From a virus, in IMG/VR virus record IMGVR_UViG_3300035682_000004: a DNA stretch of 64,000 nt, one strand, 5' to 3'. Numbering within the stretch: the stretch's first letter is position 1; every line of letters begins with the position of its first letter. This document shows positions 1 to 64,000 of the stretch, piece by piece. A model generated the notes under the pieces. That model did no database searches. It worked only from the letters and a program-made list of their open reading frames with translations, and was not told the DNA's origin. Made by a program: the position numbers and the translations under genes.

Positions 1-2
1 TA

Positions 3-1658
3 AATGGTGTTATTATAGCAGTAACTGGTAGCCCAGCACCTGCAAACACAACAAATACAATTTTTGTAGCTTCAGGTTCAACACCAGCAAATACTATCAC
101 AGCAATTGTAGCAGCATTTAATGTTAGTAAATCTATTGCTCCATATAGTGCTTCATTACAGTATATAACTTCAAGTGTATCAGCATCAACAGGTATATTC
201 TTTAATACAGTTAGTCCAGTTGGACCAGCTGGAGATTTATACTATGTAACTTCAGGAAGTACTACATCATACTTTACAGGTGGTTCAGGTGCTACAGCAT
301 TTGTTTTAACTACATTATCTGAAGGTATTATTATGAACAGTTCTTCATCAATAGATATAAGTGGTTCATTAGCTTCAGGTTCAGCAGATAATATTAGATA
401 TCAAATTTTAAATTCTGATACAGCTTCTGGAACATTTAGTTTATTAATTCGTCAAGGTAATGATAATACAAATAATCCAATTGTATTAGAAACTTGGACT
501 GGATTATCATTAGATCCATTTGCTGCTAATTTTATTTCAAGAGTACTTGGAGATCAAGATCAAAATTATAACCCAACAACAAATCAAATTGAAGTATCTG
601 GTTCTTACTTTAACGCTTCACGTTATGTAAGAGTTTCAGCAGTTAATACTCCAACTCCATATTATTTTGATAATACAGGGGTAGCTAAATCACAATACAC
701 ATCATCAATTCCATTTAACTCAAGTGGTTCATTTACAGGTGGTGTAGGACAAGTAGCAGCAGGAGCTAATTTTTACGAAACTATTAATGGTACAAATACA
801 CAAGGTTTAGTAGGTGCAGATTATAATAATATGATCAACTTATTAGCTAACCAAGATGAATACAAATTTAACATCTTATTTGCTCCAGGATTATATAACT
901 CAGGATATACATCACAATGTACATCAATGATTAATAATACTCAAACAAGAGGAGATAGTTTATTTGTATTAGACTTAGTACCTTATAACACTACTATTTC
1001 AACAGTAACATCTCAAGCTAATTCAAGAAATACTTCATACGCGGCTTCATACTGGCCTTGGGTTCAAATGATTGATCCTGCTACAGGAAAGAATGTTTGG
1101 GTTCCAGCATCAACAGTAATGGCAGGTGTGTTTGCATTTAATGATACAGTAGCTGAGCCTTGGTTTGCACCAGCAGGTATTAACAGAGGTGGATTACAAG
1201 TAATTAGAGCAGAACAAAAATTACCACAAACAAGTAGAGATACTTTATATACAAACAAAGTAAATCCTATTGCTACATTCCCTGGAACAGGTACAGTAGT
1301 ATATGGTCAGAAAACATTACAAACTCAAGCATCAGCTTTAGATAGAGTAAATGTTAGAAGATTGTTAATTGCTCTTAAGAACTATATTTCACAAATTGCT
1401 AATACATTAGTATTTGAACAAAATTCAACAGCAACAAGAAACGTATTCTTATCACAAGTAAATCCATACTTAGAATCAGTTCAACAAAAACAAGGTTTAT
1501 ACGCGTTTAGAGTAATTATGAATGAAACAAATAATACAGCAGACGTAATTGATAGAAATGAGTTAATCGGACAAATTTATATCCAACCTACAAGAACAGC
1601 TGAATTTATTTACTTAGATTTCAACATCTTACCTACAGGAGCAACATTCCCAGCGTAA
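3..1658 (+). CDS. Contractile tail sheath protein (5'-truncated by window edge)
   Basis: Frame is open from position 3, upstream of the listed ATG at 333. C-terminal sheath motifs PWFAPAGINRG, VNPIATFPG, VYGQKTLQ, DRVNVRRL. Confidence 0.95.
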   Translation, partial: NGVIIAVTGSPAPANTTNTIFVASGSTPANTITAIVAAFNVSKSIAPYSASLQYITSSVSASTGIFFNTVSPVGPAGDLYYVTSGSTTSYFTGGSGATAFVLTTLSEGIIMNSSSSIDISGSLASGSADNIRYQILNSDTASGTFSLLIRQGNDNTNNPIVLETWTGLSLDPFAANFISRVLGDQDQNYNPTTNQIEVSGSYFNASRYVRVSAVNTPTPYYFDNTGVAKSQYTSSIPFNSSGSFTGGVGQVAAGANFYETINGTNTQGLVGADYNNMINLLANQDEYKFNILFAPGLYNSGYTSQCTSMINNTQTRGDSLFVLDLVPYNTTISTVTSQANSRNTSYAASYWPWVQMIDPATGKNVWVPASTVMAGVFAFNDTVAEPWFAPAGINRGGLQVIRAEQKLPQTSRDTLYTNKVNPIATFPGTGTVVYGQKTLQTQASALDRVNVRRLLIALKNYISQIANTLVFEQNSTATRNVFLSQVNPYLESVQQKQGLYAFRVIMNETNNTADVIDRNELIGQIYIQPTRTAEFIYLDFNILPTGATFPA

Positions 1659-1673
1659 GGATTAAATTAAATA

Positions 1674-1682
1674 ATATTTATA
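1674..1682 (+). promoter_or_regulatory. Putative late promoter ATATTTATA
   Basis: Intergenic, before tail tube; same motif recurs before other structural genes. Confidence 0.6.
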
Positions 1683-1709
1683 ATAAAGAATAAATAACAA
1701 AAAATAAAC

Positions 1710-2198
1710 ATGGCAGTATTAGATCCAAACGAAATATTTTTCACAGCGTTCGAACCGAAACAACAGAACCGTTTCATTTTATACATGGATGGTATTCCAG
1801 CGTATATTATCAAAGGAGTAAATGCGGTAACGTTAACACAAGATACAGTAGTATTAAACCACATTAACGTTCAACGCTTTGTAAAAGGTAAAAGTAAATG
1901 GGGTGAAATTCAAATGACATTATTTGACCCTATCACTCCTTCAGGAGCTCAGGCAGTAATGGAATGGGTGCGTTTACATCACGAATCAGTAACTGGTAGA
2001 GATGGTTATAGTGATTTCTATAAGAAAGACTTAACATTAGACGTATTAGGACCAGTAGGTGATATCGTTTCAGAATGGATTATTAAAGGTGCTATTATTA
2101 CAAATGCAAACTTTGGAGATTACAGTTGGGATAACGAGTCAGCGGCTCAAAATATCCAATTAACTGTACAACCAGATTATTGTATCTTAAATTTCTAA
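1710..2198 (+). CDS. Tail tube protein (T4 gp19-like)
   Basis: Follows sheath; FEPKQQNRF, WVRLHHESVTGRDGY and YKKD motifs; 162 aa. Confidence 0.9.
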   Translation: MAVLDPNEIFFTAFEPKQQNRFILYMDGIPAYIIKGVNAVTLTQDTVVLNHINVQRFVKGKSKWGEIQMTLFDPITPSGAQAVMEWVRLHHESVTGRDGYSDFYKKDLTLDVLGPVGDIVSEWIIKGAIITNANFGDYSWDNESAAQNIQLTVQPDYCILNF

Positions 2199-2230
2199 AC
2201 CTCCCCCTCCCGAAATACAGGATTAAGATG

Positions 2231-2260
2231 GCTCGCCTTTTGGTGAGCTTCTTTTTTCTT
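2231..2260 (+). terminator. Rho-independent terminator
   Basis: GCTCGCC-TTTT-GGTGAGC stem followed by TTCTTTTTTCTT. Confidence 0.8.
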
Positions 2261-2263
2261 CAT

Positions 2264-2272
2264 ATATTTATA
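2264..2272 (+). promoter_or_regulatory. Putative late promoter ATATTTATA
   Basis: Directly after terminator, before tail chaperone. Confidence 0.6.
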
Positions 2273-2304
2273 TATATAAACATAGTTATAAACAAATCAA
2301 ATTT

Positions 2305-3057
2305 ATGGAAGAAAACAAATTTAAGGTCCCAACCGAAACTATAGAACTACCGTCACAAGGACTTCTATATCCCGAATCACACCCGTTATCAAGCGGTAAA
2401 CTTGAAATGAAATATATGACAGCGAGAGAAGAAGATATTCTAACTAACTCGGCTTATATCAAACAAGGTACAGTAATTGATAAATTATTACAATCATTAA
2501 TTGTTACTAAATTTGATTATAATGATTTGTTAGTAGGTGATAAAAACTCATTAATGATTGCTGCTCGTGTATTAGCATATGGTAAAGATTATGAATTTAA
2601 TTATGATGGAACAGAACAAAAAGTTGATTTATCATTATTAAACCCAAAACCAGTATCACCAGAAGTAAAAGCAAGTAAAGGAGCTAATATGTTTAATTAT
2701 ACTTTACCTGATTCAGGTAATGTAATTACATTTAAATTATTAACTCACGGTGACGAACAAAAAATTGATGCTGAAGTAAAAGGTTTAAAAAAATTAAACA
2801 AAGACGCATCAAATGAAGGTATAGTAAGACTATGTCATATGATTACAGCTGTTAATGGTGACTCAGAAACTAAATCAATTCGTGATTTTATTAATAATTA
2901 CTTATTAGCTAAAGAAGCTAGAGCATTTAGACAACATTACGCATCTATATCACCAGACATTGATTTAACTACATCAGTTACTAATTCTAGAGGTGCAGAG
3001 GAGGACATCGAAGTTCCTATTACTATTAACTTTTTTTGGCCTGACGCCCGAGTATAG
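2305..3057 (+). CDS. Tail/baseplate hub assembly chaperone (T4 gp26-like, lambda G analogue)
   Basis: ELPSQG, MTAREEDIL, GDKNSLMIAAR motifs; lies between tube and tape measure. Confidence 0.8.
   Translation: MEENKFKVPTETIELPSQGLLYPESHPLSSGKLEMKYMTAREEDILTNSAYIKQGTVIDKLLQSLIVTKFDYNDLLVGDKNSLMIAARVLAYGKDYEFNYDGTEQKVDLSLLNPKPVSPEVKASKGANMFNYTLPDSGNVITFKLLTHGDEQKIDAEVKGLKKLNKDASNEGIVRLCHMITAVNGDSETKSIRDFINNYLLAKEARAFRQHYASISPDIDLTTSVTNSRGAEEDIEVPITINFFWPDARV
3031..3037 (+). other. Candidate programmed frameshift site (T7 run, +1/-2)
   Basis: AAC TTT TTT TGG in frame 0; the +1 frame reads TTT TTT GGC into the downstream ORF. Confidence 0.6.
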
Positions 3058-3292
3058 ATTCTCTTTATTCACAGAAATACATGAAATAGTATTTCATGGT
3101 AATGGTGGATATGATTGGCATACAATATATAATATGCCTATATGGTTAAGAAAATTTACATTTAATAAACTTAAAGACCATTATTCTCCTAAAAAAGATG
3201 ATGTTGTTGATGAGTCAATTAAAAATATGAAATTAGCATCTAAAATTCCAATACAAACACCAACATACAGTACAAGGGCATCTAAAAAATAG
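3032..3292 (+). CDS. Tail chaperone extension (T4 gp51-like, lambda T analogue), probably reached by frameshift
   Basis: Listed start is a GTG at 2993 inside the upstream gene; the conserved-looking part (EIHEIVFHG..YNMPIWLR) begins right after the T7 run. Confidence 0.65.
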   Translation, partial: FFGLTPEYRFSLFTEIHEIVFHGNGGYDWHTIYNMPIWLRKFTFNKLKDHYSPKKDDVVDESIKNMKLASKIPIQTPTYSTRASKK

Positions 3293-3300
3293 ATGCCTTT
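3274..3300 (+). terminator. Hairpin at end of chaperone extension
   Basis: AAGGGCATCTA-AAAAA-TAGATGCCTTT inverted repeat; short U tract. Confidence 0.5.
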
Positions 3301-3301
3301 G

Positions 3302-3310
3302 ATATTTATA
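3302..3310 (+). promoter_or_regulatory. Putative late promoter ATATTTATA
   Basis: Upstream of tape measure gene. Confidence 0.6.
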
Positions 3311-3326
3311 ACAAAATAACCTAATA

Positions 3327-5588
3327 ATGGCAGATAAGTTTAAAGGTTTAGATAAAGAAACATTAGCTTCAGCATTGGATATAAAAAATTCAATGAAGGA
3401 TATTGGAATAGCTACCCAAGATCTAAACAAAAGACTTCAACGTACAAATAGTATATTAGTTGATGTTGGTTCTGAATTTAATAAAATATCAAAAGCAGCA
3501 AATAATGTAGCTGATTTACAAGAAAAAGCTAAAAAATCATCTACAGCAACTAAAGATGCGTTTACTGAGCAAATTAAACAATTAAATATTGTTAAAACTC
3601 TTAATATTCAAATTGATAATTTATATAGAGCATCAAAAACTACATTAAAAGGTGAAATTAAAGCTAATTTAGAATTACAAGCAAAAAATCTATCAGCCGC
3701 TAGAGATAACGCTCAAGCATTAGCTAATGATTTTAAATCAATAGCAGAAAGTTCAGCTGAATTATCTAATTCAACTCTTATATTTAGTACTTTAGCAGAA
3801 GTCGCATCAAGTGCTAAAGGATTAAAAACATTTGCCGCTCCTTTTGAAGCAGCAGCTGAAGCATCACGAAAACAAGTACTAGAAAATGCTAAAAGCTTAA
3901 GTATTAAAGAAAGATTAAAAGAATTAACAGAAGAAGAATTAGCAACTGGTAAAGGTTTAACTAAACAAAGAATACAAGATCTAGGTTTACAAGATATAGT
4001 AGGTAAGAGAGCAGGACCTGCAGCCGCTAACTTACTTAAGACAGCGCAAGCAACAGCTAAAACTCAGTCAGTTGGTATAGCTGGTCTATCAGCTGGTTTT
4101 AAAGCCTTAGGTCCAATAATATCAAAAGTATTAGGTCCTGTAGGTGCAATTTTAAAACTTGTAGAAATTTTTAATTTCTTTAAAGATGCTATGTTTGAAG
4201 CTGATAAACGTGTAACAGGTATAGCTAAAAATTTAAGTGTAAGTAAAGATGTATCTCGAGCTATATATAGAAGTTTTATAGACTCAAAGTCAGTATTAAC
4301 TACCCAATTATCTACTACTAAAAATATAGTTGAAGCTTTTAATGAATTATCAGACTTATCTAATTTTGTTACTTTAGCAAATACTAAACAATTAGATACT
4401 CAAATAATATTAACTAAAGAAATAGGTGTATCTAAAGAAGCGGCTTTAGGATTTCAATCAACTTTAGCTGTTAGTAATATAGAAGCTGATAAAGGTTTAA
4501 GTATTGTTTTTGATCAAATAGCAGCATTTGCTAATCAAAATAAAATTGTAGCTGATGGTAGAAAAACATTTGAAGAAATAAATAAAACTAGTAAATTAAC
4601 TCAACTTAACTTTAGAGGTGGTTTTGAATCATTAGTAAAAACTACTTTACAAGCTAATAAATTAGGTTTAACTTTAGATCAAGTAAGTAAAGTAGGAAGT
4701 TCATTATTAAATTTTGAATCATCTATATCTGCAGAACTTGAAGCTGAATTATTAACAGGTAAAAATATTAATTTAGAAAAAGCAAGATTATTTGCTTTAA
4801 ATCATGATATTGCTGGATTAACACAAGAAATAGCGAACCAAGGTATAACTGCTGAAAAGTTTACAGCTATGAATGTTATCCAACAGGAAGCTATAGCTAA
4901 AGCTTTAGGTATGCAAGCTAGTGAATTAGGTGAATCTTTATATAATCAAAAATTAATTGAACAAACATCTCAAAATTTTACTAAAGAATTAAGAGCTCGA
5001 GCGGCGGAAGAAGGTAAACTTGGTCATTTGCAAGAAGAAAGATTATTAATGCAAAGAGCTGAAGGTATTGAAAAAGGTTTAATACAAGGTAAAGATTTAG
5101 AAGCAGCTAAACGCTCATTAGATGTCCAAACTCAATTTGATACTGCTTTAGAACAAGCAAAAGAAATATTTAGTGATTTTGTTGATGGTGAAGCATTAAG
5201 TAATTTTGCTAAAGTTTTAACTTCATTTGTAAAATCAGTTCAAACAAAAGGTTTATTCCTTACATTAACTACAGGTATTAGTGATTCTGCGCAACTTGAA
5301 GCACAAGCTATGTTTTCTAATGAAGGTGAAAATAAACCTTATGGAGATTCATCACAACCTCCTATAATACAAACACCTACAATAGTTACTACTCAACCAT
5401 TAATAGCACCAAATACAACAACAAAAACTACAACAATTAATACTGTTAGTGATCCATTAGAAGCAAAAGCAGCGGAAACTAATAAATTATTAACTGAATT
5501 AATATCACAAGTAAAACAAGGTGGAAATGTGTACATTGATAGTAAAATGGCTGGAACAGCTACAGCTCAAGGTACATACAGATTATAA
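3327..5588 (+). CDS. Tape measure protein
   Basis: 753 aa, Ala/Lys/Leu-rich helical protein after chaperones; LLNFESSISAELEAELLTGKNINLEKAR segment. Confidence 0.85.
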   Translation: MADKFKGLDKETLASALDIKNSMKDIGIATQDLNKRLQRTNSILVDVGSEFNKISKAANNVADLQEKAKKSSTATKDAFTEQIKQLNIVKTLNIQIDNLYRASKTTLKGEIKANLELQAKNLSAARDNAQALANDFKSIAESSAELSNSTLIFSTLAEVASSAKGLKTFAAPFEAAAEASRKQVLENAKSLSIKERLKELTEEELATGKGLTKQRIQDLGLQDIVGKRAGPAAANLLKTAQATAKTQSVGIAGLSAGFKALGPIISKVLGPVGAILKLVEIFNFFKDAMFEADKRVTGIAKNLSVSKDVSRAIYRSFIDSKSVLTTQLSTTKNIVEAFNELSDLSNFVTLANTKQLDTQIILTKEIGVSKEAALGFQSTLAVSNIEADKGLSIVFDQIAAFANQNKIVADGRKTFEEINKTSKLTQLNFRGGFESLVKTTLQANKLGLTLDQVSKVGSSLLNFESSISAELEAELLTGKNINLEKARLFALNHDIAGLTQEIANQGITAEKFTAMNVIQQEAIAKALGMQASELGESLYNQKLIEQTSQNFTKELRARAAEEGKLGHLQEERLLMQRAEGIEKGLIQGKDLEAAKRSLDVQTQFDTALEQAKEIFSDFVDGEALSNFAKVLTSFVKSVQTKGLFLTLTTGISDSAQLEAQAMFSNEGENKPYGDSSQPPIIQTPTIVTTQPLIAPNTTTKTTTINTVSDPLEAKAAETNKLLTELISQVKQGGNVYIDSKMAGTATAQGTYRL

Positions 5589-5595
5589 TAAATTA

Positions 5596-5604
5596 ATATT
5601 TATA
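5596..5604 (+). promoter_or_regulatory. Putative late promoter ATATTTATA
   Basis: Intergenic, before 5627 gene. Confidence 0.6.
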
Positions 5605-5626
5605 ATAAAATTAAAAACATAAAATT

Positions 5627-5896
5627 ATGAGCTTATTAGACAAATTAAAAACACAAGGTTCAAACCAAAGTAAATATGGAGTTAACACTCCACCAGTTAA
5701 TCCATTAGCAACTAAAGAATCAAAAATGCATGCATTTGGAGAAGCACCAGGCTATTCATTAAATGGCGCTTTTAACTCAAATGTAACAAGCGATTACAAT
5801 AAGTATAATGATGGTACATTAAATATATTACCTCGTCCATCAAATCTTGACATCAAAACACCAGCACAAAAATACGTAGACGTTAAACCAGCGTAA
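5627..5896 (+). CDS. Small putative virion protein
   Basis: In tail module, after late motif; stop overlaps next start. Confidence 0.6.
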   Translation: MSLLDKLKTQGSNQSKYGVNTPPVNPLATKESKMHAFGEAPGYSLNGAFNSNVTSDYNKYNDGTLNILPRPSNLDIKTPAQKYVDVKPA

Positions 5897-7788
5897 TGGG
5901 ATTAAGAGATATCTTTACTAACCCCGGTAAATTTGTATTTTACGGAGGGACAGGTTATCCTACACCAAATGTTAACACAGGTGGTGTAAATGGGGTAGAG
6001 CCTTTGTTAACTCTTAAATACGGTAAAGATTCTCCAGGTGCAGGAGCAAGTAGACAACCATTTATAGTAACTCCAATTCCCGGAGCTTCAGCTACTTTTA
6101 ATACTAATGGATTAGTTATAGCTCGTTCAGCTACTGATGTAGAACGTTTAGCTAAATTTTTTACTACTACACCAGGTTTACTTTTTATAGCTAAACAAAA
6201 CGTTTTATCTCAAACAAACGTTAGAACACAAGCTGCTGATTTTCATGAACCTAAAATACAACCAAATAATGGTCCGTATTTACCAACCAATACATTAGCA
6301 CAGGTAGGATTATCAGTAGCTGGTTCTCATTTTTATAAACAAGGTTTATTACCAGATGGTTATTTTTCTCCTAAGTATACTGACGCTGTAAAGACAGATC
6401 AAGAAGTCTTTACTAATAGATTATATAATTTATATTATAATAAAATAGTAGGTACAGGATTAAACAGTATACAAGGTTTACTAAGACCTAAACCTGCCAA
6501 CTCAGTATCTCTATTACCTACAGAAATATTAAATTATAGAGGAGGACCTGGATCATTTTTAGGTGTAGGCTCAACTTCTATACCTTTTGCTTCAGGAGTT
6601 AGAACAGGTATTAATAATCCTTTATATAAAATTAATACTGCTAATCTTCCTCTTCCTAATACTTTTTACGGTTCATTAACAGTAGGAAGTTTAACCGCTG
6701 ATCCAGCAAAAGGATTAGAACAACAAGTAACTTATCAATATCAACCGGTTACTCAATTAGTTGATTTTAGAAATCATTTAAGAAATAACACTTTTTCATC
6801 TATACTATCTAAATCTCCTAATTATGGTGGTAGTCCTGATTATGGTCCTGATGCTAGTATTGAACAAAGAGTATTCTTAGGTGACCCAGGACGTCGTAAT
6901 AAAAATATTATTTCTTATACAGCAGGAGCTATAATTAATGGAGCTAATGAAGCAGAAGCTTTAGATAAAATTAACGCTAAACCATTATATCGTTCTCGTT
7001 TTGTAGATCCTGAGGAAACTAATGATTTAGTTAAATTTAGAATTGAAGCTATTAATAATGATGATCCTGGAGAAGGAGTATTTATACATTTTAGGGCATT
7101 TATAGATTCATTTTCAGATAATTATAATGCTGATTGGTCTTCTACTCAATATATAGGTAGAGGTGAAAAATTTTACACATATAATAATTTTGATAGAACA
7201 ATAAATATGTCTTGGACTGTTGCGGCTCAATCAAAAGATGAACTTATACCAATGTATCAAAAACTAAACTTTTTAGCTTCAAATTTAATGCCTGATTATA
7301 ATAATCAAGGATATATGAGAGGAGCTTTAGTTAGGCTTACTGTAGGAGGATATTTATATTCTCAACCAGGTTTTATAACTAGTTTAACTTATGATATACC
7401 TCAAGAAGCAACTTATGAAATAGGAATTAATGATGTAGGAGAAAGTGATCCATCAGTTAAAGAATTACCTCATATGATTAAAGTATCAACTTTTACCTTT
7501 ACTCCAATACATAATTTTGTTCCAAGAAAACAAACTAACACTTATGGAGGTAAGGATAGATTAGTAGCGACTCTTGTAGATGAAAAAACAAAAAAGGAAA
7601 CACCATATTATGCTAAAAATGTAACAAAATTTGGAGATCAAAGATTTATAGCATTAGCAGCAGGTGCAGGTAAAGAGAATAATAATTATGATTATAATCC
7701 TTCTATAATCCAACCAAACACAGTTGATTCTCCATTATTAAGAAATCCATTACCAGGAAATCAATTTAATTCCTCTAATATAGCATAA
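5896..7788 (+). CDS. Putative baseplate/tail-tube initiator protein
   Basis: C-terminal tube-like region (FRAFIDSFSDNYNADW..YIGRGEKFYTY..LTVGGY); position in tail module. Confidence 0.6.
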   Translation: MGLRDIFTNPGKFVFYGGTGYPTPNVNTGGVNGVEPLLTLKYGKDSPGAGASRQPFIVTPIPGASATFNTNGLVIARSATDVERLAKFFTTTPGLLFIAKQNVLSQTNVRTQAADFHEPKIQPNNGPYLPTNTLAQVGLSVAGSHFYKQGLLPDGYFSPKYTDAVKTDQEVFTNRLYNLYYNKIVGTGLNSIQGLLRPKPANSVSLLPTEILNYRGGPGSFLGVGSTSIPFASGVRTGINNPLYKINTANLPLPNTFYGSLTVGSLTADPAKGLEQQVTYQYQPVTQLVDFRNHLRNNTFSSILSKSPNYGGSPDYGPDASIEQRVFLGDPGRRNKNIISYTAGAIINGANEAEALDKINAKPLYRSRFVDPEETNDLVKFRIEAINNDDPGEGVFIHFRAFIDSFSDNYNADWSSTQYIGRGEKFYTYNNFDRTINMSWTVAAQSKDELIPMYQKLNFLASNLMPDYNNQGYMRGALVRLTVGGYLYSQPGFITSLTYDIPQEATYEIGINDVGESDPSVKELPHMIKVSTFTFTPIHNFVPRKQTNTYGGKDRLVATLVDEKTKKETPYYAKNVTKFGDQRFIALAAGAGKENNNYDYNPSIIQPNTVDSPLLRNPLPGNQFNSSNIA

Positions 7789-7791
7789 TTA

Positions 7792-8088
7792 ATGAATAGA
7801 TATATTAATATACCTCAAACAAAAATTAAAGGAAAACTAGTTTATAAAACTGTACGTTATCCTGAGGTACCTTTATCTTCAGAAGATATATATGTTTACA
7901 CTCAACAAGGAGATCGTTTTGATGTTTTAGCTAGACAATATTATCAAGATAGTTCTTTATGGTGGGTAATAGCTATAGGTAATCCTCAAGTCACTTTAGG
8001 TAGTTTATTAATACCATCAGGATTACAATTAAGAATACCAGCATTCCCCGCTAATGTTGTAAATGAATATAATACAATAAACAAATAA
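7792..8088 (+). CDS. Baseplate wedge LysM-like protein (T4 gp53/P2 X-like)
   Basis: GDRFDVLARQYYQDSSLWWVIA..LRIP signature. Confidence 0.85.
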   Translation: MNRYINIPQTKIKGKLVYKTVRYPEVPLSSEDIYVYTQQGDRFDVLARQYYQDSSLWWVIAIGNPQVTLGSLLIPSGLQLRIPAFPANVVNEYNTINK

Positions 8089-8089
8089 T

Positions 8090-11000
8090 ATGAATATATT
8101 AGGTGAAGGTTTTAATCCAATAATATCAAAACAAATAGATGTACGCCAAAAATTATTTGGAGCTGGTTTTAACACTAATAATCCAAGAAATCCATCTTTT
8201 ATAAGTTATGCTAGAACACCTACATCTTTTGTAAGGTTAATGTCTTCAGTTTCAATAGGAGATTTAAATACTCTTAACAATCCATACATTCAAACTTTAA
8301 AATTATCTGGTACAGCATTAGCAAAAAAAGCAATTTTATTTGGTGGTATTAAAGAATATGGAGGTACTTTAAAAGGTGGAATAACTGATGTTACTCAAAC
8401 AGGTAATCAAAGTATATTTAATGATTTTGCTTATGGGTGGGGTGGAACAGAGTATGGTTTAAGACCAATGCCTGGTATTCAATCTGCTAATATAAAAAAT
8501 GAAAGTTTAGGTTCTTTAAAAACATCAACAGTACAAATAAAAGCGTGGAATAAATCTCAATTTGAAATAATTGATATTTTATATTTACGTTTAGGATTTT
8601 ATGTTATGTTAGAATGGGGTCATACTGTATATATTAATAACTCTGAAGATCTAATTACAAATGTAACATCATTGGAAAATGAATTTTTTACTAATAATGC
8701 TAACATAGATAATTTACAAAAATCTATAATTAAAAAACGTTATGATAGTTGTGGTAATTATGATGCTATATTAGGTAGAGTAGTTAATTTTAGTTGGACA
8801 TTTAATAAGGATGGTAGTTATGATATAACTCTTTTTATAAGAAGTTTAGGAGATGTTATTGAATCACTTAAAGCTAATGTTTTAACAACATCACCAGAAC
8901 AACTATCTAACAATGATCAAGGAAAAACCCCAGCTAATATTATAAATCCAGTATTAATAATCACACCAACTCCAAATAGTGGAGAATTACAACAACAACA
9001 ACAAAATACAACTAATACACTTAGTCAATCACCATCAAATCAAATAGATCCATCATCTGCTAACATAACTAATTTAAATAATGCATGGAGTAATCAATTA
9101 ATTAATTCACCGAATCCTGATGTTAATAAAAGTAATATTCATGCTCGTTTATATAAATTAAAAAATGAATTAGACCAAAAATATAGTAGTACTGATTATA
9201 GTGCTGCTTCAATATTTACTTATTTAAGTGATAATAAATTACAAGATGTAGCTTTTGCTACATTTCAAGGTAAAGTAGATGATAAGGGAAATTTTGAAAA
9301 AGAATATTATATTCGTTTTGGAGCACTTCTTAGAATTATACAAGGTGAGGTTATACCTACAATATATAAAGGAGCTACCAAATATAAATTACTTAATATA
9401 GATTATGATGAATCTACTAATTTAATAAATTTTATAGATCTTCAAGTAAGTACTGATCCGAGTAAATTATTAATTAAACGAGATATACAATTAAATGATA
9501 TAATTGTTAATACATTTCCTGGTGTTGCTTCTTTTATCACTACTATAGGTACTGAATCATATGGTAAACTTATGAATGTTTACTTAAATTACAATTATGT
9601 ATTTCAAATAATAGAAGGTTTAATCCAAACTCCAGGTTCTAAAGTAGTATTAGTATCTTTTTTACAAAGTTTAGGAGATAGTATTGGTAAATATTTAGGA
9701 GGAATTAATAATATAGTTCCAATAATAGATGAAGATACAAATACTGTTAAATTTATAGACCAAAATTTATTATTTAAAAAGAAATCAGTGTTAGATAGTT
9801 TTGGTTTACCAACAACTCCAGGAGTATTTGATTTATATGGATATAATGCTTTAGGTTCAAGTAGTTCAGGTTCAGCAGGTTTTATTAAAGATTTTAATTT
9901 AAAAACAGAATTAACTCCGGCTTTTGCTAGTATGATTACTATAGCAGCAGCTGCTCGCTCTAAAGTAGTAGGAGAAGATGCTACTGCTTTATCTAGATTA
10001 AATGCTGGTTTAACTAGTAGTTTATTTGAACAAATTAATGATGAGTATATAGCAATTGATATTTCTTCTTCTTTAGATACCCAATATAAGACAACAGTAA
10101 GTGATTATGTTAAGTTTTTAGAGTCTATAAATATGATTCCTACAAGACCAAAATGGGATCCTGCTGCTTTTAATTCTTATAGTTTAGTTTTAAATAATTT
10201 TATAAATTACGCTCAACAATTAAAAGTAGAAGCTACAAGTTCAGCTACTACATCTACTGGTTTTATTCCTATTAATGTTTCATTAAATATGACAGGAATG
10301 TCAGGTATGAAAATTTATCAAGAATTTAATCTTAAAACCGATTTTTTACCTTCAAACTATCAAACTCAAATGAGTTGGCTAATTAAAGGTGTAAACCATA
10401 CTATTGAAAATAATATGTGGAGTACTACTATTGAATCATTATCATTACCTAACACAACAACTAAACCAGATTCTTTTGAAAAATTAGCTAATATAACACT
10501 TTCTAAATTAGCTGATGCAACTAAAATTTATCTTATACCTATATCTTATAAATCTATTGTTGAAAAAATAATAGCACGAGCTAAAGAATTAATTGATGGG
10601 ATAGATAAAGATCGATTAACTGCTATATTAACAGTAGCTCAAGCTGAATCAAATCTTAATGCTTCTAAGACTGAAAGTTTTAAATATGATGTAAGTACAC
10701 CAGAAGGAATAGCTACTGTAAAAACTATATTTAGTAAATTAAAAAATAAAACTGACGAAGAAATCAAAAATATATTTTCAAATTCTCAAACAGCAGCAAC
10801 TTTTTTATATGGAGCTAATGGTTATTTATATAGAGGTAGAGGATTAGCACAAGTAACAGGATTTGATAATTATGAAGCCGCAGATAACTTACTTGAAAGT
10901 TTATACAACTATACAAATCCATATTATGGTAATTTAGTTAAAAAACCTGAAGAAGCATTAATAGAATTCAAAGCTATTGACATTTTAATATTAAGTAAAA

Positions 11001-11182
11001 GAGAGGGTACTTTTGGTAAATCATTAAGTATAAATATGAATTACACTACTAATCCTATTGCTATACTTGATACTCAAAACCAAGAGGGCTACAAGGTTTC
11101 AGCAATTGTAAATCGTTACACAGAAGCATTAAATTCAATTAACCAAACAAAATGGATTCAAGAATTATTAAATAAAAAATAA
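8090..11182 (+). CDS. Baseplate hub protein with C-terminal GH19-type peptidoglycan hydrolase domain
   Basis: Hub-like N-terminus (PMPGIQS, LEWG); C-terminal AQAES..YRGRGLAQVTGFDNY matches the GH19 lysozyme motif. Confidence 0.75.
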   Translation: MNILGEGFNPIISKQIDVRQKLFGAGFNTNNPRNPSFISYARTPTSFVRLMSSVSIGDLNTLNNPYIQTLKLSGTALAKKAILFGGIKEYGGTLKGGITDVTQTGNQSIFNDFAYGWGGTEYGLRPMPGIQSANIKNESLGSLKTSTVQIKAWNKSQFEIIDILYLRLGFYVMLEWGHTVYINNSEDLITNVTSLENEFFTNNANIDNLQKSIIKKRYDSCGNYDAILGRVVNFSWTFNKDGSYDITLFIRSLGDVIESLKANVLTTSPEQLSNNDQGKTPANIINPVLIITPTPNSGELQQQQQNTTNTLSQSPSNQIDPSSANITNLNNAWSNQLINSPNPDVNKSNIHARLYKLKNELDQKYSSTDYSAASIFTYLSDNKLQDVAFATFQGKVDDKGNFEKEYYIRFGALLRIIQGEVIPTIYKGATKYKLLNIDYDESTNLINFIDLQVSTDPSKLLIKRDIQLNDIIVNTFPGVASFITTIGTESYGKLMNVYLNYNYVFQIIEGLIQTPGSKVVLVSFLQSLGDSIGKYLGGINNIVPIIDEDTNTVKFIDQNLLFKKKSVLDSFGLPTTPGVFDLYGYNALGSSSSGSAGFIKDFNLKTELTPAFASMITIAAAARSKVVGEDATALSRLNAGLTSSLFEQINDEYIAIDISSSLDTQYKTTVSDYVKFLESINMIPTRPKWDPAAFNSYSLVLNNFINYAQQLKVEATSSATTSTGFIPINVSLNMTGMSGMKIYQEFNLKTDFLPSNYQTQMSWLIKGVNHTIENNMWSTTIESLSLPNTTTKPDSFEKLANITLSKLADATKIYLIPISYKSIVEKIIARAKELIDGIDKDRLTAILTVAQAESNLNASKTESFKYDVSTPEGIATVKTIFSKLKNKTDEEIKNIFSNSQTAATFLYGANGYLYRGRGLAQVTGFDNYEAADNLLESLYNYTNPYYGNLVKKPEEALIEFKAIDILILSKREGTFGKSLSINMNYTTNPIAILDTQNQEGYKVSAIVNRYTEALNSINQTKWIQELLNKK

Positions 11183-11769
11183 TGTATTTCCCAGAGTCAC
11201 AAATAACACCTAATCAATATACTAATGGAGGAGAATTTAAAATCAAATCCACAGGCCAAAATTATGCTGGGTATTATTTTAATACTTCAACAGGCCAAAG
11301 ATATACAGGGCGAAACCAAAATGACAACCCAGTATTAGAATTAACACCATTAACTGTTAATTTAAATAATACTAATCTTAATCTACCAGAAGTAATAACA
11401 TTAGAAGATATTACTTATAATAATATAATAGCCGCCCCAACTAATATTATATATAAACCAGCTTATAATCCTAATATTCCAACACAACAAGATTATCAAA
11501 TAGGAGAATACAGGCGTTATTTTTGTAAAAAAACTAATGAAATTCTTTATTTAGAAATAAATCAAAATACATTTGATAAGTTATTTTCTAAATCTTCTGA
11601 TATATATTGGCAATATTATTTACCATTTTTCCTTTCTTGGAACTTAACCGGTGTTAAAGAACAAGTTGCAACAGTAAATCGTAACATAGTTTTATTAACT
11701 ATGAAAAATTTATCACTACCTCAATTTGATGTTTACTTAAAATTCGACTTTACAAAGTATTATGTTTAA
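11182..11769 (+). CDS. Hypothetical tail-associated protein
   Basis: Translationally coupled to hub gene; last gene of structural run. Confidence 0.6.
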   Translation: MYFPESQITPNQYTNGGEFKIKSTGQNYAGYYFNTSTGQRYTGRNQNDNPVLELTPLTVNLNNTNLNLPEVITLEDITYNNIIAAPTNIIYKPAYNPNIPTQQDYQIGEYRRYFCKKTNEILYLEINQNTFDKLFSKSSDIYWQYYLPFFLSWNLTGVKEQVATVNRNIVLLTMKNLSLPQFDVYLKFDFTKYYV

Positions 11770-11770
11770 A

Positions 11771-11802
11771 TTTGGCAGTCTAATTTTTATTTAGTATATT
11801 AT
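11771..11802 (+). promoter_or_regulatory. Bacteroidota-type promoter
   Basis: TTTG-N20-TATATTAT. Confidence 0.7.
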
Positions 11803-11817
11803 AGCCTAAAATAGGTT

Positions 11818-13095
11818 ATGTATTATATTATTGAAACATTAGATCAACTAAAAGTCTTATACAATCTTAAGACACAAAAAGCATTTGTTGAGGTAATTCC
11901 ATTTAATTCTAATATTCATCCTGCCTTAAATAAAGTATCACTAGTCTATATTAGACCACTTGATGATACTAAAGGATATCTAATATGTGTCAGCCACAGT
12001 GAAACACTACACATAAGTAAAAATCATGTTGAAAGTGTTTTAAAAGACATTCCAGAATTGTGGGTACGCAATAAGAAACAATTTTTATACTACTTTCAGA
12101 TAAAAGCATGTTGTGATATATCATTAATATCTCCTACGGATATACAACCCACTTTCACACACCAACATTTTTATCAACGATTTCCACAAAAACAAGATAC
12201 CAATCGTATAATACCGGTATCAAAACACTATGAACTGTGTGAAACCGTGTATAACCAAATCAAACCATTAATACCACACCATTTGCCCGAGTGGTTTGAA
12301 TTTTATAATAACCGAGTTACTTTGGCTTTATTTGGGATTGAAAAAAACGGTATAACATTTAATAAACCAATATTTGAAACATACTATGAAACAAATAATG
12401 ACTACTATTCAATTGACAATGATAAAATATTCACACAATATAATATCTATACTACAACTCGCAGACCCGCTAATTCCTATAATGGTATTAACTTTGCAGC
12501 ACTAAAAAAAGAAACAAGGTCAAGTTTTATTCCAAGTAATGATATATTTGTAGAAATGGATATATCGGCTTATCACCCAACACTTGCTGCTCAACTAATT
12601 GGATATGATTTTGGAGACAAAGACATACACGCCTCGTTTGCCGAAATGTATGGTGTGGATTATAAAACAGCTAAGGAATTAACATTTAAACAACTATACG
12701 GAGGAGTATTTAAGGAATATGCTCACTTAGAGTATTTTAAAAAAATTCAAATGTTTATGGATAAGGCTTGGGACACTTTACAATACGGAGGATATTATGA
12801 TTGTCCTATATCTAAATACAGATATGAGTTGAAGAACCTGGATAACATGAATCCAAACAAGTTGTTTAATTATATATTACAAAATATGGAAACATCTAAT
12901 AATATGAATATATTGATGGATATACATAAGGTATTAAGGGGTAAAAATACAAAAATTGTACTTTACACTTATGATTCGTTTTTATTAGACTATGATAAAA
13001 GTGAGGATGACATTTTACCTAAAATTAGTGAAATTTTTACAAAATACAAATTACAAATTAAAACCAATACGGGTAACAGTTATGACTTTAAATAA
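11818..13095 (+). CDS. Short, divergent family-A DNA polymerase-like protein
   Basis: Motif A VEMDISAYHP, motif B AKELTFKQLYGG, motif C YTYDSF, plus TTTRRP; 425 aa. Confidence 0.8.
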   Translation: MYYIIETLDQLKVLYNLKTQKAFVEVIPFNSNIHPALNKVSLVYIRPLDDTKGYLICVSHSETLHISKNHVESVLKDIPELWVRNKKQFLYYFQIKACCDISLISPTDIQPTFTHQHFYQRFPQKQDTNRIIPVSKHYELCETVYNQIKPLIPHHLPEWFEFYNNRVTLALFGIEKNGITFNKPIFETYYETNNDYYSIDNDKIFTQYNIYTTTRRPANSYNGINFAALKKETRSSFIPSNDIFVEMDISAYHPTLAAQLIGYDFGDKDIHASFAEMYGVDYKTAKELTFKQLYGGVFKEYAHLEYFKKIQMFMDKAWDTLQYGGYYDCPISKYRYELKNLDNMNPNKLFNYILQNMETSNNMNILMDIHKVLRGKNTKIVLYTYDSFLLDYDKSEDDILPKISEIFTKYKLQIKTNTGNSYDFK

Positions 13096-13546
13096 AAACA
13101 GCGATATGTATAATTCGATAAATTATGACTTCCAACACATTTTTAATACATTCGACGTGAATAATAGGTTACTATGTACCTTCATTGCTTTAGAGGGATT
13201 AGACGGGCTAATAAATGAGGTTTCTAAAACCTATGATATAATGTACAACAAGATTTTTGTTTTACATGTTCAAAATACAGGTGAGTATGTTATTACTTAT
13301 AACATTGATCAAGGTAACGTGAACACGATACCAACAAATACAATATTAGTACATCGCAAAAAAGAATCAAACACATTATATACAATTAATGCTCTTAATG
13401 AATTAATTAAATCATTAAATAGAGGTGTAGTTGATCCATCATTTAGAATTGATTGGCAACACTATAAAAATAGTATTTTATTAACTCAGCATAACGAACT
13501 AAAAACACTTAATACTAAAATTCATAAAATAGTAGACTTAGTGTAA
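13082..13546 (+). CDS. Hypothetical protein
   Basis: Same frame as listed 12992 ORF; ATG 13082 overlaps polymerase end; ILVHRKKESNTLYTINALN block. Confidence 0.65.
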   Translation: MTLNKNSDMYNSINYDFQHIFNTFDVNNRLLCTFIALEGLDGLINEVSKTYDIMYNKIFVLHVQNTGEYVITYNIDQGNVNTIPTNTILVHRKKESNTLYTINALNELIKSLNRGVVDPSFRIDWQHYKNSILLTQHNELKTLNTKIHKIVDLV

Positions 13547-13572
13547 TATTTATTATTATAAAACATATTACA
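13542..13572 (+). promoter_or_regulatory. Late motif (13546-13553) within hairpin masking the translation start region
   Basis: TGTAATAT (13542-49) pairs with ATATTACA (13565-72), ending 1 nt before ATG 13573. Confidence 0.55.
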
Positions 13573-14175
13573 ATGAAACAACCATTAAATGAACAATTCC
13601 GCAGAATGCAAAAATTAGCGGGTATAATTACTGAAAACCAAATTAACGAAGTTGAAATGGACAAAGACAAAGTTGAAATGGACAAAGACAAAGTTGAAAT
13701 GAACAAAAAGACATTAATGTTACAGTTTAATGATCAATGGAAAGACCATTCACAAGAATATTTAGACTTAGTAGGTACTGATCCTATCTATAAAGGATTA
13801 GACGCAGTAGTTAATAATCCAAAAGTTAAACAAAAAGCTTTTGATTGGGCGTATAATTTAACAGCTGAAGATGAAGATGAGGATGCTTTAAAAAGTTTTA
13901 GAGGTTATGTTCAAGATGGTATTGATTATGAAATTATGCAAGCTTTTGCTCCTCAATTAGCTGAAAATTTAATAGCTGCAGGATTTACATTTGATAAAGA
14001 TGAAGATATATGGATACTTCCTCAATCTTATTTAGATAAAACTAATGGTATGTTTGATTATTCAAATGGAGCTACATCTTATGGTATTATATGGGATGTT
14101 TGGAATATGGATTATGATACAAGTCCAAGAGAAACAATAAGTGATTATCTAAAAGACGCTGCGGAAGCATTATAA
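13573..14175 (+). CDS. Acidic putative internal virion protein with LNE/ITE/INE leader
   Basis: N-terminus MKQPLNEQFRRMQKLAGIITENQINE; late motif upstream. Confidence 0.55.
   Translation: MKQPLNEQFRRMQKLAGIITENQINEVEMDKDKVEMDKDKVEMNKKTLMLQFNDQWKDHSQEYLDLVGTDPIYKGLDAVVNNPKVKQKAFDWAYNLTAEDEDEDALKSFRGYVQDGIDYEIMQAFAPQLAENLIAAGFTFDKDEDIWILPQSYLDKTNGMFDYSNGATSYGIIWDVWNMDYDTSPRETISDYLKDAAEAL
13649..13701 (+). repeat. In-frame 21-bp tandem repeat, 2.5 copies
   Basis: AAGTTGAAATGGACAAAGACA x2 plus AAGTTGAAATG; encodes VEMDKDK repeats. Confidence 0.95.
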
Positions 14176-14207
14176 TATAAACACCCCAACATATTACACA
14201 AAATCAT

Positions 14208-14235
14208 CTAAGGTCCAATTTTTGGGCCTTAGTTT
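14208..14235 (+). terminator. Probable terminator hairpin
   Basis: CTAAGGTCCAA-TTT-TTGGGCCTTAG then TTT. Confidence 0.65.
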
Positions 14236-14264
14236 GGCCTCACATAATGTGTTCATTATATTAT
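14233..14264 (+). promoter_or_regulatory. Bacteroidota-type promoter
   Basis: TTTG-N20-TATATTAT before SSB. Confidence 0.7.
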
Positions 14265-14302
14265 AGAATAATAATAGTTTTAAATTAAACAAATATACAG
14301 TT

Positions 14303-15127
14303 ATGGATTTATCAGAAATCAAATCGAAGCTTGCGAAACTACAAGCTAAACCCGGTTCAAACAAAACCGACAAGAAAAACTCAGGTTGGAAACCATCAAT
14401 CGGAAAACAAAATGTTCGTATTGTACCTAATAAGTATAATAAGAAAAACCCATTCACAGAATTATATTTCTACTATGGTATTGGCAAAAAAGTAATGATC
14501 TCTCCTCTATCGTGGGGTGATAAAGATCCAATTGCTGAATTTGCAAAACAATTACGTAGTACAAATGACAAGGAAAATTGGAGATTAGCTAAGAAATTAG
14601 ATCCAAAAATGAGAATTTTTGCTCCTGTTATTGTTAGAGGTGAAGAAGCAAACGGAATCAAGTTATGGCAGTTTGGTAAGGAGTTATATATGGACTTCTT
14701 AAATTTAGCTGATAACGAGGACGTAGGAGACTTTACAGACGTAGCAGAAGGTAGAGACATTATTATTAATACAGTAGGACCAGATGTAACTGGTACACAG
14801 TATAATAAATCAACAATTATGGCTCGTACAAAAGTTACTCCATTGTCTGAGGATGCTAATCAAATTCAAAATTGGTTAGATGAACAACCAAATCCAATTG
14901 AAGAGTTTAAAAAGTATTCATTTGACGAAATGAAAGCATCTTTACAAGAGTGGTTAACACCTGAAGAAGCAGAAGAAGGTTCAATCATTGATGATGAAGT
15001 TACTACTGAAGACAAAACAGATGACTTACCTTGGGAAGCAGCTCCTAAAACTCAAAATTACACTTTAACAGCTAAACCAGCTCCTAAAGCAAGTAAATTT
15101 GACGCACTATTTGATGACGAAGACTAA
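14303..15127 (+). CDS. Single-stranded DNA-binding protein (T4 gp32-like)
   Basis: WKP..VRIVP, KLWQFGK, DVAEGRDI, acidic tail FDALFDDED. Confidence 0.85.
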   Translation: MDLSEIKSKLAKLQAKPGSNKTDKKNSGWKPSIGKQNVRIVPNKYNKKNPFTELYFYYGIGKKVMISPLSWGDKDPIAEFAKQLRSTNDKENWRLAKKLDPKMRIFAPVIVRGEEANGIKLWQFGKELYMDFLNLADNEDVGDFTDVAEGRDIIINTVGPDVTGTQYNKSTIMARTKVTPLSEDANQIQNWLDEQPNPIEEFKKYSFDEMKASLQEWLTPEEAEEGSIIDDEVTTEDKTDDLPWEAAPKTQNYTLTAKPAPKASKFDALFDDED

Positions 15128-15139
15128 TAATTAAACAAA

Positions 15140-16216
15140 ATGGCTAAAAAAGACACATCACTAGCAGCAGCGGTATCTGCTGAGTTGAGAGGTAGCTTTG
15201 ACTTAAATAAATTCAAGGAAAAGAAATTATTAAGTTCAAATGTGAAATTCAAAGATCAAAAATGGATACCATTATCTAAAGCATTTCAAGATGTAACTTC
15301 GGTTCCTGGGATTCCTCAGGGTCATATAGTCCTACTAAGAGGTCATAGTGATACAGGTAAAACAACAGCGTTAATTGAAGCAGCAGTAGCTGCTCAAAAA
15401 CAAAAAGTATTACCTGTATTCATTATTACTGAGATGAAGTGGAATTGGGAACATGCAATTCAGATGGGATTAGATGTTAAAACAATTGTAGACGAATCAA
15501 CTGGAGAAATTTTAAATTTTGAAGGTAATTTCATTTATGTAGATAGAGAAACATTACATACAATTGAAGATGTAGCTGCTTTTATTTTAGATTTATTAGA
15601 CGAACAGAAAAAAGGTAATTTACCATATGATTTATTATTCTTATGGGATTCAATTGGTTCTATACCATGTGAATTATCAATTCGTTCAAATAAAAATAAT
15701 AATGAGTGGAACGCAGGTGCAATGAGTACTCAATTTGGAAATAGTGTTAATCAAAGAATTACATTATCAAGAAAAGAAAGTTCAAAATACACTAACACAT
15801 TAGTTTGTATCAATAAAGTATGGACAGCTAAGGCTGAAATGCCTATGGGTCAACCAAAACTAATGAATAAAGGTGGATTTGCAATGTGGTTTGATGCTAC
15901 ATTTGTAGTAACATTTGGTAATATTTCAAATGCTGGAACATCTAAAATTAAAGCAATTAAAGATGGTAAGCAAGTAGAATTTGCTAAACGTACAAACATC
16001 CAAATTGATAAAAATCACATTAACGGAGTTCAATCAAGAGGTAAAATCATTATGACACCTCATGGATTCATTAACGATACTGAAAAAGAATTAAAATCTT
16101 ATAAAGACGCTCACGCGAAAGAATGGATGAAAATTTTAGGCAGTTTAGATTTTGATGTCTTTGAAGAAGAAGAGGGATTTGAAGGGACTGATGTATTTTC
16201 ACAAGAACCAGAATAG
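15140..16216 (+). CDS. RecA/UvsX-like recombinase
   Basis: Walker A GHSDTGKT, Walker B LFLWDSIG, NKGG. Confidence 0.9.
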   Translation: MAKKDTSLAAAVSAELRGSFDLNKFKEKKLLSSNVKFKDQKWIPLSKAFQDVTSVPGIPQGHIVLLRGHSDTGKTTALIEAAVAAQKQKVLPVFIITEMKWNWEHAIQMGLDVKTIVDESTGEILNFEGNFIYVDRETLHTIEDVAAFILDLLDEQKKGNLPYDLLFLWDSIGSIPCELSIRSNKNNNEWNAGAMSTQFGNSVNQRITLSRKESSKYTNTLVCINKVWTAKAEMPMGQPKLMNKGGFAMWFDATFVVTFGNISNAGTSKIKAIKDGKQVEFAKRTNIQIDKNHINGVQSRGKIIMTPHGFINDTEKELKSYKDAHAKEWMKILGSLDFDVFEEEEGFEGTDVFSQEPE

Positions 16217-16219
16217 AAA

Positions 16220-17260
16220 ATGAATACAGATGAATTATTTAAACTTCTTGGTAACGTAACTCAAGAAGTAAAGGACGAGCCTACCTCAAATAAACACTCT
16301 AGAGTAGTTTTAGTAGACGGATTAAATTTGTTTCTAAGAAACTTTGCTGTATTAAATTATATCAATTCAGATGGAGTGCATATAGGAGGTTTAGGTGGAT
16401 TCTTAAGATCATTAGGATTTCTGATTAACAATATTCAACCAACATCTGTATATCTAGTATTTGACGGTATAGGTTCTTCCAATAACAGGAAGAACTTATT
16501 ACCTGAATACAAATCAGGAAGACATCAAACACGAGTTACTAATTGGGATACGTTTGATGATTTAGAAGATGAAAATATTTCTAAGTATAATCAAATTTCT
16601 CGTTTAATTCATTATCTAAAATGTTTACCTGTTAAAACAGTAGCAATAGATAAAGCAGAAGCAGACGACTTAATAGCTCATTTAAGTACTCATTTAGCTT
16701 CAACTCATGACTCTAAGGTTTATATAGTATCTTCAGATAAAGATTTCTTACAATTAGTAAATAAAAATATTATTGTTTATTCTCCAATTGAAAAAGATTT
16801 CTATGATAGTAAAACTGTAAAGAGTAAGTTTGGCACTCCGCCTGAAAATTTTATCTTATATAAAACACTATTAGGAGACAATTCAGATAAAGTACCTGGT
16901 GTTAAAGGTTTAGGTAAAGGAAAAATATTTAAATTGTTTCCTGAATTACAAACTGAAATATTAACACTAGATGATATTTTTAAAATTAGCGCTGAAAAAT
17001 ATAAGGAACATATTATCTATTCTAGAATAGTGTTTGAAGAAGATTCAATACGAAATTGTTTTAAAATTATGAATCTAGCTAATCCAATTATAGATGATAA
17101 TGAGAAACAGTTCCTAGAAGAACTAATAATAGAAAGTTCACCAGAATTAAGAGCAGGTGATTTCTTAAAATTATACCATGAGGATGGAATGGGTTTTACA
17201 ATTAAAAATGTAGAACACTGGTTACCTAACAATTTCAATATACTAAATAGTTACAAATAA
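16220..17260 (+). CDS. 5'-3' exonuclease/flap endonuclease (Pol I N-domain, T4 RNase H-like)
   Basis: LVDGLN, VFDG, EYKSGR, EADD, SSDKDFLQL, GDNSDKVPGVKGLG. Confidence 0.92.
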   Translation: MNTDELFKLLGNVTQEVKDEPTSNKHSRVVLVDGLNLFLRNFAVLNYINSDGVHIGGLGGFLRSLGFLINNIQPTSVYLVFDGIGSSNNRKNLLPEYKSGRHQTRVTNWDTFDDLEDENISKYNQISRLIHYLKCLPVKTVAIDKAEADDLIAHLSTHLASTHDSKVYIVSSDKDFLQLVNKNIIVYSPIEKDFYDSKTVKSKFGTPPENFILYKTLLGDNSDKVPGVKGLGKGKIFKLFPELQTEILTLDDIFKISAEKYKEHIIYSRIVFEEDSIRNCFKIMNLANPIIDDNEKQFLEELIIESSPELRAGDFLKLYHEDGMGFTIKNVEHWLPNNFNILNSYK

Positions 17261-17267
17261 ATAAGTT

Positions 17268-18644
17268 ATGACATTACAAACGATAGATCAGTATGGGACG
17301 GGATTTCAAATTAAAGTTATATCAGCTTTATTAACTCGTAAAGAATTTTTAGTAAATATCCATGATTTATTGACTGACGAATATTTTTCAAACCAAGGTC
17401 ACAAGTGGATCATTAAACAAATTCTAGATTACTATTACAAATACCATACAACACCAAGTATGGAAGTACTTAAAGTTGAGTTAAAAAAATTAACTAACGA
17501 AGTATTACAAGTATCTATTAAAGAACAATTAAAAGAAGCATATACATCATCAGACGATGATTTAGAATATGTAGAAAATGAATTTGCTAATTTTTGTAGA
17601 AACCAACAGCTGAAGAGAGCTCTATTAAACAGCGTTGATTTACTTAACGCCGGAGATTATGACTCTATTAGGTTATTGGTTAATAACGCGCTTAAAGCAG
17701 GACAAGACAAAAATTTGGGCCACGAATACAATAAGGATACTGAATCTCGATATAGAGAAGATAATCGTTCATTTGTACCGACACCTTGGGAACACTTAAA
17801 TGTATTATTACAAGGTGGTTTAGGAGGAGGTGATTTAGGTATTATATTTGGTAATCCAGGTGGAGGTAAATCATGGTCGTTAGTTGCATTAGGTGGCCAT
17901 GCTGTTAAATTAGGATATAATGTTATACATTATACACTAGAATTAGGTGAAGATTATGTAGGAAGACGTTATGATGCATTTTTTACTAATAAACCAGTAC
18001 AAAATATTGCAAACCATAGAAAAGAAATCGAAGACATGGTACCAAAATTACCTGGTAATTTGATTATTAAAGAGTTTGCAATGGGTAAAGCAACAATTTC
18101 AATGGTTGAGTCACATATTAAAAAATGTATTGAGTTAGATTTTAAACCTGACTTAGTTATTATTGACTATATTGACTTATTACGCTCTAAACGTTTAAAA
18201 GGTGAACGTAAAGATGAAGTTGATGATTTATATGTAAGTACTAAAGGATTAGCAAGAGAATTAAATTTACCAGTTTGGTCAGTGTCTCAAGTAAATCGTG
18301 CGGGTGCTAAAGATGATGTAATTGAAGGTGATAAAGCAGCAGGTTCATATGATAAAATGATGATTTCAGATTTTGCAATGTCATTATCAAGAAAACGTTT
18401 AGACAAAACAAACGGTACTGGTAGAGTTCATATTATGAAGAACAGATATGGTATGGATGGTATGACATTTAACGCTAAAATTGATACATCTACAGGTCAT
18501 ATAGACATTAATACAGCTGAAATGCATTATGAGGATTCAGAACCAGAACAAGGCTTTAAACCAGCAGGTTTATCACCAAATACTAATTTTGATTTTATGG
18601 ATAAGCAGTTACTAAGTCAGAAATTTTTTGAATTAGGAAAATAA
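17268..18644 (+). CDS. Replicative DnaB-like helicase (T4 gp41-like)
   Basis: GNPGGGKS, YTLEL, IIDYIDLL, SQVNR, KNRYG. Confidence 0.92.
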   Translation: MTLQTIDQYGTGFQIKVISALLTRKEFLVNIHDLLTDEYFSNQGHKWIIKQILDYYYKYHTTPSMEVLKVELKKLTNEVLQVSIKEQLKEAYTSSDDDLEYVENEFANFCRNQQLKRALLNSVDLLNAGDYDSIRLLVNNALKAGQDKNLGHEYNKDTESRYREDNRSFVPTPWEHLNVLLQGGLGGGDLGIIFGNPGGGKSWSLVALGGHAVKLGYNVIHYTLELGEDYVGRRYDAFFTNKPVQNIANHRKEIEDMVPKLPGNLIIKEFAMGKATISMVESHIKKCIELDFKPDLVIIDYIDLLRSKRLKGERKDEVDDLYVSTKGLARELNLPVWSVSQVNRAGAKDDVIEGDKAAGSYDKMMISDFAMSLSRKRLDKTNGTGRVHIMKNRYGMDGMTFNAKIDTSTGHIDINTAEMHYEDSEPEQGFKPAGLSPNTNFDFMDKQLLSQKFFELGK

Positions 18645-18650
18645 AATTTA

Positions 18651-18658
18651 ATATTTAT
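18651..18658 (+). promoter_or_regulatory. Putative late promoter ATATTTAT
   Basis: AATATTTATCACCA context identical to the copy at 29635. Confidence 0.55.
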
Positions 18659-18675
18659 CACCATAACCACAAAAT

Positions 18676-19155
18676 ATGTCTACAGTAGTATTAATAGCTT
18701 GTTCAGCAACAAAATTACCTAAGCCAGCACCAGCTTTTGAATTATACTCATCAGATTTATTTCAAAAGAATTGGGCGTATGCTAAAAAATTAGCGGAAGA
18801 AAAAGATATCTACATTTTATCTGCAAAATTTCATTTAGTACCACATGATAAAGTTATACCACCGTATAATGTGACTTTAAAAGAGTTATCATCTGATAAA
18901 CGTAAAGAATGGTCAGATGAAGTATTAAAACAAATTCAAGCAAAAGGTTATAGTTTAGATAAAGACAAGTTTATATTTTTAGCAGGAAATGCTTACAGAC
19001 AATATTTAGTACCCGAAATGAAGCACACAGAAGTACCATTTGAAGGATTAAGAATTGGTCAACAAAAGAAAGCGTTATTACAAAAATTAGAAGAAAAATT
19101 AATTAGTTTTGCAAGGTATATTATTAATGAAGTTAAAAAAATTAATTTACTATGA
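18676..19155 (+). CDS. DUF6884/YaaA-like protein
   Basis: LIACSATK..A.ELYSS..F..ILSAKFHL..PYNVTL..FLAG..Y..GLRIGQQ pattern. Confidence 0.7.
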   Translation: MSTVVLIACSATKLPKPAPAFELYSSDLFQKNWAYAKKLAEEKDIYILSAKFHLVPHDKVIPPYNVTLKELSSDKRKEWSDEVLKQIQAKGYSLDKDKFIFLAGNAYRQYLVPEMKHTEVPFEGLRIGQQKKALLQKLEEKLISFARYIINEVKKINLL

Positions 19156-19415
19156 AATTAGAACAAACTCACATCAACAAACTAATTACTGAGTATATCG
19201 AAGATAGTTATTCCTTCGGAGATGAAAATCCCGATCTAATTAACGAGACCTTAAACTCGTATAAACAGTTGATTTTAGAATCAAACAAACCAGTTATTAC
19301 TCTTGAAGCATTAAAATCACATGCTTCTAGTCTAACAGAATCAAAAAAAGAAGTATTTAATGATTTCATTTTATATCTTCAAATGACGGAATTAGACAAC
19401 AAATTATTTAATTAG
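19152..19415 (+). CDS. Hypothetical protein rich in (I/L)xE motifs
   Basis: ITE, INE, ILE, LTE in 87 aa; coupled to upstream gene. Confidence 0.55.
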   Translation: MKLEQTHINKLITEYIEDSYSFGDENPDLINETLNSYKQLILESNKPVITLEALKSHASSLTESKKEVFNDFILYLQMTELDNKLFN

Positions 19416-19438
19416 TTAATTTAAAATTTTATTTAAAC

Positions 19439-21292
19439 ATGTTGACATTAGAATCACAAATTCTGAGTGAGATTACTACCCACCTTAAGTACGCGAAGTA
19501 CTTACCCGAAGTAAAAAGAAGAGAAACTTGGGACGAATTAGTTACCCGAAACAAGGAAATGCATACTGAAAAGTATCCGGCATTAAAAGAAGAGATTGAT
19601 TGGGCTTATAAATTTGTGTATGACAAAAAGGTATTACCTTCAATGCGTAGTTTACAATTTGGTGGTAAACCAATTCAAATAAACAATTCAAGAATATTTA
19701 ATTGTTCTTATTTACCAATTGATGACATGGCTGCATTTTCTGAAATTATGTTTTTATTACTTTCAGGATGTGGAGTAGGTTATTCAGTACAACAACACCA
19801 CATTGAAAAATTACCTGAAATTAGAAAACCATTAAAATCTAAAAGATATTTAGTTGGTGACTCAATTGAAGGATGGGCTGACGCAGTTAAAGTATTAATG
19901 AAAGCTTACTTAAGAGGAGGTGCAGCACCTGCTTTTGACTTTAGAGATATTCGTCCTAAAGGAGCTGAGTTAATTACTGTAGGAGGTAAAGCACCAGGTC
20001 CAGAACCATTAAAAATTGCTTTAACACATGTACAAGCTATTTTAGACAGAAAACAAGATGGTCAAAAATTATCATCATTAGAATGTCATGATATTATTTG
20101 TCACTTAGCTGACGCAGTATTATCAGGTGGTATTAGAAGAGCAGCATTAATTTCATTATTTAATTTAGATGATGAAGAAATGTTAACTTGTAAATTTGGA
20201 AATTGGTGGGAAGAAAATCCACAACGTGGAAGAGCAAATAACTCAGCAATGTTGTTACGTTCTAAAATTGAAAAAGATACATTTTTAACATTATGGAAGA
20301 AAATTGAATTAAGTAATAGTGGTGAACCTGGTTTCTTATTCTCAAACGATAAGGACGCAGGTACAAATCCATGTGCTGAAATTAATTTAAAACCAAATCA
20401 ATTCTGTAACTTATGTGAAATCAATGCTTCAGATATTGATACACAAGAAGAATATAATGCGAGAGCTAAAGCAGCATCATTTATTGGAACATTACAGGCT
20501 TCATATACTGATTTTCATTACTTAAGAGATGTTTGGAAGAAAACAACTGAAAAAGAAGCATTATTAGGTATTGGAATGACAGGTATTGCTTCAGGAGCTG
20601 TTTTAAAATTAAACATGAAAGAAGCAGCTAAAGTAGCTGTTGAAGAAAATGAACGTGTAGCTAAAATTATTGGTATTAATAGAGCAGCTCGTGTTACAAC
20701 AGTTAAGCCATCAGGTACTACAAGTTTAGTATTAGGTACTTCATCTGGTATTCATGCTTGGCATGATGAGTTTTATGCTAGAAGAATTAGAGTAGGCAAA
20801 AACGAAGCGTTATATACTTACTTAAGTATCTATCACCCAGAATTATTAGAAGATGATTTCTTTAAACCAACTATTCAAGCTGTAATTTCAGTTCCACAAA
20901 AAGCACCTCAAGGAGCAATTACACGTTCAGAATCAGCTATTGATTTATTAGAACGTATTAAAACAATTAATAAAAATTGGATCAAACCAGGACATAGAAG
21001 AGGAGCTAACATGCATAATGTTTCTGCTACAGTAACTCTTAAACCTGATGAGTGGGAATCAATTGGAGAGTGGTTATTCGAAAATAAAGAATATTTTACA
21101 GCATTATCAGTTCTACCACATTCAGATCACACTTACGTTCAAGCACCATTTGAAACCATAGATGAGGACAAATTTAATGAAATGGTAAAAAGTTTACATA
21201 ACATTGACTTATCTAAAGTAATAGAAATGAATGACAACACAGCAAGACAAGACGAACTCGCCTGTGCCGGAGGAAATTGCGAAGTCCAATAA
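19439..21292 (+). CDS. nrdJ: Class II (AdoCbl-dependent) ribonucleotide reductase
   Basis: FNCSY, TNPCAEI, FCNLCE, TTVKPSGT, C-terminal CAGGNC; no beta-subunit gene in window. Confidence 0.88.
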   Translation: MLTLESQILSEITTHLKYAKYLPEVKRRETWDELVTRNKEMHTEKYPALKEEIDWAYKFVYDKKVLPSMRSLQFGGKPIQINNSRIFNCSYLPIDDMAAFSEIMFLLLSGCGVGYSVQQHHIEKLPEIRKPLKSKRYLVGDSIEGWADAVKVLMKAYLRGGAAPAFDFRDIRPKGAELITVGGKAPGPEPLKIALTHVQAILDRKQDGQKLSSLECHDIICHLADAVLSGGIRRAALISLFNLDDEEMLTCKFGNWWEENPQRGRANNSAMLLRSKIEKDTFLTLWKKIELSNSGEPGFLFSNDKDAGTNPCAEINLKPNQFCNLCEINASDIDTQEEYNARAKAASFIGTLQASYTDFHYLRDVWKKTTEKEALLGIGMTGIASGAVLKLNMKEAAKVAVEENERVAKIIGINRAARVTTVKPSGTTSLVLGTSSGIHAWHDEFYARRIRVGKNEALYTYLSIYHPELLEDDFFKPTIQAVISVPQKAPQGAITRSESAIDLLERIKTINKNWIKPGHRRGANMHNVSATVTLKPDEWESIGEWLFENKEYFTALSVLPHSDHTYVQAPFETIDEDKFNEMVKSLHNIDLSKVIEMNDNTARQDELACAGGNCEVQ

Positions 21293-21434
21293 CACTCAAG
21301 ATTACTATATAGAAAATGGGTATCGTGTTCTCACGGCCCATTTTCTTATTAATCGTGGTTATTGTTGTGGAAATGGTTGTCGACATTGTCCTTACCATCC
21401 ACAACATATAAAAGGTACTCAAACTTTACAATAG
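21231..21434 (+). CDS. Small Cys-rich DUF5522-like protein
   Basis: RGYCCGNGCRHCPY; start uncertain (ATG 21231 or GTG 21264), overlaps nrdJ. Confidence 0.75.
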   Translation: MTTQQDKTNSPVPEEIAKSNNTQDYYIENGYRVLTAHFLINRGYCCGNGCRHCPYHPQHIKGTQTLQ

Positions 21435-21435
21435 G

Positions 21436-21467
21436 CTTGGCTTCCCTAAATATCTTTGTTATGTTTA
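21436..21467 (+). promoter_or_regulatory. Bacteroidota-type promoter
   Basis: CTTG-N20-TATGTTTA, 4 nt before ATG. Confidence 0.65.
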
Positions 21468-21471
21468 GGAT

Positions 21472-22644
21472 ATGAATATAGATTTAAGTAAAATAGCCAA
21501 GAAATTAATGTTAGATGAACCGTTTTATGGTTTGTTCCTATTAACATTAAACAAACGAGAAAACACAAACATTCCAACTGCTTGTGTATCATTACAAGGT
21601 ATTAACCAATCTTTAGAGATTAATCCGGAGTATTGGAATTCATTACCTGAACTTCAACGAGTAGGATTATTAAAACATGAATTGTTACATATCATGTTTC
21701 ATCACTTCCTATTAGACACAACAATGTATCCGGATGCTAAACTAAGAAACATAGCCGCAGATATAGAAATCAATCAATTTATAGACGAACAAAACAAATC
21801 AAAGGAGTGGTTAAGTTTAACTTCAGTTCCTAATTTAGTTTTACCTGAAAAAGCGGGTACAAGAGTTTATTATGATATGATTAAGGATAAAGCATCAACT
21901 TGTCCTCAAGTTCAAGAATGGCTTGATGGATTAGGAGATGATAGTTGTGAATTTGCTGATGGTCATGAAATGTGGGGTGATCCAAATATGGATGAAGCAA
22001 CTAAAAAATTAATTGGTAAACAATTAGAACATCAAGTAAAAGAGATTGCTGAACATTTAGATAAAAAAGGTTCTAATTTTAGAGGTACATTACCTGGTTC
22101 ATTAGTAGAATGGATTGATAGTTTATTTGAATTGCCAATACCAGTTACTGATTGGAAATCATATTTTAAACGTTTTATATCATCATCAGATAAAGTAGTT
22201 ACTAAAAAATCTAGAAACAAATACAATAAACGTTTTCCAGGCAACCCAGCTCTAAAAATTAAACATAAGAAAAATATATTAGTAGCAATTGATACTTCAG
22301 GTTCAGTTAGTAGTGATAATTTAGTTGAGTTTTTAGGTCAATTATTACATATTCATAAAACAGGTCATGAAGTAACAGTAATGGAATGTGATGCTAAAAT
22401 TACTAATATATTTAAATATAAAGGAGATAAAGAGATTGCTATTACAGGTAGAGGAGGAACAGATTTTCAACCAGCAATTGATTATTTTAATCAGCATATT
22501 CAAACATATAACACATTAGTATTTTTTACAGATGGTTATGCACCTGCTCCTACACCTCCTAAACGTCCAATGTTATGGGTAATGACAAAAGATGGTGAAA
22601 CTAAAACAACAAAATTTCCAGGCAAAGTAGTACACATGAATTAA
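21472..22644 (+). CDS. DUF2201-like metallopeptidase fused to vWA domain
   Basis: HELLH..NIAADIEIN; MIDAS DTSGS, GRGGTDF, FTDG. Confidence 0.88.
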   Translation: MNIDLSKIAKKLMLDEPFYGLFLLTLNKRENTNIPTACVSLQGINQSLEINPEYWNSLPELQRVGLLKHELLHIMFHHFLLDTTMYPDAKLRNIAADIEINQFIDEQNKSKEWLSLTSVPNLVLPEKAGTRVYYDMIKDKASTCPQVQEWLDGLGDDSCEFADGHEMWGDPNMDEATKKLIGKQLEHQVKEIAEHLDKKGSNFRGTLPGSLVEWIDSLFELPIPVTDWKSYFKRFISSSDKVVTKKSRNKYNKRFPGNPALKIKHKKNILVAIDTSGSVSSDNLVEFLGQLLHIHKTGHEVTVMECDAKITNIFKYKGDKEIAITGRGGTDFQPAIDYFNQHIQTYNTLVFFTDGYAPAPTPPKRPMLWVMTKDGETKTTKFPGKVVHMN

Positions 22645-22645
22645 T

Positions 22646-22891
22646 ATGGAATTAGAATTTAATCTTGAATCTGTTGAACGATTAGTCAGTATGATTAAAT
22701 CAGACGACCACGACAATTTAGTAATGGCTATGACCATTCTATTTAACTTAAATGATGAACAAGCTGATATTAAAGCAACTAAAACAGAGTTATATCAATT
22801 AGTAATTGATGTGCATAGTTGGGGTAAATTTATTGAGTTATATAAAAAGAACATTGAAATATATGAACCAGAAAGTTTGGCTTCCCAATAA
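22646..22891 (+). CDS. Hypothetical protein
   Basis: 81-aa ORF filling gap in operon. Confidence 0.6.
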   Translation: MELEFNLESVERLVSMIKSDDHDNLVMAMTILFNLNDEQADIKATKTELYQLVIDVHSWGKFIELYKKNIEIYEPESLASQ

Positions 22892-22907
22892 ATCTTTGTT
22901 ATATTTA
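22876..22907 (+). promoter_or_regulatory. Bacteroidota-type promoter
   Basis: TTTG-N20-TATATTTA. Confidence 0.75.
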
Positions 22908-22934
22908 GGTATAAAGAAATAAAAGATAAAAATT

Positions 22935-24149
22935 ATGGCAAAAGGTTCTAAAAAAAGTACGGAGACTTCATCATCAAATCAAGTATCCCTAAATCCAAAG
23001 GATTTAAAATCATTCCTAAATCACATTGTTAGTAACAATCGATTTCTTCAGGAACAAGGCAAACCAGTAGTGAGTGTTGAAGTAGTAGGAGAAAGTGGTA
23101 TTGGAAAAACATCATCAATTATTCAATTATCAAAAGAGTTGAATGTAGATTTTGTTAAGTTAAATTTAGCTCAAATTGAAGAGTTAGGAGACATAGTAGG
23201 TTTTCCAATCAGACAATTTGAAGTATGTCAAAACGAGGAAGAGAAATGTGTTTGGATTGATGAACATGCAGTAGATGAATACACTAAATTAGGGTATAAA
23301 TTTACAGGTAAAAATCGAATGAGTTATTGTCCACCTGAGTGGATTAGTGGTAAAACAAAAGGTGGTATTCTATTATTAGATGACTGGAATAGAGCTGATA
23401 TGAGATTCATACAAGCTGTAATGGAGTTAATTGATAGACAAGAATACATTAGCTGGAAACTACCTAAAGACTGGCATATCATATTAACAAGTAATCCTGA
23501 TACAGATGATTATATTGTTAATTCAATTGACTCCGCTCAAAAAACACGATTCATCTCAGTTAATTTAAAGTATGATGTTTCATGTTGGGCAGAATGGGCT
23601 GAACAAAATCAATTAGATAACAGATGTATTAATTTTATGTTACTACATCCTGAACTAATTACCAAAAATGTCAATCCAAGAAGTACATCAATGTTTTTTA
23701 ATTCAATATCATCATTAGAATCATTTGATAAATCATTACCATTAATTCAAATGATTGGAGAAGGTAGTGTTGGTGTTGAATTTGCAAGTATGTTCACAAT
23801 GTTTATCAATAACAAATTAGATAAATTAGTAAAAATACATGATGTATTATTTCATGACAATGAAAAATATATTTTAGGTGAATTAAAAGGATGTATTGGA
23901 TCTGACAAAAATTATAGAGCAGATATTGCCTCAACGTTAGCAACCAGATTAATCAATTATAGTTTATTTTATTCAAGTGATAATAAAATAGATGATAGCT
24001 TAATTAATCGAATTAAAGAGATTATCATAGGAGATATATTTGCAGTTGATTTAAAGTACCATATTGTAAAGTCAATCTATAATGGTGATGCTAATAAGTT
24101 TAAAAGCTTAATGTTAAAGAAAGAGTTGGTTTCATATTTAATGAAGTAA
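22935..24149 (+). CDS. MoxR-like AAA+ ATPase
   Basis: GESGIGKT, LLLDDWNRA, TSNP, TRF, NPRS. Confidence 0.85.
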   Translation: MAKGSKKSTETSSSNQVSLNPKDLKSFLNHIVSNNRFLQEQGKPVVSVEVVGESGIGKTSSIIQLSKELNVDFVKLNLAQIEELGDIVGFPIRQFEVCQNEEEKCVWIDEHAVDEYTKLGYKFTGKNRMSYCPPEWISGKTKGGILLLDDWNRADMRFIQAVMELIDRQEYISWKLPKDWHIILTSNPDTDDYIVNSIDSAQKTRFISVNLKYDVSCWAEWAEQNQLDNRCINFMLLHPELITKNVNPRSTSMFFNSISSLESFDKSLPLIQMIGEGSVGVEFASMFTMFINNKLDKLVKIHDVLFHDNEKYILGELKGCIGSDKNYRADIASTLATRLINYSLFYSSDNKIDDSLINRIKEIIIGDIFAVDLKYHIVKSIYNGDANKFKSLMLKKELVSYLMK

Positions 24150-24153
24150 GAAC

Positions 24154-25185
24154 ATGATATATTTTTATAAAAGCGGTTGGATAGACAACAGAAACATTAT
24201 TGTAGATTCAAGTACTATATATGGTTACTTAAATGAGTCAGATGTTAATAGTTTTAAAGCTAGTTTATTTAATTTTAAAAACAATAAAATTGAAGATGGT
24301 GATGTAGTTTGTTTTGGTAAAGATAATATTACTAGAGATAAGTTAAAAGATTTAAATGAACGAGTTAAATTTAAACGAGTAACAGATGAATCTAAAGCTG
24401 ATACATTAGTAATAGATGATATTTGGTTTTATGATAAAATAAAAGAGTCGAACTTAGTAGAATATTCATTTTTACCTTGTAATATAAAAACTAAATTACA
24501 TAGTAATGATCCATTTGTAAAAACAAATAATGTTGAAGTTTGCCTTGGAACAACAGAACATGTTAAGAGATATGGTAATCCTAAATTATCAATTGCAAAT
24601 CCAATTGTAAAATCTTATTATCAAATTGTAAATTCATATGTGTATAATAGAGATAGGTCAATTAATATAATTGTTGAAGAAGAGAGAGGAATGAATTTAG
24701 TTATATCAAAACTAAAACAAATTGCTAATTCATTAACAACAACTAAAAAAATTGTTTTAGCAAGTTCATTACAACATCAATTTAATGAAGATAGTATTGA
24801 ATTAAATGAGGAAACATATGAAACGTTAAAATCTATGTTTGCATCTTCAGATACAGAAAATACATTATTAGCTTTAGAAATTTTAGCAAACGCAAAAATA
24901 CCTGAAGAAAATAGAGTGTTAGTAACATTATTATTGTATAACAATCATTATGGTATAACTCCACTTGTTAAAACAAATAATATTAATAAGTTCTTAAAAT
25001 TATATAAATACGAGTATAAGTTAGGAAGAGAGCCAATGAGTCATGTGATGGGTTTATTAATGGATAAATATTACTCACCTAAATTTGAATCATTTATTAA
25101 AGCATTAATAGTTGATTATATCAATAAGCATTTACTTAATGATAAATCGTCAAAACATAGAATCTCAGCCATAGAGTTATCTTAA
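24154..25185 (+). CDS. Hypothetical protein
   Basis: 343-aa ORF directly after the AAA ATPase. Confidence 0.65.
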   Translation: MIYFYKSGWIDNRNIIVDSSTIYGYLNESDVNSFKASLFNFKNNKIEDGDVVCFGKDNITRDKLKDLNERVKFKRVTDESKADTLVIDDIWFYDKIKESNLVEYSFLPCNIKTKLHSNDPFVKTNNVEVCLGTTEHVKRYGNPKLSIANPIVKSYYQIVNSYVYNRDRSINIIVEEERGMNLVISKLKQIANSLTTTKKIVLASSLQHQFNEDSIELNEETYETLKSMFASSDTENTLLALEILANAKIPEENRVLVTLLLYNNHYGITPLVKTNNINKFLKLYKYEYKLGREPMSHVMGLLMDKYYSPKFESFIKALIVDYINKHLLNDKSSKHRISAIELS

Positions 25186-25191
25186 ATTAGG

Positions 25192-25223
25192 TTTGGCCTT
25201 CGGGCCATTCCTTATTACATTTA
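25192..25223 (+). promoter_or_regulatory. Bacteroidota-type promoter overlapping a cUUCGg hairpin
   Basis: TTTG-N20-TACATTTA; TGGCC-TTCG-GGCCA at 25194-25207. Confidence 0.7.
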
Positions 25224-25227
25224 AACA

Positions 25228-25737
25228 ATGACAGTAAAAGATATATTAAAAGAATTAGGATTTAATCATAAGATTAAAGCACCTCAAAAACCTAAATGGA
25301 ATGGAGCTAATAAATTTTATTGGTGGAGACGATTTCCAATCCATAAAGATCTCCACAAATACCAACCACTACAAAACAAAATAGATAACGGAGATTTTGA
25401 TTATACTCCTTATGCTAAGTATATAGATTATGAGCATTATTGGATGGCTGAAGAAATTTTAGCTATTAGAGAGCAAAATCTACGATTTAACATCAGACGA
25501 GAAAAAGAAGATGAAATCATAGTATCATATGCTAAACGTTTAAAACATTTAAGAGAAGATATGATGAAAGATGAGTTTAATCGTATTAAAGATTTTAAAG
25601 AAGCATTAAGGTATCATTTAGGTGGTACTAAAGATTTAGCAAATGATTATGTTGAGGAAATAGAAGGTACTTTAACTGAGATAGCTTCACATTATCCAAA
25701 ATGGTTAGAACAAAGAAAATTAAGTTTGGCAAATTAA
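25228..25737 (+). CDS. Hypothetical protein
   Basis: 169 aa, FYWWRRF motif; own promoter. Confidence 0.65.
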   Translation: MTVKDILKELGFNHKIKAPQKPKWNGANKFYWWRRFPIHKDLHKYQPLQNKIDNGDFDYTPYAKYIDYEHYWMAEEILAIREQNLRFNIRREKEDEIIVSYAKRLKHLREDMMKDEFNRIKDFKEALRYHLGGTKDLANDYVEEIEGTLTEIASHYPKWLEQRKLSLAN

Positions 25738-25757
25738 TAAAATCTTTTATATTTATA
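25725..25757 (+). promoter_or_regulatory. Promoter of deazaguanine operon (matches both motif classes)
   Basis: TTTG-N19-TATATTTA, continuing as ATATTTATA. Confidence 0.65.
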
Positions 25758-25769
25758 TAAAATAAAGTT

Positions 25770-26564
25770 ATGCAAGTATCACATGAACTCCCTCTCAATT
25801 TATTAAACAAATCTTATTCATGGAATGACTATGACTATTGTCTTCCTCATTTAATTGATAAACATACAGCATATAAAGAATACTTTACTAGAGCTAGAAA
25901 TCATGGTCGTTTTATAATTTGTGATAATGGTTTATTTGAAGGTGTGACTCACACTGAAAAAGATTTAATTGAAAAAATTAATCTAATCAAACCAGATATT
26001 TTTATTGTTCCTGATGAATGGAATGATACAGCTATTACTCATAGAAATGCTAAATATTGGATGAATACACTTAGAGCTCAGTTACCTGAAAAAACTGAAT
26101 TAATGGTAGTAATGCAAGGACATACATTAGGAGATTTTATGAATCTATATAATCAGTGTGTTGCTTTAGGTTATACTCATTTTGCATTTAATCATTCATC
26201 TATATATTACCAACATGATGGTTATCATCCAAATCCATTAGTGAATCAAATGATAAATAGAATTTATGTAATTTCTAGATTATATAAAGAAAAAATTATT
26301 AAAGATAGTCATTATGTTCACTTATTAGGAGCCTCGTTACCTCAAGAATTCCTATATTATAATGATCCAAAATATGCTTTTATTAAGTCTGTCGACACAT
26401 CTAATCCGGTTATTGTAGGCGCGTTAGGTCAGTTTTATGAGGAATATGGTTTATTAACTAAACCAAAAAATAAAATTGAAGAGTTTATGGAGAAAGAATT
26501 TAGTAAAAAAGAAATAGAAGTTATACAAAGTAACATTAACAAATTTAAATCGTTTATAAAATGA
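25770..26564 (+). CDS. TGT-fold deazaguanine transglycosylase-like protein (DpdA family)
   Basis: IICDNGLFE, VPD, VVMQG, VHLLG, SVDTSNP match TGT-barrel motifs; heads the queCDE/folE cluster. Confidence 0.72.
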   Translation: MQVSHELPLNLLNKSYSWNDYDYCLPHLIDKHTAYKEYFTRARNHGRFIICDNGLFEGVTHTEKDLIEKINLIKPDIFIVPDEWNDTAITHRNAKYWMNTLRAQLPEKTELMVVMQGHTLGDFMNLYNQCVALGYTHFAFNHSSIYYQHDGYHPNPLVNQMINRIYVISRLYKEKIIKDSHYVHLLGASLPQEFLYYNDPKYAFIKSVDTSNPVIVGALGQFYEEYGLLTKPKNKIEEFMEKEFSKKEIEVIQSNINKFKSFIK

Positions 26565-26761
26565 GAAGATTAATTGATTGGATTAAAAGAAAACAAGACA
26601 TTATATTGTTTTACCTTGCAGGATTATCTGTTTGGGTTTTATTAACTGTATTTATAGAATCTTATAAACAAGATCTTAAATATAAAGAAATGCAATACAA
26701 ACGTGATAGTATAGATTACGAATTAAAGAAACAAGATTACGAATTTTTTAAACAACAATAA
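26561..26761 (+). CDS. Small single-TM protein
   Basis: Hydrophobic stretch ILFYLAGLSVWVLLTVFI. Confidence 0.55.
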   Translation: MRRLIDWIKRKQDIILFYLAGLSVWVLLTVFIESYKQDLKYKEMQYKRDSIDYELKKQDYEFFKQQ

Positions 26762-26762
26762 A

Positions 26763-27617
26763 ATGAAAAAACAAGCAGTATTATCATTAAGTGGAGGAAT
26801 GGATAGTTCTAGCTTACTGCTTCATCTACTTGCCAATGGCTATGAAGTAACAGCATTATCCTTTGACTATGGTCAAAAACACAATGTGGAATTAGAACGA
26901 GCTAAGGAATTAGTTGATTATTTAAATAGTAAAGCAGATGAAGTTAAATACAAATCTGAAACATCAGAAGTTATTTTACATCATTTTCTTAGAGTTAAAC
27001 ATCAAGTAATTACTTTAGATGGTTTAGCTCAATTATTAAATTCATCATTAGTATCAGGTGGTTCTGAAGTACCTGAAGGTCATTATGCTGAAGAAAATAT
27101 GAAAGCAACTGTAGTACCTAATCGTAACAAAATATTCAGTTCAATTATTCAAGCAGTTGCATTATCAATTGCTGAACAAAAGAATACTGAGTGTGTAATT
27201 GCTATGGGTATACACGCAGGTGACCATCAGATCTATCCAGATTGTAGACAAGAGTTTCGTGATATTGATTATGAAGCATTTAAAGCTGGTAATTGGGGTG
27301 CTGAGAAGGTAACATATTATACTCCGTACTTAACCGGTGATAAATACACTATATTAGAGGATGGCGCAGCGTGTTGCAATACATTAGGCCTTGACTTTAA
27401 CGCAGTATATAGCCGGACTAATACGTCTTATAAGCCGTATCCGTCAGGCAATTCAGATTATAAATCAGCATCATCAGTTGAACGTGTTGAGGCATTTATT
27501 AAATTAGGTCGTCCTGATCCTGTTCAATATGAAGATGAAACTGGATTAGTTAATTGGGAAACAGTAGTTCAATATGTACAAAATATCTTAACCAGCCATG
27601 AAGCAACCAGATCCTAA
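26763..27617 (+). CDS. queC: 7-cyano-7-deazaguanine synthase (Zn-site Cys absent)
   Basis: SGGMDS PP-loop, FDYGQKH, VPNRN, YPDCR. Confidence 0.92.
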   Translation: MKKQAVLSLSGGMDSSSLLLHLLANGYEVTALSFDYGQKHNVELERAKELVDYLNSKADEVKYKSETSEVILHHFLRVKHQVITLDGLAQLLNSSLVSGGSEVPEGHYAEENMKATVVPNRNKIFSSIIQAVALSIAEQKNTECVIAMGIHAGDHQIYPDCRQEFRDIDYEAFKAGNWGAEKVTYYTPYLTGDKYTILEDGAACCNTLGLDFNAVYSRTNTSYKPYPSGNSDYKSASSVERVEAFIKLGRPDPVQYEDETGLVNWETVVQYVQNILTSHEATRS

Positions 27618-27753
27618 ATTACATCAATATATTAGTTTTCTTAAATCAGGAATTAGAATATTAGGTTATATTACTTTACCTTTTAACTTGGCTCTAGCAG
27701 CTGTTATACTTATATTAAGTGAGTTAATTGGTATTGTAGAGGAATTAGTATGA
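27598..27753 (+). CDS. 51-aa membrane protein (not in ORF track)
   Basis: MKQPDPKLHQYISFLKSGIRILG..SELIGIVEELV; ATGA overlap with next gene. Confidence 0.65.
   Translation: MKQPDPKLHQYISFLKSGIRILGYITLPFNLALAAVILILSELIGIVEELV
27687..27718 (+). promoter_or_regulatory. Bacteroidota-type promoter (intragenic)
   Basis: CTTG-N20-TATATTAA. Confidence 0.55.
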
Positions 27754-27947
27754 AAAAACAAAAAGAAGAGAAACAACCATTTTATATAGTTTTGAATAAG
27801 AATGGAGAGGTGTTTGTAGGCTTATTAGGTGGTCAATCAGTTTGGTCAGCTAATTGGGATGAAGCAAAACCACTCCTATATTCAAGTACAAAATATTTAA
27901 AACAACAAAATAAAGAAATAGAATTAATAGACGAAAAACAATTTTAA
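27750..27947 (+). CDS. Hypothetical protein
   Basis: 65-aa ORF in operon. Confidence 0.6.
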   Translation: MKKQKEEKQPFYIVLNKNGEVFVGLLGGQSVWSANWDEAKPLLYSSTKYLKQQNKEIELIDEKQF

Positions 27948-27948
27948 T

Positions 27949-28194
27949 ATGAAAGGATTTATATACTTCAGTGCTGAATGGTGTCAACCATGTAAAATAT
28001 TAGGCCCAATTATGGAACAAGTTGCTAAACAAGTTCCAGTAAATAAAGTAAATGTAGACTATGATGTCACATTAACTAAACAATATAATATAACAAGTGT
28101 TCCTACTGTTGTTTTAGTAGATGGAGTTGAAAAAGCTAGATTTATAGGAGTAAAACCAATAAATGATATAGTAAATTTCTATAATAATAATTAA
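27949..28194 (+). CDS. Thioredoxin
   Basis: FSAEWCQPCK, SVPT. Confidence 0.9.
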   Translation: MKGFIYFSAEWCQPCKILGPIMEQVAKQVPVNKVNVDYDVTLTKQYNITSVPTVVLVDGVEKARFIGVKPINDIVNFYNNN

Positions 28195-28195
28195 T

Positions 28196-28675
28196 ATGGC
28201 TAGATATATTTCAACGAAAGTATTTGACAATTATTCAGTTGCAATAAGACAATGGAAAGCACAGCATTCACATTGTCAATTATTACATGGTTATGGAATT
28301 TACTTTAAAGTATGGTTTGCATCTAACCAACCAGATTTAGACAAACAATTAGATGAAATGAATTGGATTGTTGATTTTGGAGGATTTAAATCAAAACCAG
28401 TAGGAAATGGATTAAAAGATTGGATGGACCATATGTGGGACCATACATTACTAGTTGAAAAAGATGATCCATTTGCTGATGTATTTGAACAATTAGGACA
28501 AATGGGATTAGCTAAAGTTCATTTAATGGATAAAATGGGTTGCGAATCATTAGCTAAATTAGTTTCAGATAAATTTAATGAAGTATTATCTAATACAGAT
28601 GGCGCTAGATGTAAAGTAATTAAAGTAGAGTGTTTTGAACACGGTAAGAATTCATCAATTTTTGAAGCAGAATAA
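28196..28675 (+). CDS. queD: 6-carboxy-tetrahydropterin synthase
   Basis: SHCQLLHGY, VDFG, WDHTLL, GCESLA, ECFEH; cluster context. Confidence 0.88.
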   Translation: MARYISTKVFDNYSVAIRQWKAQHSHCQLLHGYGIYFKVWFASNQPDLDKQLDEMNWIVDFGGFKSKPVGNGLKDWMDHMWDHTLLVEKDDPFADVFEQLGQMGLAKVHLMDKMGCESLAKLVSDKFNEVLSNTDGARCKVIKVECFEHGKNSSIFEAE

Positions 28676-28680
28676 TAGTT

Positions 28681-29451
28681 ATGGATAGAATATTAGATTA
28701 TAATAAAAAAATACAAGTGATAGAAATTTATCCTTGTGTTCAAAGTGAAGGTAGTAGACAAGGAAGACCTACAGTTGCTGTTAGAACAACAGGCTGTACT
28801 CACAGATGTTGGTTTGGTGAAGGTGGATGGTGTGATTCTTGGTATACAAGTATTCACCCTGAAAAAGGTAAATTTACATTTAACGACATCGTTAAAATAT
28901 ATGATGAAAATCCTCATATTAAAGAAATGATGTTAACAGGTGGTGCACCTACAATGCATCCAGCATTAGTAAACGAATTAACACATTTTGCAAATGAAAG
29001 AGGTATTCTTATCACTATGGAAACTGAAGGTAGTCACTTTATTGAGACTGATTTTCCTATCGGTCTCTTATCTATTAGCCCTAAGTTTAGCAATAGCGTT
29101 CCTAGGGTTGGGATTCTTACTCCACTTGGTAAAGAAGTGGATCAAAAGTTTGTGGACCAACATAACAAATACCGTCTTAACATTCCTGAAATTAAACAGA
29201 TGATTGAATTTCATTCTGATTATCATTTAAAACCAGTATGGGATGGTACAGAAGAAAACTTAGCTGAAATTGAAGCATTTAGAGTTGAGTTAGGTATTCC
29301 TAAAAATAAAACATGGATTATGCCAGCTGGTGATACAGCAGAAGAATTAACTAGAATGTATCCAATTTCAATTGAAATGTGTACTAAAGAAGGTTATAAT
29401 TGGACTGGTAGAGATCATATCATCGCTTACGGACAAAAGAGAGGTGTATAA
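28681..29451 (+). CDS. queE: 7-carboxy-7-deazaguanine synthase (radical SAM)
   Basis: VQSEG, VRTTGCTHRC..WCDS, LTGGAP, ETEG, SISPK. Confidence 0.9.
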   Translation: MDRILDYNKKIQVIEIYPCVQSEGSRQGRPTVAVRTTGCTHRCWFGEGGWCDSWYTSIHPEKGKFTFNDIVKIYDENPHIKEMMLTGGAPTMHPALVNELTHFANERGILITMETEGSHFIETDFPIGLLSISPKFSNSVPRVGILTPLGKEVDQKFVDQHNKYRLNIPEIKQMIEFHSDYHLKPVWDGTEENLAEIEAFRVELGIPKNKTWIMPAGDTAEELTRMYPISIEMCTKEGYNWTGRDHIIAYGQKRGV

Positions 29452-29636
29452 TGTGTTACGTTATTATTAAAAATATTAAAACAGCAAAAGCTACTATACC
29501 TGTGATCATCTTAGATGGTCACGGGGAAGTTTTAGAATTTGAAACTAAAGACAAAGCTGAAGACTTTAAAGCACTATTAGAAATCAATTCAGATTCAGGA
29601 CATGAGTTTACATTACGTAAAATTCATACTCGATAA
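29451..29636 (+). CDS. Hypothetical protein
   Basis: 61-aa coupled ORF. Confidence 0.6.
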   Translation: MCYVIIKNIKTAKATIPVIILDGHGEVLEFETKDKAEDFKALLEINSDSGHEFTLRKIHTR

Positions 29637-29643
29637 TATTTAT
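29636..29643 (+). promoter_or_regulatory. Putative late promoter ATATTTAT
   Basis: 4 nt before ATG 29648. Confidence 0.55.
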
Positions 29644-29647
29644 CACC

Positions 29648-29929
29648 ATGAACAAAAAATTACTTAAAGAATCAATCCAACGTAAGGAAAAATCTATATT
29701 TTTCTTTTATACAGAATGGTGTGATCATTGCACTAAAATTAAATCTACAATAAACGAAATTGCTAAGGCAAGACCAGACCATAAATTAGTAGAAATTGAT
29801 AATGATGAAGAAGAAACAGAATTTATCTCAGAATTATTTGATGTTCAGTTCTTACCTGCGGTAGTAGTTTTAAGTGAGACAGGTTACAAAAAATATGAAG
29901 GTTCTATAAAAATTAAAAAATTGTTATGA
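29648..29929 (+). CDS. Thioredoxin-like protein
   Basis: FYTEWCDHC, FLPAVV. Confidence 0.85.
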   Translation: MNKKLLKESIQRKEKSIFFFYTEWCDHCTKIKSTINEIAKARPDHKLVEIDNDEEETEFISELFDVQFLPAVVVLSETGYKKYEGSIKIKKLL

Positions 29930-30429
29930 TTGAACTATTTGGACAACAACAAATAGAAATAAGAACAAGAATACTAGCAAAAAACATTTCAGACGAACAT
30001 AGAGGAGACAAAACACCAGTTGTTATGGTCTGTGTTCTAAATGGTGGTTTTATGTTTTATACTGAATTAGTAAAAGCATTAACAACAGATATTGAATGTG
30101 ATTTTGTTAGAGTAAAAAGTTATGTTTCTAAAAATAATCAAGGTGATATTAAAATTACTAAAGATTTAGAAATACCAATTAAAGGAAAACATGTATACTT
30201 AGTAGATGATATTTTTGACTCAGGTAATACAATGAAGGCTTTAATTGAGTTCATTAAAATTAAAAATCCAAAATCAATTAATGTTGTAACTTTAGCTAAA
30301 AGAAAAAAAACTGAACCATTAGAAAATATGGTTTGGGGATTTGAAGTAGATGAAGAGTGGTTATGCGGAATGGGAATGGATAATGAAAATGGTCATCTTA
30401 GAAACCATCCAGTTTTATATGCCTTATAG
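29926..30429 (+). CDS. hpt: Hypoxanthine/guanine phosphoribosyltransferase
   Basis: VLNGG, VKSY, PRPP loop VYLVDDIFDSGNT, GMGMD. Confidence 0.88.
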   Translation: MIELFGQQQIEIRTRILAKNISDEHRGDKTPVVMVCVLNGGFMFYTELVKALTTDIECDFVRVKSYVSKNNQGDIKITKDLEIPIKGKHVYLVDDIFDSGNTMKALIEFIKIKNPKSINVVTLAKRKKTEPLENMVWGFEVDEEWLCGMGMDNENGHLRNHPVLYAL

Positions 30430-30461
30430 TTTGGCATTATTAAAATAAATTATTATAATAC
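30430..30461 (+). promoter_or_regulatory. Bacteroidota-type promoter variant
   Basis: TTTG-N20-TATAATAC. Confidence 0.55.
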
Positions 30462-30467
30462 AGTTAT

Positions 30468-31202
30468 ATGAAAGATAAAGTTATAAACAATAGACGTAAA
30501 ACAGCTGACATTGAGAAATTAGAGACAGCACAAGCAGGTTTTGCAAATGGTATTTCATTGCAATTAAAAGACCTAATTAATAAAGGACAACATCGTTCTT
30601 TAAATGACAAAGAAAAGAAAAAAATTATTACTAATGCTGAAAAAGCATATGGTAAATTTTTAACTGCGTTAGGTGTAGATTGGGAAAATGATCCGAACAG
30701 TATGGAAACACCACGTCGTGTATCTAAAGCCTATGTAAATGATTTATGGAGAGGTAGGTATGAAATACCAACTGAAATCACAGCATTCCCAAGTGATGGA
30801 TATAATGGTATTGTTTTAGAAAGAGATATTCCAGTAACAAGTATGTGTTCTCATCATCACCAAGCTATCTTAGGTAATGTTCATATCGCTTATATTCCAG
30901 GACCAGAAGGTAAAGTAATTGGTTTAAGTAAATTAAATCGTATTGTAGAACATTTTGGTAGAAGAGGTGCAATTCAAGAACAATTAACAGTAGCAATTCA
31001 TAATGCAATTAATGAAATTTGTGAAGGCAATATTGGAGTAATGGTTATTATACATGCAGGTCACCAATGTGTTTCTTGTAGAGGAGTTAAACATCAAGGC
31101 GCCAGTATGGTCACAAGTGAAGTATCAGGTGCATTTGCAGATCATACTAAAACAGCAAAACAAGAAGTATTATCAATGATAAAATTAAAATTATGTTGCT
31201 AA
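30468..31202 (+). CDS. folE: GTP cyclohydrolase I
   Basis: ETPRRV, SMCSHH, GLSKLNR, QEQLT, HQCVSCRG. Confidence 0.95.
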   Translation: MKDKVINNRRKTADIEKLETAQAGFANGISLQLKDLINKGQHRSLNDKEKKKIITNAEKAYGKFLTALGVDWENDPNSMETPRRVSKAYVNDLWRGRYEIPTEITAFPSDGYNGIVLERDIPVTSMCSHHHQAILGNVHIAYIPGPEGKVIGLSKLNRIVEHFGRRGAIQEQLTVAIHNAINEICEGNIGVMVIIHAGHQCVSCRGVKHQGASMVTSEVSGAFADHTKTAKQEVLSMIKLKLCC

Positions 31203-31690
31203 CAGGACATCAAGTATTCCAGTATATGGAAATGAATGGTACAGACTACCATAAAGTAAATCAAGTAGGTATTGATTTATCAGTTAAAAAAATCGAAAAA
31301 ATTATTGGTGGAGTATTAGTTTTCCAAGAAAAAACAGTAGTTGATCCTTCATTATTTATTGAAATACCTTTAACAAGTATTGAAGGTAGACAAATGTGGA
31401 GACTAGAAAGAGGAGCTTATGCTTTAACCTTTAATGAAGGTGTTTCAATTCCTTCTCATGCTACAGGATTTATCACATCACGTTCTTCTATTTATAGAGG
31501 AGGTGCTCATATTAATTCACCTATGTGGGATCCAGGATTTATGACTAGAGAAATGGGAACTACATTAATGTTAGAAGCTGAAACTATATTCATTGAGGAA
31601 AATGCTCGTGTATGCCAGTTTTATATGCTTACAAATCCTATTCCTCAAGACCTATATGATGGTCAGTTTCAAGGTAAAACAAATTACTAA
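31193..31690 (+). CDS. Trimeric dUTPase/dCTP-deaminase-family protein
   Basis: GIDL, SRSS, WDPGF, RVCQF, YDGQFQG. Confidence 0.82.
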   Translation: MLLTGHQVFQYMEMNGTDYHKVNQVGIDLSVKKIEKIIGGVLVFQEKTVVDPSLFIEIPLTSIEGRQMWRLERGAYALTFNEGVSIPSHATGFITSRSSIYRGGAHINSPMWDPGFMTREMGTTLMLEAETIFIEENARVCQFYMLTNPIPQDLYDGQFQGKTNY

Positions 31691-31713
31691 CTCTATCATA
31701 TCTTTTATCTTTT

Positions 31714-31740
31714 AAGGCTTGGTTTTCCAAGCCTTTTTTC
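31714..31740 (+). terminator. Rho-independent terminator
   Basis: AAGGCTTGG-TTTT-CCAAGCCTT then TTTTC. Confidence 0.85.
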
Positions 31741-31749
31741 TTATATTAG
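31718..31749 (+). promoter_or_regulatory. Bacteroidota-type promoter embedded in terminator
   Basis: CTTG-N20-TATATTAG, 4 nt before polB ATG. Confidence 0.6.
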
Positions 31750-31753
31750 CAAT

Positions 31754-34417
31754 ATGTATCAAAGCTGTTATTACGATTTTAACGAGAAAAAATATTATTT
31801 AAGAGATGACAAACATGGTTGGTCTGATTTTAAGTACTATCCTACTTACTATGTAAATGATATAAATGGAGACCAATACACATTAGAAGGTGATTGTGTG
31901 TTGGCTACTAAGAAAATGGATGATTGGAAAAATCCTAAGTATTATGAAAAAGATGTTGATAAAATAACTCGTTTATTAGTTGACACTTATTATGAGACTG
32001 ATGATACACCTTCATTCCAAAATATAGTTTACCTAGATATTGAGTGTGAGATATTAGGAGCATTAACCGCTGAAAGTATAAAACAAGCATTAGCTAAAAT
32101 TACTTCAGTTTCAGTATATGACGCTACTACTAAAAAATATTATTGTTTAATTTTAGATGAACAAAATAATCTAAACACTATTAACAATCCAGGTAAAGAA
32201 GTAGTTCCATTTACAACTGAATTAGAGTTATTACAAGCATTTTTAGCATTATGGGAACAACTTGATCCAACTATTGTTACAGGTTGGAATAGTGGTTTCT
32301 TTGATATACCTTATTTGTATCATAGAATATCTAAAGTAGCAGGTGAAAGTGAAGGTAAACGTTTATCTCCAATAGGTAAAATTAAAACTGTAGAATATGA
32401 TACAGAACAACCAATAGTAATAGGAGGAGTGAATCACTTAGACTATATGTTGTTGTTTAAAAAGTTTATCATGAAACAAGAACCATCATATCGATTAAAT
32501 GATATTGGTTTAAGATATGCTGACTTAGGTAAAGTTGAATATCAAGGTTCATTAGATAACCTATTTAAAGAAGATCCAGAAAAATTTATTGAGTATAATA
32601 TTCGAGATGTTGAAATCATTGTTGAGTTAGAAAACAGAATGAAGTTTATAGACTTAACAGTTACAATTGCTCATTTATGTCATACTGAATATGAACAAAT
32701 TTATTATTCAACTATGTTGAATGAGGGTGCTATTTTAACTTACCTAAAACGAAAAGGAGTAGTTTCACCTAATAAACCTACAACTTATAATCCATACTTA
32801 AAAGAGATTAATCCTAGAAAAGCAGAAGCACTTTATCGTAGTGGTCAAATGACTAAAGATGAGTATGATGAAATTTTAGTGTTAGCTGGTTATGCAGGTG
32901 GTTATCTAAAAGATCCAGTACCTGGATTATATGATTGGGTGATTGACTTAGACTTTACTTCGCTATATCCTTCTATAATTCGTTCTTTAAACATGGGAAT
33001 AGAAACGTTAGTAGGTCGTGTTGTAAATAATGGTAAGTTTGATAACCAGTGGTCTCTGCGGGAACTAAAACAAATGGATCCTGAAAGAAAAATTAAGATT
33101 GAAAAAGTAAAAAAAGATAGAACAGTATCTACTTCTGTTACAACAGTAGGAAATCTAGTAAATCTAATTGAACATAATGACTTAATTATATCTGCACCTG
33201 GAGTTATATTTAAAAAAGATGTATCAAGTGTTGTTTGTGAAATTTTAACTGACTGGTTTGTAAAAAGACAGGAGTATAAAAAACTAATGAAGGACGCTTA
33301 TAAAGTTAAAAATGACCCTGTATTAGGAGAATTTTATAATAGTAGACAACATGCTTATAAAATTAAGTTAAATGACGTTTATGGAGTGTTTGCTCAAAAC
33401 GGATGGAGATATACTGATGGAAATAAGTTTATTAGTAAAGCAATTACTTTAACAGGTCAAAGATTGACTCAAGAATCAATTAAGTTTGTTAATGAATGGA
33501 TGAATGAACAATTAGGTTCAGATGATAAAGATTATATTGTAACATCAGATACTGACTCACTATTTATTCAAGTTAAAGATTTAGCATTAAAAAGAAATCC
33601 AAATCTAATAAACGCTTCTAAAGAGGAATGGGTTAAATATATTTTAGAGATTGCAACTGAAATTCAAAAGGAAGCTAATAATCACCTACACACATTAGTA
33701 AAAGATTTATTCAATGTTAAATACCCAGATGAACCTCATTACTTTGAGTTAAAACAAGAGGTAGTACTTGAAAGAGGTTATTTTGCAGGTAAAAGAAGAT
33801 ATGCAATGCATATTGTAAATAAAGAAGGTGTACCAACAGATGAACTAGTAATGATGGGTTTAGATCTAATGAAATCTAATTTTCCACCTTTATTTAGAAA
33901 CTTTGGAGAACATATTTTAAAAGAAATTATGTATGGTAAATCTAAATCTTCAATTGATGAACAATTATTAGTGTTTAGAGAGTCATTAAGAACTATTGAC
34001 TGGCATCAGATACTAAAACCTACAGGATTAAAACAAATGTCTAGTTATATAGCGGCTAGACCAGGAGCCGGTGAAATATTTTCTAGATTAGCTTTAAAAT
34101 GTCCTATTAACACTAAATCAGCTGTTTATTATAATGATATTTTAAGATTTAAAAAACTAGACAAACAATTCCCAACATTCCAAATAGGTGATAAAATGTA
34201 TATTGCTTACCTAAAAGAAAATCCATATAAAATAGATGTTATGGGATTTAATGGTTATAATGATCCTCCTGAAATAATGGAGTTTATTGAAAAATATATT
34301 GACCGTGACCGAATATTTGAATCGGTTATGAGAAACAAATTAGAGGGAGTGTATGAAGATTTAGGATGGGGAGCTCCGATATTTAACCGTAATGTCCACA
34401 AATTTTTTAAATTTTAA
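31754..34417 (+). CDS. Family-B DNA polymerase with 3'-5' exonuclease
   Basis: Exo motifs DIECE, GWNSGFFDIPY, YNIRDV; pol motifs DFTSLYPS, KIKLNDVYG, SDTDS, KRRY. Confidence 0.95.
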   Translation: MYQSCYYDFNEKKYYLRDDKHGWSDFKYYPTYYVNDINGDQYTLEGDCVLATKKMDDWKNPKYYEKDVDKITRLLVDTYYETDDTPSFQNIVYLDIECEILGALTAESIKQALAKITSVSVYDATTKKYYCLILDEQNNLNTINNPGKEVVPFTTELELLQAFLALWEQLDPTIVTGWNSGFFDIPYLYHRISKVAGESEGKRLSPIGKIKTVEYDTEQPIVIGGVNHLDYMLLFKKFIMKQEPSYRLNDIGLRYADLGKVEYQGSLDNLFKEDPEKFIEYNIRDVEIIVELENRMKFIDLTVTIAHLCHTEYEQIYYSTMLNEGAILTYLKRKGVVSPNKPTTYNPYLKEINPRKAEALYRSGQMTKDEYDEILVLAGYAGGYLKDPVPGLYDWVIDLDFTSLYPSIIRSLNMGIETLVGRVVNNGKFDNQWSLRELKQMDPERKIKIEKVKKDRTVSTSVTTVGNLVNLIEHNDLIISAPGVIFKKDVSSVVCEILTDWFVKRQEYKKLMKDAYKVKNDPVLGEFYNSRQHAYKIKLNDVYGVFAQNGWRYTDGNKFISKAITLTGQRLTQESIKFVNEWMNEQLGSDDKDYIVTSDTDSLFIQVKDLALKRNPNLINASKEEWVKYILEIATEIQKEANNHLHTLVKDLFNVKYPDEPHYFELKQEVVLERGYFAGKRRYAMHIVNKEGVPTDELVMMGLDLMKSNFPPLFRNFGEHILKEIMYGKSKSSIDEQLLVFRESLRTIDWHQILKPTGLKQMSSYIAARPGAGEIFSRLALKCPINTKSAVYYNDILRFKKLDKQFPTFQIGDKMYIAYLKENPYKIDVMGFNGYNDPPEIMEFIEKYIDRDRIFESVMRNKLEGVYEDLGWGAPIFNRNVHKFFKF

Positions 34418-34418
34418 G

Positions 34419-34450
34419 TTTGGCTTGTAGTCATATCTTCATTATATTAT
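34419..34450 (+). promoter_or_regulatory. Bacteroidota-type promoter
   Basis: TTTG-N20-TATATTAT. Confidence 0.7.
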
Positions 34451-34456
34451 ATCCAT

Positions 34457-35197
34457 ATGATAAATAAAACAGATCTAAAATCAGTTATATCAAAATACCA
34501 TATCGGTAGTTTAGTTGAGCAGGTTAAGTGGGAAATTAAAAACAATAATTTAGTAGTTAAATTTATGTCACCTAGTAAAGAAATGTTAGGTGAAGTAAAA
34601 TGTTCTAAATTTCCATTAGATGATTGTAGTTTTGGAATTAGTAATACAACTCAATTAGTAAAATTAATTGACATTACTAAAGATGTTATTCAATTAAGCA
34701 CTGTTAAAGTAGGTAAAATTTGTTCTAAATTATTACTAGCTGATAATCAATTTCAACTTAATTATGCCTTAGCTGATATTTTAACTATACCTAAAACAGG
34801 TGAAACTAATTTTGAAGAGTCATATAATATCATTACAACATTAGATTCTGAAGCAATTGGTTCAATTATTAAAGCACAAGGTGCTTTAACAAATAGTGAG
34901 ACAGTAGTTATTCAACCATCATTATCTATAGATGGTGAACCTGAATTAGAATTAACATTTGGTGGAGATGTTGAATATGCAAATAAAGTATCATTTTACT
35001 TACCTAATCTAACTCAACAAAATGTTCCATCACAATACAAATTACATTACAATTCAGAATTAATTAAAGAGATATTATATTGTAATAAAGATATGATATC
35101 AGGAACACTAAGTATTAATTTAGAGGGTTTAATTAAATTAGAATTCCAAAACGGAATTATAAGTAGTACTTATTACTTAGTACAAAAGGAAATTTAA
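34457..35197 (+). CDS. Probable sliding clamp (T4 gp45/PCNA-like)
   Basis: 246 aa after polB; C-terminal EGLIKLEF..STYYLV; clamp loader nearby. Confidence 0.7.
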   Translation: MINKTDLKSVISKYHIGSLVEQVKWEIKNNNLVVKFMSPSKEMLGEVKCSKFPLDDCSFGISNTTQLVKLIDITKDVIQLSTVKVGKICSKLLLADNQFQLNYALADILTIPKTGETNFEESYNIITTLDSEAIGSIIKAQGALTNSETVVIQPSLSIDGEPELELTFGGDVEYANKVSFYLPNLTQQNVPSQYKLHYNSELIKEILYCNKDMISGTLSINLEGLIKLEFQNGIISSTYYLVQKEI

Positions 35198-35199
35198 GC

Positions 35200-35208
35200 A
35201 TATTTATA
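35200..35208 (+). promoter_or_regulatory. Putative late promoter ATATTTATA
   Basis: Heads the 35221-groES-groEL unit. Confidence 0.55.
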
Positions 35209-35220
35209 TAAAACAAGGTT

Positions 35221-35526
35221 ATGAAAGAAAAAGAGTTATCAAACAGCATTACAATCCGTGATCCATTTTTAGAACCATTCTATATCCAAAAGGATACATA
35301 CTGCTACACAGTATTAGAGGATGCTACACCAGATCAACGTTACACTAAAAGTGTAGAAAAAATCCAAAAAACAATAGGATATTATGGTTCATTCGGATCT
35401 TGTTTAAGACGTATTGCTAGTTTAAAAACAAGTAATAAAGCCGAATATAACTCAATTTCTGAATATATTGAGGAATGGAGAATAGTAGAAAATAAAATAA
35501 ACCAATTAATTAAAATAGACTTATGA
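35221..35526 (+). CDS. Hypothetical protein
   Basis: 101 aa; DPFLEPFYIQKDTYCYTV. Confidence 0.65.
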   Translation: MKEKELSNSITIRDPFLEPFYIQKDTYCYTVLEDATPDQRYTKSVEKIQKTIGYYGSFGSCLRRIASLKTSNKAEYNSISEYIEEWRIVENKINQLIKIDL

Positions 35527-35819
35527 GATTAAAAGCAGAATTTAACGCTGTAATTGTAAAGCCTAAAGACGAACAAGAAGAAACATACGGTTCGCTTTAC
35601 ATTCCTGATTTAGGAAAAGAAAAAAATTTGTCAGGAGAAATCGTATCAATCGGTCCTGGTCATTATTCAGTAACTGGAGTTTGGATACCTACAGTATTAA
35701 AAGTAGGACAACAAGTAATTTTGCCTCAAATGGGTCCAGTAAAAGTAGAACATGAAGGAGTAGAATATTATGTTTGTCCTGAAAATCAAGTATTAGCAAC
35801 ATTAAACGAAGAAGAATAA
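35523..35819 (+). CDS. groES: Co-chaperonin GroES
   Basis: GSLYIPD mobile loop, GEIVSIGPG, LKVGQQV. Confidence 0.92.
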   Translation: MRLKAEFNAVIVKPKDEQEETYGSLYIPDLGKEKNLSGEIVSIGPGHYSVTGVWIPTVLKVGQQVILPQMGPVKVEHEGVEYYVCPENQVLATLNEEE

Positions 35820-35820
35820 T

Positions 35821-37440
35821 ATGAGCAAACAAGTTATAGTAATAGGTAGTGAAGCTAGAGAGCGCTTAGTAAGTGGTATTAATACATTAGCTGATGCTGT
35901 TACAAGTACATTAGGACCAAATGGTCGAAATGTAGTTTATACAGATGGTCAGTCAGTGTTTTCTACTAAAGACGGAGTGACAGTAGCTAAAAATATTAAC
36001 TACTTAGAGGATCCAATCGAGGAATTGGGTATCAAAATGATTAAACAAGCTGCTATTAAGACAGCAGACAACGCAGGTGATGGAACAACTACATCTACTT
36101 TATTAGCACAATCAATGGTTAACGCTGGATTAAATCATTTAAACAATGGTTCAAATGCAGTTGAAATTAAAAGAGGAATTGATAGAGCAGTTAAACAATT
36201 AGTTGAGTCACTTCGTAAAGAATTAAAAGAAGATATTTCATCTGAAGAACAATTAGAACAAGTAGCTACTATTTCAGCAAACAATGATCCAGAAATTGGA
36301 AAAATGATAGCTGAAGCAATGAAAAAAGTAGGTCGTGAAGGTGTTGTTCATGTTGAAGAATCTAAAACAGGAGAAACATATCTTGAAACAGTAGAAGGTA
36401 TGCAGTTTGAAAGAGGTTATAAGTCACCTTATATGGTTACAGATAACAATTCAATGACTGCTATTTTAAATGATGTTTATGTTTTGATTATAGACAAAAA
36501 AGTATCTCAAGTAAAAGAATTATTACCTGTTTTAGAAAGTATTTCTCAACAAAATAAATCAATTTTAGTTATTGCTGAAGATATTGAAGGCGAAGCATTA
36601 GCTGCACTTATTGTAAACAAAGCAAGAGGTATCTTAAAATCAGCAGCTGTTAAAGCACCTGACTTTGGAGATAGAAGAAAATTAATTTTAGAGGACATTG
36701 CAATTTTAACTGGTGGTCAAGTTATTTCATCTGAAAAAGGAATGAAATTAGAAAAATTTGATTCTAGTTGGTTAGGCCAAGCACGTTCAGTTACAATTTC
36801 TAAAGACACAACTACAATTGTAGATGGTAAAGGTGATGATACTAAAATTGAGGCTCGTATTAATGAGTTAATGGAACAAATTGAATTAGCAAAAACACCA
36901 TTTGAAAAAGAAAAATTACAAGAACGTTTAGCTAAATTTGTAGGTGGTATTTCAATTGTACATGTAGGTGGTAACACTGAAACAGAAGTTAAAGAACGTA
37001 AAGACAGATTTGATGATGCATTACATGCAACTAAAGCTGCAATTGAAGAAGGTATTGTACCAGGTGGTGGGGTAGCTTTATTACATATGAGAGATTTAAT
37101 TGAAGTAAATGATATTGGTTCTCAAATTGTTTATGAAGCATGTTCAGCTCCACTTAAGAAAATTTTATCTAATGCTGGTGTAGAACAAGAAAAAATCTAT
37201 CAAATTATGAATGACATTAAAAATGAAACATCATGGATGGGATATGATTTACAATCAGAAAAAGTTGTTAATATGAAAGAAGCAGGTATTATTGATCCAG
37301 CTAAAGTAACAAGAACAGCTTTAGAAAATGCAGCATCAGTAGCCGGAACTATTTTATTAACAGAATGTACTATTGTTGATAAGCCAGAAGAAAAAAATTC
37401 AACTCCTGACTATGGTAGTATGATGAATGGAATGATGTAA
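35821..37440 (+). CDS. groEL: Chaperonin GroEL
   Basis: TLGPNGRNV, TKDGVTVAK, AGDGTTT, KLQERLAK, GIVPGGG, Gly/Met tail. Confidence 0.97.
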   Translation: MSKQVIVIGSEARERLVSGINTLADAVTSTLGPNGRNVVYTDGQSVFSTKDGVTVAKNINYLEDPIEELGIKMIKQAAIKTADNAGDGTTTSTLLAQSMVNAGLNHLNNGSNAVEIKRGIDRAVKQLVESLRKELKEDISSEEQLEQVATISANNDPEIGKMIAEAMKKVGREGVVHVEESKTGETYLETVEGMQFERGYKSPYMVTDNNSMTAILNDVYVLIIDKKVSQVKELLPVLESISQQNKSILVIAEDIEGEALAALIVNKARGILKSAAVKAPDFGDRRKLILEDIAILTGGQVISSEKGMKLEKFDSSWLGQARSVTISKDTTTIVDGKGDDTKIEARINELMEQIELAKTPFEKEKLQERLAKFVGGISIVHVGGNTETEVKERKDRFDDALHATKAAIEEGIVPGGGVALLHMRDLIEVNDIGSQIVYEACSAPLKKILSNAGVEQEKIYQIMNDIKNETSWMGYDLQSEKVVNMKEAGIIDPAKVTRTALENAASVAGTILLTECTIVDKPEEKNSTPDYGSMMNGMM

Positions 37441-37694
37441 TGGAAACAAGTAAAAAAGAATTTTACGAACTAATAGCTAACAGAGTTCCACCTGGTGACA
37501 GGTGGACTCTAGTTGGTTCAAGTGAAATTTATAATTCATTAACTGAAGTATTAGAGGCTTGGTTTGATAAAACAGGTGAAAAAGCTGAATTCAAACTAAA
37601 TCCTATAGGTGGAAAAGCATATGTTATTAGAACTGAAGAGGTTGAGGTTAAACCTGTAGCACCTAAAAAGTTTAATATGTATGGAGACTATTAA
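37440..37694 (+). CDS. Hypothetical protein
   Basis: 84 aa, coupled to groEL. Confidence 0.65.
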   Translation: METSKKEFYELIANRVPPGDRWTLVGSSEIYNSLTEVLEAWFDKTGEKAEFKLNPIGGKAYVIRTEEVEVKPVAPKKFNMYGDY

Positions 37695-37703
37695 TAGAGT
37701 CAG

Positions 37704-37735
37704 TTTGGCTTTATAAATAATAAATGTTATATTTA
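37704..37735 (+). promoter_or_regulatory. Bacteroidota-type promoter
   Basis: TTTG-N20-TATATTTA, 4 nt before ATG 37740. Confidence 0.75.
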
Positions 37736-37739
37736 AGTG

Positions 37740-38669
37740 ATGAGAGAGCACAAGTTATATGTAGAAAAATATCGTTCTAAAACACTAGACGAATATGTAG
37801 GTAATGATACCTTAAAACAAGTAATAGCAAAGTATATTGAACAAAATGATATACAAAATTTATTACTATATGGCCCTCCAGGAACTGGAAAAACTACATT
37901 AGCAAAACTTCTTATTAACAATATCAACTGTGACCACCTCTATATAAATGCAAGTGATGAAAGAGGAATTGAGACCATACGAGAAAAAGTACAAGGTTTT
38001 GCCTCAACTGCCTCATTTAAACCTTTAAAGGTAATCATATTAGATGAGGCAGATTTCATTACAATTCAAGGACAAGCCGCTTTACGAAATGTAATTGAAA
38101 CTTATTCTATGAGTACTCGTTTTATTTTAACTTGTAACTTTATAGAACGAATTATTGATCCACTACAATCTAGATGTCAAGTATTAAAAATTGTACCTCC
38201 ATCTAAAGGTGAGGTTGCAAAACATGTTGTTACTGTTTTAGAAAAAGAGAACACTGAATATGATTTAGATTCAATTAAAACTGTAGTAAACCAGTTTTAT
38301 CCTGATCTAAGAAAAATTTTGAATACATGTCAATTATCAACACATAGTGGTAAATTAACACTAGATAAGTCAGTATTAATTGCTTCTAATTATATTGATA
38401 AAGTAATATCTGAACTTATTAAACCTACTCTTACATCTTGGAAAACAATAAAACAAATTATTGCTGATTCAAATATAAGTGAGTATGATGAATTGTTTAG
38501 ATCATTATATGATAGAATAGAGGAGTATAGTAAAGGAAATGATGGTGAATTAATTATCTTAATTTCAGAGTCACAATATCAATCTAATTTTAGAATTGAT
38601 AAAGAGATAAACATTATGGCTTGTATATCTCAAATATTAAAGGTTATATTAAAGAAAAAGGTTATATAG
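37740..38669 (+). CDS. Clamp loader ATPase subunit (RFC small/T4 gp44-like)
   Basis: VEKYR, GPPGTGKTT, NASDERG, LDEAD, SRC. Confidence 0.95.
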   Translation: MREHKLYVEKYRSKTLDEYVGNDTLKQVIAKYIEQNDIQNLLLYGPPGTGKTTLAKLLINNINCDHLYINASDERGIETIREKVQGFASTASFKPLKVIILDEADFITIQGQAALRNVIETYSMSTRFILTCNFIERIIDPLQSRCQVLKIVPPSKGEVAKHVVTVLEKENTEYDLDSIKTVVNQFYPDLRKILNTCQLSTHSGKLTLDKSVLIASNYIDKVISELIKPTLTSWKTIKQIIADSNISEYDELFRSLYDRIEEYSKGNDGELIILISESQYQSNFRIDKEINIMACISQILKVILKKKVI

Positions 38670-38670
38670 A

Positions 38671-38868
38671 GTGAAGTTTACAAAGTATCTATTGTCTTGG
38701 ATATCTCAAAATTTAGCAGTTCCATTTTGGATGATAGGTCATGTTCATTTAACAATGAACATTTATGAAGACATATACGAGATAATAGCTTCATTTGGAA
38801 TGAATATTATAGTAGCAATAGGATTTTATATAGATTGGTTAAGACATAAAAAAGAAAACAATGAATAA
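38671..38868 (+). CDS. Small membrane protein
   Basis: GTG start; two hydrophobic segments. Confidence 0.55.
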   Translation: MKFTKYLLSWISQNLAVPFWMIGHVHLTMNIYEDIYEIIASFGMNIIVAIGFYIDWLRHKKENNE

Positions 38869-39115
38869 ACAGCAAGTACCTCAAGCACAAATTGACTTGA
38901 CAACAACTACCCCAATTACCTCACCTGATGGTAATTCAGTATTCCAAGAAGGAGTAATTTTAAGAAAAGTATCTCGTTTCATTACAGGACAAGCAGAAGA
39001 TGGTGTTATTCCAATCCCATGTTTTTTTGATATTAAGACAGGAAAAATTATGTCTAATTTCTTACCTAAAGAATTAAGAGCAGAATACGCTGAATTAAAC
39101 AAAACACAAGACTAA
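38861..39115 (+). CDS. Hypothetical protein
   Basis: VFQEGVILRKVSRFITG..IPIPCF. Confidence 0.65.
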   Translation: MNKQQVPQAQIDLTTTTPITSPDGNSVFQEGVILRKVSRFITGQAEDGVIPIPCFFDIKTGKIMSNFLPKELRAEYAELNKTQD

Positions 39116-39534
39116 TGACACCTTGGGATTTTATAAAAAATCTTACTGTAAATAAAACAAAGTGGGATTCATATACTGAGAATGAAAAAAATGATTTTAA
39201 CTCATATATGGCTCATAAAGTATTAAGTATGGATGAGAAGTATATTGAATTAACAAACTTAGTTCAAAAGCTACCTCCAGCTGAAAAGAAACAAATATAT
39301 AATGTTTACTTAAATATTTTACCTACTAAACCATTATATAGTAAGTATATAAAATCCACCATTAAGTCTTATTCACCTGAACTATTAACTCATATAGCTT
39401 TTTATTTTGAATGTTCAAAAAAGGAAGCTAGTGAATATATTAAAATATTACCTAAACAGGAAATGGAAAATATATTCAGTGAGTTAGGTTTAGATGAAAA
39501 ATTAAAAAAAACATTAATTAAAGAAATAAAATAA
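39115..39534 (+). CDS. Probable clamp loader small subunit (T4 gp62-like)
   Basis: FNSYMAHKVLSM, YFECSKKEASEY; near gp44-like gene. Confidence 0.7.
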   Translation: MTPWDFIKNLTVNKTKWDSYTENEKNDFNSYMAHKVLSMDEKYIELTNLVQKLPPAEKKQIYNVYLNILPTKPLYSKYIKSTIKSYSPELLTHIAFYFECSKKEASEYIKILPKQEMENIFSELGLDEKLKKTLIKEIK

Positions 39535-40016
39535 TGTCAGGTCCAATTAAAAAATATAATAACAGAGAAATCAATTTTCATAAAGAAATGTCAGAACCAG
39601 TAGCATCTTACAACACTAAAGTGAAAGATCACTCTAAAGAAGCAGCTCAAATTAATACTAAACTAATTGACTATCCTAAAATGCCAGAAGCAATTCAAAT
39701 ATTAAAAAAAGAATATCCTACTATTGCTGATGGTTATGAACAAATAATTTTAGAACAATATGAATTATTTGCTAAAAAACATTTAGACTATGGTATGTCA
39801 AATATTTCAGCTGGTACTCAATTATCAAATACTGATGAAATAGAATTTGCATTAACTGGTTTATGGTATAGACTAAATGATAAAGTTAATCGTTGGAAAA
39901 ATATGATTATCAATAAACGTAAGGTAAATAATGAACCTTTAATTGATACATATCAGGATATTACTAACTATGGAATTATAGCTCAGTTAGTAGAACGTGG
40001 TCTTTGGAAGAAATAA
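39534..40016 (+). CDS. DUF1599/Nmad1-like protein
   Basis: KKHLDYG, RLNDKVNR, DTYQDITNYGII. Confidence 0.75.
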   Translation: MSGPIKKYNNREINFHKEMSEPVASYNTKVKDHSKEAAQINTKLIDYPKMPEAIQILKKEYPTIADGYEQIILEQYELFAKKHLDYGMSNISAGTQLSNTDEIEFALTGLWYRLNDKVNRWKNMIINKRKVNNEPLIDTYQDITNYGIIAQLVERGLWKK

Positions 40017-40960
40017 TGGCTAAGAAATTACCTAAAATAGTTAAAGAAATTAGGAAGTATAAACCTAGAGATACTGATTATAGATTTGAAAAAACTATAT
40101 CGTATAGTCAAATGTCTATGTTTAGATCTTGTAATCACAAATGGCAATTACAATATAAAGAAGGTAATTACTTATATCAACCTTCAATCCATTTTATATT
40201 TGGAACTGCAATGCATGAAACAGTACAACAATACCTTACTGTAATGTATGAGGAAAGTGATATAGCATCAGATGCTTTAGATTTAAATGATATATTTGAA
40301 ACTAAACTAAGAGATTTATATGCTGATGAATATAAGAAAAATACTAAGACACACTTTAGTAGTGCTGAAGAGTTAAGAGAATTTTATGAAGATGGATTAA
40401 ATATAATATCTTACTTAAAGAAGAACAAGAAAAAATATTTCAGTAAACGTGGTTGGTACTTAGTAGGTTGTGAAGTACCCATCGTATTAAATCCAAATAA
40501 ACTGTATAAAACTGTGTTATATAAAGGGTATTTAGACCTTGTATTATATCACGAGCCAACAAATACATTCACTATAATCGACTTTAAAACGTCTACTAGA
40601 GGATGGAATGACGCAGCTAAAAAGGATGAAGATAAACAATTTCAATTAATACTTTATAAACAATTTTTTGCTGAACAGTTTAATGTTCCTGTAGATTCAA
40701 TTGATATTAATTTTGTTATATTGAAACGCAAAATATATGAGAACGCTGAATATGCTCAACGCTACATTCAAGAATTTAAACCTGCAAGTGGTAAAGTTAA
40801 AATAAATAAAGCATTAGAAGCTATAAATGATTTTATAACTAGTTGTTTTAATTTAGATGGGACATATAAAGAAAAATCACATACTCCTAATCCAAGCGCG
40901 TTTAACTGTAAATATTGCCCATACTCATCAAACAAGTTATGTGCTTTTGCACTCTCTTAA
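40016..40960 (+). CDS. PD-(D/E)xK Cas4/RecB-like nuclease
   Basis: SYSQ..C, GTAMHE, GYLDLV, IIDFKTS, QLILY, CKYCPY..C. Confidence 0.88.
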   Translation: MAKKLPKIVKEIRKYKPRDTDYRFEKTISYSQMSMFRSCNHKWQLQYKEGNYLYQPSIHFIFGTAMHETVQQYLTVMYEESDIASDALDLNDIFETKLRDLYADEYKKNTKTHFSSAEELREFYEDGLNIISYLKKNKKKYFSKRGWYLVGCEVPIVLNPNKLYKTVLYKGYLDLVLYHEPTNTFTIIDFKTSTRGWNDAAKKDEDKQFQLILYKQFFAEQFNVPVDSIDINFVILKRKIYENAEYAQRYIQEFKPASGKVKINKALEAINDFITSCFNLDGTYKEKSHTPNPSAFNCKYCPYSSNKLCAFALS

Positions 40961-40965
40961 ATTAA

Positions 40966-40997
40966 GTATATATTTATAATAAAATATCAATATATAC
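40966..40997 (+). promoter_or_regulatory. Inverted repeat containing late motif (40970-40978)
   Basis: GTATATATT (40966-74) pairs with AATATATAC (40989-97), ending 6 nt before ATG 41004. Confidence 0.55.
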
Positions 40998-41003
40998 AAC
41001 ATT

Positions 41004-41195
41004 ATGGAAAAAAAAGATATGACACTTACAAGTGTCAAAATACAAAGTGAATTATTCGAAGATTTTAGAGTAGAATGTGTTAAACGTAAATTTTCATTTC
41101 AAAAACTAGCAGATAGATCAATCCATCTATACTTAACAAATGAAGAGTTTCGTAAAATGATACACAGTCATACAGGCTTAAGTTTGGAAAAATAA
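41004..41195 (+). CDS. Small ribbon-helix-helix-like DNA-binding protein
   Basis: LTSVKI strand followed by two helices (SELFEDFRVEC; SFQKLADRSIHLYL). Confidence 0.6.
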   Translation: MEKKDMTLTSVKIQSELFEDFRVECVKRKFSFQKLADRSIHLYLTNEEFRKMIHSHTGLSLEK

Positions 41196-41214
41196 AAAAT
41201 AGTTATTATAATAA
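41183..41214 (+). promoter_or_regulatory. Bacteroidota-type promoter variant
   Basis: TTTG-N20-TATAATAA before GT cluster. Confidence 0.5.
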
Positions 41215-41228
41215 ATTAAAACAGTTAT

Positions 41229-42671
41229 ATGAATTCAAGTTTCGCTTATTTGCCTCCTGAGAAGAGGAAGAAAATTCTCCTAATATGTGATGATATTAGA
41301 GTCCATTCAGGAATTGCTACTGTCGCTCGAGAAGTAGTTTTACACACCGCACAACATTTTAATTGGGTTAATATTGGAGGAGCTATCCAACATCCTGATG
41401 CAGGTAAACGTTTTGATTTATCTCAGGATACAAATGTAAATTCAGGTTTAAAAGATTCATCTGTAATCTTATATCCAGTAAATGGCTATGGAGATCCAAC
41501 ATTATTAAGATCTTTAATCCAAATTGAAAAACCAGATGCTATTTTTATTATTACTGACCCAAGATATTTTATTTGGTTATTCCAAATGGAAGGTGAGTTA
41601 CGTAAAAAATTACCTATTATTTATTTAAATATTTGGGATGATTACCCAGCTCCACTTTATAATAAAGCATTTTATGAAGCTTGTGATGCGTTATTAGGTA
41701 TTTCAAAACAAACAGTTAATATTAATAAATTAGTATTAGGTGATAAAGCAAAAAACAAAATCATTAAATATGTTCCTCATGGTTTGAATCATGAAATGAT
41801 GTTTCCAATTGATGAAAAACATGATCAATATAAAGACATGATTGAATTCAAGAAACAAGTATTTGGAGGAAAAGATTATGAATTTGTAGTTTTCTTTAAC
41901 TCTAGAAACATTCGTAGAAAACAAATTCCAGATACAATGTTAGCCTATAAATACTTTATAGATCAATTACCAGAAGAAAAAGCTAAAAAATGTGCTTTCT
42001 TATTACATACTCAAATAGTAGATGATAATGGTACTGATTTAGAAGCAGTTAGAGAGTTATTATTAAATGATGATAAGTATAATGTTATATTTTCTCAAAA
42101 TCGTTTAGGATCTCAACAAATAAATTGGTTATATAATTTATCTGATGTTCAAATTCAATTAACATCAAATGAAGGATGGGGATTAAGTTTAACTGAAGCA
42201 TTATTAGTAGGAAATCCAATTATTGCTAACGTAACAGGTGGAATGCAAGACCAAATGCGTTTTGTTAAAGATGGCAAATGGATGGAATTAGACGCTGATT
42301 TTCCTTCAAATCATAATGGCACAATTAAAGAATGTGGAGAATGGGCATTTCCAGTATTTCCAACTAATAGATCATTAGTAGGTTCACCTTTAACTCCTTA
42401 TATTTGGGATGACAGGTGTACGTCAGAAGATGCAGCTGAACAATTAATGAATGTTTATTCTTTAAGTAAAGAAGAAAGAAAAGCTAGAGGAGCAAAAGGT
42501 AGAGAATGGGCATTAAGTGATGAGTCAGGATTTACATCTGAAAAAATGGGTGAAAATATTATTGAAACATTAGATGAATTATTTGCTACTTGGAAACCAA
42601 GAGAAAAATATGAGTTTATTAATTTAAATAAAGTAAAAGACAGAGTTATTAACCACAAATTATTATATTAA
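41229..42671 (+). CDS. GT-B glycosyltransferase (GT4-like)
   Basis: VPHG, NSRNIRRK, NEGWGLSLTEA, TGG. Confidence 0.88.
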   Translation: MNSSFAYLPPEKRKKILLICDDIRVHSGIATVAREVVLHTAQHFNWVNIGGAIQHPDAGKRFDLSQDTNVNSGLKDSSVILYPVNGYGDPTLLRSLIQIEKPDAIFIITDPRYFIWLFQMEGELRKKLPIIYLNIWDDYPAPLYNKAFYEACDALLGISKQTVNINKLVLGDKAKNKIIKYVPHGLNHEMMFPIDEKHDQYKDMIEFKKQVFGGKDYEFVVFFNSRNIRRKQIPDTMLAYKYFIDQLPEEKAKKCAFLLHTQIVDDNGTDLEAVRELLLNDDKYNVIFSQNRLGSQQINWLYNLSDVQIQLTSNEGWGLSLTEALLVGNPIIANVTGGMQDQMRFVKDGKWMELDADFPSNHNGTIKECGEWAFPVFPTNRSLVGSPLTPYIWDDRCTSEDAAEQLMNVYSLSKEERKARGAKGREWALSDESGFTSEKMGENIIETLDELFATWKPREKYEFINLNKVKDRVINHKLLY

Positions 42672-42676
42672 TTGTT

Positions 42677-43990
42677 ATGAGCAAACCATTATTTATTATA
42701 TCATCACCATTTGATACATTTTCAGGTTACGGAGCTAGAGCTCGTGATTTAATTAAAGCAATTATTGAATTAGATAGATATGAAGTAAAATTAATTCCTC
42801 AACGTTGGGGAGAAACACCTTGGGGATTCATGGATGAAAATCCTGAATGGGCATTTTTAAGAGAACATACATTATCAACTCCTCAATTACCTAAACAACC
42901 TGAAATTTGGATGCAAATTACAGTTCCAAATGAATTCCAACCAGTAGGAAAATATAATATTGGAGTAACAGCAGGAATTGAAACAACAGCTTGTTCTCAT
43001 GAATTTTTAGAAGGTGTTAATAGAATGGATTTAACTTTAGTTTCATCTAATCATGCTAAAAAAGTATTCACTGATACTAAATTTGAAAAAGTTAATTCTC
43101 AAACACAACAAAAAGAAGGAACAATTGAATTAATTAAACCAGTTGAAGTATTATTTGAAGGAGCTAATATTGACATTTATAAAGTATTAGATAAAGTAGA
43201 TACTAAACAATCATTCTTAAAAAATATAAATGATATACCAGAATCATTTGCTTACTTATTTGTAGGTCATTGGATGCAAGGTGATATAGGTGAAGATAGA
43301 AAAAATGTAAGTTTATTAGTTAAAGCGTTTTATGAAATATTTAAAAACAAAGCTAAAGTACCTGCATTAATTTTAAAAACATCTATGGTAGGTTCATCTT
43401 ATGTTGATAGAGAAGAAATAGCTAAACGAGTAAAAATGATTCGTAAAACAGTTAAAGCTAATAATTTACCTAATGTTTATTTATTACATGGTGAATTTAC
43501 AGATGAGGAAATGAATACATTATATAATCATCCAAAAGTAAAAGCAATGGTTAATTTAACTAAAGGTGAAGGTTTTGGAAGACCATTACTTGAATTTAGT
43601 TTAGTTAAAAAACCTATTATCACTACTAATTGGAGTGGACAAATAGATTTCTTAAGTAATGAATTTACTACTTTATTACCAGGCCAATTAACACCTGTAC
43701 ATCCAAGCGCACAAAATACAATGTTATTAAAAGACACATCATGGTTTTCTGTAGATCAAGGACAAATAGGTCATTATATGAAAGATATATTTGAAAATTA
43801 TAAAAAATATATTGATGGTGCTAATCGTCAAGCTTATAAATCTAAAACAGAATTTAGTTGGAGTAAAATGAAGGATAAAATAGATGAATTATTTATTAAA
43901 AATATTCCTGAATTTCCTAAAGAAGTAGCTTTAAAATTACCTCAACTTAAAAAAATTGAATTACCTAAATTAACTAAAATAAATGGATAA
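42677..43990 (+). CDS. GT-B glycosyltransferase (GT4-like)
   Basis: SGYG, DRKN, KGEGFGRPLLEF. Confidence 0.88.
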   Translation: MSKPLFIISSPFDTFSGYGARARDLIKAIIELDRYEVKLIPQRWGETPWGFMDENPEWAFLREHTLSTPQLPKQPEIWMQITVPNEFQPVGKYNIGVTAGIETTACSHEFLEGVNRMDLTLVSSNHAKKVFTDTKFEKVNSQTQQKEGTIELIKPVEVLFEGANIDIYKVLDKVDTKQSFLKNINDIPESFAYLFVGHWMQGDIGEDRKNVSLLVKAFYEIFKNKAKVPALILKTSMVGSSYVDREEIAKRVKMIRKTVKANNLPNVYLLHGEFTDEEMNTLYNHPKVKAMVNLTKGEGFGRPLLEFSLVKKPIITTNWSGQIDFLSNEFTTLLPGQLTPVHPSAQNTMLLKDTSWFSVDQGQIGHYMKDIFENYKKYIDGANRQAYKSKTEFSWSKMKDKIDELFIKNIPEFPKEVALKLPQLKKIELPKLTKING

Positions 43991-44438
43991 CTTAACAATA
44001 TGTAAACATTGCGGAAGTGATGCTTGTTATACTCAAGAAGTAACTCCTGAAATAACAAATCAATTTTGTTACGGGTGTGGTTTTCAAACTAACACACTAA
44101 TGAAAGAAGGTGAAGAGTTCTTTGAACAACAAAAAGAATTACTTCCTGAATTATATAAAGACCTAATTCATAAAGATAAAGAAGGACAAATGTGGATGCC
44201 TAGTATGATTAATGTTCCTGATAAAGGAATGGTATTTGCAAATGGAACTGATTTCAATGATTGGAAATGGGCAGCAGTTAAAGCAGTAGTAGTAACTGAA
44301 GAAGAAAAACATAAATATCCTATTAAAGGAAAAAAAGATCAATATTATGAATTTAGAATGGATATGACTACTATGAGATCATTTTTTGAAAAAGATTTTA
44401 TGGACGCTTTATCTTACATAGGAGTTTTACCTGAATAA
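43983..44438 (+). CDS. Zn-ribbon protein
   Basis: CKHC..CY..CYGCG. Confidence 0.65.
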   Translation: MDNLTICKHCGSDACYTQEVTPEITNQFCYGCGFQTNTLMKEGEEFFEQQKELLPELYKDLIHKDKEGQMWMPSMINVPDKGMVFANGTDFNDWKWAAVKAVVVTEEEKHKYPIKGKKDQYYEFRMDMTTMRSFFEKDFMDALSYIGVLPE

Positions 44439-44439
44439 T

Positions 44440-45081
44440 ATGAAAATAAGTTACGCAATTTTAACTCACAATGAAGGCCAGTATATTGAAACTCTCCTTT
44501 CATTTTTAACAACTCATAAACGTTCTGAAGATGAGATTGTAGTTGTAGATGATTTTTCTACTGATTTAGAAACAATAGAAATTCTTAAAAAATATAACCA
44601 TCAAATTAAACTTGATTATAGAACATTCGATGGAGACCATACTCAAAAAAATCATTTAAACAGTATTTGTACTGGTGATTATATTCTACAACTTGACGCT
44701 GATGAGTTAGTTAAATCTGATTTTATTGAAATGTTACCTCAACTGTTAGAAGATAATAATGAAATTGATTTATTTATTATGCCTCGAATTAACACAGTTG
44801 AAGGTTTAACACCTGAATATATCGCAAAATGGAGATGGAATGTAAATGAAAAAGGTTGGGTTAACTTCCCAGATCATCAAATGCGTTTATATCGTAATTG
44901 CAATTGGGTAGAATGGGATGGTTTACTTCATAGTAAAATTAAAGGACATAAAACATTTGTTTTTTTACCTGTTGATGAATTATTTTGTATTTTACATCCT
45001 AAACAATTAGAGCGTCAAGTTGCTCAAAATGATTTATATGATAAAATTGAACAAACAGGAAGAATAAAATATAAAGTATAA
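44440..45081 (+). CDS. GT2-family glycosyltransferase
   Basis: ILTHNE, VVDDFSTD, LQLDADE. Confidence 0.88.
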   Translation: MKISYAILTHNEGQYIETLLSFLTTHKRSEDEIVVVDDFSTDLETIEILKKYNHQIKLDYRTFDGDHTQKNHLNSICTGDYILQLDADELVKSDFIEMLPQLLEDNNEIDLFIMPRINTVEGLTPEYIAKWRWNVNEKGWVNFPDHQMRLYRNCNWVEWDGLLHSKIKGHKTFVFLPVDELFCILHPKQLERQVAQNDLYDKIEQTGRIKYKV

Positions 45082-45084
45082 TCA

Positions 45085-45747
45085 ATGAATAAAATAAAGT
45101 TTTGTATAAGTTCTCATAAAAATTATTATGATTTAACTTATCCTAAGTTGATACCAAATATGTTAGAAAATGGAATACCACCTGATGATATTTATTTTTT
45201 TATAGGAGGATATAATTCATATAATAAATTAGAAGATAATAATAATATTAATGTTTTTACAGTAGACCATAATTCAATAGATTTTACGGGTTTAGTATCA
45301 GTGATAGATTTAAATTTAAAATCTGATTATTGGTTTTTATTACATGATACTAGTTATATAGGTTCTAATTTTTACTCTTATTTATTAAATTTTGATTATA
45401 ATAATGAATTAGCTATTCCTTTAACTAATGAATCATCTATGAATATAGGATTATATCATCAACTTTATTTAGATCAAATTAAAGATGAATTACTAATAAA
45501 CTTTAAAAATAAATCAGATAACCCAGATGATATACAAAATTTTAAAAAATATCTAGTTAATACAGAAGACCATTTCTTAATAAATTTCAAAAATAAATTC
45601 CTTAATCCAGAAAGTAAAATAACAGAAGGACCTATAGATGTTTATAATAGTGGAGTTTTAAGAGTGATAGAACATTTTAATCAGATAGATTTACATAAAA
45701 TAAAAGCTAATTGGTATGTTAAAGAACAATATACTGTAATAATTTAA
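45085..45747 (+). CDS. Putative GT-A-like glycosyltransferase
   Basis: DYWFLLHDT motif; cluster context. Confidence 0.5.
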   Translation: MNKIKFCISSHKNYYDLTYPKLIPNMLENGIPPDDIYFFIGGYNSYNKLEDNNNINVFTVDHNSIDFTGLVSVIDLNLKSDYWFLLHDTSYIGSNFYSYLLNFDYNNELAIPLTNESSMNIGLYHQLYLDQIKDELLINFKNKSDNPDDIQNFKKYLVNTEDHFLINFKNKFLNPESKITEGPIDVYNSGVLRVIEHFNQIDLHKIKANWYVKEQYTVII

Positions 45748-45762
45748 AATATAAAAATAAAT

Positions 45763-46845
45763 ATGTACGATTATATTATAGTTGGAAGTGGATTTTTTGG
45801 TTCAATATGTGCTTATGAACTTAATAAACAAGATTATAAAGTATGTGTTATAGAATCAAAAAATCATATTGGTGGAAATTGTTACACTGAAAATAAAGAT
45901 AATATCAATATTCATGTTTATGGTCCTCATATTTTTCATACATCAAATGAAAAGGTATGGAAGTGGATTAATCAATTTACTTCATTTAATAATTTTACTT
46001 TACGCCCAGTAGCTAATTATAAAGGTGAAATTTATTCTTTACCATTTAATATGTGGACGTTTAATAAGCTGTGGGGAGTAACTCATCCACATGAAGCTAA
46101 ATCTATAATTGATGAACAAAGCAGAGGAATAAATGAACCTGTTAATTTAGAACAACAAGCAATTAAACTAGTAGGTAGGGATGTCTATGAAAAATTAATT
46201 AAAGGTTATACTGAAAAGCAATGGAGAAAACTAGCTACAGAATTACCTAAAGAAATTATTAAACGTTTACCTGTTCGTTTTACTTATGATAATAATTATT
46301 TTAATGATAAGTATCAAGGTATTCCTATTGGTGGTTACACCCAAATATTTGAAAAACTATTAGATGGTATTGATGTAAAATTAAATACTAACTATTTCAC
46401 AGATGAATTACCTGAACATAAAAAAGTAATTTATACTGGACCTATAGATAAATTTTATAATTACCAATTTGGAGAGTTAGAATATAAAACAACTCAATTT
46501 GAACATGAATGTTTACAACAAGAAAATTATCAAGGAACAGTAATGATGAATTTCACAGATGTAGATGTTCCATATACAAGAATTATTGAACATAAACACT
46601 TTGAAAACTCAGAGTCAGATGTAACATGGATTACAAAAGAATATCCAGTTGATTATAAAGCAGGTAAGACAGAACCTATGTATCCAGTTAATGATGAAGA
46701 AAATAATAAAAAATATCTCCAGTATAAAAATTTGGCAGACCAAGAAAGTAATATTATATTTGGAGGTCGATTAGCAGAGTATAAATACTATGATATGCAT
46801 CAAGTAATTGAATCAGCGTTAAATAAAATTAAACAAATAATATGA
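45763..46845 (+). CDS. glf: UDP-galactopyranose mutase
   Basis: IVGSGFFG, HIGGNCY, HVYGPHIFHT, YTEKQW, RIIEHKHF, GRLAEYKYYDMHQVI. Confidence 0.97.
   Translation: MYDYIIVGSGFFGSICAYELNKQDYKVCVIESKNHIGGNCYTENKDNINIHVYGPHIFHTSNEKVWKWINQFTSFNNFTLRPVANYKGEIYSLPFNMWTFNKLWGVTHPHEAKSIIDEQSRGINEPVNLEQQAIKLVGRDVYEKLIKGYTEKQWRKLATELPKEIIKRLPVRFTYDNNYFNDKYQGIPIGGYTQIFEKLLDGIDVKLNTNYFTDELPEHKKVIYTGPIDKFYNYQFGELEYKTTQFEHECLQQENYQGTVMMNFTDVDVPYTRIIEHKHFENSESDVTWITKEYPVDYKAGKTEPMYPVNDEENNKKYLQYKNLADQESNIIFGGRLAEYKYYDMHQVIESALNKIKQII
46731..46762 (+). promoter_or_regulatory. Bacteroidota-type promoter inside glf 3' end
   Basis: TTTG-N20-TATATTTG, exact TAnnTTTG. Confidence 0.55.
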
Positions 46846-47675
46846 TTAATTTTGATTTTAATAATCCATCTAATGAAAGAATTTCTATTGAAATTAAAGA
46901 TGGAGAACTATTAATTAATAAAGGAACAGGATGGGCGGATAGAAATAATAGTATGGAACGTCTCTTATTAACTATTAAAGATAAAATTGATTATTCAAAA
47001 AATAAAAAATTTGTAATTAATACTGGAGATAATCCTATTAATAATAGTAATTTTCCTTATCCTGTATTATCTAATAGTACTAAAGAAGGATATTTAGATA
47101 TTCCAATTCCAAGTTTTATTTATGACCATTGGAATGAGACAAAAATTGGTTCTTGGGAAGAAATTATTCTACAACTGTTAAATAAAGGAGCTGATAACGC
47201 TATTAATAATAAAGCAATATGGATTGGAGCTCCTGTAACTCAACAAAGAATAGATGCGTTTCATTATTTTCAACATTATAAAAAATTAGTAGATTTTTGG
47301 CTTATGAATTGGGATCAAGTTCGAAACCAAATTCCTGAAGCTAGATATTTAAGTCTTACAGAAATGTTAGATTATGAAATCCTATATGATATTCCTGGAG
47401 TTGGATTTAGTGGAAGAACATGTTATTTTTTCTTTACTCAACGTCCAGTGATTAAATTATGGGATGGGCATGTAATGTGGTTTAATAAGTATTTAACTGA
47501 TAATAGTATTGTCTACGCTAAAGATTTAGATGAAATGATTATATATACTAAAACTTTATTAAATGATAAAGAATTATATAATGAAGTAGTTAAAAATACT
47601 TTAGAAATAGGTAAAAAATATATTAGTAAAGAAAATGCTTTAAATTATTTAATTGAAGTTATTAATAATATATGA
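46842..47675 (+). CDS. GT90/CAP10-like glycosyltransferase
   Basis: DIPIP, KAIWIGA, YDIPGVGFSGR. Confidence 0.65.
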   Translation: MINFDFNNPSNERISIEIKDGELLINKGTGWADRNNSMERLLLTIKDKIDYSKNKKFVINTGDNPINNSNFPYPVLSNSTKEGYLDIPIPSFIYDHWNETKIGSWEEIILQLLNKGADNAINNKAIWIGAPVTQQRIDAFHYFQHYKKLVDFWLMNWDQVRNQIPEARYLSLTEMLDYEILYDIPGVGFSGRTCYFFFTQRPVIKLWDGHVMWFNKYLTDNSIVYAKDLDEMIIYTKTLLNDKELYNEVVKNTLEIGKKYISKENALNYLIEVINNI

Positions 47676-48364
47676 AAAAATATTTAGTTATTTCTACTGT
47701 AGGTGATGAATCACTTCACTCTGAATGGATACAAGATAATCCTATATTTGATTTAGTTTTAATTTATTATGGAAATAATAAAGATATAGCTGAAATGTAT
47801 TCTAAACAAACACCTTATGTTTATATGGCTAAGGGAGAAAAATACCATCTGTTAAAATCATTTATTCTATCAGAACTAGAATTTATTTCTCAATATTCTT
47901 ATATTTGGCTACCTGATAATGATGTTTCTATTTCTACAAAAAATATAAATAAATTATTTGAATTAGCAAATAAATATGAATTATCATTATGTCAACCATC
48001 AATGAACGGGTATGTTTCTCATAGAATTACATTACCTCAACCTAATAGTTTATTAAGATATACTAATTTTGTTGAGGTATTAGCCCCAATGATGAATTTA
48101 GAAACATTATTACTTGTCAAAGACACATTTGATGAAAATTATTCAGGATGGGGATATGATTTTTTATGGCCTTATATGTTAAATTATCCTAAAAATAAAA
48201 TAGCAATTATAGATAGTATTGTAATGAAACATACTAAACCAGTTGGAACTGATTATTCTAGATTTCCTAAACTCCCAAGTTTGGAATCCCAAGAAATGCT
48301 TAATAAATTAGCTCCTGATTTAATAATTGAACAAAAAGAATATACAATTTTACCATTAATATAA
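47672..48364 (+). CDS. DUF707-like putative glycosyltransferase
   Basis: YSYIWLPDND, CQPS, TNFVEVLAP, GWGYDFLW. Confidence 0.7.
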   Translation: MKKYLVISTVGDESLHSEWIQDNPIFDLVLIYYGNNKDIAEMYSKQTPYVYMAKGEKYHLLKSFILSELEFISQYSYIWLPDNDVSISTKNINKLFELANKYELSLCQPSMNGYVSHRITLPQPNSLLRYTNFVEVLAPMMNLETLLLVKDTFDENYSGWGYDFLWPYMLNYPKNKIAIIDSIVMKHTKPVGTDYSRFPKLPSLESQEMLNKLAPDLIIEQKEYTILPLI

Positions 48365-48367
48365 AAT

Positions 48368-49306
48368 ATGAAAAAATACATAGCAACAACAACCATTAAT
48401 CCACCTACAGAAGCATTAATAAAATATTCCAAATTAAAAGATTGGACAGTGATTGTAGCAGGTGATTTAAAAACGAATCACTCATTATATCAAAATTTAG
48501 ATAATGTAATTTATTTACATCCTGAAGAACAAGAAAAAAAATATCCTAAATTAAGTGAATTAATAGGATGGAGATGCATTCAAAGAAGAAATTTTGCTAT
48601 CTTAGAAGCTTATATGTTAGGTGCTGATTTAATAGCTGTTATTGATGATGATAATATTCCTTATGATACATGGGGTAATGATATAGTAGTTAATAAAGAA
48701 GTAGAAGTAAATTATTACATTACTGAAGATACAGTATTTGATTCTTTAGGAGCATTAAGTAATTATAAATACTTATGGCATAGAGGATTTCCATTAGAAA
48801 AATTACCTTCTAGAAATTATTCAAATAAAATTAAAAAAACTATTACTCCTAAAATTCAAGCTATATATTGGAATGGAGAACCAGATGTAGACGCTGTTTG
48901 TAGAATGATTCATAATCCTTATTGTCAATTTAATGATAATGAATTTCCTATTTCTAGTGATAAAATGTCTCCTTTTAATTCTCAAAATACAATTTTAAGT
49001 AGAGATATTATTAAAGATTATTTTTTATTTCCACATATAGGAAGAATGGATGATATATGGGCGGCTTATTATGTTCAATCAAAAGGTAATAAAGTAGTAT
49101 TTTCAAAACCAGGAGTATTAAGTGATAGAACATTAGGTACAGCTGGTAGATATTCAATTTTAGAAGACATGAAACGGGAGTATATAGGTATGGAAAATAA
49201 TACTAAATTAATTAATGATTTAATGCTAGATCCAGATAATATTAAAAGTTATTTACCTGAACAATCATGGTTAGCATTTCAAGAATGGAAAAATATAATT
49301 AAATAA
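48368..49306 (+). CDS. STELLO/RGP (GT75)-like protein
   Basis: TTTIN, VAGDLKT, IDDDN, HRGFP, PFNSQNT, RMDDIW. Confidence 0.72.
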   Translation: MKKYIATTTINPPTEALIKYSKLKDWTVIVAGDLKTNHSLYQNLDNVIYLHPEEQEKKYPKLSELIGWRCIQRRNFAILEAYMLGADLIAVIDDDNIPYDTWGNDIVVNKEVEVNYYITEDTVFDSLGALSNYKYLWHRGFPLEKLPSRNYSNKIKKTITPKIQAIYWNGEPDVDAVCRMIHNPYCQFNDNEFPISSDKMSPFNSQNTILSRDIIKDYFLFPHIGRMDDIWAAYYVQSKGNKVVFSKPGVLSDRTLGTAGRYSILEDMKREYIGMENNTKLINDLMLDPDNIKSYLPEQSWLAFQEWKNIIK

Positions 49307-49307
49307 T

Positions 49308-50186
49308 ATGAAAATAACAGCAGTAATAGTATCTAGAAATGACAATTATGGTGGTCATTTAAATGAACGAGCAACATATGCTATCAACTCAGCCATTAAT
49401 ACTTATGATGAGGTAATTTATGTTGATTGGAATTCACCAACTCATAGTTTATTATGGGACATTAAAGATAATCTTCAATTAAAAGGTAATATTAAACATA
49501 TAGTTATACCACCAGACGCGGCTAAAATATTAACTAATTATAATGAACATGCTCAATTATGTTGTGAGGTTTTAGCTCGTAATATAGGTATTAGAAGAGC
49601 GACAGGTGATTATATTATCTCTACTAATATTGATATTATTCATCCTAAACGAGAAGATATAGAATCTATTATTAATAATAGTGATAATAATACTATGTTT
49701 ACTTTAAGTAGAAGAGAAGTCACATGGGATATTATTAATAAGTTTCATGGTGGTGAAATGAATTTCCAAGAATGGGATAAACTTAGAGATTATATTTATA
49801 TTAACTCAGAAGAAAGAATTCAAGGCGAAACTACAGTTGATGGAGATAATTATAGTATAATTAATTGTTGTGGAGATTTTCAACTAGCTCCTAAACATAT
49901 TTGGAATGAAATTAAAGGATTTGAAGAAGAATTAATTTATCCATTATATGCTGATACTAATGTACAGAAAAAATCAATTAAACATGGCTTTAATTTAAAA
50001 GCTATATTTAATCCTCCTATGTTCCATATTAATCATGGTTCTAAAGGATGGGGTGGAGGTGGATTTGCTGAAGGTATCAATAAAAAAGCTAATGATATCC
50101 ATCAAGCGGTTACATTTCAAGAACAAACAAAAAATCCAATTACATGGGGATTTTCAAATATAGAAATTGAATATGAAACTCTTTAA
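49308..50186 (+). CDS. GT-A-like glycosyltransferase
   Basis: SRNDNYGG, VDWNS, RNIGIRRATGDYIISTNID, GDFQL. Confidence 0.75.
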   Translation: MKITAVIVSRNDNYGGHLNERATYAINSAINTYDEVIYVDWNSPTHSLLWDIKDNLQLKGNIKHIVIPPDAAKILTNYNEHAQLCCEVLARNIGIRRATGDYIISTNIDIIHPKREDIESIINNSDNNTMFTLSRREVTWDIINKFHGGEMNFQEWDKLRDYIYINSEERIQGETTVDGDNYSIINCCGDFQLAPKHIWNEIKGFEEELIYPLYADTNVQKKSIKHGFNLKAIFNPPMFHINHGSKGWGGGGFAEGINKKANDIHQAVTFQEQTKNPITWGFSNIEIEYETL

Positions 50187-50751
50187 CTTTATGACTACTA
50201 AAAAACCAACACCACCACCAAATCGTAGTATCTCATTATCAGAAGTAACACTACAATCATCTAATGAAATTATTAGATTTATTTATGATATTAATAATGA
50301 GGATAAAAACTTAACACCTGATAAACGATCACCAATCAAAATTATTATTAATTCAGATGGTGGTGATGTGTATAGTGGTTTTGGTATAGTTGAAGCCATT
50401 CAAAATTCGCAAACACCCATCTATACAATATGTCATGGTCAAGCACAATCTATGGCACTGTTGGTATTGTCCGCTGGTCATAAGCGGTTTATTGGAGCTT
50501 ACTCAACAGTAATGTACCATGAGATCAGCTGGGAAGTAGATTATCAACCTCGTAAACATCATAAACAAGAATTAGTAGAAGGTAGCAGAACTCAAGAAAT
50601 ATATGATACATTATTAATGGAATTTACTAATGTGAATCATGAACAGTTAAGTATACATAAAGACGCTTCATCCTATTGGTACATGAGTTCAGAAGACGCA
50701 TTAAGGTATCACATAGTTGATGAAATACTTGATAATAGTTTGGCTATCTAA
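50173..50751 (+). CDS. ClpP-like protease subunit
   Basis: INSDGGDVYSG, AQSMA, MYHE, MSSEDA..VDEI. Confidence 0.85.
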   Translation: MKLFNFMTTKKPTPPPNRSISLSEVTLQSSNEIIRFIYDINNEDKNLTPDKRSPIKIIINSDGGDVYSGFGIVEAIQNSQTPIYTICHGQAQSMALLVLSAGHKRFIGAYSTVMYHEISWEVDYQPRKHHKQELVEGSRTQEIYDTLLMEFTNVNHEQLSIHKDASSYWYMSSEDALRYHIVDEILDNSLAI

Positions 50752-50770
50752 GATAGTCTTACTATATTTA
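50739..50770 (+). promoter_or_regulatory. Bacteroidota-type promoter
   Basis: TTTG-N20-TATATTTA. Confidence 0.75.
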
Positions 50771-50787
50771 GGTATAAAATAAAGGTT

Positions 50788-51030
50788 ATGGAAGTAAGTG
50801 AAATTATTATTAAAAATGAATTAACAACACGAGAAATGGAATTCGTAGTTGAAGAATATATTTTTGAAAAGAAAAACCAACGAGTTGATATAAACACTAC
50901 TAACCATCCAATGGCTCGAATGGTACCACCTCAAATGGCTGGTATGATATTACAACAACAATTTCAATTATTAGATACAGCGTATCAAAAAGCAGCAACA
51001 TATTTCTCAGAAAAACTAGACCCAAAATAA
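50788..51030 (+). CDS. Hypothetical protein
   Basis: 80 aa after promoter. Confidence 0.6.
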   Translation: MEVSEIIIKNELTTREMEFVVEEYIFEKKNQRVDINTTNHPMARMVPPQMAGMILQQQFQLLDTAYQKAATYFSEKLDPK

Positions 51031-51032
51031 TT

Positions 51033-51194
51033 ATGACGTATTATTTTTATAGTAAAAACGATAAGACAAAAGAAGCAATCAATACAATTGAAGCTTCAAG
51101 TATTGAAGTAGCATTAGATTATTTCTCCAAAATGAAAAAATTAAGTGAAAGTGAATTTTCACAAATTTATTCAATAGGTATTAAAAACAAATAA
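51033..51194 (+). CDS. 53-aa hypothetical protein (not in ORF track)
   Basis: MTYYFYSKNDKTKEAI..; fills the gap exactly. Confidence 0.6.
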   Translation: MTYYFYSKNDKTKEAINTIEASSIEVALDYFSKMKKLSESEFSQIYSIGIKNK

Positions 51195-51196
51195 TT

Positions 51197-51595
51197 ATGT
51201 TTAACTTAAAGAATTTTGGAACTAACTTAAAAATACAGGTTAGTGGAGAAATAGATTATAATGATGATAAAGCATTCTTTATAGGTTTAATGAAAACTTA
51301 TAGTGCATGTATTGATCGTTCTGATGATTTAATTGAGAAATTTAATTTATCATTACTTGACTATGAAGAACCATATGTTCAAATCATAGAAAATTTAATG
51401 TTAATGCATTATGGTGAATGGAAAACAGAATTAATGTTATGGTACATTTATGATAGAGTATCACTTGATGGAGAATTAAATCCTATTATAATAGAGGATA
51501 AAGGGAAAGAAAAAAGTATTACAATTAATGATCCTGAAGAACTTTGGGATACAATACAAAATATAGAAAGTAAAATAGATAAAAAAGATGAGTAA
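51197..51595 (+). CDS. Hypothetical protein
   Basis: 132 aa; WYIYDR..PEELWD. Confidence 0.65.
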   Translation: MFNLKNFGTNLKIQVSGEIDYNDDKAFFIGLMKTYSACIDRSDDLIEKFNLSLLDYEEPYVQIIENLMLMHYGEWKTELMLWYIYDRVSLDGELNPIIIEDKGKEKSITINDPEELWDTIQNIESKIDKKDE

Positions 51596-51968
51596 ACTGT
51601 GTAAATCATGTGGTGAAGAAATTCATCCAGGCCGTTTAAAAGCTTTACCAACAGCAACAACATGTGTTGAATGTTCAACTACAGGTAGAAAAGCAGGTGT
51701 AACTGTTACTTTAGGAGAAGGAGATCACACATACAATGAAATCATTATCATGGAACATGAGGATTTTGTTAAATATAAAGAAGTAGAAGCTACATTTAGA
51801 AATAAAGGAGTAGTAGCACCTATAACTGATGTATTTAATTTAAATGATGAATCAGATGTTGACCATGTAACTGAAATTGATATTATTGAAGATAATGAGG
51901 ATTTAATTATATTAGATGAACTAGTAATTGAACCTGAAGATTTGATTGACGAAGAAGAAAATGCCTAA
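51588..51968 (+). CDS. DksA/TraR-type C4 zinc-finger protein with acidic tail
   Basis: CKSCGEEIHPGRLKALPTATTCVEC. Confidence 0.8.
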   Translation: MSKLCKSCGEEIHPGRLKALPTATTCVECSTTGRKAGVTVTLGEGDHTYNEIIIMEHEDFVKYKEVEATFRNKGVVAPITDVFNLNDESDVDHVTEIDIIEDNEDLIILDELVIEPEDLIDEEENA

Positions 51969-52596
51969 AGCAAAACATTTAAAAAAAGAAGAATGTCTAG
52001 CCGCTGTAGCTAAAACTAAATCAAATAGAGCAGCAGCACGTTATTTAAATTGTTCTTATACCCACTGGAAGAAATGGGCTAAATTTTATAAAGATGAAAC
52101 AACAGGTCAGTCTTTATTTGATAAACATTTAAATCAACAAGGTAAAGGTATTCCTAAATTTTTAAATCATGGTAAAAAAGATGTTGCGTTATTAGATATT
52201 ATTGAAGGTAGAGTAGATGCTTCACATTTTAATCCTCAAAAAATCAAATATAGATTAATTGAGGAAGGATTTTTAAAAGAAGAATGTAATGTATGTCAAT
52301 TTAATGAACGACGAGTAGTTGATTATAAAATGCCTCTAATACTACATTTTAAAGATAAAAATAAACAACATTATAGAATTGAAAATCTAGAAATGTTATG
52401 TTACAATTGTTATTTTTTAAATATTGGTGATGTATTTACCAATAAACAAATTGAAGGTTTTGAAGACCATGTACCAACTAAAGAAAATTTACCGGACTGG
52501 GAATTAGATGATTATCAAAAACAACGCTTAACAGAGTTAGGATTACATAATGAACCATTAGCTGATGATGATTTTGATATTATTTCACGTATTTAA
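51961..52596 (+). CDS. HTH plus degenerate HNH/Zn-finger protein
   Basis: SNRAAARYLNCSYTHWKKW; CNVC..LILHFKD..ENLEMLCYNC. Confidence 0.65.
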   Translation: MPKAKHLKKEECLAAVAKTKSNRAAARYLNCSYTHWKKWAKFYKDETTGQSLFDKHLNQQGKGIPKFLNHGKKDVALLDIIEGRVDASHFNPQKIKYRLIEEGFLKEECNVCQFNERRVVDYKMPLILHFKDKNKQHYRIENLEMLCYNCYFLNIGDVFTNKQIEGFEDHVPTKENLPDWELDDYQKQRLTELGLHNEPLADDDFDIISRI

Positions 52597-52597
52597 A

Positions 52598-52606
52598 ATA
52601 TTTATA
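52598..52606 (+). promoter_or_regulatory. Putative late promoter ATATTTATA
   Basis: Upstream of 52615. Confidence 0.55.
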
Positions 52607-52614
52607 ATAAAATT

Positions 52615-53790
52615 ATGGCAATAAAAGACAAATTATTTCCATCATTGATAGCATTATCTGCATTATCAGTATCAGCTTCAGCGGCTTTTTATTCGATAAG
52701 TGGATTAAGTAAATTATTCGCCGGTGCGAGTTTAGAAGTAATTATTATGGCTAGTTCATTAGAAATAGCTAAATTAGTAATAGCTTCATTACTTTATCAA
52801 TATTGGAATGATCTTAATAAAACATTAAGAGTATATTTAACAATCGCAACTACTGTATTGATTTTAATTACATCAATGGGTATTTATGGTTTCTTATCTG
52901 CTGCTTATCAAGAGACAGCAAATAAAGATGGTGTTGTAACTCAACAAATAACAACACTTGAAACTAAAAAAGGATTATACATTCAAACAAGAGACAATTT
53001 ATTAAAGGAAAAACAATCACTTAATGAATTAAGAGGTACTTTATCTAAAGGTGCTACAACTCAATTTACTGATAAGAAAGGTAATTTAGTAGTTAGATCT
53101 AATAAAGCTAACATTAAACAAATGGAGTCAACATCTAAATCAGATGATAAATTAACAACTAGATTAGATGTAGCTAATGATTCAATATTTGCTTTAGAAA
53201 ATAGAATATTAGAGGCTAAAACAGGTGGCGCAACAAGTGAATTAGGTCCATTAAAATATTTATCTGGTTTAACTGGATTACCAATGGATAAAATTATTAA
53301 TTACTTATTGTTAGTAATTATATTTGTATTTGATCCTTTAGCAATTGCTTTAGTGATAGCAGCTAATTTTGCTTTTGCTCAATTAAAAACTAAAAAAGAA
53401 GATAAACCTGAAGAAGAAGTTAAAGGAGTTCCATTAATGTTTGATCCTGAAACTAATAGAACATTCTATGTAGAAAAAGAAGAAATACAAGATGAAATAC
53501 AAGATTGGGATGTTACTTTAAATGATGGCTTAGAAGATATAACTTCAGACTTTGAATTAGTAGATGAAGATAAAGAATTACCTCCAGATAATTACTTAGA
53601 AAATATTTCTACATTGACTAATGAAGAAAAACAATATGATTTAGATGGTGATGGTAAATTAAGTAAGGCAGAAATAAGAGCAATGGAAGATAGATTATTA
53701 AATAATTCATCAGTATCAAGATGGAAAAAAAATAAAATATTAACAACTAGAAGATCACGTGATGGTGAAGACGAAATCAAAACATACTAA
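52615..53790 (+). CDS. Multi-pass membrane protein with coiled coil and EF-hand-like loop
   Basis: Three N-terminal TM segments, coiled coil, IFVFDPLAI TM, DLDGDGKLSKAE. Confidence 0.7.
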   Translation: MAIKDKLFPSLIALSALSVSASAAFYSISGLSKLFAGASLEVIIMASSLEIAKLVIASLLYQYWNDLNKTLRVYLTIATTVLILITSMGIYGFLSAAYQETANKDGVVTQQITTLETKKGLYIQTRDNLLKEKQSLNELRGTLSKGATTQFTDKKGNLVVRSNKANIKQMESTSKSDDKLTTRLDVANDSIFALENRILEAKTGGATSELGPLKYLSGLTGLPMDKIINYLLLVIIFVFDPLAIALVIAANFAFAQLKTKKEDKPEEEVKGVPLMFDPETNRTFYVEKEEIQDEIQDWDVTLNDGLEDITSDFELVDEDKELPPDNYLENISTLTNEEKQYDLDGDGKLSKAEIRAMEDRLLNNSSVSRWKKNKILTTRRSRDGEDEIKTY

Positions 53791-53932
53791 ACATAAGAAA
53801 ATTGTACATGACTATGAGGTTCAAAAACAGAACCACTTAGAAAAACTCGCAACCTCACTTTTGGCATCCCAAGATAAGATTGTTAAATTTAAATCAAAAG
53901 TAATCAATAATAATTTTTTAGACCTATTTTAA
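53762..53932 (+). CDS. 56-aa hypothetical protein (not in ORF track)
   Basis: MVKTKSKHTKHKKIVHDYE..NFLDLF; ends 1 nt before next ATG. Confidence 0.5.
   Translation: MVKTKSKHTKHKKIVHDYEVQKQNHLEKLATSLLASQDKIVKFKSKVINNNFLDLF
53860..53891 (+). promoter_or_regulatory. Bacteroidota-type promoter
   Basis: TTTG-N20-TAAATTTA. Confidence 0.6.
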
Positions 53933-53933
53933 T

Positions 53934-54236
53934 ATGACAAACGAGATAACAGTAGCGAGTCAAAGTGATTTTCAAGAAATGCTTGATAATAAAGATTTTA
54001 AATTAGCTAAAATTATTGTTGAAAATATTTTAAAGAATCTTGATAATCCAAAAACAAATATTCATATATTAACTATTACTTGTTTAGATGAGAACACATC
54101 ATATGACATTTCATTAGAAAAGAAACACTTTGCATCTACATTAGAGGAAAATTTGAAGTATTATATCAAAGAAGAATTATATGAAAAATGTACTGAAATA
54201 GTAGATGTTATTAATAAACTAAAAACAAATAAATAA
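53934..54236 (+). CDS. Hypothetical protein
   Basis: 100 aa; EELYEKC. Confidence 0.65.
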   Translation: MTNEITVASQSDFQEMLDNKDFKLAKIIVENILKNLDNPKTNIHILTITCLDENTSYDISLEKKHFASTLEENLKYYIKEELYEKCTEIVDVINKLKTNK

Positions 54237-54237
54237 G

Positions 54238-54519
54238 ATGGAGAAATTAAAAGAGTACGCTAAACAGTCAGTATTAGTTTTAATGTTAGGACTAGCATTA
54301 TTTATGGGCTTTACAGTTGGTTATCATTATAACAAAATTGTAACAAACATTATCAATCAAAAGAATATCAAGACACCTGATAACACATCAGTTGCTATTA
54401 ATGAGAAAAATCAATTACTACTCATTAATAAACAAACAGGAGAATATGTTTTATACTCTGATAGCATAGGAATAAGTATTTTCAATATCTATGCTAAGTC
54501 TATTGTTTCACTTAAATAA
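54238..54519 (+). CDS. Single-TM protein
   Basis: N-terminal TM segment; precedes SLT gene. Confidence 0.6.
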   Translation: MEKLKEYAKQSVLVLMLGLALFMGFTVGYHYNKIVTNIINQKNIKTPDNTSVAINEKNQLLLINKQTGEYVLYSDSIGISIFNIYAKSIVSLK

Positions 54520-54524
54520 TTAAC

Positions 54525-55067
54525 ATGACATTGAAAAAAGTATTATACACCTGGTTAACAGCTTTAACCTTAATGTTAGGTTATCTGTTCTTTAAGTTAG
54601 AACGATTAGAAACATCAATTGAAAAGACAGGATTCATTACAACTAATCAAGATGTACCATCAATTCAGATGTACAATTGTTTAGAAAAATATAGTGAGGA
54701 ATATGAAATTCCAAAATATATATTTTATAATATTGCTTATCTTGAAACAACATATCAAGGACCATTTGATTGGAGATATAATCATGAACGTATATCAAAT
54801 GCAGGCGCAGTAGGACCAATGCAACTAATGCCTATAATTGCTAAAGACGTTTATGATAAAAATATCTCTCAAAATAAAATGAGAAAAGATATTGAATTGA
54901 ATGTTAAAACAAGCGCTAAATTTTTAGCTAAATTATATAAACGTTATGGTGATTGGGGTAAAGTATGTGCTTACTACAACACAGGTAAGCCGATTTTAAA
55001 CGACTACGCTCGTTATGCGGTCAATAATAAAAACTATAAAAGTAAGTGGGTTGAAGTAGAGTTATAA
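54525..55067 (+). CDS. Membrane-anchored lytic transglycosylase (SLT)
   Basis: IAYLET, GAVGPMQLMP, YYNTG; N-terminal TM. Confidence 0.85.
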   Translation: MTLKKVLYTWLTALTLMLGYLFFKLERLETSIEKTGFITTNQDVPSIQMYNCLEKYSEEYEIPKYIFYNIAYLETTYQGPFDWRYNHERISNAGAVGPMQLMPIIAKDVYDKNISQNKMRKDIELNVKTSAKFLAKLYKRYGDWGKVCAYYNTGKPILNDYARYAVNNKNYKSKWVEVEL

Positions 55068-55100
55068 CATATTTATAGGAAATTAAATCCTATAAACATG
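55068..55100 (+). promoter_or_regulatory. Late motif (55069-55077) in hairpin sequestering the ATG
   Basis: CATATTTATAGGA (55068-80) pairs with TCCTATAAACATG (55088-100) at 12 of 13 positions. Confidence 0.7.
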
Positions 55101-55235
55101 GCTAAGAAATCAACTAAAGTTACATTATCAAATAGAGGTAAAATATCATTTGGTAAAAAGAAAAAAGGCAAAGCAACAAAACACGCTAATAAACGTGTTA
55201 GCAAGAAAACCAAGTACAGAGGCCAAGGCCGTTAA
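55098..55235 (+). CDS. 45-aa highly basic protein ending KYRGQGR (not in ORF track)
   Basis: MAKKSTKVTLSNRGKISFGKKKKGKATKHANKRVSKKTKYRGQGR. Confidence 0.75.
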   Translation: MAKKSTKVTLSNRGKISFGKKKKGKATKHANKRVSKKTKYRGQGR

Positions 55236-55251
55236 GTAAAATAAATAAGTT

Positions 55252-55422
55252 ATGAGTAAAACAAGTAATAGTGCTAAAATTGATTGTTTATTAGCCTGGA
55301 TCGAGGATCTTAAGAAAAACAATAAACCAAGAAAAAATTTAACATCTGTTGAACCTGCATTAAATGCTAAACAAACAGTATTTGTTAGAGACAATACATT
55401 CCGTCCATATAAGAAAAGATAG
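55252..55422 (+). CDS. 56-aa hypothetical protein (not in ORF track)
   Basis: MSKTSNSAKIDCLLAWIEDL..; typical AAGTTATG start context. Confidence 0.55.
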   Translation: MSKTSNSAKIDCLLAWIEDLKKNNKPRKNLTSVEPALNAKQTVFVRDNTFRPYKKR

Positions 55423-55571
55423 TGTTAAGTTTAGAGACAATATCAGACGATGTATTAATTAAATTAGCTCAAAAGGACTGGCCCAGCTTAGTATTACTAT
55501 GTTGGGCCTACTCTATTGATCTTCAACTTGAACAAGAATACGAACGAACCCCAAAAACGTTCATGGCCTAA
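55422..55571 (+). CDS. 49-aa hypothetical protein (not in ORF track)
   Basis: GTG start overlapping previous stop. Confidence 0.45.
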   Translation: MLSLETISDDVLIKLAQKDWPSLVLLCWAYSIDLQLEQEYERTPKTFMA

Positions 55572-55578
55572 TCATCTG

Positions 55579-55610
55579 TTTGGCTTTCCAAAATATCTTT
55601 ATTATATTTA
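55579..55610 (+). promoter_or_regulatory. Bacteroidota-type promoter
   Basis: TTTG-N20-TATATTTA. Confidence 0.78.
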
Positions 55611-55632
55611 AGTATAATAAGAAAATAAAGAC

Positions 55633-55845
55633 ATGACAAAGAAAGAAGAATTAATGACAATGATTGGTAAAGAGACATCGGATAATTATTCACCTACTTT
55701 CCGCTCCAAATTAATAGCAATTTATGATACTTATTGTTTATGGGAAATAGCTCCTAACCAATGGAATGATGAAGGAAATGAAACTGTAGGAGCTAGAAAA
55801 TTAGTACCATTATGGTTAAGTTCAAATATGTGTTTTGGAGCTTAA
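55633..55845 (+). CDS. Hypothetical protein
   Basis: Own promoter and A-rich leader. Confidence 0.65.
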   Translation: MTKKEELMTMIGKETSDNYSPTFRSKLIAIYDTYCLWEIAPNQWNDEGNETVGARKLVPLWLSSNMCFGA

Positions 55846-55856
55846 TAAACCACTTG

Positions 55857-55888
55857 TTTGGCTCACTAGGATAAGGATGTTATATTTA
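55857..55888 (+). promoter_or_regulatory. Bacteroidota-type promoter
   Basis: TTTG-N20-TATATTTA. Confidence 0.78.
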
Positions 55889-55908
55889 ATTATAAAGAAA
55901 ATAAAGAT

Positions 55909-56196
55909 ATGTCAAAAAGAGGAAGAATAGCAGCAACAAAAGAAGAAGATCAGCCAACTAAATTTGTTAGAACAATAGTTCATGCAGATGGAACAATTGC
56001 TAAATGGCACTATGATTTAGATAAAACAAAAAACGGACCCATAATGGTTGAGTTTGATGATAAAAATTCAGTTCCAATAGCTGATATTATAGTTAAGGAA
56101 AAGAAAGCGAAAGCAGATAAAAAACAATATTTGAATCCAGCAACAGGAAGGTATGTAGCAGCATTTAGAGCAAAACAATTAGGACTAATAGAATAA
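55909..56196 (+). CDS. Hypothetical basic protein
   Basis: WHYDLDK..NGP; YLNPATGRYV. Confidence 0.65.
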   Translation: MSKRGRIAATKEEDQPTKFVRTIVHADGTIAKWHYDLDKTKNGPIMVEFDDKNSVPIADIIVKEKKAKADKKQYLNPATGRYVAAFRAKQLGLIE

Positions 56197-56200
56197 CAAA

Positions 56201-56434
56201 ATGGTAAATTACGATTTAGAGATTAAAAACGGTTGGAGAAAAGCAAGTGACTTATTAAAGTTAAAACAAATGGATGATGCTAGAGATACTTTAGATTACT
56301 GTTTAATTTTATTATCACAAGTAGTGTTAGAACGTAAGTTAAGAGACACAGACAAGTTAGGTGGAGTGAAGATGTTAGTGTGGTATGAGAGAATTTGGGT
56401 CGCATTAGAAAAAAACAATTTATTATTAGCATAA
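56201..56434 (+). CDS. Hypothetical protein
   Basis: 77 aa. Confidence 0.6.
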   Translation: MVNYDLEIKNGWRKASDLLKLKQMDDARDTLDYCLILLSQVVLERKLRDTDKLGGVKMLVWYERIWVALEKNNLLLA

Positions 56435-56435
56435 A

Positions 56436-56564
56436 ATGAAAGAGTTAAACGGATTATCAGTTAGACATGTCGCTCAAATAGTTAGGAGAAAAATGATCCA
56501 ACGATCAAAAGAATCTAAAAAGATCTATAAACGAGCTAAAAATAAGAAACTAGACAGGGAGTAA
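56436..56564 (+). CDS. 42-aa basic protein (not in ORF track)
   Basis: MKELNGLSVRHVAQIVRRKMIQRSKESKKIYKR.. Confidence 0.5.
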   Translation: MKELNGLSVRHVAQIVRRKMIQRSKESKKIYKRAKNKKLDRE

Positions 56565-56571
56565 TCACCTG

Positions 56572-56603
56572 TTTGGCTTCTGGTTAGAAGGATGTTATAT
56601 TTA
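56572..56603 (+). promoter_or_regulatory. Bacteroidota-type promoter
   Basis: TTTG-N20-TATATTTA. Confidence 0.78.
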
Positions 56604-56623
56604 GGTATAAAGAAATAAAAGAT

Positions 56624-57718
56624 ATGATATATAAGCCACTTTACAAACGCGCCACAAATGGCAAAATCAATCAATGGACAATTGAAATTGATTCAAACAA
56701 ATTCAGAACAATAGCTGGTTATAATGATGGTGTTCAAACAACATCTGAATGGACAGTATGTGATGGAAAAAATATAGGTAAGAAAAATGAAACTACTCCT
56801 GAACGACAAGCAAAAGCTGAAGCTGATGCTTTATATCGTAAACGTAAGGAAGTAGGATTTTTTGATGATATAAAGGATTGTGACAAATCACTTTATTTTC
56901 AACCTATGTTAGCTAAAGATTGGAATGATGAAAAACATAAAATTAGTTATCCAATTTTTAGTCAGCCAAAACTTGATGGTATTAGATGTATTGTTAAAAG
57001 TGATGGTATGTGGTCTCGAAATGGTAAGCCAATCATATCAGCACCTCATATTTTTGAAGCATTAAAACCATTACTTGAAAATGATCCAACATTAATATTT
57101 GATGGTGAGTTATATGCTGATAAATTTGCTAATGATTTTAATAAAATTTGTTCTATAGTTAAAAAAACTAAACCAACAAGTAATGATTTAATTGATAGTA
57201 AAAATAATATTCAATATCATGTTTATGATTTACCTAGTCACAACGGTGTATTCACTAAACGTAATTCAACTTTAAAATCACTTAAATTACATAAATCAAT
57301 TGTAGTAGTAGAGACAGTACAAGTACATAACGAGAATGAAGTTATGACTGAGTATGATAGAGTAATGGATCAAGGTTATGAGGGTCAAATACTAAGAATT
57401 GATAATGAATATCAAAACAAACGTTCTAAGTATTTACTTAAACATAAAACGTTTGTAGATGAGGAATTTGTTATATTAGGTATTAATGAAGGTGAAGGTA
57501 ATAAATCAGGAATGATTGGATATGCTTTATTTGAAACTAAAGAAGGTAAACGATTTACTTCTAACTTTAAATATAGCTGGGACGAGTTAAAAGAAATGTG
57601 GTTGATCAAGGATCAATTAATAGGTAAAACAGCTACAATTAAATATTTTAACTTAACACCAGATGGTATTCCAAGATTTCCATATGTAATTAAAATTGAT
57701 AGAGAATCATATGAATAG
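56624..57718 (+). CDS. ATP-dependent DNA ligase
   Basis: PMLA, QPKLDGIR, SRNGK, DGELY, EGQILR, KRS..LLKHK, PRFP. Confidence 0.93.
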   Translation: MIYKPLYKRATNGKINQWTIEIDSNKFRTIAGYNDGVQTTSEWTVCDGKNIGKKNETTPERQAKAEADALYRKRKEVGFFDDIKDCDKSLYFQPMLAKDWNDEKHKISYPIFSQPKLDGIRCIVKSDGMWSRNGKPIISAPHIFEALKPLLENDPTLIFDGELYADKFANDFNKICSIVKKTKPTSNDLIDSKNNIQYHVYDLPSHNGVFTKRNSTLKSLKLHKSIVVVETVQVHNENEVMTEYDRVMDQGYEGQILRIDNEYQNKRSKYLLKHKTFVDEEFVILGINEGEGNKSGMIGYALFETKEGKRFTSNFKYSWDELKEMWLIKDQLIGKTATIKYFNLTPDGIPRFPYVIKIDRESYE

Positions 57719-57719
57719 G

Positions 57720-57751
57720 TTTGGCTCCCCAAATAAACTTTATTATATTTA
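57720..57751 (+). promoter_or_regulatory. Bacteroidota-type promoter
   Basis: TTTG-N20-TATATTTA. Confidence 0.78.
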
Positions 57752-57773
57752 AATATAAAGAAAAATAAGAGTT

Positions 57774-58151
57774 ATGGAAAGACAAATAGTATATAATGCG
57801 ATTGATTGTTTAGATTGTGGTGAAACAATAGTTTCATATCATAGACATGATTATAAAACATGTATGTGTAGAAATCAAGCAACAGTTGATGGTGGCACTG
57901 CTTATTTAAGATATGGAGCCGTTGATTTTAATAAAATACGATCAGTAGTAGTATTTGCTGATATGCCTCATTCAATAGTTAGGTTATATGCTACTAGAGG
58001 TGGTAGAGGTGAAGATGGAAAACAACCATTAACTTGGGTTCGTATTTGTGATATGAATGATGACTGGTTAGAAGCAGTATTAGATTATGGAGGTCCTGAG
58101 TGGCATTTAAATATAATTAAAAATGAAATTGAATATAGAAAAAATAAATAA
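57774..58151 (+). CDS. Zn-binding hypothetical protein
   Basis: CLDC..HRHDYKTCMC..VDGG..YLR. Confidence 0.7.
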   Translation: MERQIVYNAIDCLDCGETIVSYHRHDYKTCMCRNQATVDGGTAYLRYGAVDFNKIRSVVVFADMPHSIVRLYATRGGRGEDGKQPLTWVRICDMNDDWLEAVLDYGGPEWHLNIIKNEIEYRKNK

Positions 58152-58263
58152 GTTATGATAAAGTTATATAACAAATATAACCTTGAAATAAAAACAGTAA
58201 TTCAAATGCTTCTTATAGGAGTAATAGCATTAATATTAGAATATTTTAAAATAGTTAAATAAC

Positions 58264-58524
58264 ATGGCAATCAAACCTCAATCAATTAGAAGTGGAGTAG
58301 TAGTTTTATTTGATAATAAAATTGTTGATAAACAAACAGTTATAACAGCAAGTGAGACATGGTCTCTAAACCATGAAACATTATTTAGAAAACTATTACA
58401 ACAAGGTGGATCATTTAAAATTAATGGAATCAAAGTTGAGGTAATACCAGCTATGAAAGTATTAAATTCTAAAAATGAACCTGAAATGACAGTTCCAAAA
58501 ACAGACCCATTAGCTAGATTTTAA
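58264..58524 (+). CDS. Hypothetical protein
   Basis: 86 aa. Confidence 0.6.
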   Translation: MAIKPQSIRSGVVVLFDNKIVDKQTVITASETWSLNHETLFRKLLQQGGSFKINGIKVEVIPAMKVLNSKNEPEMTVPKTDPLARF

Positions 58525-58526
58525 AA

Positions 58527-58901
58527 ATGATAGGCGGAGTACAACAAAAAATTCTAGTACATCAGGACGAGAACGGTAATCTAAAAATGGATGATGAGAT
58601 GGGTAAACTATTATTTGGTGATCCTAATACTCATATGGAATATAAATTGGTTCGTGAACATGATGGATTAACACACCACGCTCATGAAATTGGATGGGTT
58701 GAATGGAATGAAAATGGTACATTTAAAGAAAAATATGATGAACCAACTATTGGTAGATCACTTATATTAGATCCACATCGAATGAGTTTTACTTGGTTAA
58801 CTACCTCAGTTACTGAAATTATAGAACAACAAGATAATTATATTAAATTTAACACACGTAATAGTGTATATGAGTTATTTAAACAAGATAATAAGTTATG
58901 A
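58527..58901 (+). CDS. Hypothetical protein
   Basis: IGRSLILD..FTWLTT..FNTRNSVYEL. Confidence 0.65.
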   Translation: MIGGVQQKILVHQDENGNLKMDDEMGKLLFGDPNTHMEYKLVREHDGLTHHAHEIGWVEWNENGTFKEKYDEPTIGRSLILDPHRMSFTWLTTSVTEIIEQQDNYIKFNTRNSVYELFKQDNKL

Positions 58902-59107
58902 CAAAGGAAGAATTTTTACAACAGGTAAGTGATTGGTATGATAATTCAGATAACCATTATGATGATTTTTTAATCAAGTTTGAAAAAGATAAAGATGAAC
59001 TTATTAATATACTATCTGTAGCAGGTAAACATACAGCTAGGTTATTTGAACCTAAAACCAAAGAAGAGTGGATGCAAGATATATTAACACCATTTAAAGC
59101 AAAATAA
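58898..59107 (+). CDS. Hypothetical protein
   Basis: 69 aa, coupled. Confidence 0.55.
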   Translation: MTKEEFLQQVSDWYDNSDNHYDDFLIKFEKDKDELINILSVAGKHTARLFEPKTKEEWMQDILTPFKAK

Positions 59108-59110
59108 GTT

Positions 59111-59551
59111 ATGAATATAGAAAATTTAAACACACAGGAATTAGAAACATTAAGAACATTGCTTAATAAAATGGCAGGACTTAATAAAATGGTAGTTGAA
59201 CCTAAACCAGTTAAGATTAATAAAACTGAAGCTATGATTTTTAATATCATACAAGAATTTGATTTTTTAAAAGTACAAACAGCAATGAATGTTTTAGATT
59301 GGAGATGGGTAGGCCAAGATGTTACTATTAATATGTTAAAAACAGAAGCAATTAGATTACTTAAAGACGCTGCTAAATTAAGATTAGGAAATTTAAGTGA
59401 TGAACATTGGGAATTAGGTATCACTTGTAGTACAGGTGGACTCCAAGCAACAGCATATTGTGATGAAGATAAAAATAAAATTACTAGTTTAGAGTTAAAA
59501 TTTATAGTGGAGGAATGGGATGTTGATTTAGAATATATAGATAATGAATAA
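59111..59551 (+). CDS. Hypothetical protein
   Basis: FDFLKVQTAMNVLDWRW..STGG. Confidence 0.65.
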   Translation: MNIENLNTQELETLRTLLNKMAGLNKMVVEPKPVKINKTEAMIFNIIQEFDFLKVQTAMNVLDWRWVGQDVTINMLKTEAIRLLKDAAKLRLGNLSDEHWELGITCSTGGLQATAYCDEDKNKITSLELKFIVEEWDVDLEYIDNE

Positions 59552-59554
59552 GTT

Positions 59555-59842
59555 ATGAAAAAACGATTTAGAATTATAAAAGAAGGATATGCTGATAAGT
59601 ATGGTGATGTAAATAAATTTCATTACTATATTAAAGAATATAAACCTATATTTTGGTTATTTTATTTAATACCATTACCTATTTCTCATGGTAAATGGGT
59701 AGATGATGGAAATAAACCTTGGACAAGTAGAATACGATTTAACACTTTTAAGGAGGCAGAATTATTTACTGAAATAGTTTTAGAAAAAAATAAACCTAGA
59801 TCAAAAGTTATAAGTACAATAGAAAAAGAAATATCGTGTTAA
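59555..59842 (+). CDS. Hypothetical protein
   Basis: 95 aa. Confidence 0.55.
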   Translation: MKKRFRIIKEGYADKYGDVNKFHYYIKEYKPIFWLFYLIPLPISHGKWVDDGNKPWTSRIRFNTFKEAELFTEIVLEKNKPRSKVISTIEKEISC

Positions 59843-60072
59843 AAAAAATATTAGTTATATTAATATTAATTATTACATATGGGTTTACACCTGCTCCTGA
59901 AAAATGTTCAGGTGTTGTAACTGTTAGTCTTGTTTATTCTTGGACTGATACTGCTTATCTATATGTTAAATTAGATAATGAAGGTGGTGAAAAAAAAGTA
60001 CGTTTTATTGGTAAGACAGTTCCCCAAATAAATGAAAGAATAACTTTTAATTGTAAACAAATAATAAATTAA
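59836..60072 (+). CDS. Small signal-peptide protein
   Basis: MLKKILVILILIITYG N-terminus. Confidence 0.5.
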   Translation: MLKKILVILILIITYGFTPAPEKCSGVVTVSLVYSWTDTAYLYVKLDNEGGEKKVRFIGKTVPQINERITFNCKQIIN

Positions 60073-60074
60073 AA

Positions 60075-60566
60075 ATGAAAATCTGGAGTGACATTAAATG
60101 GTTTTACAACCAAGTGAAACGTTCATTTGCCTACGCTAAATACGCTTGGGGAGGATATGATTGGGATTATAGTTATTCAATTGATATATTCCGATACAGC
60201 TTAGAACGTTTAGCTAATAAATTAGATTCAAATTCAGTATATGGCGTCAGTGCTAAAAGTAAAGCTATACGTTGTAGAATGATTGCTAAACTAATGGAAC
60301 GAGTTAATGAAGACTATTACGCTACAAGTTATATTGGAGTATTAGAAAGCATGTATGGTAAAGTGGAACTGGTGGTTGAAGATATAGGTGGTGGTAAGTA
60401 TGAGTATAAAGGTTTTAAATGGGAGAAAGCAATTGATGATAAACATAATGATGAAATCAATAAATTCAGTGATGAATTATATCAGTTAGGTATTGAAAAG
60501 CAAAAACGTGCTGAAGTATTACTTTGGAAATTAGTAGAACACAATATAAAATATTTTTGGGATTAA
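60075..60566 (+). CDS. Hypothetical protein
   Basis: YDWDY.. ending YFWD. Confidence 0.65.
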   Translation: MKIWSDIKWFYNQVKRSFAYAKYAWGGYDWDYSYSIDIFRYSLERLANKLDSNSVYGVSAKSKAIRCRMIAKLMERVNEDYYATSYIGVLESMYGKVELVVEDIGGGKYEYKGFKWEKAIDDKHNDEINKFSDELYQLGIEKQKRAEVLLWKLVEHNIKYFWD

Positions 60567-60586
60567 TATAAACCAAATATTAATTT

Positions 60587-60595
60587 ATATTTATA
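60587..60595 (+). promoter_or_regulatory. Putative late promoter ATATTTATA
   Basis: Upstream of 60610. Confidence 0.5.
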
Positions 60596-60609
60596 TTAAA
60601 AGATAAACC

Positions 60610-60954
60610 ATGAAACAATCAGAATTAAAACAAATCATTAAAGAAGAAATTAGTAAGGTTTTAAAAGAACAACCATCTAATATTGAACTAATAGGTCCGG
60701 ATATTGATGAATTATTAGATGCTATTAATTTTATTAATACTGGTCTTACTAAAACTAGTAAACCAAGACCGCATTCATTTGGAAAAAATACACTTAAAGC
60801 ATTAGATAATGATGGTCACCCAACAGACAATGGAAACTTTTCAATTAGTGTTGAAGTTGAACCTAAAGTATCTAATAAAAATTTATATATTGAACAAGTT
60901 AATGATTTATTAGATGATCATGGATTTGAATGTAAGTTATATGTAATTAAATAA
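60610..60954 (+). CDS. Putative internal virion protein with IKE/LKE leader
   Basis: MKQSELKQIIKEEISKVLKE N-terminus. Confidence 0.55.
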   Translation: MKQSELKQIIKEEISKVLKEQPSNIELIGPDIDELLDAINFINTGLTKTSKPRPHSFGKNTLKALDNDGHPTDNGNFSISVEVEPKVSNKNLYIEQVNDLLDDHGFECKLYVIK

Positions 60955-60961
60955 ATTAATT

Positions 60962-61171
60962 ATGAAAATAGATTATGATAATCCAATATTAATTTGTGTA
61001 GACAAAATATTTAATGGTGTGACTGATGATGGTATTGAATTTGATATACAAGCTTACTATACTGAAGAGGATAGATGGCAAGTGGAAAAAATTACATTCA
61101 CTAATAAAACACCAAATCAAAAATTACTCAAACAACAAATAATTAATACATTTTTAGAAGATATAAACTAA
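60962..61171 (+). CDS. Hypothetical protein
   Basis: 69 aa. Confidence 0.55.
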   Translation: MKIDYDNPILICVDKIFNGVTDDGIEFDIQAYYTEEDRWQVEKITFTNKTPNQKLLKQQIINTFLEDIN

Positions 61172-61172
61172 C

Positions 61173-61748
61173 ATGTGGGAACAAAGTAAAAGCACAAAAC
61201 GTAGATTTAATGATGGTCATTTTCATAACAAATATTTTGTTGGTCATGGAATTGATATTGGTGCTGGTCCTGATACATTAGGTAGATACAAACATGTGTT
61301 TAAACAAATGACTCAAGTTGATAGGTGGGATTTAGAACATGGTGACGCTCAATATATGGCTTCAGCCCCTGATAACACTTATGATTTTGTAGTGTCAAGT
61401 CATTGTTTTGAACATATGGTTGATCCATATATCGCCTTAGAAAATTGGATTAGAATAACTAAGCCAGGAGGTTATTTAGTAATAACATTACCTGAAGAAT
61501 TCTTATATGAACGAGGTGTTTGGCCAAGTGTAAGTAATCCAGACCATAAATTTAGTTTTTCAATTCATAAAACTAAACACAACATGCCTCAACCTGTATC
61601 AATAATGGAGTTATTATTAACATTTGATAATATAAATGTTAGAAAATTAGAGTTAATTGATGATGTGTTTGATGTTAATGACCCAAATGACCAAACTATG
61701 TTTATTATTTGTGAAAGTGCTATTGAAATGATATTACAAAAAGTATAA
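61173..61748 (+). CDS. Class I SAM-dependent methyltransferase
   Basis: GIDIGAG, GDAQ, YDFVVSSHCFEH, TKPGGYL. Confidence 0.85.
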   Translation: MWEQSKSTKRRFNDGHFHNKYFVGHGIDIGAGPDTLGRYKHVFKQMTQVDRWDLEHGDAQYMASAPDNTYDFVVSSHCFEHMVDPYIALENWIRITKPGGYLVITLPEEFLYERGVWPSVSNPDHKFSFSIHKTKHNMPQPVSIMELLLTFDNINVRKLELIDDVFDVNDPNDQTMFIICESAIEMILQKV

Positions 61749-61755
61749 CCATCTG

Positions 61756-61787
61756 TTTGGCTTTTAGCTAAATTGATATTATATTTA
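61756..61787 (+). promoter_or_regulatory. Bacteroidota-type promoter
   Basis: TTTG-N20-TATATTTA. Confidence 0.78.
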
Positions 61788-61792
61788 AGTAT

Positions 61793-62110
61793 ATGGAAAA
61801 AAAAGGTTTTACAGAAAAAATGCGATTTGATTTTGACACAACTAAATCTTGTGAAATCAAAATTAAAACAGGTATATGGTGCCGAGCAACACCTAACGAA
61901 TTTAGAAGTTGGAAAGGTGAACGTCGAATTGTTAGATGGGTTAAAAATGAAGAAATCATAGAACAATATGATGGTCCTGTATATTATATGGGTTCAAATA
62001 AATTAGACAAATCAGAGTCTAAAGTTGGATATGCTTTCTTACATGAAATGGATCCTAGAGCACAATATAGTAAACAACGAGAAACAGAACATTTTACCAT
62101 TAAAAAATAA
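61793..62110 (+). CDS. Hypothetical protein
   Basis: W.R.TPNEFRSW.GERRI..YDGPVY. Confidence 0.65.
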   Translation: MEKKGFTEKMRFDFDTTKSCEIKIKTGIWCRATPNEFRSWKGERRIVRWVKNEEIIEQYDGPVYYMGSNKLDKSESKVGYAFLHEMDPRAQYSKQRETEHFTIKK

Positions 62111-62111
62111 G

Positions 62112-62143
62112 TTTGGCTATTAGCTAAATAGATGTTATATTTA
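62112..62143 (+). promoter_or_regulatory. Bacteroidota-type promoter
   Basis: TTTG-N20-TATATTTA. Confidence 0.78.
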
Positions 62144-62163
62144 AGTATAAAGAAAATAAGAAC

Positions 62164-62331
62164 ATGATAACAGACGTAATTAAAAGACAAACACAACCTG
62201 AATTGGAGAATGAGATTGAAGTGTATTTTTCTAAATACCCAACTCATGATTATGGTACAAAAGTATTAGATGTTGTTTATGATGAACAAGATGAAGTATG
62301 GGCGGCATTTTTAGGTAGAAATGACTATTAG
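62164..62331 (+). CDS. 55-aa hypothetical protein (not in ORF track)
   Basis: Follows promoter and A-rich leader; MITDVIKRQTQPELENEIE.. Confidence 0.6.
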   Translation: MITDVIKRQTQPELENEIEVYFSKYPTHDYGTKVLDVVYDEQDEVWAAFLGRNDY

Positions 62332-62456
62332 TATATTAATATTAGCTTTAATTTTTGGACCTATTATAGTAACAGAGACATTAATATTAATAGTTAGAAT
62401 AGCTGAATACTTACAAAATTTAAGTAAAAAGAAATAAAAAATGGATAGTTATTATT

Positions 62457-62693
62457 ATGGCAATACTAGTATCAATTTTAATCTCATTATCAATAGGATT
62501 TGTAATGGGCTTCTTTTATCATTTAAATATTCAAAATGGTATTAACAAACAGTACACTAGTACAGTTAGGAAAACTATTAATACTTATTTAAACGATTGT
62601 GATAGGTCAGGACATAATAAGTATATCTTAACTAAAGCTAAAGCTGAGATATTAACAGCAAACATAATATCAGCACTTAATAAATTAAAGTGA
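62457..62693 (+). CDS. Single-TM protein
   Basis: N-terminal hydrophobic helix. Confidence 0.55.
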   Translation: MAILVSILISLSIGFVMGFFYHLNIQNGINKQYTSTVRKTINTYLNDCDRSGHNKYILTKAKAEILTANIISALNKLK

Positions 62694-62709
62694 ATATAAA
62701 ATAAAGGTT

Positions 62710-63069
62710 ATGAAAAAATTAGTTTTAATTCTATTACTATTACCTACATTAGGTAAAGCTCAAACAACTATGGTTTGGGAATCTAAAATCAACAACATAT
62801 GTTATCATATTGAATTGGAATGTATACCTAAAAAAAGTGGTGGTGTGTTTCAATTTACAATTAGTGATCCATCAATAGGTGAAGAAATTGATTATTGGGT
62901 TACAGGTGTGTGGGAACCAAAAAATGATAGTTTATATAAATGTTCAGTTATTGATGGACAACATAAAAAAGAATTTCCTAATCTATTCTTAATTAAACAA
63001 GGTAAATCATTTCAATATAAAGGTAAATATATTGAATGGAAAGAAAATAGAACCACAACACAACAATAA
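62710..63069 (+). CDS. Signal-peptide-bearing protein
   Basis: MKKLVLILLLLPTLGKA-Q, with Gln after the predicted cleavage site as is common in Bacteroidota. Confidence 0.6.
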   Translation: MKKLVLILLLLPTLGKAQTTMVWESKINNICYHIELECIPKKSGGVFQFTISDPSIGEEIDYWVTGVWEPKNDSLYKCSVIDGQHKKEFPNLFLIKQGKSFQYKGKYIEWKENRTTTQQ

Positions 63070-63074
63070 AATAT

Positions 63075-63296
63075 ATGATAGTATTCACAATTATTTTCAT
63101 TACATTACCAATATTATTAAACGGAGTAATGGCTAGTTTATATAATACATTTTTCCCAATATCAACTAAACGAATTAAATACATTTTAATGATACCACCA
63201 TTAGCTATACTATTATGGTTGGCGATGTCAATTGTATTATTATTTATGTCAATACAAAGAGGTTTAGAAACATACTTTAAAGAAGGCGATGAATAA
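63075..63296 (+). CDS. Two-TM membrane protein
   Basis: Two hydrophobic segments. Confidence 0.55.
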   Translation: MIVFTIIFITLPILLNGVMASLYNTFFPISTKRIKYILMIPPLAILLWLAMSIVLLFMSIQRGLETYFKEGDE

Positions 63297-63930
63297 AACA
63301 ATGAAACAAATATCAGATAGTGTAGATTGTGATAAATCAACTTATCATAATTATACAGATATCTACCCTATATTTCTAGAACAATTTAGAGATACTGAAT
63401 TTAATTTATTTGAGATTGGTATTGACCAAGGTAAATCATTTGAATTATGGAAAACATATTTTCCATTAGCTAAAATATATGGTATGGACATTGGTAAGTC
63501 ATTTATTGATGAACGTGGTGAAGTATTTCAAGGCGATCAAAGTAGTAAAAATGATTTAACTAATATGATTGATAATATAGGTAAATGTAAAGTAATAATT
63601 GATGATGGTAGTCATGTTGTTACTCATCAAATTGATACATTTGTTTATTTATTTGAACATATGTTAGAAGATAATGGTGTGTTTATTATTGAAGACATTG
63701 AATGTAGTTATTGGAAAGCAGATGCTACAATATATGGTTATCCAACAGGTCATTTAAATATAGTAGATTATTTTACTAAATATAATCATGAAGTTAATCA
63801 TCATTATAATAAAGGCATTAACTCATTAAATATTAAAACAATTACATATGGTGCTAATTGTATTATCATAACTAAAGGTAATGATAATGATAAAGTATAT
63901 AGAGAATATAAACATAATGATTTAATATGA
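63289..63930 (+). CDS. Class I SAM-dependent methyltransferase (sugar O-methyltransferase-like)
   Basis: DK..HNY..Y, LFEIGI, GMDI, GDQS, IIDDGSH, IIEDI. Confidence 0.82.
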   Translation: MNKTMKQISDSVDCDKSTYHNYTDIYPIFLEQFRDTEFNLFEIGIDQGKSFELWKTYFPLAKIYGMDIGKSFIDERGEVFQGDQSSKNDLTNMIDNIGKCKVIIDDGSHVVTHQIDTFVYLFEHMLEDNGVFIIEDIECSYWKADATIYGYPTGHLNIVDYFTKYNHEVNHHYNKGINSLNIKTITYGANCIIITKGNDNDKVYREYKHNDLI

Positions 63931-64000
63931 GTAACGAATCAAAACAAACATCAGTAGAGCAATTGATGTGGAAATTATGGGACACACCAAAGGATAAATT
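63927..64000 (+). CDS. Hypothetical protein (3'-truncated)
   Basis: MSNESKQTSVEQL.. runs off the window. Confidence 0.5.
   Translation, partial: MSNESKQTSVEQLMWKLWDTPKDK

Follow-up and report, generated by a model that had tools for sequence, protein, structure and literature searches.

We found that the window, a 64,000-nucleotide stretch of viral DNA analysed as a whole, very probably carries a DpdA3-type 7-deazaguanine DNA-modification system of an uncultured T4-like aquatic (freshwater) phage of roughly 170 kb. This type of system is already known, and every G is replaced by a 7-deazaguanine in the three DpdA3 phages analysed (PMC10516641, Cui/Hutinet 2023). Phages with such complete replacement are also the nearest characterised relatives of the present module. 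By analogy, the modified base would replace essentially all G here as well. The combination found in the window, QueC without QueF, DpdN and DpdL, lies outside those tested chemically. The helper genes of the module bear on the question of whether the base is swapped before or after the DNA is copied. We favour, at a probability of roughly 45%, a reading in which DpdA3 exchanges the base on a deoxyguanine nucleotide or nucleoside prior to polymerisation.

The module (25770-31690) is set amid replication genes, and all of its named genes lie on the plus strand, tightly packed or overlapping (Table 1). A sequence-only reading of this DNA had described a self-contained preQ0 pathway with a DpdA/TGT-like gene, in one run with hpt, two thioredoxins and a dUTPase-family gene. 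Each of these genes was found in its place and, DpdA3 apart, by HMM matches (Pfam, NCBIfam or PHROG), which cover FolE, QueD, QueE and QueC alike. The order DpdA3-QueC-(Trx)-QueD-QueE-PRT-FolE-NTPase is repeated among related IMG/VR loci. Homologues of thioredoxin 1 occur in 34 related loci, often ordered QueD-Trx-DpdA3, and the RTPR-like reductase is a likely client of the two thioredoxins.

Table 1 Features of the 7-deazaguanine module and its surroundings.
Feature	Position	Strand	Basis or remark
Class II (B12) ribonucleotide reductase, RTPR-like	19439..21292	+	NCBIfam TIGR02505 4.2e-80, under cut-off; Pfam RNR barrel
Terminator-like hairpin, 5' of unit	25190..25207	+	Consensus scan alone
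169-aa basic all-helical ORF, conserved neighbour upstream of DpdA3	25228..25737	+
DpdA3-subfamily guanine transglycosylase, 264 aa	25770..26564	+	Homology, fold model, catalytic residues
66-aa small ORF with hydrophobic segment	26561..26761	+	Present in 4 related loci
QueC (7-cyano-7-deazaguanine synthase)	26763..27617	+	Pfam QueC 2.6e-37
51-aa hydrophobic small ORF, module-conserved	27598..27753	+	tblastn
Thioredoxin 1, CQPC	27949..28194	+	Pfam Thioredoxin 1.6e-13
QueD (6-carboxytetrahydropterin synthase)	28196..28675	+	Pfam PTPS 3.5e-10; PHROG QueD-like 1.2e-33
QueE (7-carboxy-7-deazaguanine synthase, radical SAM)	28681..29451	+	PHROG 2.4e-45
Thioredoxin 2, CDHC	29648..29929	+	Pfam Thioredoxin 9.6e-11
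Hpt-type 6-oxopurine phosphoribosyltransferase (PRT)	29926..30429	+	2.4e-25; NCBIfam HGPRTase 141 bits
FolE (GTP cyclohydrolase I)	30468..31202	+	Pfam 5.2e-46
Candidate (d)NTP pyrophosphatase, dUTPase/dCTP-deaminase (DCD) fold	31193..31690	+	Pfam DCD 6.8e-11
Terminator-like hairpin, 9-bp stem and T-run	31714..31735	+
PolB, family B replicative DNA polymerase	31754..34417	+	Pfam DNA_pol_B 1.1e-30 and exonuclease domain

Several small genes accompany the named ones. The upstream hairpin sits between a 343-aa ORF ending at 25185 and the 169-aa ORF. Of 80 related loci, 25 have a homologue of the 169-aa ORF directly 5' of DpdA3. The 169-aa ORF itself matched no Pfam or PHROG family, and its AF2 model (pLDDT 81) had no meaningful counterpart in the PDB (Foldseek E > 1; VIA Z ≤ 7); a MazG-like identity was rejected by hhalign. 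Family matches were likewise absent for the 66-aa ORF and for the 51-aa ORF, the latter with tblastn matches in 11 related loci, mostly 3' of QueC.

No TGT model, nor any other model of Pfam or NCBIfam, matched the ORF at 25770. The earlier DpdA/TGT-like call nevertheless proved right, since the protein shares 33% identity with the annotated DpdA of Flavobacterium phage immuto (E 4e-41), a homology that places it in the DpdA3 subfamily, and adopts a TGT-barrel fold. Identities to the CP220 homologue and to phi13:1 gp036 are 36% and 22% (E 3e-10), respectively. All of the best 50 Foldseek matches of the AF2 model (pLDDT 97.5) in the PDB are TGTs (E 5e-9), and VIA aligned it with archaeosine TGT (Z 17.6, rmsd 3.2, 230 aligned residues), DpdA 7ui4 (Z 17.2, rmsd 3.6, 231 aligned) and bacterial TGT (Z 16.0). 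D52, D82, H184, L186 and G187 are invariant in 86 homologues and D209 is at least 90% conserved; in the alignment, Leu236 of DpdA and its nucleophile, Asp256, fall on the HLLG...DTSNP stretch. As alignment and model show, the enzyme retains the nucleophile (D209), the general acid/base (D52) and the base-binding residue (D82). Only ~55 residues follow the nucleophile and the protein has three cysteines in total, and therefore DpdA3, a minimal TGT barrel, lacks the Zn/Ins8 subdomain, a nucleic-acid-binding part that in bacterial DpdA makes up 30% of the protein and carries the wedge residue Phe265. The DpdA3 family comprises 1339 clusters at 50% identity and has a mean pI of 5.6.

FolE, QueD, QueE and QueC, identified by homology, would together make preQ0, as a free base, from GTP. 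Their similarity to the immuto enzymes is high for QueE (65%), QueC (64%) and FolE (63%) and lower for QueD (41%). The HGH motif of QueD reads HGY in both phages, and QueE has the C-x3-C-x7-C cluster motif in common. QueC of the window lacks the four zinc cysteines and ends in the same Cys-less C-terminal motif as immuto QueC, which must supply preQ0 for the fdPreQ1 of that phage, the DNA of which is 100% fdPreQ1 (PMC10516641). In contrast, QueC* of CP220, proposed to stop at ADG, keeps the zinc cysteines and is only 35% identical to the window enzyme. The absence of queF, gat-queC and arcS from the window, as read from the sequence earlier, was borne out: tblastn with immuto QueF was negative, a Pfam scan of ~80 window ORFs (covering those below ~80 aa only partly) returned no QueF, ArcS-like matches were lacking, and QueC has no glutamine-amidotransferase domain. 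QueF did not exceed the cut-off in two complete relatives either, and DpdN and DpdL are absent here.

Three outcomes had been proposed for the final base, namely dPreQ0, dADG or a new derivative. Because QueF, DpdN and DpdL are missing, and because QueC is of the immuto rather than the CP220 QueC* type, the sequences point to dPreQ0 as the probable product, on the assumption that the small unassigned ORFs leave preQ0 unmodified. A further derivative made with the help of these ORFs is considerably less probable, and dADG is less probable still.

In the favoured reading, the DCD-fold enzyme of the window, or its MazG-type counterpart in sister lineages, would hydrolyse dGTP to dGMP and thereby keep G from the DNA. 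DpdA3, with the catalytic machinery seen in alignment and model, would then swap guanine for preQ0 at the deoxyribose C1', a P-loop kinase would re-phosphorylate the product, and PolB would incorporate it; the kinase may be the AAA_28 gene that close relatives carry outside this window. From the freed guanine the Hpt-type PRT could make GMP, which would return to the pathway as GTP.

With the NCBIfam HGPRTase model (cut-off 150) this PRT reaches 141 bits, and it matches the PDB entry 4qri, an HGXPRT, at 7e-27. Its PRPP motif VDDIFDSGNT is intact and the purine loop is atypical; the Asp contacting the purine N7 is kept, so that the enzyme fits guanine recycling. The gene adjoins folE in 12/17 window-type, 66/67 immuto-type and 3/4 phiST-type loci, and PRTs of two differing subtypes occupy this place across clades. 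In Queuovirinae, a group whose modification is reported as partial, FolE is found as a fusion with a related PRT domain (VpKK5, a Stenotrophomonas phage). Given this fusion in partially modified phages, hpt does not discriminate in favour of a nucleotide-level route, as had been argued from the sequence. No PF00156 match was found in CP220, though all of its G is replaced.

More telling is the neighbourhood of DpdA3, where P-loop kinases occur in four lineages and interchangeable NTP pyrophosphatases in three. The pyrophosphatase slot is filled by a MazG/PRA-PH or a DCD/dUTPase fold in 14/17, 64/67 and 4/4 loci; the MazG-type and DCD-fold enzymes alternate at one position and never co-occur. 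The DCD-fold protein of the window scores 88.6 bits with the NCBIfam archaeal-type dUTPase model, under the cut-off of 130, and matches PDB 9w59 at 2e-10. Only 7 of 50,697 records of cultured phages contain its subfamily, and in one of these, Chryseobacterium phage MA9V-3, the gene is part of the DpdA3 module. The small kinases lie at most two genes from DpdA3 and include the orthologous AAA_28 proteins CP220 gp057 and immuto gp68 (E 9e-20), the AAA_18 proteins phi13:1 gp035 and that of MA9V-3, and BSTP12_039, a further P-loop kinase. A P-loop kinase is present in 62/67 immuto-type loci and an AAA_28 ortholog in the close relatives G001, G002, G004 and G005. None was found in or near the window module, the P-loops of the window being confined to recombinase, helicase, MoxR and clamp-loader genes.

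The recurrence of kinases and NTP pyrophosphatases beside DpdA3 across lineages argues for exchange on the nucleotide, as do their absence from the Queuovirinae clusters inspected and the missing nucleic-acid-binding subdomain of DpdA3; on these grounds, rather than on hpt or the adjacent polymerase, the pre-replicative substitution proposed earlier is plausible. Further support comes from E. coli, where DNA modification by DpdA3 was not achieved while DpdA2 did modify DNA, and from the ADG nucleoside seen in CP220-infected cells (PMC10516641). A route through modified dGTP has been proposed before for Campylobacter phages (PMC6884629). On the other hand, all characterised enzymes of the TGT superfamily act on a polymer, be it tRNA, DNA or, in Cap10, protein. 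An AAA_28 kinase can also be a nicotinamide-riboside kinase of the NadR type, and such kinases are found in phages of Streptomyces and Achromobacter too, for which our DpdA3 search gave no homologue. Both the DCD-fold and the MazG-type enzymes could simply be ordinary dUTPases, an activity known to come in two folds that substitute for one another, and CP220 gp055 (HD and P-loop) could instead be an end-healing HD-Pnk enzyme. Synteny inside one phage clade is partly inherited and not independently selected.

The published post-replicative model is nearly as likely as exchange on the nucleotide. It would have PolB make G-containing DNA, from which DpdA3 flips out every guanine to insert preQ0 while Hpt recycles the freed guanine for FolE; the dUTPase-fold enzyme, thioredoxins and ribonucleotide reductase would serve ordinary nucleotide metabolism and share the region by chance. 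DpdA3 is indeed homologous to transglycosylases acting on DNA or tRNA, with identical catalytic residues, and the authors who defined it concluded that, as every 7-deazaguanine phage has a DpdA, all such modification is post-replicative (Cui/Hutinet 2023, PMC10516641). An Hpt that keeps the N7-contacting Asp and scores just under the HGPRT equivalog cut-off also agrees with this model, as do the Hpt-FolE link in Queuovirinae, the best score of the DCD-fold protein, which is to a dUTPase model, and the lack of a kinase in the window module. However, the flanking of DpdA3 by kinases and NTP pyrophosphatases, both absent from the DpdA1/2 clusters inspected, is left unexplained, and the missing Zn/Ins8 subdomain and the unmodified DNA after heterologous DpdA3 expression speak against action on DNA. 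In the other known natural cases of total base replacement (hmC, hmU, dU, diaminopurine), the substitute always arises in the nucleotide pool, which again disfavours a post-replicative exchange.

Two other accounts are far less probable. ToyH and TubE are thought to make preQ0 ribonucleotide in Streptomyces deazapurine pathways, and the Hpt-type PRT might similarly join preQ0 to PRPP; host kinases and the class II triphosphate reductase with its thioredoxins would then yield dPreQ0TP for PolB, and DpdA3 would mop up residual G. This toyocamycin-like route, which we consider improbable, would account for a PRT, an RTPR-like reductase, two thioredoxins, an NTPase and PolB all within 12 kb, for two PRT subtypes in one position beside FolE, and for the atypical purine loop. 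Yet the retained Asp hydrogen-bonds to an N7 that the 7-cyano-7-deaza base does not have, a bulky C7 group being placed there, and the fusion to GTP-consuming FolE fits guanine-nucleotide supply better than preQ0 use; moreover, CP220 replaces all G without a PF00156 match, and RNA too would take up a preQ0 ribonucleotide pool. Least probable of all is that the genes are auxiliary metabolic genes boosting or altering queuosine-type tRNA modification of the infected host. FolE, QueD, QueE and QueC do form the cellular queuosine precursor pathway, but the DNA is fully substituted in all three analysed carriers of the DpdA3 family, to which the transglycosylase belongs; the zinc and tRNA-binding parts of TGT are missing from this enzyme, and the module lies among replication genes.

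The module had also been described as running directly into polB. The two are physically adjacent, PolB starting 63 bp past the last gene of the module, but the hairpin at 31714-31735 intervenes, with a GC-rich stem and a folding energy of -14.1 kcal/mol (RNAfold). Downstream sequence was readable in 13 relatives, and in 9 of these (6 of 9 distinct sequences) a hairpin follows the same gene; these hairpins are GC-rich and differ in sequence, most with a short T-run behind. PolB is probably a transcription unit separate from the module. As a sign of pre-replicative substitution, the neighbouring polymerase does not discriminate, since such adjacency is generic: Queuovirinae have the order DpdA-clamp-PolA, phi13:1 DpdA3-PolIII and BSTP12 DpdA3-PolI. 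Motif B of PolB reads KIKLNDVYG and is identical in 5 relatives.

Irrespective of how the base is exchanged, the module very probably represents a DpdA3-type 7-deazaguanine system. Its first gene product had no match to the TGT family in Pfam (PF01702) or NCBIfam at E ≤ 0.01, fell into the unannotated PHROG 19058 (6.6e-29) and reached the bacterial DpdA 7ui4 in a DpdA3 profile search of the PDB at an E-value of 0.034 only. We found that it is related to the DpdA of Flavobacterium phage immuto (33% identity, E 4e-41), to a protein annotated as hypothetical in Campylobacter phage CP220 and related phages (36% identity over 231 aa, E 3e-24), and to gp036 of Cellulophaga phage phi13:1 (22% identity, E 3e-10). 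Proteins of the immuto, CP220 and phi13:1 type are those that were named DpdA3 by Cui, Hutinet and colleagues (PMC10516641). An AF2 model built from 86 homologues (pLDDT 97.5) shows a (beta/alpha)8 barrel of the TGT type, as the sequence-only reading had suggested for this gene. The top 50 Foldseek matches of the model in the PDB were all TGT enzymes (E 5e-9 to 2e-7). In the VIA alignment, archaeosine TGT ranked first (Z 17.6, rmsd 3.2 Å, 230 residues aligned) and bacterial DpdA 7ui4 second (Z 17.2, rmsd 3.6, 231 aligned), with bacterial TGT at Z 16.0 and other TIM barrels at Z ≤ 15.

The active site of the TGT fold is retained in DpdA3. Invariant among the 86 homologues are D52 (with F56 at +4), D82, H184, L186 and G187, and D209 is conserved in at least 90% of them. 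The stretch HLLG...DTSNP aligns in the family profile with the Leu236/Asp256 stretch of DpdA, L186 corresponding to Leu236 and D209 to Asp256, which is the experimentally verified nucleophile of DpdA (PMC10164549). D52 with F56 mirrors Asp95/Phe99 of DpdA; the assignments of D52 and D82 follow from motif spacing and not from residue-level structural superposition. The three active-site aspartates (general acid/base, base-binding, nucleophile) and hydrophobic base-stacking residues are thus all present in DpdA3. Past the nucleophile, the protein extends for about 55 residues, and in its full length it contains three cysteines; neither a structural zinc site, with no CxCxxC...H motif in the sequence, nor a C-terminal nucleic-acid-contacting subdomain was found in it. 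At this point bacterial DpdA carries an insertion that makes up 30% of the protein and provides the zinc site and the wedge residue Phe265 (PMC10164549). The DpdA3 family is mildly acidic (mean pI 5.6 in 120 homologues). Long homologues are joined only to GIY-YIG/NUMOD homing-endonuclease modules and, in one case, to a formyltransferase; a fusion to a kinase, NTPase or phosphoribosyltransferase (PRT) was not found among them. The "NadR" label of the DpdA3-like protein of Bacillus phage BSTP12, which seemed to indicate a kinase fusion, is an annotation artefact, as the protein has just 262 aa. In the literature searched, we found no paper with a biochemical characterisation of DpdA3.

The preQ0 pathway is complete in the window: all four enzyme families (FolE, QueD, QueE, QueC) are present according to Pfam, PHROG and NCBIfam. 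FolE, QueD and QueE are encoded with DpdA3 within 5.5 kb, an arrangement that is kept in related loci. The genes named in the sequence-only reading, namely those for QueC, two thioredoxins, QueD, QueE, the PRT, FolE, a protein of the dCTP-deaminase/dUTPase fold, and PolB, were all well supported by the same databases. The enzymes are 64% (QueC), 65% (QueE), 63% (FolE) and 41% (QueD) identical to those of immuto. Several canonical metal sites are altered; QueC lacks the four zinc cysteines, QueE has C-x3-C-x7-C in place of CxxxCxxC, and QueD has HGY in place of HGH. All of these variants are common to immuto, the DNA of which contains fdPreQ1 (PMC10516641). Since the fdPreQ1 of immuto derives from preQ0 via QueF, the variant enzymes are presumably active, and by analogy the QueC of the window presumably completes the nitrile. 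The QueC* of CP220, which is 35% identical to the QueC of the window, keeps the zinc cysteines and has been proposed to stop at the amide.

Within the window, we found no QueF, DpdN, DpdL-type second QueD, Gat-QueC or ArcS, which agrees with the earlier statement that queF, gat-queC and arcS are missing from it. Two relatives rated 100% complete likewise showed no QueF above the Pfam cut-off, weak matches falling on FolE, which shares the T-fold, and immuto-type QueF or DpdN was absent from 80 related IMG/VR loci. Because QueF, DpdN, DpdL, Gat-QueC and ArcS are all missing from the window, the predicted base is most likely preQ0 and the predicted nucleoside dPreQ0. Both the 7-deazaguanine module and its likely product had been recognised correctly in the sequence-only reading. 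The unassigned ORFs at 26561, 27598, 27750 and 29451 and the 169-aa gene upstream of DpdA3 make a further derivative possible. A pairing of DpdA3 and QueC without QueF is not represented among the three DpdA3 phages with chemically analysed DNA (PMC10516641).

The window has a GC content of about 29% and carries nearly all of its genes on the + strand. Apart from the module, it encodes a tail sheath, a T4-type baseplate protein, a UvsX/RecA-like recombinase, a 5'-3' exonuclease, a DnaB-like helicase, a class II ribonucleotide reductase, a MoxR/VWA pair, PolB, GroES/GroEL, clamp-loader subunits, a PD-(D/E)XK nuclease, a nine-kb glycosyltransferase island, ClpP and an ATP-dependent ligase. The genes of the module abut or overlap by a few bases, and two terminator-like hairpins flank the stretch 25228-31690. 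Since consensus scans and folds place these hairpins on both sides of it, the module looks like a transcription unit of its own, with PolB, 63 bp downstream, as the next one. Downstream sequence was readable in 13 relatives, and in 9 of them, corresponding to six of nine distinct sequences, a GC-rich hairpin lies 3' of the dUTPase-fold gene; the stem sequences of these hairpins differ, and a short T-run then follows in most. Several relatives (loci L006, L007, L009, L013, L030, L064, L066 and L070) have in common a near-palindromic AT-rich motif, ACATATTTATATGT, which lies 3' of the terminator-like hairpin and before the next gene and is followed by AAATA in most carriers. The motif, possibly a promoter of the phage or a site of regulation, is absent from the window at the corresponding position just after the dUTPase-fold gene. 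The predicted fold of the gene product directly upstream of DpdA3 consists of helices only; its model had no significant counterpart among known structures (Foldseek E > 1; VIA Z ≤ 7, within noise for helical proteins) and no usable match in the ESM Atlas, and in an hhalign comparison it was not MazG-like. The ORF preceding it has the same length as the CP220 HD-kinase gp055, but the two are unrelated.

Coordinates of the module and of other features in the window
Feature	Coordinates	Basis or remark
DUF6884 protein	18676-19155	3e-43; among replication genes
Ribonucleotide reductase	19439-21292	nearest monomeric B12-dependent triphosphate reductase (RTPR, 4.2e-80, under cut-off)
ORF	24154-25185	without family match
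Terminator-like hairpin	25190-25207	consensus scan
Upstream neighbour of DpdA3, 169 aa	25228-25737	
DpdA3, 264 aa	25770-26564	
Thioredoxin	27949-28194	non-canonical site CQPC
Thioredoxin	29648-29929	non-canonical site CDHC
PRT, Hpt type	29926-30429	
NTPase, dUTPase/DCD fold	31193-31690	
Terminator-like hairpin	31714-31735	consensus scan and fold
ORF	39534-40016	weak match to DUF1599, "nucleotide modification associated domain 1" (5.6e-05, under cut-off); among replication genes
Glycosyltransferase run	41229-50186	two GT1-type, GT2-type, GT90-like, DUF707, and UDP-galactopyranose mutase (Glf, 1.6e-75)

In a library of 1.8 billion representatives, 1339 clusters at 50% identity fall into the DpdA3 family (E ≤ 1e-3), and the 90% clusters contain more than 1000 of its proteins. 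In the 80 IMG/VR loci related to the window, the order DpdA3-QueC-(Trx)-QueD-QueE-PRT-FolE-NTPase recurs, often followed by PolB. The closest contigs encode DpdA3 proteins that are 89-95% identical to that of the window, which therefore belongs to an abundant uncultured clade. In this uncultured PolB/GroEL clade, the known DpdA3 type is varied: QueC alone accompanies DpdA3, together with a PRT of the Hpt type, an NTPase of the dUTPase fold and a pair of thioredoxins. Complete substitution of a canonical base is uncommon and affects how restriction and CRISPR are evaded and how the DNA behaves in sequencing. Dedicated host glycosylases that target such substitution and cut at 7-deazaguanine are now known (bioRxiv 10.1101/2025.10.29.685425). 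Given how large the DpdA3 family is in aquatic viromes, its chemistry concerns a considerable part of the phage DNA in the environment. The window adds a gene combination that would predict fully dPreQ0-substituted DNA, and its main value is that of a test case, together with comparative evidence, on how DpdA3 phages achieve total guanine replacement.

All guanine is replaced in immuto (fdPreQ1), phiST (dDG) and CP220 (dADG) (PMC10516641). The window has the same DpdA subfamily as immuto; in both, a PRT adjoins FolE and the cluster includes an NTP pyrophosphatase, and the host phylum is probably also the same. The window differs from immuto in that its cluster lacks QueF, the DpdN formyltransferase and an AAA_28 kinase, in having a full-length Hpt-type PRT instead of the minimal type of 131 aa, an NTPase of the dUTPase/DCD fold instead of MazG/PRA-PH, and PolB instead of PolA, and in its expected base, which is dPreQ0 and not fdPreQ1. 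The immuto-type IMG/VR loci (L106-L185) show the near-invariant order QueD-QueE-PRT-FolE-MazG-(66-aa ORF)-DpdA3-DpdN-AAA_28 kinase-QueF. CP220 (Firehammervirus, 100% dADG) resembles the window in its DpdA3 homologue, its QueC-family gene and its nature as a T4-like myovirus of about 177 kb; however, its genes are scattered, whereas those of the window form one run, and the neighbours of its DpdA3 are an HD plus P-loop protein and an AAA_28 kinase. The Cellulophaga phages phiST and phi13:1 and the Chryseobacterium phage MA9V-3 combine a distant DpdA3 with DpdL; 100% dDG was shown for phiST, and dDG was also found in phi13:1. They share with the window the order FolE-NTPase-...-DpdA3-polymerase, and MA9V-3 and its environmental relatives also the same rare DCD-fold NTPase subfamily. 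In contrast to the window, they are siphoviruses with PolIII-alpha, have the QueD-like DpdL instead of QueC, and carry an AAA_18 kinase directly upstream of DpdA3. The Queuovirinae Vibrio phage VpKK5 and Stenotrophomonas phage vB_SM_ytsc_ply2008005c, which stand for systems of the DpdA1/DpdA2 type, have the preQ0 pathway, DpdA directly upstream of the clamp/polymerase, and a linkage of PRT and FolE, which are fused there. Their DpdA has about 307 aa and reached a probability of only 21% against the DpdA3 profile in hhalign, although the catalytic motifs align, as seen for VpKK5 DpdA, and the two clusters inspected contain neither an NTP pyrophosphatase nor a kinase. Partial modification has been reported for Queuovirinae other than these two phages, and the replacement reported for DpdA1/DpdA2 phages is 0.1-30% of G (PMC10516641).

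The PRT of the window is by sequence a near-canonical Hpt (TIGR01203, 141 bits with a cut-off of 150) that matches more than 50 solved H(G)(X)PRTs in the PDB (best 7e-27). It keeps the PRPP motif VDDIFDSGNT, including the N7-contacting Asp. Its purine-binding loop is atypical. We compared three sets of DpdA3 loci, termed window-type, immuto-type and phiST-type. Where the flank was long enough, FolE has a PRT as its neighbour in 12 of 17 window-type loci, in 66 of 67 of the immuto type and in three of four of the phiST type, and this slot is filled by either of two subtypes. The "GTP cyclohydrolase I" proteins of VpKK5 (L097:4998-5900) and the Stenotrophomonas phage (L096:4971-5864) have about 300 aa, with the FolE domain starting at residue 117, and their N-terminal 115 residues are a homologue of the short immuto PRT subtype. 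In the literature searched, no paper on a PRT-FolE link or fusion was found. The link of the PRT to FolE, the consumer of GTP, therefore holds at any level of replacement. CP220, which gave no PF00156 match, shows that the PRT is not universal. The simplest reading is that the PRT recycles the guanine released by any base exchange; as such recycling would serve every kind of exchange, the PRT cannot be used to tell exchange on DNA from exchange on nucleotides.

The candidate NTPase at the end of the module scored 42.9 with Pfam DCD (cut-off 27), which places it in the dUTPase/dCTP deaminase fold superfamily. Among the models for specific activities, its best match was the archaeal-type dUTPase with 88.6 bits (cut-off 130), and the dCTP deaminase model gave 31 (cut-off 92.8); its substrate may be dUTP, dCTP or dGTP. 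Its subfamily is present in 7 of 50,697 cultured-phage records, including Chryseobacterium phage MA9V-3 with the order FolE-RecA-NTPase-(DpdL-like)-P-loop kinase-DpdA3. Environmental phiST-type loci have a DCD-fold NTPase at the position of MazG in phi13:1; conversely, in some window-type loci the immuto-type MazG/PRA-PH enzyme replaces the DCD-fold NTPase. One or the other fold is present in 14/17 window-type, 64/67 immuto-type and 4/4 phiST-type loci, and never both in one locus. This alternation of two folds at a fixed position, i.e. non-orthologous displacement, argues that an NTP-to-NMP pyrophosphatase belongs to DpdA3 modules.

A small P-loop kinase is a further recurrent neighbour. CP220 gp057 and immuto gp68, both labelled thymidylate kinase, are orthologous AAA_28 P-loop kinases (E 9e-20) located one or two genes from DpdA3, and an AAA_28 kinase is found in 62 of the 67 immuto-type loci. 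Directly upstream of DpdA3, phi13:1 and MA9V-3 carry an AAA_18 kinase and BSTP12 a P-loop protein. Loci of the immuto and phiST types have NTPase, DpdA3 and kinase side by side; the assignment of gp055 as the NTPase candidate of CP220 is ambiguous. No kinase was found within the window, while an AAA_28 ortholog is encoded elsewhere in the genome of close relatives (DpdA3 89-95% identity) and of two complete relatives. Matches to thymidylate-kinase and MazG Pfam models in relatives proved to be weak clamp-loader P-loop matches without any MazG, the relevant families being AAA_28 and PRA-PH. The DUF6884 protein was also considered as a shared component of DpdA3 systems and was dismissed, since CP220, phi13:1, immuto and two complete relatives lack it.

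Whether the base is exchanged before or after replication in DpdA3 phages is disputed between Crippen 2019, as cited in PMC6884629, and Cui/Hutinet 2023 (PMC10516641). We assign a probability of roughly 0.45 to an exchange on deoxyguanine nucleotides or nucleosides before polymerisation. Exchange on finished DNA is nearly as likely, and what remains is shared by a ribonucleotide route driven by the PRT, by mixed modes and by a role outside DNA. An NTP pyrophosphatase, a base-converting enzyme and a kinase form the logic of known base replacements in the nucleotide pool, such as dCTPase, dCMP hydroxymethylase and dNMP kinase in T4 or MazZ/DatZ/PurZ of the S-2L type. The proposed likeness is that the canonical dNTP would be destroyed and the monophosphate converted, re-phosphorylated and polymerised, and this triad correlates with the DpdA subfamily that replaces 100% of guanine. 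The difference is that the converting enzyme would here be a TGT-fold transglycosylase; to our knowledge, no enzyme of this fold acts on a mononucleotide, and the window itself contributes no kinase, both of which speak against a pool-level pathway. The NTPases may also be plain dUTPases, trimeric and dimeric dUTPases being known to replace one another. Likewise, the AAA_28 kinases may serve NAD salvage, and they also occur in Streptomyces and Achromobacter phages, in which the DpdA3 search found none. The HD plus P-loop protein of CP220 may be an RNA or DNA end-healing enzyme, and synteny within a clade is partly inherited. On the other side, DpdA3 has lost the subdomain with which its relatives hold nucleic acid. 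Efforts to obtain DNA modification by DpdA3 in E. coli failed, in contrast to those with DpdA2, and the ADG nucleoside was seen in infected Campylobacter (PMC10516641). A modified-dGTP route was once proposed for Campylobacter phages (PMC6884629).

The pre-replicative substitution advanced in the sequence-only reading is reasonable, yet two of the three reasons offered for it do not hold. The argument from hpt fails as the PRT-FolE link also exists in the Queuovirinae. The argument from the adjacent polymerase fails because such adjacency is generic (DpdA-clamp-PolA in Queuovirinae, DpdA3-PolIII-alpha in phi13:1, DpdA3-PolI in BSTP12) and a terminator-like site lies between. For exchange before polymerisation, we tentatively propose that DpdA3 is not a DNA transglycosylase and would be the first TGT-fold enzyme to act on a free deoxyguanine nucleotide or nucleoside, within a new pre-replicative pathway. 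In this pathway, a pyrophosphatase (MazG, dUTPase-fold or HD) would destroy dGTP, so that dG would be kept from the pool, and a small P-loop kinase and the guanine-recycling PRT would complete it. If true, this would account for the restriction of complete guanine replacement to DpdA3 phages, and the clade of the window would yield the first genomes with dPreQ0 entirely in place of G.

Motif B of PolB (31754-34417), located near residue 536, reads KIKLNDVYG, with Asp where enzymes of the T4/RB69 type have Ser, and is identical in five related contigs; motif C is TSDTDS. Motif B might reflect copying or incorporating 7-substituted deazaguanine. It cannot tell pre- from post-replicative substitution, because parental templates are modified in both cases. 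The glycosyltransferase run might decorate virion proteins or host glycans; a part in DNA hypermodification is conceivable, and none of our data point to it. The two thioredoxins, for which the ribonucleotide reductase may be one client, lie inside the module, and in many relatives a thioredoxin gene is located directly between QueD and DpdA3.
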